Positions 1 through 29,015 of a DNA stretch of 29,015 nucleotides are shown here, piece by piece. The DNA comes from Bdellovibrionales bacterium (GTDB lineage: Bacteria; Bdellovibrionota; Bdellovibrionia; Bdellovibrionales; UBA1609), in assembly GCA_020434645.1 (NCBI GenBank), contig JAGRAK010000001.1, positions 1 to 29,015 of the forward strand, written 5' to 3'. The translations under genes and the position numbers were made by a program. How positions within the stretch are numbered: the stretch's first letter is position 1; each line of letters starts with the position of its first letter. A model generated the notes under the pieces. It was not told where the DNA came from and ran no database searches. It saw nothing but the letters and a program-made list of their open reading frames with translations.

Positions 1-166
1 CGTCTGCTTAATAAGTTCATCATGCTGCAATGCTTCAAGTCTTATGCCATCTCACCGGCGCTAATAAGGCCTCTGAGCGCAGGGTTCAAACGGTGAAGCT
101 GTCGTTAATCGGCATCTTGTGCAATTTTCGGCTGCTGTTTTGATCTCTATGTAATATGTTCAGCCC

Positions 167-1345
167 ATGTCAAATTTAGAGCTATTTCTTATTGTTTTAT
201 GCTGCTTACTTTTTATTGGCCTCATATACATGACCCTGCAGCTATATCGAGCGCGACTGGCACTCGCACAATCTGCCGCCGCCCAACAGGGCGAGGCTTA
301 TATGGCAGAAAAATTTCGCTCCATTGCTGCGCAAACTTTAGAGGGCAGCTCTCAACAATTCTTGCAACTAGCCAAGACAACCCTTGAAAAAGAAAACGTC
401 GTGGCCAGTTCAGAGCTTGAAAAAAGAAAAGTCGAAATTACCAATGTCGTTGAGCCCCTTACAAAAAAACTTGAAGAATACGAAGCCAACCTAAAAACTA
501 TAGAGCGCGAACGACAGAAGTCTTACACTCTTGTCGAACAAGAGCTCAAGCGCGTCGTCGAACTCAGCACAGTTTTAAATATAGAAACCTCAGCATTGAA
601 AAACGCTCTTAAAAAGCCTCACATTCGTGGACGATGGGGAGAAGTGCAGCTTAAAAATTGTATTGAACTTGCCGGAATGTCTGAGTTTGCTGACGTGACT
701 TTTCAAGACTCATCTACTCTCGAGGACGGTCGCTTGATCCCTGATATGACGGTTAGAATGCCAGGCGGCCGAATAGTTGTCGTTGATGCAAAAACTCCGA
801 TAGAGGCTTTTATGTCTTCACTCGAGGCCACTGATGATGAGACTCGGGCAACTGAGCTCGCCAGACATGGGCGACACGTCAAAGACCATGTAAAAAAACT
901 TTCACAAAAAGCTTATTCAGAGCACCTCAAAGAATCTGCCGACTTTACTGTTATGTTTTTGCCTAATGAATCTTTTTTGTATGCCGCCTTAGAGTCTGAA
1001 TCTGATTTAATGGAATTTGCCATTCAGAAAAAAATATTAATCGCAACGCCACCAACACTCATAGGTCTTTTAAAAGTTATTCGCTACGGATGGAACGAAG
1101 AGCGTCTTGCCGAAAATGCACAAAAAATATCAGAAGTTGGGACTGAACTTCACAAGCGCGTCGTCGACTTTGTCGAGACATTTTTAAATATCGGAAAATA
1201 TCTAGATAAAGCCAAAGACGAATATCACACTGGGCTTACTCGACTTGAAAGTCGGGTCATCATACAAGCAAAACGACTTGAGCAACTCGGAGCTAAGAGC
1301 AATAAAGATCTCCCAGGAGCTGTGGATTCTAACTTACTGACTTAA
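167..1345 (+). CDS. rmuC: DNA recombination protein RmuC
   Basis: N-terminal TM segment, coiled coil, then RmuC motifs RGRWGEVQL, PDMTVRMPGGRIVVVDAKTP, DFTVMFLPNESFL, IATPPTLIGLLK. Confidence 0.93.
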   Translation: MSNLELFLIVLCCLLFIGLIYMTLQLYRARLALAQSAAAQQGEAYMAEKFRSIAAQTLEGSSQQFLQLAKTTLEKENVVASSELEKRKVEITNVVEPLTKKLEEYEANLKTIERERQKSYTLVEQELKRVVELSTVLNIETSALKNALKKPHIRGRWGEVQLKNCIELAGMSEFADVTFQDSSTLEDGRLIPDMTVRMPGGRIVVVDAKTPIEAFMSSLEATDDETRATELARHGRHVKDHVKKLSQKAYSEHLKESADFTVMFLPNESFLYAALESESDLMEFAIQKKILIATPPTLIGLLKVIRYGWNEERLAENAQKISEVGTELHKRVVDFVETFLNIGKYLDKAKDEYHTGLTRLESRVIIQAKRLEQLGAKSNKDLPGAVDSNLLT

Positions 1346-1815
1346 ATATTTTCGTCGTCTTCGGACAACTCATCTTTGTGCTTTATAAGGGCTGGCCGAA
1401 TAAGCTCCACCAGGGCGGGCTCAATTCTCATGATTTTCGCATTTGAGTCTGCGTCGTCTCTGGCACACCCTTCATAGTCTATCCCATTATAATCACATTC
1501 ATAAACTATTCGAAGCTTAACGCTTCCGCCCTCTTGCCTAAGCTGAATAATCTGTCTTGCGAAGATTCTTTTGCCACCACTAGTAAATGTGTACTTGCGC
1601 GGATAAGTGAGAAGTATTCCGGTCGCATTATCTACCGTTTTGATCTTATATTTCTTAGACTCCAGAGCTATCTTAACATCTTCTAATACATTCGAAACGC
1701 CTTTATCCGTTGTGAGTAGATACTCTGACGCCGCTCTTGGCTTTGGCGCTGTTGCACAGTTTGAAAGCAAAACTGTTAACGCCATTACTGCAAAACTTTT
1801 TATCAAAAATTTCAT
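1342..1815 (-). CDS. Hypothetical lipoprotein, possibly BamC-like/helix-grip fold
   Basis: Start moved to ATG 1815 (MKFLIK), which overlaps the S28 stop as ATGA. Lipobox LLSNC. Pattern VKIALESKKYKIKTVDNATGILLT resembles BamC-type domains (fold is inference). Stop overlaps the convergent rmuC stop. Confidence 0.7.
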   Translation of the reverse strand: MKFLIKSFAVMALTVLLSNCATAPKPRAASEYLLTTDKGVSNVLEDVKIALESKKYKIKTVDNATGILLTYPRKYTFTSGGKRIFARQIIQLRQEGGSVKLRIVYECDYNGIDYEGCARDDADSNAKIMRIEPALVELIRPALIKHKDELSEDDENI

Positions 1816-3218
1816 AATGATAGCCACTCCAGAGATAAATTATAGAACTCATCTTTTGCACGTACAATTGCTGGAGTAGATTTAGAGCCCAAATCATCAC
1901 AGTGTGCTGCCCCTGGTATAACTAAACTTTGCAGGGCAGGGTTTGTGAGGTTCCCATTTAGTTCTGTGATTGATAGGTTCATCCAAGGGTCTTCACTGCC
2001 ATTTGTAAAATAGATTTTGCTCGTCTGAGTATCAAGTAACGGCAAATAAAAATTATTATTTGTCTGCTCAACCGGAGCTGGTGTTTTAATTCCAAAAAGG
2101 CGCTCACATAGTCGCTCATGATAGCTGGCATTAATTCGAGCCGACCTTGATCGCAAAGAGCTATCAGACGAAGCGTTCTGCCAATAGCCGTACTCTGTGC
2201 AGCTTTGATAGAACCATTGGCGCATTCCCACTCCTGTGCTGTTCTTCGCAAGGCTTATGTCTTCAGCCGCTTGCGCACTCATATCTACAAGATTACCAAA
2301 GTAATTTGAAATAAGCTGCACGCCAGTAACGTAACCGGCGCGACCTGATTGCTCTAAATAGCTACAGAATTTAGTTCGTAGACCATACTGAACTGCCGCT
2401 GCAGCAGAATCGGCGAGCAAATATAAAAAATCATCACGATCTCTTAAGACGCTCGCATTAAATTCGGCTTTAACTGCTACAAAACCCTCGTCAGTCACAA
2501 TTTCAGATTCGATTTGCGACACAGTAGACATAATCGCAGACAAACACTTTTGGCCAGCCATACGAGCTATATGTTCATCGTACTCACTAAAATCTAAATC
2601 AGCCATAACTGGAGCCGACGACGCCAGCGCTCCAGCAAACTGATGAGGATACAACGCTCGCGCATAGGCTGATAGTGACCCCGGGTAGCTGCCGCCTATG
2701 GTGATCCACTTTCCGCTCAGACCCAATTCTTTTTGCATCTGACTTTGAAAGGCCACTAAATCTTTTAGTGCAAATTCGGTAGTTAAATATTTTAAATTAT
2801 GAGTTTGCAAATCGGCAAATGGCTGACTGTGACCATAGTAACGATGCTCTAGTGCAAAAACATGAGCCCCAAGCTTTTGAGCATGAATGGCCGTTTGCCC
2901 TCCGACCGCGTATTCACCGCATGCCCCTTCTCCACAAACAAACAGAAGCACTGGCGCATCGACTCCGCGTGCGTAAGAACTGTTGCGCCAATATCTCTGC
3001 TTAAAAGTTCTGAGGTCACTTTTTGAATTATGATCTAATTTCTGTTCAATATTGCCAGCAACCGTGACCTCTTCGAATATACGAAATGGTGACCGTATTT
3101 GCGGGCGTTCAGCCTGCTCAAGCGAACGGCGTAACATGATATATTCTTTGGGATCTGCCTTGGCAGTAGCAAAAAATAACATTGAAAGAGCGACAACTAA
3201 AAATACTAATTTTTTCAT
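1812..3218 (-). CDS. Secreted serine peptidase, family S28 (prolylcarboxypeptidase/DPP7-like)
   Basis: Start ATG 3218 (MKKLVF) after a GGGGGG RBS; signal peptide. Motifs EQKLDH, FKQRYW, EHRYYGHS, GGSYPG (Ser), ASSAPV, WFYQSCTEYG, TNGSEDPW (Asp), AHCDDL (His). Confidence 0.9.
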   Translation of the reverse strand: MKKLVFLVVALSMLFFATAKADPKEYIMLRRSLEQAERPQIRSPFRIFEEVTVAGNIEQKLDHNSKSDLRTFKQRYWRNSSYARGVDAPVLLFVCGEGACGEYAVGGQTAIHAQKLGAHVFALEHRYYGHSQPFADLQTHNLKYLTTEFALKDLVAFQSQMQKELGLSGKWITIGGSYPGSLSAYARALYPHQFAGALASSAPVMADLDFSEYDEHIARMAGQKCLSAIMSTVSQIESEIVTDEGFVAVKAEFNASVLRDRDDFLYLLADSAAAAVQYGLRTKFCSYLEQSGRAGYVTGVQLISNYFGNLVDMSAQAAEDISLAKNSTGVGMRQWFYQSCTEYGYWQNASSDSSLRSRSARINASYHERLCERLFGIKTPAPVEQTNNNFYLPLLDTQTSKIYFTNGSEDPWMNLSITELNGNLTNPALQSLVIPGAAHCDDLGSKSTPAIVRAKDEFYNLSLEWLSL

Positions 3219-3290
3219 GAATCCCCCCACGGAACATGAAACATCTATCAGACATGCAAATAAAGCGAAAGTGCTAAGTTCTGAACTCTA

Positions 3291-4349
3291 TTAAAATGTC
3301 AGCCCAGCTTGAAATAAAGTCGTGGTCACTCGCCCGACGTCAGAACCATTAAGATTAAACAGTTCAGATTTTGTGCCCAGCCCCAATACAACCGAATCAT
3401 ATCGACCGGTTACCCCAAGGCCGTACTCATCACCAGCAAGAGAAAAACTAAAAGACAGCAAATCTGAGAATTCATAAATTCCACCAAATCTGAACCGATC
3501 ACCAATTCGCGTTACATCTGGCCGCGCGGTATAGTGTATGGATGTTCGTAATTTCTTGTTTAAATATTCTGGAGAAGTTGAGTACCCAATTTCTGGTCTC
3601 GCTACATCGGGGACACTCCTGTCAGATTCATATAGCCGCAGATGAGTCAGCACAAGAGAAACATGAGACTCCCATGCCGAATGCCATGAATAAGTCATCG
3701 CGGGTTCAAAATAGACAATATTATTTTCTACGACATTGATTTTACGTGTGCCTGAAATAACATCTAAAAGCGCAAACTCATCTCGAAATTGATTGTTTTG
3801 CACATAGCGTAGATTTGCACCTATTTTAAAATTTAAATCTTCAGCTACAAATACACCACCCCGCATAGATACTTCTCTCTGAAATGAAACATGTGAAGAA
3901 ACGATCGGATATGCCGGGTTTGTTACTGCGCTCGCCACTGCCAATCGAGCTGGAGTAACGGCCACTGCCCACCAATCATATTGCCACCAACTTGTCGCGA
4001 GATCATAGGCCACAAGAGGTTTGGGATTATCTAATATGCGATTAATAATTGATTCTGACTCATGATCTTGAAGTTCGTTAATATAACCTGAAACTTCAGT
4101 CACATTGTTATCTAGATTTAAATTAAAGTTTAATTTATTTTCAACTTCACCCGCCATAAACGCAGGGTTACAGTTCAAATTTAACCTAGTGGCGCGCAAA
4201 GAATAGCACGTTCGGCCAAGAATAAACCCTTCAACCCCCATGTATTGATCATCGTAATTCACATTTTTAAAAGTTGGCGACAGTTGGGCATTTGCATTTA
4301 CCGCAGAAATAAAAATTGCCACAATTACAAATATGAACTGCAACTTCAT
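3291..4349 (-). CDS. Outer-membrane beta-barrel protein, FadL/PorV/TraF-like
   Basis: Signal peptide, early NPAFM motif, alternating amphipathic strands, C-terminal Phe (FQAGLTF). Family assignment is inference. Confidence 0.65.
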   Translation of the reverse strand: MKLQFIFVIVAIFISAVNANAQLSPTFKNVNYDDQYMGVEGFILGRTCYSLRATRLNLNCNPAFMAGEVENKLNFNLNLDNNVTEVSGYINELQDHESESIINRILDNPKPLVAYDLATSWWQYDWWAVAVTPARLAVASAVTNPAYPIVSSHVSFQREVSMRGGVFVAEDLNFKIGANLRYVQNNQFRDEFALLDVISGTRKINVVENNIVYFEPAMTYSWHSAWESHVSLVLTHLRLYESDRSVPDVARPEIGYSTSPEYLNKKLRTSIHYTARPDVTRIGDRFRFGGIYEFSDLLSFSFSLAGDEYGLGVTGRYDSVVLGLGTKSELFNLNGSDVGRVTTTLFQAGLTF

Positions 4350-5206
4350 TTTTTACATTTCCCGCCGAACTGCACAGTCAAAATTGAAACATCTATCGTG
4401 TTCGCCACTGATAGGCTGTTTAATGCTCCTCGGGCAGAATCAAAGTTTTTGTTTATTTGCGCCGTTGTTCTAAATAGGGCTGATTGCTTGTTCTCTTTTA
4501 CACTTGAAGAAATAAAATCACTCATGACGCCCGTTACATCTTTTTGAAGGCTATAGAGTTGGTTTGCCAGCACAGATAAATTCACTTCGCAGTTTGCCAT
4601 GCCGAGCATTTCGTATTTTGTTCTTAAATCATTTTTAAGCAGAGCCAGTCTAAGTAGACCTCTATACAAAATGGCGCCGCCCATATAGTTCGGCTCTACG
4701 ATTAATATTGAAACGGCTTGTTGCAAATCTCGATGATCTGCCGGAGAAAGAGTGGGGATGATTGAAAATATCCCGATCAGTTCATTAATTTGGTAAATGA
4801 TTTTATATACACTTTCAAAAGCAGCAAGCAGACTCTTCTGCTCTGAACTTTTCGCATTCTCTTCAATTCTATTAAAAATCAACTTCGAATGCGTAGCCCA
4901 GTAGACTTCTGCGCCTTTTATTTTGGCGGCGATTTGCTGGCCAATATCGTAATACTGATTCATAAAAACCCCTGCGCGGGCAGCAAATGCAGAGGCCAAT
5001 ATAAGACGAGCTACACGATCTGAAGGGTCATCTTCTAGCCGCTGCGACATGATGGCAATGGCGGTATTGAAGTTCCCCTCACTGATCTGCTGATTGGCCT
5101 GATCATACTCAGACTCAATTGGAGCCTGAAGTTCACCTGAACAGCCAATAGACAAGGCTGTAAAAACTATAGCAAGAATACGTGTATAACGTCGGCTGGT
5201 CATCAT
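4346..5206 (-). CDS. Hypothetical helical lipoprotein with an N-terminal TPR-like motif
   Basis: Likely start at MMTSRR (5206). Lipobox LSIGC. TPR-like segment EYDQANQQISEGNFNTAIAIM...ARLILASAFAARAG. Stop overlaps the downstream barrel start (ATGA). Confidence 0.7.
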   Translation of the reverse strand: MMTSRRYTRILAIVFTALSIGCSGELQAPIESEYDQANQQISEGNFNTAIAIMSQRLEDDPSDRVARLILASAFAARAGVFMNQYYDIGQQIAAKIKGAEVYWATHSKLIFNRIEENAKSSEQKSLLAAFESVYKIIYQINELIGIFSIIPTLSPADHRDLQQAVSILIVEPNYMGGAILYRGLLRLALLKNDLRTKYEMLGMANCEVNLSVLANQLYSLQKDVTGVMSDFISSSVKENKQSALFRTTAQINKNFDSARGALNSLSVANTIDVSILTVQFGGKCKK

Positions 5207-5323
5207 GCCCTGTAAGTGAGCAATTGCTGTGCCAGAACCCCGTATATTTGATCTCATGTAATATTAACACTGTGCACAATAAGTTCTTGCATAATTAATG
5301 CTTTGTGTCATAAGACATCCACT

Positions 5324-6232
5324 ATGACAAAAATTGTACTTTCGATCTTCATAATAGCCGCCACTTATTATTCAACACCGACTTTCGCGCTAGATAAAAA
5401 TCTTGCCGATGCGCTGGCCTTAGGCGCCTCTAGAGGCCTCTCGCTAGAGGTCAAGAGTCGTGAGGTGATATCAAGTTCAGCATCATCCATCGTCTTCGAA
5501 TTGCAATTGTATAATAAGCTCACCGGCGACATAAAGCTTTACGAGAGAGTTCCTGTACTTCGCACGAAGGGACGCTTGCCAACAACTTTTGTTTTAAGTG
5601 GGCTGCAAACTGGTCGCGATGCAATTTTTCTTGTCCCTGAAATTGAAGACATGCGCGTGGTCACTTATGAATATCCGTTTGGTGAAAGTACAGATCCGCA
5701 GGCCATGCTCAGTCAGGCCGGGCAGAAAATTTTACTAATGAACGCGCAAATTGTCGCCGCCTATTTGTGGCTTACACAACAGGCCGATGTTGACCCCGCC
5801 GGACTATATTCTCTCAATATTAGTTTTGGCTCCTTTGTTGCTCCGTATGCTTTACGCATTCTTGCCGAAATGGGGATTTCACCTTCACGCACTGTTTTTG
5901 CCTTTGGTGGCAGCGATCTCGCGCCATTTTTTCATCCGCTACTAAAGCGTGATCTAAAAATTGATGTTGACCCCGAAAAGGTCATGAATCTAACCGAAAA
6001 ACTGTCTGTGGCCGTCAGCCCCACACAACACCTTAAGCATCTTAAAGGGCCATTCTTAATTATTCGCGGATTAAAAGACAACACAATCCCCGAGCTTAGC
6101 AGCATGTCACTTTACAACAATCTGCCAGAACCCAAAATGTTGATCGAGCTGAATACTGAACACATTAACACCGATAAGCCAGACGTCATTTTAGAGACTA
6201 TGACATCTGTTGTGAATTGGCTTTCGCAGTAA
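5324..6232 (+). CDS. Secreted alpha/beta-hydrolase-fold protein
   Basis: Start probably ATG 5324 (ORF track gives 5303). Signal peptide. Nucleophile-elbow-like NISFG, acid RGLKDNTIP and His TEHIN in the expected order. Confidence 0.6.
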   Translation: MTKIVLSIFIIAATYYSTPTFALDKNLADALALGASRGLSLEVKSREVISSSASSIVFELQLYNKLTGDIKLYERVPVLRTKGRLPTTFVLSGLQTGRDAIFLVPEIEDMRVVTYEYPFGESTDPQAMLSQAGQKILLMNAQIVAAYLWLTQQADVDPAGLYSLNISFGSFVAPYALRILAEMGISPSRTVFAFGGSDLAPFFHPLLKRDLKIDVDPEKVMNLTEKLSVAVSPTQHLKHLKGPFLIIRGLKDNTIPELSSMSLYNNLPEPKMLIELNTEHINTDKPDVILETMTSVVNWLSQ

Positions 6233-6240
6233 TCTTCCTG

Positions 6241-6268
6241 TTGTTTCTGCGCCCATAAACTGTACTAT
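6241..6268 (+). promoter_or_regulatory. Putative sigma70 promoter of the antiporter gene
   Basis: TTGTTT (6241-6246), 16 bp spacer, TACTAT (6263-6268), 8 nt before ATG 6277. Confidence 0.4.
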
Positions 6269-6276
6269 TATTCTTA

Positions 6277-7515
6277 ATGACAAATATCGGCGAACAAATA
6301 TTCGAATGGCTCCAGCTTCATAGTGGGAGCGAACTCGGCTACGGCTTTCTCATCGTACTGCTGTTTATCGTGCCCCGCTTATTATTAAAATTTGGCATAC
6401 CGATGGCGCTTACCGCATTTGTTCTAGGCCTAACAGTTAAAATTGGATTTAACTTTTATGATACCGATAACGTAATCCCCATTTTTTCTACTCTTGGCAT
6501 AATTTCGCTATTTCTATTTGCCGGACTTGAGGTCGACCTAATCGCACTCAGAAAAACCATTCGACCGATTGCAGGTCATATCGGTTTTCGCATCTTAGTT
6601 GTCAGCGTGCTTGCCGCTGTATTTTCAAGCTTGCACAGTCTGACCCCCGCAACAGCAATTGTGTTGGCTTTGGCTCTAGCGACTCCATCAACTGGTTTTA
6701 TTTTAGATACCCTAGCCTCATCTGCAATGTCTGACGGGCAAAAATTTTGGATAAAATTAAAAGCTATTTCTGCTGAGCTTGTCGCCCTCGGAGCACTTTT
6801 AATTATTTCACAGATGCGCAGTGTGGCCAGTCTTGTGGGCTCTCTTTTAATTATCGGCATTATGGTTCTCGTATTGCCTTACTTGCTTAAAAAATTGGCG
6901 GACACTTTAGAGAAATTAGCTCCAGGATCTGAGTTCAGCTTTATTATGATGCTCGCTATTATTTCAGGCCTCATCACTAAAAAATTGGGAGCCTATTATT
7001 TGGTTGGCGCGTTCTTAGTCGGCATGGCCGCCGGGCAATATAAACGTCAATCTCCAAGCGCAAGCACCGATCAAGTTCTTCAATCTATGAGATCATTTTC
7101 AACCTTCTTTATGCCGTTTTACTTCTTTAATTCTGGTCTCAAAATGCCATACGATGCTTTTTCATTAGATGCTCTTTATGTTGCCGCAATATTTTTACTA
7201 GTCTCAGCCCCAATCAAAGTGGGCACAATTATTCTTCATCGTCGAATGTCACTTGTTGAAAGCTGGAAGGACAGCCTAGCTATTGCCGTATCACTTATGC
7301 CGAATCTGATTTTCGGTCTCGTGCTTGCTGACATTCTGAAAAACAAAATGGGCCTATCTGTTTCAATTTACGGTGGATTAGTTATTTACACTTTGTTTAT
7401 AACAATGCTTTCACCCCTGCTTCTCCGCTTTATGCCTGGTGGTAAAAATCTTGAGCTCGTCACCAGCAGCCCTGAAGACATTGAGTTTGCTAACCATCGC
7501 GCAAAACTAAATTAG
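6277..7515 (+). CDS. Cation:proton antiporter (CPA2 / Na+/H+ exchanger family)
   Basis: About 12 hydrophobic segments. Motifs LGIISLFLFAGLEVDL, ALATPST, LVGAFLVG, FMPFYFFNSGL. No C-terminal TrkA domain. Confidence 0.88.
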   Translation: MTNIGEQIFEWLQLHSGSELGYGFLIVLLFIVPRLLLKFGIPMALTAFVLGLTVKIGFNFYDTDNVIPIFSTLGIISLFLFAGLEVDLIALRKTIRPIAGHIGFRILVVSVLAAVFSSLHSLTPATAIVLALALATPSTGFILDTLASSAMSDGQKFWIKLKAISAELVALGALLIISQMRSVASLVGSLLIIGIMVLVLPYLLKKLADTLEKLAPGSEFSFIMMLAIISGLITKKLGAYYLVGAFLVGMAAGQYKRQSPSASTDQVLQSMRSFSTFFMPFYFFNSGLKMPYDAFSLDALYVAAIFLLVSAPIKVGTIILHRRMSLVESWKDSLAIAVSLMPNLIFGLVLADILKNKMGLSVSIYGGLVIYTLFITMLSPLLLRFMPGGKNLELVTSSPEDIEFANHRAKLN

Positions 7516-7520
7516 TTTAT

Positions 7521-7537
7521 TTGGCACGCCTCTCGCA
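7521..7537 (+). promoter_or_regulatory. Putative sigma54 (-24/-12) promoter
   Basis: TTGGCACG-CCTC-TCGCA: GG at 7523-7524 and GC at 7535-7536, exactly 10 nt apart. One mismatch to TGGCACG-N4-TTGC. Confidence 0.5.
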
Positions 7538-7583
7538 ATGAATTCTATATGTAAACTCTAACTCGGCCACACTGGAGATAATC

Positions 7584-8096
7584 GTGAATTCATTGAAAAT
7601 TTTATTTGCTCTCATGACTTTATTTACATTCAATATTGCGCAGGCATCGAAAGGTGAGATTGTTAAGATCTGCTCGTTCACAGTTAAATTTCCGGGAGAA
7701 GCGTCGAGCGTTCCCACTGTTTATACAATCGTGAAGAGCGATAACCAACTCATTGCTAAAGCCACTCAAGTAGTCGAAAAGCATCCCGTCAATTTGCCAG
7801 ATGAGCCGGCAATTATCACGGAGTTCTCCGTTCGCGCAGACGTCTCACGAGATACACCTGATAGAAATTTAGCTGAAGACCTCATTGCAGGCACAATTGA
7901 ATTTTTAGACTCTGAGGAGTTTCGCGGCGAATTTTCAGTAGGTCTTGATTTAAATTCAATACGTCAGGCAAAAGTTTACCAGGTTGGTCAGTTCACTCAC
8001 ATGGGCGGCACTGTTATTATAGAAGCCCGAGATCAAAATGGCAAAGCCATGGGCTCGTTTGTTACTGGCTTTATACCTTTTGCTTGTGAAAATTAA
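7584..8096 (+). CDS. Hypothetical secreted protein
   Basis: GGAG RBS, GTG start, signal peptide ending AQA. No recognisable family. Confidence 0.7.
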   Translation: MNSLKILFALMTLFTFNIAQASKGEIVKICSFTVKFPGEASSVPTVYTIVKSDNQLIAKATQVVEKHPVNLPDEPAIITEFSVRADVSRDTPDRNLAEDLIAGTIEFLDSEEFRGEFSVGLDLNSIRQAKVYQVGQFTHMGGTVIIEARDQNGKAMGSFVTGFIPFACEN

Positions 8097-8109
8097 TTAT
8101 GAAAATGTC

Positions 8110-8754
8110 TTAAAAATCAAATATTTTTAAAAACCCCATGTTTATATATAATGGCATGGCTACAACTAGCATGACCTCATTCAATTTGACTTCTTCAAGT
8201 GAAGTTGTCAGCTCAGTCGTCGCCGAATATTGTTCTTTGTATTTTAGCGTATTGTACGAAATATCTACGCTCATGTATTTAAAAACATGCACTCCTAGCT
8301 TCATACCAAATCCTTTGCCAGAGTATTTGTCATCTTCATTTGCTCCTGAAGAAAACTGCATCTCAGATGAAAAAATATATTTTGGTATAATACGAAATCG
8401 ACCAGCATTAAAAAGTATAATTATACTCCCATCTACTTTATTTGCAGTGTCTACGTTAGCGGCAGCACCACCTGTTTTTGACTCTAGATCTATTAGTCCG
8501 AGTAAGTACTCGCCTCCTAGTCCAAATGATTTAGACGGAGTGGCCATAGCTATAGATGCGCCATACGTTAATCCTGCATAATCATGTTCTGTAGAGTCGG
8601 GCTGTGTTGCTTGCTCGCCACTCAAGCTCATTTGATAACCCACATTCGGCTCTATCAAAAAGTTTATGTAACCACTAGCCAAGGCTTGTGAGCCGAACAG
8701 TATTAAAAAGCTAAAAATAAAAAAATGTCTGAATTTTACCGTATGTATTGTCAT
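8110..8754 (-). CDS. Small outer-membrane beta-barrel protein (OmpA/OmpW-like)
   Basis: GGGGAG RBS 5 nt before ATG, signal peptide, amphipathic strands (IEPNVGY, GLTYGASI, GFGMKLG), ends in Phe. Overlaps the upstream gene by 44 bp. Confidence 0.72.
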   Translation of the reverse strand: MTIHTVKFRHFFIFSFLILFGSQALASGYINFLIEPNVGYQMSLSGEQATQPDSTEHDYAGLTYGASIAMATPSKSFGLGGEYLLGLIDLESKTGGAAANVDTANKVDGSIIILFNAGRFRIIPKYIFSSEMQFSSGANEDDKYSGKGFGMKLGVHVFKYMSVDISYNTLKYKEQYSATTELTTSLEEVKLNEVMLVVAMPLYINMGFLKIFDF

Positions 8755-10567
8755 CTGATCTCCCCATTAACAGCTGCCAGCTTTGCTGTGTGTTTTTTGC
8801 CCAGGATAGAACTCCCTCATTTAACGAAAAATGATTTTTTTCTCCTAATGAAAAATCCTGGTACCTATTTAAAAAAATAAATTTAAAATCCCGGGTAAGG
8901 TTCAAATAAAATGAAGCCTCTACGCCTAACCCTGCTTGGTAGTTTTCATTTAAGTCCTCATGGTAGTTTAAAGCAAGTACTCCCATAGCATAAAAAGTAA
9001 GTCGGTTCCATTCTACTGCGATACCCTTCGCATACTCATTGGTGAAATAATGTCGATTCGCAAGTCGGCTTGTCTTTGGCCGAGATATTTCTGAATTAAA
9101 CTTTGAGGAGGCTTGTTTATTTTCTTTAGTTACAGGATGTATAGTTAAAACCTTAAAAAGACTTAATGACTCTAGATCAAGACGATCATTTTGAAATCTA
9201 ATGTCTATCTTTAATGCCTCTAAGTCTGTATTTTCAACATAACTTGGACTCGGGTCTATTCGATCATGCAATACGAGTCGCCACTCAATGCCACCAAATT
9301 TTACATTTTCATCTTCGCCGTAATTTAGACCTATACGATGAGGTTTATGCCCAGCTTCAGGGCGCATTCGGGTAACTTGAAACTGCTTTTCTGGCATTAC
9401 TCTGCTTATCGTCGATCGATCCGCTAAAACTTGAGGCCTAAGCTGAACAGCCTCATCAGTTTCTACAAACGTCAGATAATCATTGAATCCGTCTAGAACT
9501 CTAGCCTGGGAGTCTGGCCCCAATGTTTTTGATACATTTGCCCAAGTTGACGGATAAGCACTTATTTTTTCAGTCAGAGCCGAGTATGCATTCCGCTCAT
9601 CTTGCGACATCCAAGCTAAACGTTGCCCACGTTTATTTTCTTTCGAAGGGTAATAATTGGTTTTGAGTACCAACCCGCTACTTTCTACTACAACTCGTAC
9701 AGTTTCGGCAGGGATAGTGAGTCTTGCAAATTGTTCTGATAAGTTTAATGTCGGTCGGCCGACCTCCATTAGTTTTAATAAATAGTACGAACAGTTCCCA
9801 TCGAGAAAATAGTAGCGAATACTCGTTTTTTGCACTTCCCATAAATGATTTAGTATTCGATCAATTTCTTTTTTTGTTAAATTAAGTTCATATTCAAATA
9901 TATCTCGAGTTTCTTGGTACCCATAGCGCAGAAGTTCATCATAGAAATAACTTGTTCCGAACTGACCAGCATACCCGCCAAATATGCCGTTAAATGCTAA
10001 TGACATCATAGACTCATCTGATGCAAAGTTAGCCGCATAACTAATAACTGTATGGAGAGAAGACTCAACCGGCTTTGAAGCATCATTTATTTTTAAGAAA
10101 GTATGAGAGAATAACGACAGACTCGACTCTAAGCTTTGTGCGGGGTAGACTAGTGACAACGAATTGGCATTGAGTTTACTCTTCCACTTATTCAATTCTT
10201 CACATTTATTTAACCCGGCAGCTGAATCTAAACCCTGCGACTCTGCTATCAACTGATATCGTGCCGGGTATTGACATATCCAGCGCTCGGCGTCTGATTC
10301 ACCAAACTGTTTTTCTATTGTGGCGTTCAATTCTGCTAGGGGGTCAACCAGACCTTTTTCACTAATAAAAAAATTGTCAGATAGAACTTTTGACTTTGTA
10401 CTGCCCAAAGAATTGGTTTCGTAATAATTAATTGTGCGCCACTGTCTTGAGTTAGCCAATGTTTTGAGTTCGGCTTCAGATAACGAGCGACCCAATGCAA
10501 TGTTCGCAAAACATAAAAAAAATAAAAAAGGAGCTAACCGCATCATAAAACGATAGGGCAGCTCCAA
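8711..10567 (-). CDS. DUF4105 / Lnb N-terminal-domain protein with C-terminal beta-barrel
   Basis: Signal peptide. Family motifs DPLAELNAT, CQYPARY, LFSHTFLKI, GIFGGYAG, RDIFEYELNL, YYFLDGNCSY. Beta-rich C-terminus ending QTFFYF. Start may be ATG 10546. Confidence 0.85.
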   Translation of the reverse strand: MELPYRFMMRLAPFLFFLCFANIALGRSLSEAELKTLANSRQWRTINYYETNSLGSTKSKVLSDNFFISEKGLVDPLAELNATIEKQFGESDAERWICQYPARYQLIAESQGLDSAAGLNKCEELNKWKSKLNANSLSLVYPAQSLESSLSLFSHTFLKINDASKPVESSLHTVISYAANFASDESMMSLAFNGIFGGYAGQFGTSYFYDELLRYGYQETRDIFEYELNLTKKEIDRILNHLWEVQKTSIRYYFLDGNCSYYLLKLMEVGRPTLNLSEQFARLTIPAETVRVVVESSGLVLKTNYYPSKENKRGQRLAWMSQDERNAYSALTEKISAYPSTWANVSKTLGPDSQARVLDGFNDYLTFVETDEAVQLRPQVLADRSTISRVMPEKQFQVTRMRPEAGHKPHRIGLNYGEDENVKFGGIEWRLVLHDRIDPSPSYVENTDLEALKIDIRFQNDRLDLESLSLFKVLTIHPVTKENKQASSKFNSEISRPKTSRLANRHYFTNEYAKGIAVEWNRLTFYAMGVLALNYHEDLNENYQAGLGVEASFYLNLTRDFKFIFLNRYQDFSLGEKNHFSLNEGVLSWAKNTQQSWQLLMGRSDDNTYGKIQTFFYF

Positions 10568-10589
10568 TTTACTTACAACAATAAGTTAA

Positions 10590-11051
10590 TTATATAACCG
10601 GTTGGCAAGAGTTTTTAAGTTCAGAACTTTGACCCATTACTTCAATCGTATTATTTAAAACAGATTGCGGGTCACGGTCGCCTGAATATATTTTAGTGAA
10701 CTTACCTTGTACTGTTTTTGAAAACTGGCTGTGATTTGGGCAACCCAAAATCATGGCATAATCATTCACAAACTGACCTTCGCCACGGCTCATGTCCTCC
10801 ATTAGATTGTCATAATTAGTATCCACGTAGTGACGAATTTCATCTTTTTTATTCTGAATGATGAACATCACATGATCACAACTGTCAGAAGTGCTACTAG
10901 ACGAAGACGTATACCATAATACGGCGTGACAATTTAAAGTCCCAGATTTCCATTTTCTAAACAATCCTTTCGATTGATTTTTTGCCTCAGCTAGTGATGC
11001 CATACCTATCAACATTGAAAGTGCTATTACTAAAGTCTTAATCCCTTGCAT
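10590..11051 (-). CDS. DUF3015-family secreted protein
   Basis: Start ATG 11051 after AAGGGAG. Signal peptide. SGTLNC, TSSSSSTSDSC and YVDTNYDNLMEDMSRGEGQFVNDYAMILGC match the DUF3015 pattern as I recall it. Confidence 0.7.
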   Translation of the reverse strand: MQGIKTLVIALSMLIGMASLAEAKNQSKGLFRKWKSGTLNCHAVLWYTSSSSSTSDSCDHVMFIIQNKKDEIRHYVDTNYDNLMEDMSRGEGQFVNDYAMILGCPNHSQFSKTVQGKFTKIYSGDRDPQSVLNNTIEVMGQSSELKNSCQPVI

Positions 11052-11117
11052 TTTGATCTCCCTTTTATTGCTTTTGAACTTTAATCGGCCATTATTAATC
11101 AAACTTGAGATTTATAT

Positions 11118-11954
11118 TTGAAAACATTTTTGGCAAAAATTTTTATTCTGACTTTCGTCCCGCTCGCTTTACTTATAAGCGGGTGTAACTCATTTTTTTA
11201 CTACCCCGACTCTCACCTCTACTATCCACCTGACGAGCATGGGTTGAGGTCTCCAAAAGAAATTGAGCTGTCGTCTAGCGACAATGTTACTTTGGCTGCC
11301 TGGCTCTTTAAATCCAATTCAAAAACTAAAGGAACCATTATTCAATTTCACGGCAACGCTCAAAACATGAGCAGCCACTATTCGCACCTTTACTGGGTTA
11401 CGGAGAAGGGATTTAATTTATTTACTTTTGACTATAGCGGATATGGCGTCAGTGAATCTAAACCCACTCCGCTTCGCACAGTACAAGACGGTGAAGTTGC
11501 ACTTAAGAAAGCCTATTCTGAGCACTTGGCTGCCGGCGGCGGTAAATTTATTGTCTACGCTGAAAGCTTAGGCGGTATAATTGCACTTCGCTCTTTAGAA
11601 AATGTAAATATACCCCTTGATCTTCTTGTCCTTGACTCTACTTTTTCGTCATACAAGCGAGTCGCTTATACTGTTACAAAATCAAACTGGCTCACCTGGA
11701 TGTTTAGCCCACTTGTTCGGGTTTTCACTTCTGATAAACTCGCGCCAACTCTATTTACAAAAAAAAGTTTTGCTCCAACAATTGTTATTCATAGTCAGTA
11801 CGATTCTGTTGTGCCTTACTCACAAGGGCTTCATCTTTATCAAGAACTGACCGAGCCCAAAGAATTATGGACACTTGAAAATAAAGGCCATGTCGGCACT
11901 TTTCAAAGTAATGAAAATAGAATTAAATTTATAGACCGAGTTGAGAAACTTTAA
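11118..11954 (+). CDS. Alpha/beta hydrolase lipoprotein (YfhR/BEM46/ABHD13-17-like)
   Basis: Lipobox LLISGC. Motifs FFYYPD, QFHGNAQN, FDYSGYGVS, AESLGG (Ser), HSQYDSVVP (Asp), GHV (His). Confidence 0.88.
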   Translation: MKTFLAKIFILTFVPLALLISGCNSFFYYPDSHLYYPPDEHGLRSPKEIELSSSDNVTLAAWLFKSNSKTKGTIIQFHGNAQNMSSHYSHLYWVTEKGFNLFTFDYSGYGVSESKPTPLRTVQDGEVALKKAYSEHLAAGGGKFIVYAESLGGIIALRSLENVNIPLDLLVLDSTFSSYKRVAYTVTKSNWLTWMFSPLVRVFTSDKLAPTLFTKKSFAPTIVIHSQYDSVVPYSQGLHLYQELTEPKELWTLENKGHVGTFQSNENRIKFIDRVEKL

Positions 11955-11961
11955 GGAGTTT

Positions 11962-12540
11962 ATGGTGAATGCGCTCATACTAGTGTTAATTTATAGTCTT
12001 TCGGCCTATGCACAATTTAACATTAAAGGGCTAGAGAATTTGGACAATCCTTTTAAAAAGGGCAATCCAATGTGCAATATTGATCTTGCTTATAAAGAAG
12101 GTCGCAATGAGGCCGCTGATTCGCATCGTTACACACCTGCCCCCAGTCGAATGTTAGCCGTTGGGCATGGCTGTAAACCAGAAGTTGTAGAAAAAATGAA
12201 GGCCGCCTTCGTCAAGGGAGCAAAAGATGCCGAGACGATGGGTAAAGTAGATGAATCTGTACAAATAACATTAGATGACGACACCAAGAAAAGCGTTGAA
12301 AAGTATTTGCCCACAGCAGGGGCTAAAACTGTTCTTACACCCAAGAAGAAACCGGCACATGGATGCCTAAAAGGCAGCAACGGAATTCTTTGCGGATGGA
12401 ACTGTGCAAAAGCATCTGACAGCCAAACCGTATTTTGCTCTAAAATACGCGATCATTTTTGTTTTGCTGATAAGATGAGTGGTGCTTGCGGAAAAAACTG
12501 CACCTCATCTAAGCTCGATGGGATTCGCTGTAGCAATTGA
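11962..12540 (+). CDS. Secreted cysteine-repeat hypothetical protein
   Basis: AAGGAG RBS overlapping the previous stop, ATG 11962, signal peptide. 10 Cys, 8 of them in the last 58 aa. Confidence 0.72.
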   Translation: MVNALILVLIYSLSAYAQFNIKGLENLDNPFKKGNPMCNIDLAYKEGRNEAADSHRYTPAPSRMLAVGHGCKPEVVEKMKAAFVKGAKDAETMGKVDESVQITLDDDTKKSVEKYLPTAGAKTVLTPKKKPAHGCLKGSNGILCGWNCAKASDSQTVFCSKIRDHFCFADKMSGACGKNCTSSKLDGIRCSN

Positions 12541-12577
12541 TAAGACTAGCGTTAGTTGGTTGCGTAGAAATCCGGTA

Positions 12578-12597
12578 ATTCTGTTCACCGGAGGAAA
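12578..12597. repeat. Direct repeat, copy 1 of 2 flanking the barrel gene
   Basis: ATTCTGTTCACCGGAGGAAA, 19/20 identical to 13378-13397. Confidence 0.85.
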
Positions 12598-12723
12598 CGT
12601 GGATGCGCGTGAAAACCGTGTATGCAATTTTAATTAATTCCGACTAGATGTTCAAAACCATTGATCTACAAACTTAGCCCTGCTAAAGGCTTCAGCTAAT
12701 CATTCGATAGCTCAGGAGGCTTT

Positions 12724-13371
12724 ATGCAAGTTCTTATTGCACTTTTAACGATTATTTCGTTTCGTTTGGCATTTGCCCAAACAAATCTTCAACCCGAAAA
12801 AGAACAGACATTACTCGCAGAAGCTAGAACTCCAAAAACTCAAAATCGTTCTGATGGATTACGACAACGCGACTTCCATATAGATGCGGGCAATGTAATT
12901 AACCTTATTCTTGGAGAGAACCTCAAATCAGACTCCGGAACAAATCGAGATAGAAATCGTCAAACTATTAATTTGGACGCTGGATGGAACTGGGGTAGTT
13001 TTGAAGCCGGGCCATTAATTTATTATGACAAATATGATGCAGATTCATATAAAGAAGAATCTCTTTCTCTAGGTGGACAAGTTGCTTACAACTTTATCCC
13101 AAACCAACCAGGGAATGATTTGGTTCCATATACCTATTTAAAACTTTATCACTTCGACTACGATTATGATCACAGTACCAATTTTTCATCTAGTTATACT
13201 GAAAAAGGTTTGGTTTATGAGATCGGCGGCGGTGTTAAATATTTTCCGTTTGGCGAATACTTAGCTCTAGTCGCCAGTGCTTATTACAAAGTTAACGATG
13301 CCGAACAAGATAGCGTAGACTACACCGTTAACGGGTTGAGAGCGCGCGGATCATTTTTAATTTATTTTTGA
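12724..13371 (+). CDS. Outer-membrane beta-barrel protein
   Basis: AGGAGG RBS, signal peptide, strands INLDAGWNWG, LGGQVAYNF, YEIGGGVKYF, C-terminal SFLIYF. Confidence 0.78.
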   Translation: MQVLIALLTIISFRLAFAQTNLQPEKEQTLLAEARTPKTQNRSDGLRQRDFHIDAGNVINLILGENLKSDSGTNRDRNRQTINLDAGWNWGSFEAGPLIYYDKYDADSYKEESLSLGGQVAYNFIPNQPGNDLVPYTYLKLYHFDYDYDHSTNFSSSYTEKGLVYEIGGGVKYFPFGEYLALVASAYYKVNDAEQDSVDYTVNGLRARGSFLIYF

Positions 13372-13377
13372 TAAAAG

Positions 13378-13397
13378 ATTCTGTTCATCGGAGGAAA
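13378..13397. repeat. Direct repeat, copy 2 of 2 flanking the barrel gene
   Basis: ATTCTGTTCATCGGAGGAAA, 800 bp from copy 1. Similarity continues as TGGTTGC versus CGTGGATGC. Confidence 0.85.
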
Positions 13398-13435
13398 TGG
13401 TTGCATCCAAATGTGCGACCTGACACATAGGTACC

Positions 13436-13455
13436 AAAATTGGCTCAGGCGGAGG
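13436..13455 (-). repeat. Duplicate of the tRNA-Asn 3' end (att-like repeat)
   Basis: AAAATTGGCTCAGGCGGAGG is identical (20/20) to 13647-13666, which covers the last 15 nt of the tRNA including CCA plus 5 nt of 3' flank. Confidence 0.92.
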
Positions 13456-13651
13456 TTGTGCAAGCGCAGTCAAATTGCCAGGGGCAATTTGATGTGATGC
13501 GCCCGCGAGCTTGCGAGAGGAGACTTGCGACGAACGCAAGCGCAGCGAATAGGACGAGAGGGCTAAACGCCCGATTCGTCCGCGTCCCGACAACGAGAGC
13601 CACGCAAAAAACGAAAATCATGCGCAAAAATAAAATGTGAAAAAAGAAAAT

Positions 13652-13727
13652 TGGCTCAGGCGGAGGGACTCGAACCCCCGGCCAACCGGTTAACAGCCGG
13701 TTGCTCTACCAACTGAGCTACGCCTGA
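13652..13727 (-). tRNA. tRNA-Asn (GTT)
   Basis: TCAGGCG acceptor stem, D-arm GCTC/GAGC, anticodon arm ACCGG-CTGTTAA-CCGGT, T-loop TTCGAGT, encoded CCA; 76 nt. Confidence 0.97.
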
Positions 13728-13747
13728 ACAGTGGTGTGTAAGGAACG

Positions 13748-13776
13748 AAGCTAAAAAAAGCAGCAGACAAAGTCAA
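13748..13776 (-). promoter_or_regulatory. Putative sigma70 promoter of tRNA-Asn
   Basis: TTGACT (13776-13771), 17 bp spacer, TAGCTT (13753-13748), about 20 nt upstream of the mature tRNA. Confidence 0.6.
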
Positions 13777-13795
13777 TCACGAATCATCTCAAGGG

Positions 13796-14308
13796 TTATT
13801 TGCGACGCCCCTCAGGCAATTCAGAAAGTTCTTCAAGAGCGGCATCAAAGGCAGGCGCGGTAAAGACTTGGCCCTTCCAACTATAGTTGCCAGCGGCATT
13901 TCGGCGGATAATCCCTACATGGCCATCAACGAATTTTACCAAAAGTGCCGGCATAAAAGTGGTATCTTCGGCCGCTGCGAGCTTTTCAGCAGACACCGCA
14001 CAAGACTTGGCAAGCCACTTCTCAACGGCAACAAAATCAACAACTTGGGGCTCTTTACCATCCCGAACCCAATTACTGCCCTGTTGTGATATTTTAAATT
14101 CATCAGGGCGAATAATGGCGGCAACCTTCGTGTCACACCAGTTCCATCGAAATTGATTAGAGCCGGCCGCCTCATCCTCAGACTCTATCCCAAACAAGGC
14201 CTGCACCCCTGGGCTAATACCCTTGGTATTAAGTGAGTAGATGAAATAGAGGCTTAGGCCTAATCCCAATATTAAAAAATTTAATTTTACGAGCATTGAT
14301 GTTTTCAT
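13796..14308 (-). CDS. Hypothetical protein with N-terminal membrane anchor
   Basis: 170 aa ORF with a hydrophobic N-terminus, 3 bp downstream of the upstream gene. No family recognised. Confidence 0.68.
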   Translation of the reverse strand: MKTSMLVKLNFLILGLGLSLYFIYSLNTKGISPGVQALFGIESEDEAAGSNQFRWNWCDTKVAAIIRPDEFKISQQGSNWVRDGKEPQVVDFVAVEKWLAKSCAVSAEKLAAAEDTTFMPALLVKFVDGHVGIIRRNAAGNYSWKGQVFTAPAFDAALEELSELPEGRRK

Positions 14309-14311
14309 AGT

Positions 14312-14845
14312 CTATTCCGGTAAAAATTCTATTACACAATTTTTGGCCTGTGGAGACATGATCACCACAGGACTACATTCAGCATAAACGCGAGAAATTT
14401 TTTCTTCACCACTAATCCCAACAATACCGATCGTTTCGTTAGAATAAAATGGATTCATCTCTAAATTTTTATACATTTGTGTGGCTGCGGCCGAGTCATT
14501 TATTGTGGCTCTAATGACTCCATTGGCCTTTTTTTCTACACGAGCTTCTAAGCTTGAGTTCTCAGGCCGAAATTCAAAGTAACAATAGGCTGTATAAAAT
14601 TCGCCATCTACCGTAATGGTTTGGCAGGCAATTGTAACAGCCTGATTTTGTGACTGATACCAGCGTTTTGAGTAAAAAACAGACCCATACTCAGGATCTA
14701 CAACTTTTTTCGGGCCTGAGAAGCCATTTAAAATTTCATCAAAAAGAACTGAGTCGCCCTTATTTAGTTTCAACGTGTAAGTTTCTTGCGCAACTGCAGG
14801 GCTCGACAAAAGGGCTGCAAATAAACAAATAAGTGTAAACTTCAT
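14312..14845 (-). CDS. Hypothetical secreted protein
   Basis: Signal peptide ending AVA-Q; four Cys; no family recognised. Confidence 0.68.
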   Translation of the reverse strand: MKFTLICLFAALLSSPAVAQETYTLKLNKGDSVLFDEILNGFSGPKKVVDPEYGSVFYSKRWYQSQNQAVTIACQTITVDGEFYTAYCYFEFRPENSSLEARVEKKANGVIRATINDSAAATQMYKNLEMNPFYSNETIGIVGISGEEKISRVYAECSPVVIMSPQAKNCVIEFLPE

Positions 14846-14966
14846 TTTCGCAGCATAGCTTGCCTGGCTTGGTTTTTCTAGTCTTCACGTCCCTTAGCCC
14901 AATTTTTTTATTTTATCTCACAATAGTACAGCTGAGCTCCGAAAGAACTCTGACGGAGGACATCAA

Positions 14967-16181
14967 ATGAAATATATCTTAGCTTTTTCAACCCTACTTT
15001 TTGCCCAGATCGGACACGCCACCAACGTATATAAATTTACTGCCAGTTACCCCGAAAATACACAGGTCGCAGCTTCGACACGTGAGCTTGCGCTCTCAGG
15101 CGCTAAAATAATCGATAGTATCCCGCAACTCGGTATTTACGTAACAGAAACTGCCGTTACATTAAACTCTCGAAATTTCTTAGATTTGGGTGAAGTGAAA
15201 ACAATTTCGCTGATCACTCCCAATGAAGATTCTCGCGCAAAACAACCATGGGGTCTCACTGCAATTCATGCAAATGAAGCTTGGACAATCTCGACAGGAG
15301 CCGGAGTCGTTGTGGCTGTCTCTGATACAGGTGTAGATTCTAATCATCCTGATTTAGAAAAGAGCATGTGGCGCAATCCTGGTGAAATGGGCACTGATGC
15401 AAACGGCAATGATAAGACCTCAAATGGAATTGACGATGATAATAATGGATATGTTGACGATGTTTTCGGTTGGAATTTCGTTAAAAATAAACCCTCTGGC
15501 AAAGACAACCACTATCATGGCACTCACGTGTCGGGCACAATAGCCGCTCAACCAACAAAAAAGCTTTCTGGCGTCGCTCCCGATGCCAAAATTATGGATG
15601 TCTCATTTCTTGGAGGAAGTGGTTCTGGATCAGAGATCAATGGCGCGAAGACCATTATATATGCTGCAGACAATGGCGCGAAAATTATTAATTGCAGCTG
15701 GGGCGACGCTGGCAAAAATCAAATTATTCAAGATGCCATCTTATACGCTCAACAAAAAGGCGTACTCGTAGTTGTAGCTGCCGGCAATTCTAAATTAAAT
15801 ACCGATCGTAAGCCTTTTTTCCCGTCCTCGATAGATTTAGACAATATTGTGTCTGTCGGCGCGACCTCCGGGATCAAACATACAAAAGCCAGTTTTTCTA
15901 ATTACGGAGCGACAACTGTTGATGTCGCAGCCCCAGGCTACAAGATCTATAGTACGGCACCCACATCCAACAAAACACCTCGCTATAAAACTTTGAGCGG
16001 CACATCAATGGCCTCGCCACATGTTGCTGGGGTTGCCGCCCTACTTTGGAGTGCAAATCCTGGATTCAATTGGCAACAAGTTAAAAATCGACTCCTCGAA
16101 ACTACTCAGCCCTCGAAATATTGGAAGAAGAAAAATCTCACAGAGGGCGCAATCGACGCTTACGCCGCTGTGAAGAAATAG
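14967..16181 (+). CDS. Subtilisin-like serine peptidase (family S8)
   Basis: GGAGG RBS, signal peptide and prodomain. Triad motifs SDTGVD, HYHGTHVSG, GTSMASPHVAG; oxyanion AAGN; insert GIDDDNNGYVDDVFGWNF. Confidence 0.96.
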   Translation: MKYILAFSTLLFAQIGHATNVYKFTASYPENTQVAASTRELALSGAKIIDSIPQLGIYVTETAVTLNSRNFLDLGEVKTISLITPNEDSRAKQPWGLTAIHANEAWTISTGAGVVVAVSDTGVDSNHPDLEKSMWRNPGEMGTDANGNDKTSNGIDDDNNGYVDDVFGWNFVKNKPSGKDNHYHGTHVSGTIAAQPTKKLSGVAPDAKIMDVSFLGGSGSGSEINGAKTIIYAADNGAKIINCSWGDAGKNQIIQDAILYAQQKGVLVVVAAGNSKLNTDRKPFFPSSIDLDNIVSVGATSGIKHTKASFSNYGATTVDVAAPGYKIYSTAPTSNKTPRYKTLSGTSMASPHVAGVAALLWSANPGFNWQQVKNRLLETTQPSKYWKKKNLTEGAIDAYAAVKK

Positions 16182-16191
16182 ATATGAAAAT

Positions 16192-16268
16192 TGGTGCGGT
16201 CGGCAGGAGTCGAACCTGCGACCACCACATTCGTAGTGTGGTACTCTATCCAGCTGAGCTACGACCGC
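16192..16268 (-). tRNA. tRNA-Arg (ACG)
   Basis: GCGGTCG/CGACCGC acceptor stem, anticodon arm CCACA-CTACGAA-TGTGG, T-loop TTCGACT, encoded CCA; 77 nt. Confidence 0.97.
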
Positions 16269-16376
16269 ACATAAGATATTAAGAACAGTCCTTTTAAGCG
16301 ATAAACTGCATTATCCGCAAGCTTTTACTCGTGAAACCCATGACTTCGCCGGCGCAATTGGGTATTTCTTACCCTT

Positions 16377-16967
16377 ATGGAAAATAAAACGATTTGGCTC
16401 AACGCCTTTAAAGACGCTCGCGAAACTCTAAATAAATTTGCTGATGACTCTGAGCAAATCGCCAAATGTGAGAAGTTCACAGAAATGCTGATCTCTACCA
16501 TTCAAGCTGGAGGAAACCTCTTTAGTTGCGGCAATGGCGGCTCCCATTGTGACGCGATGCATTTCGCCGAGGAATTCACTGGCCGATATCGAAAAGACCG
16601 CAAGCCTATAGGGGCTTTGGCTTTAGGTAATGCCCCTCACGTCACATGTGTTTCAAACGACTACGGGTTTGAGCATATTTTTAGCCGAGAGCTCATAGGC
16701 CTTGGCCGAAAGGGCGACTTGCTTATTGGCCTTTCCACTTCTGGCAACTCAAAGAATGTAGTGAATGCCTTTACTGCCGCCAAAGAGATCGGCATCAAAA
16801 CCGTCGCTCTTCTTGGTCGTGATGGTGGGCAGCTAAAAAATCAAGCTGATTTGGCTATTGTAATTCCGGCTGAAACTTCAGATCGTATACAAGAAATGCA
16901 TATCAAGCTCATTCATACGGTAATTGAAAGCGTGGAGCGCAAATTGTTCCCTGAAAACTATAAATAG
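16377..16967 (+). CDS. gmhA: D-sedoheptulose 7-phosphate isomerase
   Basis: SIS-fold motifs CGNGGSHCDAMHFAEEFTGRY, SNDYGFE, GLSTSGNSKNV, DRIQEMHIKLIH. Confidence 0.96.
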   Translation: MENKTIWLNAFKDARETLNKFADDSEQIAKCEKFTEMLISTIQAGGNLFSCGNGGSHCDAMHFAEEFTGRYRKDRKPIGALALGNAPHVTCVSNDYGFEHIFSRELIGLGRKGDLLIGLSTSGNSKNVVNAFTAAKEIGIKTVALLGRDGGQLKNQADLAIVIPAETSDRIQEMHIKLIHTVIESVERKLFPENYK

Positions 16968-17068
16968 CGGAGTGTCGAACGACGCCACGGCTAACTTTAG
17001 TTGACGGGTTTATCGATAACTTAGTATTCGTATTGGCTGTTCCGAAATTCAAATAAAGACCGTCTCGC

Positions 17069-17160
17069 GGAGAGATGGGTGAGTGGCTTAAACCAGTTGT
17101 TTGCTAAATAACCGTACGGGTAATACCGTACCTCGGGTTCGAATCCCGATCTCTCCGCCA
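17069..17160 (+). tRNA. tRNA-Ser (GCT)
   Basis: GGAGAGA/TCTCTCC acceptor stem, anticodon loop TTGCTAA, long variable arm GTACGG-GTAATA-CCGTAC, T-loop TTCGAAT, CCA; 92 nt. Confidence 0.96.
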
Positions 17161-17205
17161 AATTTTTATTTTTAAAGTGCGCTTTAACTAAACCGGGGAT
17201 TCATA

Positions 17206-18099
17206 ATGAAAAAATATTTATTAGCGATTGGACTACTGATTGCTTCATCTTGTGCACTTGCATCTACCGTCTATGTAGAAACAGCAACCGGAACAGGCGT
17301 CGACTCACCGTCTCTGGAGTCTGTAACTGAACTCACGAAAGTGGCCGTTTCTGAAAATACGAAATTTACTCTTACTGAAAAAAAATCGAGTGCCGATTTT
17401 AATATTGAAACCAAATTATTAAAACTAGGTGATGCGATTATCTTAACCATGACAAAAACCGGTAAAGATAAAAAATCATTTACGGCAAAGCTCAAAGCCT
17501 CTGGTCTTGAAGATGTAGACGTTGTCACCAGCCGCTTGGTGCGCTCAGTACTCACTGAAGTTGCACCCGAGGGCAAGGCCACGGTTACCGATGTCACGGA
17601 GTCTGAGCAACATGCCGGCAGTCGTCGCTATGAGGCGACTCGACAATGGCAATTTGGTTTTGGCCCCGCTTGGTCGTCAAATCTAAATGTCGGAAGTGGC
17701 GGCACCAATTGGAGTCTTGGTTATGCGTGGGGCTTAGACCCAGATTTTCAACTTGCCCTCGTCGCGGACTGGTACTCGGTCGCCAACAGTGACGATGCGA
17801 ACTTTACAGATGTGTCTTTTGGTTTAGATTATTATTTTAGTCGAGAAAAGATTTCACCATTTATCGGTGCCGATATCGGTCGAGGTGCTGCTGCCGCTGC
17901 GCAAGGCTGTGCCGACACGTGGGTTTGCGTCTCCGACGATGATGCGAGTGGCTGGGTCGTGGGCGTAACCGCCGGCTACAAATTCTTCAGAACTTCTTCA
18001 GTAAATCTTGGCATTGTCGGACGATACAAATATTTGTTTGATAAAACATCATACGGAAACCCTGACATGGGCTCTGTGCGACTGGTTGTCTATTACTAG
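17206..18099 (+). CDS. Two-domain outer-membrane protein (periplasmic alpha/beta domain plus C-terminal barrel)
   Basis: Signal peptide. C-terminal strands WQFGFGP, WSLGYAW, SFGLDYYF, ISPFIGADIG, GVTAGYKFF, ending RLVVYY. Confidence 0.75.
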   Translation: MKKYLLAIGLLIASSCALASTVYVETATGTGVDSPSLESVTELTKVAVSENTKFTLTEKKSSADFNIETKLLKLGDAIILTMTKTGKDKKSFTAKLKASGLEDVDVVTSRLVRSVLTEVAPEGKATVTDVTESEQHAGSRRYEATRQWQFGFGPAWSSNLNVGSGGTNWSLGYAWGLDPDFQLALVADWYSVANSDDANFTDVSFGLDYYFSREKISPFIGADIGRGAAAAAQGCADTWVCVSDDDASGWVVGVTAGYKFFRTSSVNLGIVGRYKYLFDKTSYGNPDMGSVRLVVYY

Positions 18100-18146
18100 A
18101 CTTCTTTTATTGCCCACATAAAATAATTAAGCCATATTTTATAGAT

Positions 18147-19259
18147 ATGGTTTTAAATGTAGACTCTTCAGCAGCTCACGATCGAGAGCAAAAAAGCGCA
18201 ATTTTTTTTCTAGCTTTAATATTTTTACCCACAATATTTTTTTTGCTTTCATACGCAGGTGACAATCGACGGCTTGATTTACATGATTATTTTCAAGATC
18301 ATTTCAAATTGTCAAAAACACTCTACAAACTCAACACCACACTCCAGGTGCAGTTGTTGAAGAGTAAAAATATTGGCAAAGTGCATTTGGGCAAAGACAA
18401 CTGGCTCTTTTTTATTAATCAAGTTAAGGTTAAAGAAAATTCATGGGATGACTTGTGGAGCATTCCAACCCCGACGGTAGCCGCGTTTTGGAGTGAGTAC
18501 TTAGAAAAAAGCTTTTCAAAACCATTCGGATTTAATGCCAAGTATCTCTTTGTCGTGGTGCCCAATAAAGAAACCGTATATCGAGAACGAACTCACTATA
18601 ATTTTAAAGAATTTAGATTTGCTGACCAAGGCAACTACGGCCACATACAAAGAACTGTACGCTCGATAAATCCAGAAGCGTCAATTGATCTTATCCCCAC
18701 GCTAATTGAGCATGGTCAGGATCTACCGACATATCACCCTGCTGATTCTCATTGGAACCACTGGGGTGCCTATTGGGCTCATATTGAAATATTGAAAAAG
18801 GTAAACCAGCTTCTTGGCAGCAATATCGAACCATTGCCAATAAACAGCCCTCGAATTGAGTGGAACGCACAGCACGACATGTTCGATATTATTAAAGAGC
18901 GAGGTCTAACCTCAATCGTCCCTCTTGCCGCCATTATGAATAAAAATATTCATGTCGATTTCGTTTACGACTGCTGTGATGAGGCCATAAAATCGAGAGA
19001 AGATAATTATCATGTTTTCGAAAACCCCCAAGCCCAATACGTAGTGTGGCTCATCGGTGACTCTTATATGAATTATCTGCGTAAATACATACCTACATAT
19101 TTTAAAAAAACCGTTGTCATTACTCATAGCCAAATTACCAGCGAAGATATTCAAAATGCGTATAGAGAAACTGGCCCTCCTGATCTCATCATTGAGGAGC
19201 GCTCAGAACGTGGTCTTTCAACGAAATTATCCTACTCAGACTACTCGCCTAAAAATTAG
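18147..19259 (+). CDS. AlgJ/AlgX-family SGNH-like periplasmic O-acetyltransferase
   Basis: N-terminal TM anchor; GKDNWLFF, VVVPNKE, DSHWNHWGA (Asp/His), IGDSY (Ser), IIEER. Confidence 0.85.
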   Translation: MVLNVDSSAAHDREQKSAIFFLALIFLPTIFFLLSYAGDNRRLDLHDYFQDHFKLSKTLYKLNTTLQVQLLKSKNIGKVHLGKDNWLFFINQVKVKENSWDDLWSIPTPTVAAFWSEYLEKSFSKPFGFNAKYLFVVVPNKETVYRERTHYNFKEFRFADQGNYGHIQRTVRSINPEASIDLIPTLIEHGQDLPTYHPADSHWNHWGAYWAHIEILKKVNQLLGSNIEPLPINSPRIEWNAQHDMFDIIKERGLTSIVPLAAIMNKNIHVDFVYDCCDEAIKSREDNYHVFENPQAQYVVWLIGDSYMNYLRKYIPTYFKKTVVITHSQITSEDIQNAYRETGPPDLIIEERSERGLSTKLSYSDYSPKN

Positions 19260-19323
19260 ATACTTAGGTGCCCCTGACCACATCATGTGAACTCGTTTTT
19301 AACTGTTGAAGCCATACCGCAGT

Positions 19324-19345
19324 GGTGCTAAGAGTTTTTAGCACC
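19324..19345. other. Inverted repeat immediately upstream of the GT4 gene
   Basis: GGTGCTAA-gagttt-TTAGCACC, an 8 bp stem ending 5 nt before ATG 19351. Confidence 0.55.
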
Positions 19346-19350
19346 GGGAT

Positions 19351-21354
19351 ATGGGGAATAAAAAAAGTTTACGTATTGCATTATGGGTTCATTCTGGCGC
19401 CTTTCAATTAAAGGCCACTCTCAATTCTATTTCGGCTGCTCTAGACGAGCTTTCAGGCACGCCCGTACAGATTTGTGTGTTTTTAAATCGCTTCTGCCAA
19501 ATTACTCCTCGTATTTTGAAAACATGGTCACAAGCTCATAAAATCATCTATTATAGTGACGCCCACTTACGGTCAAAAATAGTCAATAAGACTATAAAAA
19601 GTACTGCTGAAGATTTTTTATTCTTACTCAGTTCAGACGATTTAATTTCTAAAAATTGGTTAAAACTCGCAATACTAAATTCTGCTAAGGCGAAAACCAA
19701 CAACGAAATTCTACATTCAGATCAAATTTATTTTTGGGGCAAATCTAAATCTTTTTATAGAAACCCACACCAATCTGACATTTCTCTCAATCGACTTTTG
19801 TGGCGAAACTTTTGGACAGGTCCTGTATTTTTATCTCGCACACTTTTTCTTAAATGCCCGATTTCAAAAATTAGCGCTGGATTTTCAGACCCCTGGTGGA
19901 CATGGAGCTGTGATCTTATCTCGCGCGGAGGAACCCATCGGCCAATTGCTGAAACCTATAGCTTTCAGCACAGCGACTCACAAGATGCTAAGACATTCTT
20001 AATAGAACCTGAGTTGCGTGTCGGGCAGCCTTCAGTACTTTTTAATAAGAAAAGCATTGTTCAAGAAAAATCAAAAATGAAGCGCGTTGTCTTGCGCAAG
20101 TCTTCAGAAGAGAAAAGGACTCTCCAAAATATTCTAGATTGGGGTCAAACAGGCGCTGGCGATTATAGGTTCGAAAAAATAGACAATTTATATGGCACGT
20201 TTAAACAGATAAATTTTCCGGCGGATGAATCCAAAATGAGCGAGTTATTTTTTTCAATAAAAGCTCAGATCGGAGACGCTGTTGACTACCTGATCGTTAT
20301 GCACCAGTTGCGTCGTGGTGGATCAGAACTAGCCGCACTTCACCACATAAACGCATTAAGAAAAATACGACCGAGATGTCGCATAGTTATTTTAACCACA
20401 GCTCTAGCAGATCAAGACTGGTCTGAGCGCTTTCCAAAAGATGTACAAATTCTTAACTTTGGCCGAATAGCAGGGCAATTCTTAGACCGGCCTCAGCAGA
20501 GACAGTTGATGCTGCAGCTTTTCACTCATGTTAAACCCAAAGTCCTTCATGTCATTTACGCATGGAACGCATGGGATATCCTACGTGATGCCGGTGCTGC
20601 GATCAGAAATCACACGAAAATCTACGTCAGTCTCTATTGCCTAGACTATGATCAATCTGGGCGGGTGACAAGTTACGCCCATACGCACTTGCCCCATTGC
20701 GCACATCATATTGATTTGATTTTTAGTGATAATAAACCCTTTGTGAAGCACTTGCATGATCAACTCGGTATTCAAAATTCAAAGGTTACATTTCTTCCGA
20801 CATCGGTTGTCCCGCGAGAACTTCTGCCAGACAATAATAGTTCTTCAAAAAAAACTTTTCGTGTGCTGTGGGCTTCTAGAATTTGCTGGCAAAAAAATAT
20901 ACAGCTTGTTTTTGATTTAGCACGAATTCTAAAAGACTTTGAGTTTCACATGTATGGTGAAATTTCAGAGAACTTTGAAAATCTATATGAACAGCTACAC
21001 AGTCTGCCAAATTTAAAATACTTCGGGACATTCGACGGCTTCGAGTCTTTGCCTTACCAGCAATACGATGTTTACCTTCATACTTCTCGATGGGATGGCA
21101 CTCCAAATATTCTACTTGAAGCTGGGCAAAAGGGGCTGCCAATAATCACCTCTGCCGTTGGCGGTATACCTGACTTAATAAACGATAAAACCGGTTATCT
21201 CGCGAACACACGAAGCGATTATCTAAAGCACTTAATATCTGTATTTAGCCGACCCGAGGCGGCACATAAAAAGTCTCAGGCGTTACAAAAACTTATTCAA
21301 GCACGACATTCTGAAGCGGCCTACCTTTGCAATTTAAGAGAGGCTATAACATGA
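19351..21354 (+). CDS. Glycosyltransferase: degenerate GT2-like N-terminal domain fused to a GT4 (GT-B) domain
   Basis: C-terminal GGSELA and SRWDGTPNILLEAGQKGLPIITSAVGGIPDLI. N-terminal FLFLLSSDDL resembles a DxD region. Confidence 0.85.
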   Translation: MGNKKSLRIALWVHSGAFQLKATLNSISAALDELSGTPVQICVFLNRFCQITPRILKTWSQAHKIIYYSDAHLRSKIVNKTIKSTAEDFLFLLSSDDLISKNWLKLAILNSAKAKTNNEILHSDQIYFWGKSKSFYRNPHQSDISLNRLLWRNFWTGPVFLSRTLFLKCPISKISAGFSDPWWTWSCDLISRGGTHRPIAETYSFQHSDSQDAKTFLIEPELRVGQPSVLFNKKSIVQEKSKMKRVVLRKSSEEKRTLQNILDWGQTGAGDYRFEKIDNLYGTFKQINFPADESKMSELFFSIKAQIGDAVDYLIVMHQLRRGGSELAALHHINALRKIRPRCRIVILTTALADQDWSERFPKDVQILNFGRIAGQFLDRPQQRQLMLQLFTHVKPKVLHVIYAWNAWDILRDAGAAIRNHTKIYVSLYCLDYDQSGRVTSYAHTHLPHCAHHIDLIFSDNKPFVKHLHDQLGIQNSKVTFLPTSVVPRELLPDNNSSSKKTFRVLWASRICWQKNIQLVFDLARILKDFEFHMYGEISENFENLYEQLHSLPNLKYFGTFDGFESLPYQQYDVYLHTSRWDGTPNILLEAGQKGLPIITSAVGGIPDLINDKTGYLANTRSDYLKHLISVFSRPEAAHKKSQALQKLIQARHSEAAYLCNLREAIT

Positions 21355-23585
21355 CCATTCAGCCAAGAAAAATGCCGCTCGTATCTGTAATTGTACCCTC
21401 ATACAACCATGAGCAATACATTGAAGAGGCCATCTTTTCGGTTATTAATCAAACTTACTCAAATATTGAACTCATTATTGTCGATGATGGCTCTCACGAT
21501 AACTCTAGAGAGATTATTAAAAAAATAATTTTATCTCAAAAACAAAATGGCACTAAAATTAAGTTCATTAAACAAAGAAATTCTGGTGCTCATGCTGCCA
21601 TCAACAAGGGACTGCGACTTGCCCGCGGTGAATATTTAACCATACTCAACTCAGATGACCGTTTTCACCCTCAAAGAATTGAGCGCCTCGTGAGCTCCCT
21701 CAAAGGCCGTGATGAGGGTTTTGCGTTCACGCTTGTGCAGCACATTGACTCTTTAGGTGATCCGCTTGACTGCAAAAATCGAGCTGTGTTCGGTTACAAT
21801 ACGGCTCTCTCTGCAAGGCATGAATACCCAAGTCTCGGCTATGCCCTGTTAATTTCAAACATAGCCATTACTACCGGAAATTTTTTCTTTACTCGAAACC
21901 TATTTAAAAAAATAGGTCAATTTAAATCTTACCGGGTTGCTCATGACTGGGATTTTTTACTGCGCGCTCTTTACTACACCGAGCCGATATTTCTACAAGA
22001 AAAACTCATTGATTATCGCATTCATGAAACCAACACTGTCAGCTCAAGCGAAGAACTCTGCCAGTCGGAGTCACTCATTATACTGACAGATTATTTTAAA
22101 AGACTGCTCGACAAATCCCCACCCAATCACCTTTTGCCTTGCCCGCAATATTGGCCAAACTATTTTTATAGTTTCATTCGCAATACTTACTCCTCATTAG
22201 CACGTGAGGCACCCTATCGAGACTCTGGCATTATTTTTAATAGCCTCTCTCTTTTATTTTTAGAAATAATTAAATCCAAAGACCCATTAAAATTAATTCA
22301 TGCATTAACAGATTGCCAAACCGGTCACGAATTTGATTTCTTTCAGTGCGAGCCCTCACTTATAGGTCGACCTTTTGCTCACGTTAAGACTTCTACACGT
22401 GCCGGTCTTTATTTTGAGTCACAACTATTTAAAATAGCCAACTTACACAGTGCTCATGCAGAGTCTGGGCATTTTTACCGAGTGGTCATAACTGGCTCTG
22501 ACTTAAGCTCACTATTACATAACACTATGGTCGCTCTTTGTCATAATGGTCAAATCGCAGGACTCGCTTTACCATGCGACCTGAACAAGACCAAAATTCA
22601 ATTTTATGTGTACTTGCCCAAGGCTTATTTGAATGTTCCAAAATCTAAGCTAAATGTAGAGTTGTTAGTCCGCACAGGGGAATCTTCTTTCGAACATGTG
22701 CCCAAATCTTCTAATCAGCCAATTTCACTCGCTTATCTTCAAACATCTAATAAAGAATTAGTTTGGCGAAATGTGGTGTATCGCTTAAGTCCCCGTACTT
22801 ATCGCTGCCACATAACCTCGCTCAACTCACTCTACGAAGGCGTTGTATTTAATGGCTGGGTCGACAATAGCCAAAATAAAAAAATTACCACTGAAATTCG
22901 TTGTGTAATTAATGGTACCATGCTGCCTATTATTTCTTGGGTCCGGCACAACAACATTCGGCACAACAACGGCCTAATAGACAAAAATGACACATATCCA
23001 GAATTCACTTTGCATCTTCGTAAAAATGATATTGAAGAGTTCGGTCGTGAGCTGAATATCTCTATATTATCTTTTAATAGCGACCAAACGGCTGAGACTA
23101 TTGGCGCTTATAAACTCTCAAGCAATGGGTTTAAATATCATGTAACATGCAATACTTCGATGCCCACCCTAAATGATTTTTCATTCGCGGGAGAAGGTGT
23201 ATTGCTAAACAAACGAAGTCGACAGCGCTGGGATGTACAGCGGCCACACCTCCAAATGGGAGAAGTTAAAACCATGTGGGGCTTTATAGAAAAATTTGAA
23301 CGCATCAATAATGGCATTGCGGCTCAGGGCTGGTCGATAAATCCTCACTCTAAAAGAGCTCCTGATCAGATTTTAATTTGCAGTCATAATAAAGTTTTTG
23401 CATCCGTACGCCCCAATATATATCGAGAAGACATAATCAACTTACATAAAGTGACTCAACCAATTAATAGCGGGTTCTTTGCGCAATTTGAGCTTCCTTC
23501 TCCAGAAACTAAAAATCTGCGCATGGTGGCCATCTGGCATACTGGCGAAGCCATTTCGCTCCCTAAACTATATAACTCTCAATAA
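21351..23585 (+). CDS. GT2 glycosyltransferase with a long C-terminal accessory region
   Basis: Start ATG 21351 (ATGA overlap with the GT4 stop). VSVIVPSYNH, IIVDDGSHD, ARGEYLTILNSDD, HDWDFLLR in the first ~250 aa. Confidence 0.9.
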   Translation: MTIQPRKMPLVSVIVPSYNHEQYIEEAIFSVINQTYSNIELIIVDDGSHDNSREIIKKIILSQKQNGTKIKFIKQRNSGAHAAINKGLRLARGEYLTILNSDDRFHPQRIERLVSSLKGRDEGFAFTLVQHIDSLGDPLDCKNRAVFGYNTALSARHEYPSLGYALLISNIAITTGNFFFTRNLFKKIGQFKSYRVAHDWDFLLRALYYTEPIFLQEKLIDYRIHETNTVSSSEELCQSESLIILTDYFKRLLDKSPPNHLLPCPQYWPNYFYSFIRNTYSSLAREAPYRDSGIIFNSLSLLFLEIIKSKDPLKLIHALTDCQTGHEFDFFQCEPSLIGRPFAHVKTSTRAGLYFESQLFKIANLHSAHAESGHFYRVVITGSDLSSLLHNTMVALCHNGQIAGLALPCDLNKTKIQFYVYLPKAYLNVPKSKLNVELLVRTGESSFEHVPKSSNQPISLAYLQTSNKELVWRNVVYRLSPRTYRCHITSLNSLYEGVVFNGWVDNSQNKKITTEIRCVINGTMLPIISWVRHNNIRHNNGLIDKNDTYPEFTLHLRKNDIEEFGRELNISILSFNSDQTAETIGAYKLSSNGFKYHVTCNTSMPTLNDFSFAGEGVLLNKRSRQRWDVQRPHLQMGEVKTMWGFIEKFERINNGIAAQGWSINPHSKRAPDQILICSHNKVFASVRPNIYREDIINLHKVTQPINSGFFAQFELPSPETKNLRMVAIWHTGEAISLPKLYNSQ

Positions 23586-23602
23586 CTAAGGGCGGGTGAC
23601 TT

Positions 23603-25069
23603 TTGTCTTTCTCAAGTTTTGAGTTTATTTTCTTATTTTTGCCCTCTGTGCTGTTTTGCTATTTTTTTCTATATGCTCTAGTGAAGAATCTTCCCAAGCA
23701 TGTCACCATACTGAATCTTATTCTTCTTATATCAAGCCTGGTGTTTTATTATCAGGATGAAAAAAAATATTTCTGGGTTATGTTTTTAATTGGCGCAATT
23801 GATTATTCAGTCGCTTTAATTATTAGCTATTTACAAAAAACTAACGCCCGTAAAATTTGGACTCGCCTGTGGCTTCTGCTCTCAATTATATCCAATATGG
23901 GCATATTATTTTATTTTAAATACATTGGTTTTACACTTGGTTTATTTAACGATCTCGCCGTTCTCTCAAACACGCAACCGCTAAATTTTTCTGTCACTCG
24001 TGATATCATAATGCCTCTTGGGATAAGTTTTTATACTTTTGAGTCATTAAGTTATGTGATCGATGTGTTTCGTGGACAAACAAAAGCAACACGCAAACTC
24101 ATCGACTATTGGACTTTTATTACGTTTTTTCCTCATCTTATTGCTGGGCCTATTATTCGCTTCTCCCAGCTGCAAAGGCAGCTCGAGTCGCGTGAACACA
24201 ATTGGGAGAATATAGCCGAAGGCTTTAGAAGATTCTTTTTTGGACTGGGCAAAAAAGTTATCTTGGCAAACCCATTGGCCTATTACACAGATTTATTTTA
24301 TAACTTAGACCCCACACGTATTGATGCCACCCTCTCTTGGCTTATGACTTGTACATTCGCCCTACAGCTTTACTTTGATTTTTCTGCTTATTCAGATATG
24401 GCGATCGGCCTAGGTCGCCTTTTTGGTATCAAGTTGCCTGAAAATTTTAATTATCCCTATATTGCATCGAGCATGACTGATGGCTGGAGACGATGGCACA
24501 TCACGCTCACCGGATGGTTTCGAGATTATGTCTACAAACCATTATGTCATGTCAACTCAAGTCACTCGGGTCGCGTTTTTAATGTTATATTTGTATTTAT
24601 GCTCTGTGGGCTCTGGCACGGAGCAAACCTAACATTTATTTATTGGGGATTAATAAATGGTGTCTTCTTAGGCCTTGAAGTTGCTCTTAGAAAAAAGAAA
24701 TTACGAGCTTTACCCACTCTATTTGGTCACTTGTATTTTATAACTGTTATCCTTATTAGCCTGGTGTTTTTTAGATCTAGCACCCTTGATCAAGCCCTAA
24801 AAACTGTTTTCGCGATGTTTGGCGGGAACTCTCTAATTGTATCAGAAGATACACTTAAGACATTACTAGAGCCTCATTTTCTGTTTTATTTCCTCTCCGG
24901 CATTATTTGCAGTACACCTTTTTATATAAACTTAGCTCGGCACGTGAGCGCGAAACTCCCAATCACCCAAATTCTTTTTAATGAAATCATACCTTTAGCT
25001 ATATTTTTCATTTCTGTGGTTATGATGACAGAACAAACTTATGTACCTTTTATATATTTTAGATTCTAA
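23603..25069 (+). CDS. MBOAT O-acyltransferase, AlgI/PatA type
   Basis: PLGISFYTFESLSY, FFPHLIAGPI, YFDFSAYSDMAIG, ENFNYPY, WRRWHITL, GLWHGA (catalytic His), C-terminal FIYFRF. Confidence 0.95.
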   Translation: MSFSSFEFIFLFLPSVLFCYFFLYALVKNLPKHVTILNLILLISSLVFYYQDEKKYFWVMFLIGAIDYSVALIISYLQKTNARKIWTRLWLLLSIISNMGILFYFKYIGFTLGLFNDLAVLSNTQPLNFSVTRDIIMPLGISFYTFESLSYVIDVFRGQTKATRKLIDYWTFITFFPHLIAGPIIRFSQLQRQLESREHNWENIAEGFRRFFFGLGKKVILANPLAYYTDLFYNLDPTRIDATLSWLMTCTFALQLYFDFSAYSDMAIGLGRLFGIKLPENFNYPYIASSMTDGWRRWHITLTGWFRDYVYKPLCHVNSSHSGRVFNVIFVFMLCGLWHGANLTFIYWGLINGVFLGLEVALRKKKLRALPTLFGHLYFITVILISLVFFRSSTLDQALKTVFAMFGGNSLIVSEDTLKTLLEPHFLFYFLSGIICSTPFYINLARHVSAKLPITQILFNEIIPLAIFFISVVMMTEQTYVPFIYFRF

Positions 25070-25140
25070 ATTTATAAGACGTTCGCAATTTTGCTCACAC
25101 TATGCTATATCGAACTCGTCTAAACCCGGGGAGCCAACAG

Positions 25141-25590
25141 ATGCTTAAAGCACTATTCTTACTTATAATTATCTCTTCATCTCATTCATTCGCTGCTGAT
25201 ATAAAAAATTGGACATATATCGACGAGAATAATATGGCGGCTAGTCTTAGTCTTTACGATAAGGCCAATGTCTCTGGTGAAGAAATGGTGACCTGGATAA
25301 CTTCTGATGGCTCCGTTCAAATGGCTAAACCCGCTACAGCATCAAACCTTAATGTTGAAATCCCCGTATTCGTTCAAAGTGACGATGGAGAAATTCTATA
25401 CGATCTTAATCTTGGCATTTCAATGGGCACTTCGTTTACACAAGTAAAATCGATGCTAAAAGACATTTCGTACCGCCAGGCTTTTGAATACCTACCCGAA
25501 ACTTGCTCAGATAAAGATACAGCTTTTTTAGTTGTTGTTAATAATGTTGAGTCCACAATGTTCGGATACTGCTTAACTCCAAAAAACTAA
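25141..25590 (+). CDS. Hypothetical secreted protein
   Basis: Likely start MLKALF (25141); signal peptide ending SFA-A. No family recognised. Confidence 0.65.
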   Translation: MLKALFLLIIISSSHSFAADIKNWTYIDENNMAASLSLYDKANVSGEEMVTWITSDGSVQMAKPATASNLNVEIPVFVQSDDGEILYDLNLGISMGTSFTQVKSMLKDISYRQAFEYLPETCSDKDTAFLVVVNNVESTMFGYCLTPKN

Positions 25591-26726
25591 TCATCATCTT
25601 GCCCTGAACTTTTCATTTTAAAAAGCACAGGATGATGATCAGTATAGTAAAATCGAAACATGTCATGGTTATACGGATCTCCAGGATAAGCTGAGTCAAC
25701 GTGCTTACTCGCCCAATCTATCGCCAGCTCGCTAATTAAGTTAATAACTTCAAAGTTATTTTCGAACTCAACCTCTTTGGTGTCGTCACGACTGATCATT
25801 ATGTGATCATACGGCTTCGGGCTAGTCATATTGGTGTTCGTATTTGTTGCCGCCTCAGCATTCAGACTCACAAATTCGGGAGGTATAACACTATCTAATT
25901 CTTTTTTATCTTCAAGGTTCATATCACCCAAAATAATGTAGTCTTTTTCAGAATTCTGAAATTTTTGGACGGCTATCCATTCAAAAATATTCGTTATCTC
26001 AACTTTTCTTCTTTCACGGTCAAGTCGACCTGGCCCGGGGTGTAAATGAACATTGATCAAAACAAAGTCCACTGAATTACCCACAGTAGTGAACGAAAAA
26101 GCATATGGAACGCGGTCATACTTAGGGTTTGCTGTTCTATCCGCATCCAAGAAGCCATTTGGCAAATCAAGTTTAGGGCGGACAACTTGAGATTTATAAA
26201 AAACCACAAACCATTCTGTATTCGTGCCATTACTGTGATTTTTTACTGAAGTTCCGGTATCTTCTTCGCTTAACCAAAACTGATCGTATCCCGCTGCAAG
26301 CATAGCTATGAAAAATTCAGTATTCCGTTCATTTGCTCTTAAAGCGGTGCCGTCTGGGTATGTTGGCACTTCTTTCGAATTGTACAAAGGACTATTTGGC
26401 AACAAAGTCAAATCAGGCGGGGCTATAAGCTCTTGCACAATCACTAAGTCACAGCCTTTATTTTTATAGATATTGGCTAACGCTTCATTGTCGCGAAGTT
26501 TGGAGCCACCCAAAAACTGTATATTTGATGTGCAGAGCTGTACGGCTTCGCCCCTCTCTTGATCTTGTTGAATTGGGGGCGGCTGGTTGGACACACTAGG
26601 AATTGTTTTCTCATCGCAGCCCAAATGTGTCAGTGCAACGAGCAGCAATGCCATTTTAAATGCTCTATACTGTATTTTATAGGTGAACCCTGCCATCAGG
26701 CTATTCAATAGCAAATTCGTGACCAC
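25587..26726 (-). CDS. Endonuclease/exonuclease/phosphatase (DNase I-like) family lipoprotein
   Basis: Lipobox THLGC; NIQFLG, IVQEL, INVHLHPG, LGDMN, PYDHI, TDHHP. Start uncertain (26726 GTG or 26696 ATG). Confidence 0.88.
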   Translation of the reverse strand: MVTNLLLNSLMAGFTYKIQYRAFKMALLLVALTHLGCDEKTIPSVSNQPPPIQQDQERGEAVQLCTSNIQFLGGSKLRDNEALANIYKNKGCDLVIVQELIAPPDLTLLPNSPLYNSKEVPTYPDGTALRANERNTEFFIAMLAAGYDQFWLSEEDTGTSVKNHSNGTNTEWFVVFYKSQVVRPKLDLPNGFLDADRTANPKYDRVPYAFSFTTVGNSVDFVLINVHLHPGPGRLDRERRKVEITNIFEWIAVQKFQNSEKDYIILGDMNLEDKKELDSVIPPEFVSLNAEAATNTNTNMTSPKPYDHIMISRDDTKEVEFENNFEVINLISELAIDWASKHVDSAYPGDPYNHDMFRFYYTDHHPVLFKMKSSGQDDD

Positions 26727-26746
26727 ATTCTATAAATTTATAGAAT
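26727..26746. promoter_or_regulatory. Perfect 20 bp palindrome in a divergent intergenic region
   Basis: ATTCTATAAATTTATAGAAT equals its own reverse complement. The regulatory role is inferred. Confidence 0.6.
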
Positions 26747-26877
26747 CTCCTTGCTTGCAAATATTTCACCGTGACGGAATTCAGCATTGGCTTTGAAAGC
26801 GTTATAGCCAAAATTAGCTCAGCTCAAAATGAAACCCTTTAGAGGTCGGCCTAGCAGTTGCTCATGTTTGAGCTGTT

Positions 26878-27996
26878 ATGAAATGTTTAAAAATTGCACT
26901 TTCAAAATTATGTATCCTATTGCTTACTGGCGTAACAATAGCCTCGCCTGCTTATGGTAAGTCTGTCGATATTGACATTATGCTTGAAGATATCGCGGCA
27001 GCAAAGGATGGGTCTAATATAGATCCTGCGCTTTCAGCCCAACTTAAGCAAAATTTTGATACTGAATCTGCAAGCGATGTGCAGATTATACCGACTACTA
27101 ATGAAGAGGTGGATCTACTCCAGGTCAATCATAAAATTATTTTTCAGATCGGCCCACCCAATATTACTACAAAAGAACAAGCTCAGTATAATGAGCTAAA
27201 AGAAGAAGAAAAAGATCGATTTCACACCGCTCGCCGAGAGCGTCTACGCAAACTTGCACAAATTCTGTCTGTACCGAAACTCACCAGCGGCTTTTTTGTA
27301 ACTTTAAAAAATAAAATAATTCGTCCAAAAGTGAATGCTGAAAATCAAGTGGAAGATCTCTCTATATATGAGAAATCAACCGTACTTAATAATTACAATT
27401 CGCGCCTCTGGAAGGTGGCTAAAAAGCTTGGTAAAACTAACAATGTTAAAGGGGTTAAAATATTAATTGGTATAAAGGCCTTTGCTGGAGTCAGAGAAAA
27501 GTTATCTACAGGACGAGCCGTCTTCGTGTCATTTGATATCGGCTACAATACCGAAACCAAGAGTCTAATGGTGAAAATTGATCGACAAATCGAGAAAATG
27601 ACTGATGGTATTGCACTTGAATTTACTGGCGCTGCCAAAGTGCAATATTACGAAACTCACCAGTCGGCAGATGAGAATCACACCGACAAAACAGAGACGA
27701 GAAGCGGAAAATCGTTTTACCCCCCTGGCTTCGGTATTGGCGTTGCCTCTACAGGCATTAGCTATGATAAAACAGACGACTATGTAAGTTCTGGTTTTTA
27801 TATTTCTGCTGGTTTAGACCCCTTGTTTCTTGGCTTGGGTATTAACGAGTTTGAGCAAGTCACCATGTATGAAAAAGAATTGCACCCAACATTTAAAATC
27901 TTCAAAAAATTCGCTCGCGTTTCTCGTTGGTTTACAGACACCTTTAGTTCTGAAGCTTCACTTGTTAAAAACCCCTGTATTGAATTATTAAAATAG
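26878..27996 (+). CDS. Hypothetical secreted protein
   Basis: 372 aa ORF, signal peptide ending AYG, helical N-half and beta-rich C-half. No family recognised. Confidence 0.7.
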   Translation: MKCLKIALSKLCILLLTGVTIASPAYGKSVDIDIMLEDIAAAKDGSNIDPALSAQLKQNFDTESASDVQIIPTTNEEVDLLQVNHKIIFQIGPPNITTKEQAQYNELKEEEKDRFHTARRERLRKLAQILSVPKLTSGFFVTLKNKIIRPKVNAENQVEDLSIYEKSTVLNNYNSRLWKVAKKLGKTNNVKGVKILIGIKAFAGVREKLSTGRAVFVSFDIGYNTETKSLMVKIDRQIEKMTDGIALEFTGAAKVQYYETHQSADENHTDKTETRSGKSFYPPGFGIGVASTGISYDKTDDYVSSGFYISAGLDPLFLGLGINEFEQVTMYEKELHPTFKIFKKFARVSRWFTDTFSSEASLVKNPCIELLK

Positions 27997-28042
27997 CCAA
28001 ATACTAAAAGTATGTAATATGCTCAAAGCATAGGGGATTACT

Positions 28043-28675
28043 ATGCTGCATTCTTTAGTCTTGCTTTGGTTTTCGTGGGTCCGTGACGGTGGTTACCTCG
28101 GCGTTTTTTTTCTTATGGCACTTGAGAGCACTATCGTGCCGATACCTTCAGAGCTAATCCTCCCACCGGCTGCGTTTTGGGCAGCACAGGGGCACATGAG
28201 TTTTTGGGGCGTAGTGGCCGCAGGAACGCTCGGTAGCTATGCGGGGTCTGCTGTTAGCTATCTGGCTTGCCGGTGGCTTGGCGGGCGCTTTCTGCACCAA
28301 TACGGCCGTTATGTATTATTGACTGACGAGAAGATTACCATGGCCGAGCGATTGGTGCGCGACCACGGCGCCTTCGGCATCTTCGTATCAAGAATGCTGC
28401 CTGTCGTGAGGCACCTTATTTCAATGCCTGCAGGCGTTTTTAAAATGGATTTTAAAATCTTTAGTCTGGTTACTTTATCCGGAGCCGGAATATGGTGTTA
28501 CATCTTAGCGCTCTGGGGACAGAAAATACTCGGGGCACACCCTGAGTTGTTAAATTCTCCTGAGCAGATGATGTCGGCTGTAAAATCTGAAATGATTTGG
28601 TTTGTGGCCGGGATAGCCGGCCTTGCACTTCTGTATTCTCTTGTGGTTTTTTATAAAAAATCATTGCGAAAATAA
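28043..28675 (+). CDS. dedA: DedA family membrane protein
   Basis: GYLGVFFLMALESTIVPIPSELILPPAAF, GTLGSYAG, SRMLPVVRHLISMPAG, TLSGAGIW. Confidence 0.94.
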   Translation: MLHSLVLLWFSWVRDGGYLGVFFLMALESTIVPIPSELILPPAAFWAAQGHMSFWGVVAAGTLGSYAGSAVSYLACRWLGGRFLHQYGRYVLLTDEKITMAERLVRDHGAFGIFVSRMLPVVRHLISMPAGVFKMDFKIFSLVTLSGAGIWCYILALWGQKILGAHPELLNSPEQMMSAVKSEMIWFVAGIAGLALLYSLVVFYKKSLRK

Positions 28676-28676
28676 C

Positions 28677-29015
28677 CTATGTGTCGTCAGGATCAACTGT
28701 GATTTCGTAGTTACCACCGATAGTTACTCTTACGCCTGGCCAATCAATTTTGTCAGAATAACCCAGCACTCCAGCAAGTACAGCTGCGTTGGGATGATTT
28801 GCCGAAAAATTAAATGGCGACAAAGATAGACTACCCAGTGCTGTAGCATTGATTTCAACGATATACCTATAATCCTTAATCTCAAGTATATCTCGCGCAC
28901 CATTTGCAAATCCCACTCCGGCAGCTTTTAAAGTCTGTCTATTTTTAGTTAAAGCAATACCGACAGTGATTGGTGAAATAAATTCTTTGATTAGAATTGC
29001 TACGTGTTGAACATC
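28677..29015 (-). CDS. C-terminal part of a hypothetical protein, truncated by the window end
   Basis: The frame of the 79 aa ORF stays open for 33 more codons up to base 29015 (DVQHVAILIKEFISPITVGIALTKNRQTLKAAG-VGFAN...). Confidence 0.7.
   Translation of the reverse strand, partial: DVQHVAILIKEFISPITVGIALTKNRQTLKAAGVGFANGARDILEIKDYRYIVEINATALGSLSLSPFNFSANHPNAAVLAGVLGYSDKIDWPGVRVTIGGNYEITVDPDDT

What the first reader, a model, noticed from the sequence alone, without database searches (positions are those of the whole stretch)
8110..12540. DUF3015 + DUF4105/Lnb-like + barrel operon facing an ABHD-like hydrolase: candidate envelope acylation/deacylation system
Seen: three tightly packed reverse-strand genes (secreted DUF3015, 22 bp gap, DUF4105 protein with barrel, 44 bp overlap, small barrel). 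A lipoprotein Ser-Asp-His hydrolase starts divergently only 66 bp away, followed by a coupled Cys-repeat protein. All five are exported. Established: a DUF4105 protein (Lnb) is the lipoprotein N-acyltransferase of Bacteroides, and eukaryotic ABHD17 hydrolases are depalmitoylases. DUF3015 has no known function that I am aware of. Inference: an acyltransferase (His in FSHT, Cys in GNCS), a dedicated small substrate or partner, and an opposing acyl-hydrolase could form an undescribed reversible lipidation or outer-membrane remodelling module.
Basis: partly seen in the sequence, partly recalled or inferred. Interest (0 to 1): 0.72.

Follow-up and report, generated by a model that had tools for sequence, protein, structure and literature searches.

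The report
Outer-membrane acyl-enzyme module with DUF3015
The window holds one copy of a widespread, unstudied three-gene envelope module: an abundant small periplasmic protein, an outer-membrane barrel carrying a Cys-His fatty-acyl enzyme domain, and a lipoprotein serine hydrolase, which probably moves or removes fatty acyl chains at the inner face of the outer membrane.

Summary
All five ORFs exist and read as exported proteins.

**Conserved core (three genes)**
- DUF3015.
- A DUF7843 / Lnb_N (DUF4105) / DUF7840 protein. AlphaFold2 gives pLDDT 91.5: a permuted NlpC/P60 Cys-His domain on a 12-strand outer-membrane barrel.
- A lipoprotein alpha/beta hydrolase.

**Evidence for the linkage**
- DUF3015 lies next to the barrel enzyme in 139 of 145 loci from many phyla.
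- The hydrolase orthologue is a neighbour in about 30-60% of loci, in at least five different gene orders.
- It was found elsewhere in 4 of 5 module-bearing genomes that lack it nearby, and in 0 of 10 related genomes without the module.

**Not part of the core**
The small OmpW-like barrel and the Cys-rich protein are lineage-specific. Each has a single known relative.

**Added here**
- A strong RNA hairpin follows DUF3015 in 81-87% of loci, whatever gene comes next.
- In this window the hairpin is a terminator-like stem plus U-run that buries the enzyme gene's start codons. DUF3015 is therefore probably made in excess.
- DUF3015's most conserved part is a Ser/Thr/Gly/Cys-rich N-terminal segment predicted to be disordered.

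**Verdict**
- It is not an Lnb orthologue: the genome has Lnt, and the protein scores 14.7 bits against a 550-bit cut-off.
- Reversible acylation of DUF3015 is plausible but untested.
- This scan has met the same module on other DNA at least eight times.

The parts
10590..11051 (-). DUF3015 gene (153 aa from ATG 11051, RBS AAGGGAG upstream; the ORF could extend to TTG 11102). Signal peptide; then a low-confidence Ser/Thr-rich segment with 2 Cys; then a C-terminal helical bundle. This is a divergent subtype that lacks the canonical GCGLG / TTNGT..GTSGC motifs.
10513..10565 (-). Terminator-like RNA hairpin (stem 10530-10565) plus U-run (10513-10529), directly after the DUF3015 stop. It contains the GGAG and the TTG 10567 / ATG 10546 / ATG 10543 start candidates of the next gene. 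The U-run is translated as the signal-peptide core FLFFL.
   Evidence: MFE -22.2 kcal/mol, z -5.64, 0 of 200 shuffles as good. The same feature is seen in 81% of 124 junctions and after DUF3015 in every gene order.
8711..10567 (-). DUF4105-barrel gene (618 aa from TTG 10567; 611 aa from ATG 10546). DUF7843 10241-10462; Lnb_N / permuted NlpC/P60 9683-10195 with His155 (10103-10105) and Cys259 (9791-9793); helical linker aa 309-385; 12-strand barrel 8714-9352 ending FFYF.
11118..11954 (+). Lipoprotein alpha/beta serine hydrolase (Hydrolase_4). Lipobox Cys23 followed by NSFFYYP; HGN 78-80; Ser150 (11565-11567), Asp229 (11802-11804), His258 (11889-11891). Divergent from DUF3015 across a 66-bp spacer.
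8110..8754 (-). Small 8-strand-type OMP (OmpW / OMP_b-brl-like), with a 44-nt overlap on the enzyme gene. A lineage-specific add-on, not a core part.
   Evidence: no homologue in 145 loci
11962..12540 (+). Secreted 10-Cys orphan protein, coupled to the hydrolase gene (ATG 11962, or TTG 11941 overlapping it by 14 nt). Not a conserved part of the module.

Best explanation
This is a three-component acyl-remodelling module of the outer membrane.

**The enzyme.** The 618-aa protein sits in the outer membrane through a C-terminal 12-strand barrel. It holds a permuted NlpC/P60 (LRAT / Lnb / Tox-Act1-type) Cys259-His155 domain at the periplasmic face. Inferred from its characterised relatives: Cys259 takes a fatty acyl chain from a glycerophospholipid of the inner leaflet, giving a thioester acyl-enzyme and a lysophospholipid.

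**The partner.** DUF3015 is the enzyme's dedicated periplasmic partner and is made in excess. Its conserved but intrinsically disordered Ser/Thr/Gly/Cys-rich N-terminal segment is the part that engages the enzyme. Most likely it is the acyl acceptor or substrate. Less likely, it presents or regulates.

**The hydrolase.** The lipoprotein alpha/beta serine hydrolase, probably sorted to the outer membrane, either destroys the lysophospholipid by-product or takes the acyl group off again.

**Regulation.** A terminator-like hairpin after DUF3015 buries the enzyme gene's ribosome-binding site and start codons. This would keep the enzyme far below its partner in amount.

**Shown:** domain identities, the fold, conservation of the catalytic residues, the gene linkage, and the hairpin. 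**Inferred:** the periplasmic orientation, the lipid donor, the acceptor, and the hydrolase's substrate.
For: **Domains and fold**
- Pfam hits for all three domains of the enzyme.
- AlphaFold2 pLDDT 91.5, pTM 0.88, 12 strands at 410-617.
- The barrel resembles Tsx, EstA, KdgM, NanC, NalP, FapF and LpxR, Z 11.8-14.9. Residues 133-311 resemble TseH (Z 9.2) and YiiX (Z 7.8).
- His155, Asn258 and Cys259 are conserved in 39-40 of 40 sequences.
- The Lnb model aligns 137-260 to its positions 31-148. This puts His155 and Cys259 at about Lnb His49 and Cys148, the residues named in PMC11573676.
- Relatives act on phospholipid acyl esters: Tox-Act1 and TseH are phospholipases that yield lysophospholipids, and Lnb is an N-acyltransferase (PMC12994826; PMC11573676).

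**Linkage**
- DUF3015 is adjacent in 74 of 80 loci from many phyla and in 65 of 65 loci of the window's own phylum.
- The phyletic profiles of DUF7840 and DUF3015 are nearly identical in 201 genomes.
- Only these three families recur across the neighbourhoods.
- The hydrolase is directly adjacent to 31 and within 5 kb of 19 more of 87 enzyme genes tallied. It is within 2 kb in 30 of 65 loci, in at least five arrangements.
- An unlinked orthologue is present in 4 of 5 module genomes. None was found in 10 module-less relatives.

**Stoichiometry**
- Hairpin after DUF3015: median z about -4, with 81-87% of cases below z -2 whatever follows. After the other genes the figure is 0-16%. In the window z is -5.64.
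- Tandem DUF3015 copies are common.

**DUF3015**
- Residues 65-150 form a helical bundle at pLDDT 96-98. The mature N-terminal 45 residues have pLDDT about 43.
- That N-terminal segment is nevertheless the best-conserved part of the family.

**Hydrolase**
- Triad and HGN motif conserved in 56-57 of 57.
- Lipobox in 39 of 55 orthologues; the +2 residue is never Asp.

**Barrel topology**
- The long, partly conserved connections (435-446, 476-486) fall on the periplasmic side. Most extracellular connections are 2 residues long.
Against: - No experiment exists on any member of this architecture.
- The side of the membrane on which the enzyme domain sits is inferred, not shown.
- The window's own DUF3015 lacks the canonical GCGLG and TTNGT motifs. 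A strictly motif-dependent acceptor role would therefore have to have drifted in this lineage.
- The two conserved Cys of DUF3015 are probably a disulfide, so they are poor S-acyl acceptors.
- About half of the loci have no hydrolase nearby, and one module genome (G024) has no orthologue with this query.
- The Nitrospira hydrolases lack a signal peptide.
- A stoichiometric inhibitor or a lipid-presenting accessory protein would also be adjacent and could also be made in excess.
Confidence: 0.45

Rival explanations
1. An outer-membrane phospholipid-homeostasis or degradation unit. The Cys-His domain is a phospholipase A acting on outer-membrane phospholipids, with water as acceptor. The hydrolase is the matching lysophospholipase. 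DUF3015 is not a substrate but an inhibitor, regulator or lipid-presenting accessory protein that keeps a dangerous periplasmic phospholipase in check, like an immunity protein.
For: - The sister clade Tox-Act1, and TseH, are phospholipases that need immunity proteins (PMC12994826).
- Hydrolase_4 is the top Pfam match for the hydrolase. Many members of that family are annotated as lysophospholipases (from memory).
- Each enzyme paralogue has its own DUF3015.
- There are weak fold resemblances of the DUF3015 helical domain to the T6SS amidase immunity proteins Tai4 and Rap1a, at Z 3.2, which is within noise.
Against: - The best-conserved part of DUF3015 is a disordered Ser/Thr/Gly-rich segment, not the folded domain.
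- Two to four tandem copies, and a hairpin that raises DUF3015 far above the enzyme, fit a substrate or cargo better than a 1:1 inhibitor.
- The fold matches are not significant.
Confidence: 0.25
2. A threading or export device. The 12-strand barrel is a conduit for the disordered N-terminal segment of DUF3015. The segment either stays threaded, as RcsF does through OmpA/C/F, or is secreted unfolded, as FapC is through FapF. The fused Cys-His domain processes or lipidates it on the way, as FapD accompanies FapF.
For: - The barrel resembles FapF (Foldseek E 1e-5; Z 12.2).
- DUF3015 is abundant, small, and has a conserved disordered Gly/Ser/Thr/Asn/Gln-rich segment close to the mature N-terminus.
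- A cysteine-enzyme plus barrel plus small-subunit layout recalls the Fap system (from memory).
Against: - Tsx, KdgM, NanC and autotransporter barrels match the barrel equally well.
- DUF3015 carries a confidently folded helical domain, with an extra Cys pair in the window's copy. It is unlikely to cross a 12-strand pore.
- No amyloid-type repeats are present.
- This reading gives no role to the hydrolase.
Confidence: 0.1
3. A type Va autotransporter-like surface enzyme. The N-terminal Cys-His domain is the passenger, displayed on the cell surface through the C-terminal 12-strand barrel. There it attacks foreign (prey or host) or environmental lipids, as the EstA/EstP esterases do.
For: - N-terminal enzyme plus C-terminal 12-strand barrel is the autotransporter layout.
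- EstA, NalP, AIDA-I, BrkA, Hbp and EspP barrels match at Z 9-14.6. EstP and others appear.
- The window's phylum, Bdellovibrionota, includes predators. The phylum name comes from the titles of related loci.
Against: - No Pfam Autotransporter hit.
- The 24 residues before strand 1 are coil, not the pore-filling helix of autotransporters.
- Both partners carry ordinary Sec or lipoprotein signals and should stay in the periplasm.
- The module is just as common in non-predatory Nitrospira, Marinobacter and sulfur oxidisers.
- The long conserved barrel connections lie on the periplasmic side.
Confidence: 0.08
4. An Lnb orthologue: the cell's lipoprotein N-acyltransferase, adding the third acyl chain to all lipoproteins.
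For: The Lnb_N domain is present with conserved His and Cys. Lnb is the only characterised DUF4105 protein (PMC11573676).
Against: - NF051878 scores 14.7 bits against a cut-off of 550.
- There are no transmembrane helices; the protein has an outer-membrane barrel instead.
- The same genome encodes a canonical Lnt, 232.7 bits against a cut-off of 132.9.
- The module is absent from about half of the phylum's genomes.
- Lipoprotein N-acylation takes place at the inner membrane (established knowledge).
Confidence: 0.03

Closest known systems
Lnb, lipoprotein N-acyltransferase of Bacteroides (PMC11573676; NCBIfam NF051878; Pfam Lnb_N, formerly DUF4105)
   Same: The same catalytic domain family. A permuted NlpC/P60 fold with His before Cys. 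His155 and Cys259 align to about His49 and Cys148. It acts in the periplasm, on the periplasmic side of a membrane.
   Different: Lnb is 398 aa with five inner-membrane helices and replaces Lnt. This protein is 618 aa, with an extra N-terminal DUF7843, a helical linker and a 12-strand outer-membrane barrel. It coexists with Lnt and always travels with DUF3015. It fails the equivalog cut-off by a wide margin.
Tox-Act1 and TseH, T6SS lipid-targeting permuted NlpC/P60 effectors (PMC12994826; PDB 6v98)
   Same: Tox-Act1 is reported as the sister clade of DUF4105. Cys-His chemistry on phospholipid acyl esters. TseH is the best solved-structure match to the enzyme domain (Z 9.2). Each has a small dedicated partner protein encoded beside the enzyme.
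   Different: Those are secreted toxins with immunity proteins in conflict loci. This one is a resident outer-membrane protein of the producer, in a housekeeping-type context, with a hydrolase partner.
LRAT / PLAAT (H-RAS-like suppressor) acyltransferase-phospholipases
   Same: Permuted NlpC/P60 with an 'NC' active-site motif. A thioester acyl-enzyme formed from phospholipid, then transfer to an acceptor or to water.
   Different: They are eukaryotic, anchored by a single helix, and have no barrel and no DUF3015. The relationship is at superfamily level only.
Outer-membrane lipid enzymes and esterase autotransporters (OMPLA/PldA, PagP, LpxR, EstA)
   Same: Lipid-active enzymes anchored in the outer membrane. 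The barrel is like the 12-strand barrels of LpxR (Z 11.8) and EstA (Z 14.6).
   Different: In OMPLA, PagP and LpxR the active site is part of the barrel. In EstA a GDSL passenger is displayed on the surface. Here a separate Cys-His domain is fused at the N-terminus and most probably stays periplasmic.
The Lnt / LplT-Aas logic in E. coli (an acyl transfer that produces lysophospholipid, paired with a lyso-lipid salvage activity)
   Same: Pairs an enzyme that consumes a phospholipid acyl chain with an activity that deals with the lyso-lipid. This is an inferred analogy.
   Different: The proteins and the membrane are different. Here the second activity would be a hydrolase, not a re-acylase. Untested.

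Membership tests
Lnb (lipoprotein N-acyltransferase, NF051878 equivalog) | Scores above the curated equivalog cut-off (550 bits) | tested here: not met
   14.7 bits, E 0.01, partial match 137-260
Lnb (lipoprotein N-acyltransferase, NF051878 equivalog) | Inner-membrane anchor of about five transmembrane helices beside the DUF4105 domain (PMC11573676) | tested here: not met
   The AlphaFold2 model has a cleavable signal peptide, no TM helices, and a 12-strand beta-barrel at 410-617
Lnb (lipoprotein N-acyltransferase, NF051878 equivalog) | Catalytic His and Cys of the DUF4105 domain | tested here: met
   His155 and Cys259 conserved in 39 of 40. They fall at about model positions 49 and 147-148
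Lnb (lipoprotein N-acyltransferase, NF051878 equivalog) | Stands in for a missing Lnt | tested here: not met
   TIGR00546 lnt at 232.7 bits (cut-off 132.9) on contig C66 of the same genome
Pfam architecture DUF7843 - Lnb_N - DUF7840 | All three domains above their gathering scores, in this order | tested here: met
   63.8 / 132.9 / 114 bits against cut-offs of 25 / 22.2 / 27. The same architecture is seen in 38 of 40 homologues
Permuted NlpC/P60 (LRAT-like) superfamily | Papain-like fold with His N-terminal to Cys; Cys in an 'NC' motif at a helix start | tested here: met
   His155 precedes Asn258-Cys259. Helix 259-270. TseH Z 9.2 and YiiX Z 7.8 over residues 133-311
Permuted NlpC/P60 (LRAT-like) superfamily | Third polar residue of the triad (Asn66 in Lnb, Glu81 in TseH) | tested here: inconclusive
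   The family consensus has N in 'NY.A' about 20 residues after the His. The window has Ser there, and no coordinates were available to check the geometry
DUF3015 (PF11220) | Scores above the gathering cut-off | tested here: met
   53 bits against 25, but only model positions 58-142
DUF3015 (PF11220) | Canonical N-terminal motifs GCGLG and TTNGT.GNQTFGI(S/T)SGTSGC | tested here: not met
   The window has NCHAV...YTSSSSSTSDSC instead. This subtype is shared with L088 and L004:5528
Type Va autotransporter | Pfam Autotransporter beta-domain, and a pore-filling alpha-helix before strand 1 | tested here: not met
   No PF03797 hit. Residues 386-409 are coil. Only the 12-strand barrel shape is shared
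Alpha/beta hydrolase, Hydrolase_4 type | Nucleophile elbow Ser, Asp, His triad and an oxyanion HG motif | tested here: met
   PF12146 at 46.1 bits. Ser150, Asp229, His258 and HGN78-80 conserved in 56-57 of 57
ABHD17-type depalmitoylase | Orthology or close similarity to eukaryotic ABHD17, and protein thioesterase activity | not tested
   No ABHD17 sequence or model was compared. The shared HGNA motif is a recollection only

The most novel reading that the evidence does not exclude
A Lgt/Lnt-independent, reversible protein lipidation cycle at the outer membrane. The barrel-anchored Cys-His enzyme moves a fatty acyl chain from an outer-membrane phospholipid onto the disordered Ser/Thr/Gly/Cys-rich N-terminal segment of the abundant periplasmic protein DUF3015, as O-, S- or N-acyl. 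This tethers DUF3015 to the membrane. The lipoprotein serine hydrolase takes the acyl chain off again.
Probability: 0.25. Interest if true: 0.85.

Novelty: new variant of a known kind. Interest (0 to 1): 0.62.

Why it matters
The only DUF4105 enzyme studied so far, Lnb, filled a long-standing gap in Bacteroidota lipoprotein synthesis. This second architecture is far more widespread. DUF3015 has 3,490 clusters at 50% identity. Hosts include Nitrospira, Marinobacter, sulfur oxidisers and Bdellovibrionota. No paper in the searchable library deals with this architecture.

It places an acyl-enzyme at the outer membrane with a dedicated protein partner and a hydrolase. That points to an unknown route of outer-membrane lipid or protein-acyl remodelling. 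The module is small, its catalytic residues are obvious, and culturable hosts exist, so the question can be tested directly.

Tried and rejected
- **The search for related loci with the 40-sequence alignment failed** because no stretch was conserved enough. It worked with 9 sequences.
- **Rosetta-stone search.** The one 767-aa 'DUF3015 + DUF4105-barrel fusion' among 3,490 DUF3015 clusters (P0180) does not translate from its contig. It comes from a spliced gene model that merges two genes. Rejected.
- **Fold of DUF3015.** No meaningful PDB match, best Z 5.0. AFDB returns only DUF3015 relatives.
- **Rfam** on 7500-13500: nothing.
- **RNA-seq.** No RNA run was listed. Only DNA runs from activated sludge and wastewater hold the locus, so the terminator could not be checked on reads.
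- **Literature.** No paper mentions DUF7840, DUF7843 or PF13387. The only DUF3015 mention is a row in a Leptospira expression table.
- **Cys-rich protein.** No Pfam, NCBIfam, Atlas feature or fold match. Its single relative is not next to a hydrolase.
- **Small barrel as a core part.** Rejected: 0 of 145 loci. It is nevertheless a real gene, because one relative keeps it with the same 44-nt overlap.
- **The simple terminator scan missed the hairpin** because of a bulge in the stem.
- **Not possible.** A complex model of DUF3015 with the enzyme, and inspection of model coordinates for orientation or a pore plug.

Full report
**1. What is in the window**

- On the minus strand: 10590-11102 (likely start ATG 11051, with AAGGGAG 7 nt upstream), 8711-10567 and 8110-8754.
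- On the plus strand: 11118-11954 and 11941-12540.

Pfam gives:
- DUF3015 for the first: 53 bits against a cut-off of 25, covering only model positions 58-142.
- DUF7843 + Lnb_N (formerly DUF4105) + DUF7840 for the second: E 2e-17, 1e-38, 1e-32.
- Hydrolase_4 / Abhydrolase_1 for the fourth.
- Nothing for the small barrel or the Cys-rich protein.

By inspection, all five N-termini read as signal peptides. The hydrolase has a lipobox (LISG-C23). The flanking genes (RmuC, S28 peptidase, Na/H exchanger, S8 subtilase) are unrelated.

**2. The enzyme**

A 40-sequence alignment gave an AlphaFold2 model with pLDDT 91.5 and pTM 0.88. Its parts are:
- a signal peptide;
- a small N-terminal domain with a nearly invariant Cys98/Cys122 pair;
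- an alpha/beta domain at 133-308;
- a helical linker at 309-385;
- twelve strands at 410-617, ending in FFYF.

Structure searches:
- The C-terminal part matches 12-strand outer-membrane barrels: Tsx Z 14.9, EstA 14.6, KdgM 14.1, NanC 13.6, NalP 12.9, FapF 12.2, LpxR 11.8.
- Residues 133-311 match the permuted NlpC/P60 proteins TseH (Z 9.2) and YiiX (Z 7.8).

His155 (FSHT) and Asn258-Cys259 (GNCS) are conserved in 39-40 of 40 sequences. The partial match to the NCBIfam Lnb model (137-260 on model positions 31-148) puts them at about Lnb His49 and Cys148. Those are the residues named in PMC11573676; the Cys was shown there by mutation to be essential.

All characterised relatives work on fatty acyl esters of phospholipids.
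- Lnb N-acylates lipoproteins.
- Tox-Act1, reported as the sister clade of DUF4105, and TseH are phospholipases that release lysophospholipids (PMC12994826).

The barrel's long and partly conserved connections (435-446 with Asp435, and 476-486) fall on the periplasmic side if the usual OMP rule holds that both barrel ends are periplasmic. Most outward connections are only two residues long. I therefore place the enzyme domain in the periplasm, docked on the barrel rim. This is an inference, because no coordinates could be inspected.

**3. It is not Lnb**
- The equivalog model scores 14.7 bits against a cut-off of 550.
- There are no transmembrane helices.
- The same genome, a 2.2-Mb, 78% complete MAG, encodes a canonical Lnt at 232.7 bits against 132.9.
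- The genome has a second, barrel-less DUF4105 protein on another contig.

**4. The conserved module**

Neighbourhoods of three distant homologues all showed DUF3015 directly in front of the enzyme gene. This held for both paralogous copies in two of those genomes.

I then collected two sets of loci:
- 80 loci from GTDB species genomes. They include Nitrospira, Marinobacter, Bdellovibrionota, Nitrospinales, sulfur-oxidising gammaproteobacteria and alphaproteobacteria.
- 65 loci from the window's own phylum.

Results:
- A DUF3015 profile finds a neighbour in 74 of 80 and in 65 of 65 loci. Half of the six misses are cut by contig ends.
- In 201 genomes of the phylum, DUF7840 (107 genomes) and DUF3015 (95 genomes) have almost identical per-family tallies. 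The difference comes from one family that also holds short stand-alone DUF7840 barrels.
- An all-against-all clustering of neighbourhood ORFs finds only three families that recur across lineages: the enzyme (83 loci), DUF3015 (75) and the hydrolase (52). The other large clusters are shadow ORFs or synteny confined to the Nitrospira-type loci.

**5. The hydrolase belongs to the module**

Orthologues of the window's hydrolase (E 1e-31 to 1e-52) lie directly downstream of the enzyme gene, often overlapping it. This is seen in Marinobacter, other gammaproteobacteria, alphaproteobacteria, Nitrospinales and Bdellovibrionales. Weaker relatives (1e-12 to 1e-17), without a signal peptide, lie 0-3 kb downstream in many Nitrospira.

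In the own phylum it is within 2 kb in 30 of 65 loci, in at least five arrangements:
- DUF3015 > enzyme > hydrolase;
- enzyme > DUF3015 > hydrolase;
- hydrolase > DUF3015 > enzyme;
- two divergent layouts, one of which is the window's.

Linkage that survives this much reshuffling argues for function rather than inheritance of a single operon.

The phyletic pattern agrees:
- Among five complete module-bearing genomes without an adjacent hydrolase, four have an orthologue elsewhere (168-179 bits, 36-37% identity).
- Ten high-quality genomes of the same order or family that lack the module have none. Their best hits are 43-54 bits at 26-29% identity.
- These genomes are kin, so this is not a statistical test.

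Other features of the hydrolase:
- Ser150, Asp229, His258 and the HGN oxyanion motif are conserved in 56-57 of 57 sequences.
- 39 of 55 orthologues have a lipobox, followed by a conserved x-x-(F/L)-(F/Y)-x-P.
- The +2 residue is never Asp. By the E. coli rule this means sorting to the outer membrane. That is an inference.
- No characterised orthologue was found.

**6. The two other genes are local additions**
- Neither the 214-aa barrel nor the Cys-rich protein has a homologue in any of the 145 loci.
- Each has one relative among 5.8 billion proteins.
- The barrel's relative (55% identity) again follows a DUF4105-barrel gene (51% identity) with the same 44-nt overlap. It is therefore a real, translationally coupled, lineage-specific add-on.
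- By language-model features and predicted structure it is a generic OmpW / OMP_b-brl-type barrel.
- The Cys-rich relative is not preceded by a hydrolase.

**7. DUF3015 and its hairpin**

The DUF3015 model (44-sequence alignment) has two parts:
- a confident helical bundle at residues 65-150 (pLDDT 96-98), with no solved-structure match (best Z 5.0);
- a 45-residue mature N-terminal segment at pLDDT about 43.

Across 133 cluster representatives, that N-terminal segment is the most conserved part of the family. GCGLG lies 2-12 residues after the signal-peptide cut. Then comes LAATTNGT.GNQTFGI(T/S)SGTSGC, with 80-99% column identity.

The window's copy and its nearest relatives have replaced this with a plain Ser/Thr run before the second Cys. 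The Ser/Thr-rich character is kept but the motif is not.

A note from an earlier window of this scan led me to test for a hairpin after DUF3015.
- In 124 DUF3015 > enzyme junctions, the 80 nt after the stop codon fold far better than shuffles: median z -4.0, with 81% below -2. For 80 nt inside the enzyme gene the figure is 6%.
- The hairpin goes with DUF3015, not with the junction. It is present when the hydrolase follows (86%) or when something else follows (87%). It is absent between tandem DUF3015 copies (7%) and after the enzyme and hydrolase genes (0-16%).
- In the window it is a stem at 10530-10565 followed by a U-run: MFE -22.2 kcal/mol, z -5.64, and 0 of 200 shuffles fold as well.
- The window's hairpin contains the GGAG and all three candidate start codons of the enzyme gene. 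Its U-run is read as the FLFFL core of the signal peptide.

The simplest reading is that DUF3015 is made in large excess and the enzyme is attenuated both by termination and by an occluded start. No RNA data could be found to check this.

**8. Mechanism**

What is shown: the domains, the fold, the catalytic residues, the three-way linkage and the hairpin.

My best reading (0.45):
- The enzyme is an outer-membrane-anchored, periplasm-facing acyl-enzyme that takes an acyl chain from an inner-leaflet phospholipid.
- It acts on the disordered N-terminal segment of its abundant partner DUF3015, most likely as acyl acceptor.
- The lipoprotein hydrolase removes the lysophospholipid by-product or reverses the acylation.

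The rivals are given with their tests in the Rival explanations section:
- a phospholipase plus lysophospholipase pair with DUF3015 as regulator (0.25);
- threading or export of DUF3015 through the barrel (0.10);
- an autotransporter-like surface lipase (0.08);
- an Lnb orthologue (0.03).

**9. Novelty**

No paper in the searchable library treats this architecture, DUF7840, DUF7843 or the function of DUF3015. The catalytic domain family is known, so I class it as a new variant of a known kind.

This scan has already met the module in at least eight other windows, two of them followed up with the same general conclusion. This report adds:
- the hydrolase's co-occurrence and co-loss;
- the many gene orders;
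- the finding that the hairpin follows DUF3015 in every order;
- the contrast between the conserved, disordered N-terminal segment and the folded domain;
- the demotion of the small barrel and the Cys-rich protein.

Noticed in passing
L002 (own genome, contig C95) 2-1186 and 1196-1522: A second DUF4105 / Lnb_N protein in the same genome. It is cut at the 5' end by the contig edge, has 394 aa, and has a helical tail instead of a barrel. A 108-aa secreted protein with no family follows it 10 nt downstream. This may be another enzyme-plus-small-partner pair.
   Followed up: partly
window 18147-25069 (+): A polysaccharide modification cluster: an AlgX-like SGNH domain protein, a GT1 glycosyltransferase, a GT2 glycosyltransferase and an MBOAT (AlgI-like) O-acyltransferase. 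It is probably an exopolysaccharide O-acetylation system and is unrelated to the finding.
   Followed up: partly
window 12724-13371 (+): Another 215-aa exported protein ending in LIYF, which looks like a small outer-membrane barrel. It has no Pfam hit and no homologue in any related locus.
   Followed up: partly
Genomes of family f10 (genera g82, g53), e.g. G147:C2:175950-176582: Short stand-alone DUF7840 barrels (open frames of about 250-270 aa), with no Lnb_N domain in the frame and no DUF3015 in the genome. These account for the only family where the DUF7840 and DUF3015 tallies differ.
   Followed up: no
L068, L077, L084, L049 (Nitrospira loci): The hydrolase next to the module in Nitrospira starts directly at the conserved 'LFVYHP' motif, with no signal peptide or lipobox. 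The gammaproteobacterial and Bdellovibrionota orthologues do have them. Either the cell compartment differs or these are a different paralogue.
   Followed up: partly
L103 4001-6413 (NCBI GCA_016746295.1): A 767-aa 'DUF3015 + DUF4105-barrel' protein in the databases comes from a spliced gene model that merges the two adjacent genes. It does not translate from the DNA and should not be read as a natural fusion.
   Followed up: yes
L027, L030, L033, L035, L036, L086, L089, L093, L127, L129, L162: Two to four tandem DUF3015 copies per enzyme gene. No hairpin lies between the copies; there is only one, after the last copy.
   Followed up: yes
window 8110-12540: The locus is held by DNA runs from activated-sludge and wastewater metagenomes and one soil metagenome. 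This indicates the organism's habitat.
   Followed up: no

Follow-up and report, generated by a model that had tools for sequence, protein, structure and literature searches.

A gene-less structured unit behind a tRNA-Asn gene, probably a copy of a family inserting at tRNA 3' ends in Bdellovibrionota

The 3' ends of tRNA genes are classic landing sites of genomic islands and prophages, and small integrase-less repeats found there are usually dismissed as scars. The window, a stretch of 29,015 nucleotides from a metagenome-assembled genome of Bdellovibrionales (412 contigs, 78% complete), contains such a repeat behind a tRNA-Asn gene. This raises the question of whether the short sequence enclosed by the repeat is the residue of a lost island, the gene of a structured RNA or an element in its own right.

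The minus strand of the window encodes, at 13652-13727, an intact tRNA-Asn(GTT) with an encoded CCA (ARAGORN; 72.2 bits with the Rfam tRNA model). A repeat scan recovered the exact 20-nt direct repeat, CCA included, that a first-pass annotation of the sequence had placed at 13436-13455 and 13647-13666. On the tRNA strand it reads CCTC-CGCCTGA-G-CCA plus ATTTT, that is, the last 15 nt of the tRNA (four T-stem nucleotides, the acceptor 3' strand, the discriminator and the CCA) and 5 nt of flank. By our own arithmetic, the chance expectation of an exact 20-nt repeat within about 2 kb is about 2e-6. As the minus strand encodes the tRNA, it is the copy at 13436-13455 that lies downstream (distal), and what had been described as an A-rich tract next to the tRNA, correctly for the plus strand, is better termed a U-rich linker of the tRNA strand. 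The 191 bp between the repeats have a G+C content of 0.59-0.64 versus 0.33-0.45 in the flanks, in agreement with the GC-rich spacer reported earlier, and both spacer strands fold better than shuffled sequences (z = -3.2 and -3.6). The hairpins read from the sequence by the same annotation are also present: the 10-bp hairpin (inverted-repeat scan) and the nested GGACGA/TCGTCC and GGGC/GCCC stems appear as H1 and H3 in Table 1, CTTGCG/CGCAAG (13524-13540) is an alternative inner pairing to H2, and the direct-repeat scan returned the repeated GCAAGCGCAG at 13460 and 13536.

Pfam searches of the neighbouring ORFs revealed no integrase within the window, as had been claimed, and the only tyrosine recombinases in the assembled genome are two of Xer size. 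Among the 20 tRNA genes assembled in this genome, tRNA-Asn alone has a downstream duplicate of its 3' end; three tRNA genes (contigs C223, C313 and C103) have their 3' side less than 75 nt from a contig end. No second copy of the spacer was detected by BLAST in the 78%-complete genome. A cmscan of positions 12500-14500 against Rfam 15 at E<=5 gave no match to the spacer; besides the tRNA, three matches were returned (E 3.4-4.7), far under the gathering scores and all outside the spacer.

Table 1. Features of the unit downstream of tRNA-Asn (window positions)
Feature	Position	Strand	Basis
Proximal repeat copy: last 15 nt of the tRNA + ATTTT	13647-13666	-	repeat scan, sequence
U-rich linker (A-rich on the plus strand)	13601-13646	-	sequence; terminator scan
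Conserved structured core, ~145 nt, family-defining	13456-13600	-	matches to covariance models R1/R2, covariation
S1 hairpin, UCUCG-UUGU-CGGGA	13585-13598	-	covariation helix 1 (model-fitted alignment)
H3 hairpin, GGACGA/UCGUCC around GGGC-GUUUA-GCCC	13552-13581	-	covariation, both alignments
HB, UCGC (13545-13548) with GCGG (13503-13506), enclosing H2	13503-13548	-	covariation
H2, GCUUGCG with CGCAAGC, inside HB	13535-13541 with 13509-13515	-	covariation
HA, 13498-13506 with 13460-13468, two G·U pairs	13460-13506	-	covariation
H1 hairpin, enclosed by HA	13470-13479 with 13483-13492	-	inverted-repeat scan, covariation
Distal repeat copy: displaced tRNA 3' end with CCA + ATTTT	13436-13455	-	repeat scan
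Weak 5-bp palindrome ATGTG-N8-CACAT, past the distal copy	13411-13428	-	sequence only

Three parts make up a unit of this kind: a U-rich linker, often with a terminator; a conserved core that spans about 130-150 nt and folds into four or five helices; and the 3' part of the preceding tRNA, repeated in direct orientation. The copy in the window retains an intact structure. Intrinsic-terminator hairpins are frequent in the linkers of relatives; the scan called none in the window linker, and neither an intrinsic terminator nor a sigma-70-like promoter was predicted in the window copy. The S1 hairpin falls within a conserved 5' motif, UUGUCGGGACGCGG, and the family form of the H3 apex is GGGC-RUYGA-GCCC. 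The register of HA varies between subtypes, and HA overlaps HB at 13503-13506; also, a 9-bp alternative for the last outer helix competes in the window with the closing helix, the family consensus favouring the latter. The distal repeat copy directly abuts the conserved end of the core, GCACAA. Units of a sister family that follow tRNA-Met, Arg, Val and Leu are joined to their tails at this point too, 15 nt from the end of the tRNA. The palindrome past the distal copy, not called by the terminator scan, is possibly the original terminator of the tRNA, to judge from its sequence.

The closest informative relative, a genome of the same genus (G003), has a homologous spacer behind tRNA-Asn. The two are 79% identical across 290 nt; blocks of 14-22 nt are unchanged, as are the first 13 nt of the linker after the CCA. 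A BLAST search with the spacer at the level of the taxonomic family returned this genome only, and pattern scans of genomes, metagenomes and viral contigs returned it plus chance matches in high-GC DNA. Between the two copies, H1, H2 and H3 differ by double-sided changes or coordinated base-pair indels: one hairpin changes in a coordinated manner from TCAAATTGCC/GGCAATTTGA to CAAAATGC/GCATTTTG, GGACGA/TCGTCC of H3 becomes GGCCA/TGGCC, and GCTTGCG/CGCAAGC of H2 becomes GCTCGACG/CGTCGAGC. Frame-breaking indels indicate that no ORF is conserved, and a coding potential of the unit was rejected on this basis. The protein of 170 aa encoded next to the unit is 37% identical to its G003 counterpart, and 43-51% identical in two spacer-less congeners; compared with 79% for the spacer, this means that the spacer is far better conserved than its surroundings and patchily distributed. 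The window unit is common to one congener only, G003, most congeners being without the unit.

The distal repeat of the G003 copy is cut at the start of contig C19 by an apparent insertion-sequence end, which we take to be of the ISL3 type. This locus (L035, positions 1-128) opens with the 3'-terminal 27 codons of an ISL3-like transposase gene, and the sequence resembling an insertion-sequence end abuts the distal tRNA-Asn copy and removes its CCA; it probably caused the break in the assembly. In another genome (G005; L008, ~1590-2320, minus strand), a cassette of 715 bp occurs behind tRNA-Asn between 16-nt tRNA-end repeats. It is devoid of the structured core and has ORFs of 108 and 98 aa resembling the Gp49/HTH toxin-antitoxin pair of the complete genome G045 (see below). 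Its sublocation is nearly that of the window unit, one nucleotide further into tRNA-Asn, suggesting that a recombination activity works there on different contents. The tRNA-Asn end is an insertion hot spot in the genus of the window.

In order to search for more distant copies, covariance models were used. The first (R1), built on the tRNA-sense strand from the window and G003 sequences, gave weak full-length matches in the taxonomic family, all of them immediately downstream of tRNA genes (Val-TAC, Met, Arg-CCT and Gln) and on the strand of the tRNA. The second (R2), built from six members, located 16 places in 8 of 109 genomes of the family and 37 places in 20 of 151 genomes of the order, which presumably includes cultivable Bdellovibrio-type genomes, and model searches also found copies in two further families of the phylum. 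Altogether, the models recovered about 45 further copies in 25 of the approximately 370 Bdellovibrionota genomes searched; in 1.4 Mb of unrelated viral contigs, searched as a specificity control, there was no match at E<=0.01. For roughly two thirds of the copies located, a tRNA gene of the same strand ends 30-130 nt upstream, and the tRNAs represent twelve anticodons (Asn, Val-TAC, Val-GAC, Met, Gln, Arg-CCT, Arg-TCG, Leu-TAA, Leu-TAG, Pro-GGG, Phe and Ser-CGA). Copies that follow a tRNA end in the 3' part of that same tRNA (exactly over 25 nt for Gln; over 25 nt with one mismatch for Met), the length of the repeat ranging from 15 to 31 nt across units. The first-pass annotation had proposed to look for copies behind other tRNAs with 3' duplicates of their own: these exist in the relatives, though not in the window's own genome. 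In form, the window copy is closest to the units of a genus of the sister family, both have the 5' motif containing S1, and in both the core finishes with GCACAAC before the terminal 15 nt of the tRNA begin.

BLAST against phages and plasmids yielded no match, and the 157 loci recovered from viral contigs with three patterns of the conserved 3' module are close to the chance expectation, none of them matching the covariance model. The literature searched offered nothing relevant on such units or on Bdellovibrio small RNAs near tRNAs. The family is uncatalogued; integrative elements of tRNA ends, as a kind, are already known. One genome of another order (G361; 1.8 Mb, 67% complete) holds six copies of the core, and none of the four loci inspected (L301, L303, L304 and L305) is adjacent to a tRNA. 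The loci have only about 110-200 nt in common, so that in this genome the element resembles a small dispersed repeat whose target is perhaps a different one.

The fold of the core was assessed in two alignments. In the alignment of 38 distinct cores fitted to the covariance model, 86% of the cells are paired (60.5% in shuffles) and 326 cells are double-sided (108 in shuffles), a number not reached in any of 500 shuffles and compared with 47-72 in slid controls. An independent MAFFT/RNAalifold alignment of 16 cores of the window subtype has 91.4% of the cells paired (69.4% in shuffles) and 77 double-sided cells (23 in shuffles; 0 of 500 reach the observed value; slid controls 17-21). In H3 (helix 1 of A8), 9 of 11 pairs have double-sided changes. 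The consensus begins on the 5' side with a short hairpin and then a long one, the latter having GGGC-RUYGA-GCCC as its apex. In the middle, a closing helix surrounds a second hairpin region, and on the 3' side a helix around a hairpin of A-tract, GC-apex and U-tract precedes CAAC and the tail. The check by covariance modelling that had been suggested earlier thus returned strong covariation in the family alignments. Counted on the tRNA strand, G·U pairs outnumber A·C pairs, 98 to 44 overall and 48 to 7 in S1, H3 and H2, in an alignment that, being fitted to a sense-strand model, may itself lean that way; this points to the tRNA-sense strand as the folded one. A tRNA-like fold of core plus tail was also considered and rejected, as inspection by eye found no segment complementary to the acceptor 3' strand.

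The family thus defined follows at least twelve tRNA kinds in one orientation, with tails specific to each tRNA and a covarying fold. These properties bear directly on the notion that the locus is a decayed scar, a functionless residue of att arms from a genomic island since lost. Its tRNA-end repeats do resemble attL and attR, no gene is found inside and the tRNA-Asn end is favoured by insertions in this genus, but a unit of about 200 bp that recurs as the majority form at 12 tRNA kinds is not what random deletions would leave, the stems covary, and conservation of the unit far exceeds that of its flanks. Being the majority form, the ~200-bp unit is better regarded as a self-standing entity than as a product of random deletion. 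Recurrence and covariation largely exclude the functionless scar, to which, also in view of the position of islands described below, we assign a very low likelihood. The earlier annotation would have accepted a scar for a spacer that was single-copy, unconserved and without covariation; the spacer is single-copy only in its own incomplete genome, and it is conserved and covaries. The two readings offered there instead, a minimal element and a structured RNA, which are not mutually exclusive, find support in the copies of relatives and in the covariation.

The geometry of the junctions gives further indications. Core and tail meet at three sublocations of the tRNA, constant within each subfamily (position ~62, as in the window, the T-loop or the variable loop), and the repeat ends at the CCA or a few nucleotides past it. 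Williams reportedly found in 2002 that integrase subfamilies prefer particular tRNA sublocations, and by analogy the fixed junctions would correspond to such a preference and hence to the geometry of site-specific integration. A SINE-like retroposon was also considered: inserted by target-primed reverse transcription, it would read on the plus strand as duplication, body, A-rich tail and duplication, and the window does have a 45-nt A-rich tract directly before the second 20-nt repeat. Repeats of 15-31 nt vary as such duplications do, and matching tails at many tRNAs would come free if the repeat arose at insertion. Nevertheless, the G·U and A·C counts favour the opposite, tRNA-sense strand, many units have a terminator hairpin in place of the A-rich tract, the junctions keep to fixed tRNA sublocations in each subfamily and copies decay by internal deletion rather than by 5' truncation. 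Also, no reverse transcriptase is consistently nearby, the one encountered belonging to a group II intron 6 kb from a core. A retroposon is therefore quite unlikely in our estimation.

Site-specific integration directs attention to the recombinases near the cores. In the complete genome G045, one core lies 9.5 kb from tRNA-Leu, beyond a serine-recombinase island, and two others lie behind a tyrosine integrase and a toxin-antitoxin pair; in G150, the integrases with cores in their vicinity are a P4-type enzyme and one of the type found in G045. At the first of these loci (L099, 526-2159), a large serine recombinase ORF of 527 aa and tRNA-Leu(TAA), which lie on opposite strands, overlap at their 3' ends, and the 9.5-kb island has a Lnb_N/DUF7840 gene near its far end. 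At the second (L100, 9811-12562, all on one strand), an Xis-like HTH gene, the tyrosine integrase, a tRNA-like fragment, a core unit and a fragment are followed by the Gp49/HTH toxin-antitoxin pair, a second core unit and a fragment. A degenerate tRNA fragment separates each inspected island from linker and core, for which reason the possibility that the core is the end of integrase islands was rejected; the islands appear instead to have inserted between the tRNA and a pre-existing unit, a separation that also speaks against a scar. By analogy, this order of islands and unit would represent the tandem accretion typical of att sites, a pattern that has been described at tRNA genes (PMC5704250).

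A dedicated integrase encoded in cis was rejected as well. Two integrases upstream of cores are 40% identical to each other, and when cores were counted within 1.5 kb only 2 of 8 loci of this integrase family had one; moreover, a search of the window's assembled genome recovered no member of the family that accompanies two of the cores. The ORFs within 1.5 kb on either side of the cores, at the loci inspected, encode integrases, toxin-antitoxin pairs, HNH and LysR proteins and unknowns. No autonomous parent carrying the core was found, including in phages, plasmids and viral contigs.

The history of individual units could be followed in the sister genus. Its tRNA-Met and tRNA-Arg units are syntenic in several species, and five species have orthologues of the tRNA-Arg unit that are 87-89% identical, while in four others it has been shortened by internal deletions. 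In the relics behind tRNA-Arg-TCG (L134, L138, L139 and L140), the beginning of the linker, the final 10-14 nt of the core and the tail survive, suggesting that the unit is dispensable to the host. No clean empty site, that is, no direct junction of tRNA and flank around the tRNA-Arg unit, was found in 41 genomes of the sister genus, so that we infer mobility from the distribution of the units.

Vertical descent of this kind, during which the fold was kept with compensatory changes at tRNA-Met and tRNA-Arg, would also suit a structured small-RNA gene similar to RtT, transcribed with or just after the tRNA, ending in the second tRNA tail and CCA and therefore trimmed by tRNA 3'-maturation enzymes. 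The repeat would then be a part of RNA function and not a footprint of recombination, which is compatible with delivery by a mobile cassette. The preference of G·U pairs for the tRNA-sense strand, the direct contact of core and tail without a spacer, and a short pairing between the two in five tRNA classes (see below) are in line with such a gene. On the other hand, an intrinsic terminator stands between tRNA and core in many units, no promoter was predicted, Rfam gave no match and the short pairing is absent from the window copy. Also, several lineages have lost the unit or retain it with internal deletions, and most congeners do not have it, so that the host does not need it. Taken together, we consider a small-RNA gene unlikely.

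Our best reading is that the unit is a miniature, non-autonomous insertion element of tRNA 3' ends with a selected fold, rather than a random scar, and that 13436-13666 is probably a complete copy of a gene-less structured family that inserts at these ends in Bdellovibrionota. Entry would take place by site-specific recombination at a fixed sublocation of the tRNA, here 15 nt from its end. As with tRNA-integrating islands, the unit would bring a replacement tRNA end together with the linker, and the native end would be pushed downstream. The unit has no coding content, which means that its recombinase would have to be supplied in trans. Selection would maintain the core during the active life of the element, in a folded form adopted by the tRNA-sense strand, either as RNA or as single-stranded DNA. 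A plain integrase model is nevertheless strained on three counts. Closely related cores occur at different tRNAs with matching tails (Met and Gln in G066), and a classical integrase explains such retargeting poorly because the element must already carry the end of the new tRNA; the implied circle of about 200 bp is small for double-stranded recombination; and selection appears to act on a strand-specific fold.

Some units hold copies of the target in inverted orientation. The tRNA-Val unit of G002 (L092, ~1511-1533) contains near its 5' edge a 23-nt antisense copy of the tRNA 3' end, a potential pairing partner of the direct copy found at the 3' edge. A shorter complementarity, of 5-6 nt, links the 5' edge of the core to the first nucleotides of the tail in five tRNA classes (104 of 5000 permutations; one subtype). 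The window copy has only a 6-nt complement, UGGCUC to GAGCCA at the CCA end. When all units were compared for an antisense 'address', pairing within a unit was not above pairing across units. The edge pairing and the inverted copy hint that the target copy may form part of the fold. On this basis a broader proposal can be made, tentatively and with the odds clearly against it, of a cross-phylum class of protein-less, 'self-addressed' elements whose fold includes the copy of the target and whose insertion does not depend on a classical integrase. The tail would be the target copy, sometimes paired with an inverted one, and insertion would proceed by recombination of a hairpin substrate or by an RNA-guided or RNA-templated step. 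If true, this would explain the easy retargeting to a dozen tRNAs, and it is a real possibility that the class works by a mechanism so far undescribed.

Among described entities, the nearest architecture is that of the E. coli tyrT/RtT repeat and the nearest category is the CIME. The 178-bp repeats of E. coli tyrT, source of the RtT RNA, are non-coding units after a tRNA that end in a copy of its 3' part, and the Rfam library includes RtT. The likeness to RtT drawn earlier holds for the architecture, as the window unit also follows a tRNA gene and ends in a copy of the tRNA 3' end, and fails for the sequence family, the 2 kb around the unit having no Rfam match other than tRNA at E<=5. Unlike the tandem array of tyrT, a single unit is present in the window, and the family is spread over many tRNAs and genomes.

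CIMEs are decayed ICEs or IMEs of kilobase size, without an integrase and flanked by att sites at tRNA genes (PMC5704250). The units resemble them in being flanked by direct repeats of the tRNA 3' end (exact over 20 nt, 15 of them from tRNA-Asn), in having no integration or transfer genes and in occurring in tandem with integrase-bearing islands at the same tRNA. They differ from CIMEs in their size of about 200 bp, in the homologous core of ~140 nt with covarying stems at a dozen tRNAs and in showing no sign of decay from an ICE or IME, since no larger parent carrying the core was found. With tRNA-integrating islands and prophages, the units have in common the junction at the T-stem 3' strand (~62), T-loop or variable loop, the rebuilding of the tRNA and the displacement of its original end, but they are 100 times smaller and lack both integrase and cargo. 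They are also distinct from MITEs, characterized by terminal inverted repeats and a duplication of 2-10 bp, in that the window unit has no terminal inverted repeat and its 20-nt repeat is tRNA-specific.

Folded single strands serve as recombination sites in the integron attC and the CTX-phage attP, and guides are borne by RNAs such as the IS605 omega RNA and the IS110 bridge RNA. As in these systems, structure is more conserved than sequence in the present family, the fold is strand-specific and some members have an inverted copy of the target (23 nt in the tRNA-Val unit of G002, 5-6 nt in five classes). Unlike them, no IntI, Xer-dif, TnpB, IscB or IS110 gene lies beside the inspected copies, and the window itself is without a TnpB, IscB or IS110 gene. 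The repeats of the units are also much longer than integron core sites, with a complement of only 6 nt in the window copy.

The recurrence of the unit with local tails suggests a distinct minimal unit, mobile or regulatory, whose content is structure alone, and a covariance model for it accounts at once for many features annotated as 'duplicated tRNA end'. The questions that it raises concern what moves the unit, how it comes by each new tail and whether it affects the transcription of the tRNA, its termination and the later integration of islands.

Two further features were observed in the vicinity of tRNA ends. In the window, a 19/20 direct repeat, ATTCTGTTCAYCGGAGGAAA, at 12578-12597 and 13378-13397 brackets an ORF of 215 aa (12724-13371), and its second copy is 38 nt from the distal tRNA repeat. 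On contig C16 of G003 (L080), the displaced copy of the tRNA-Arg(CCT) 3' part, immediately behind the core, carries a GC-rich hairpin of 26 nt inserted in its T-loop.
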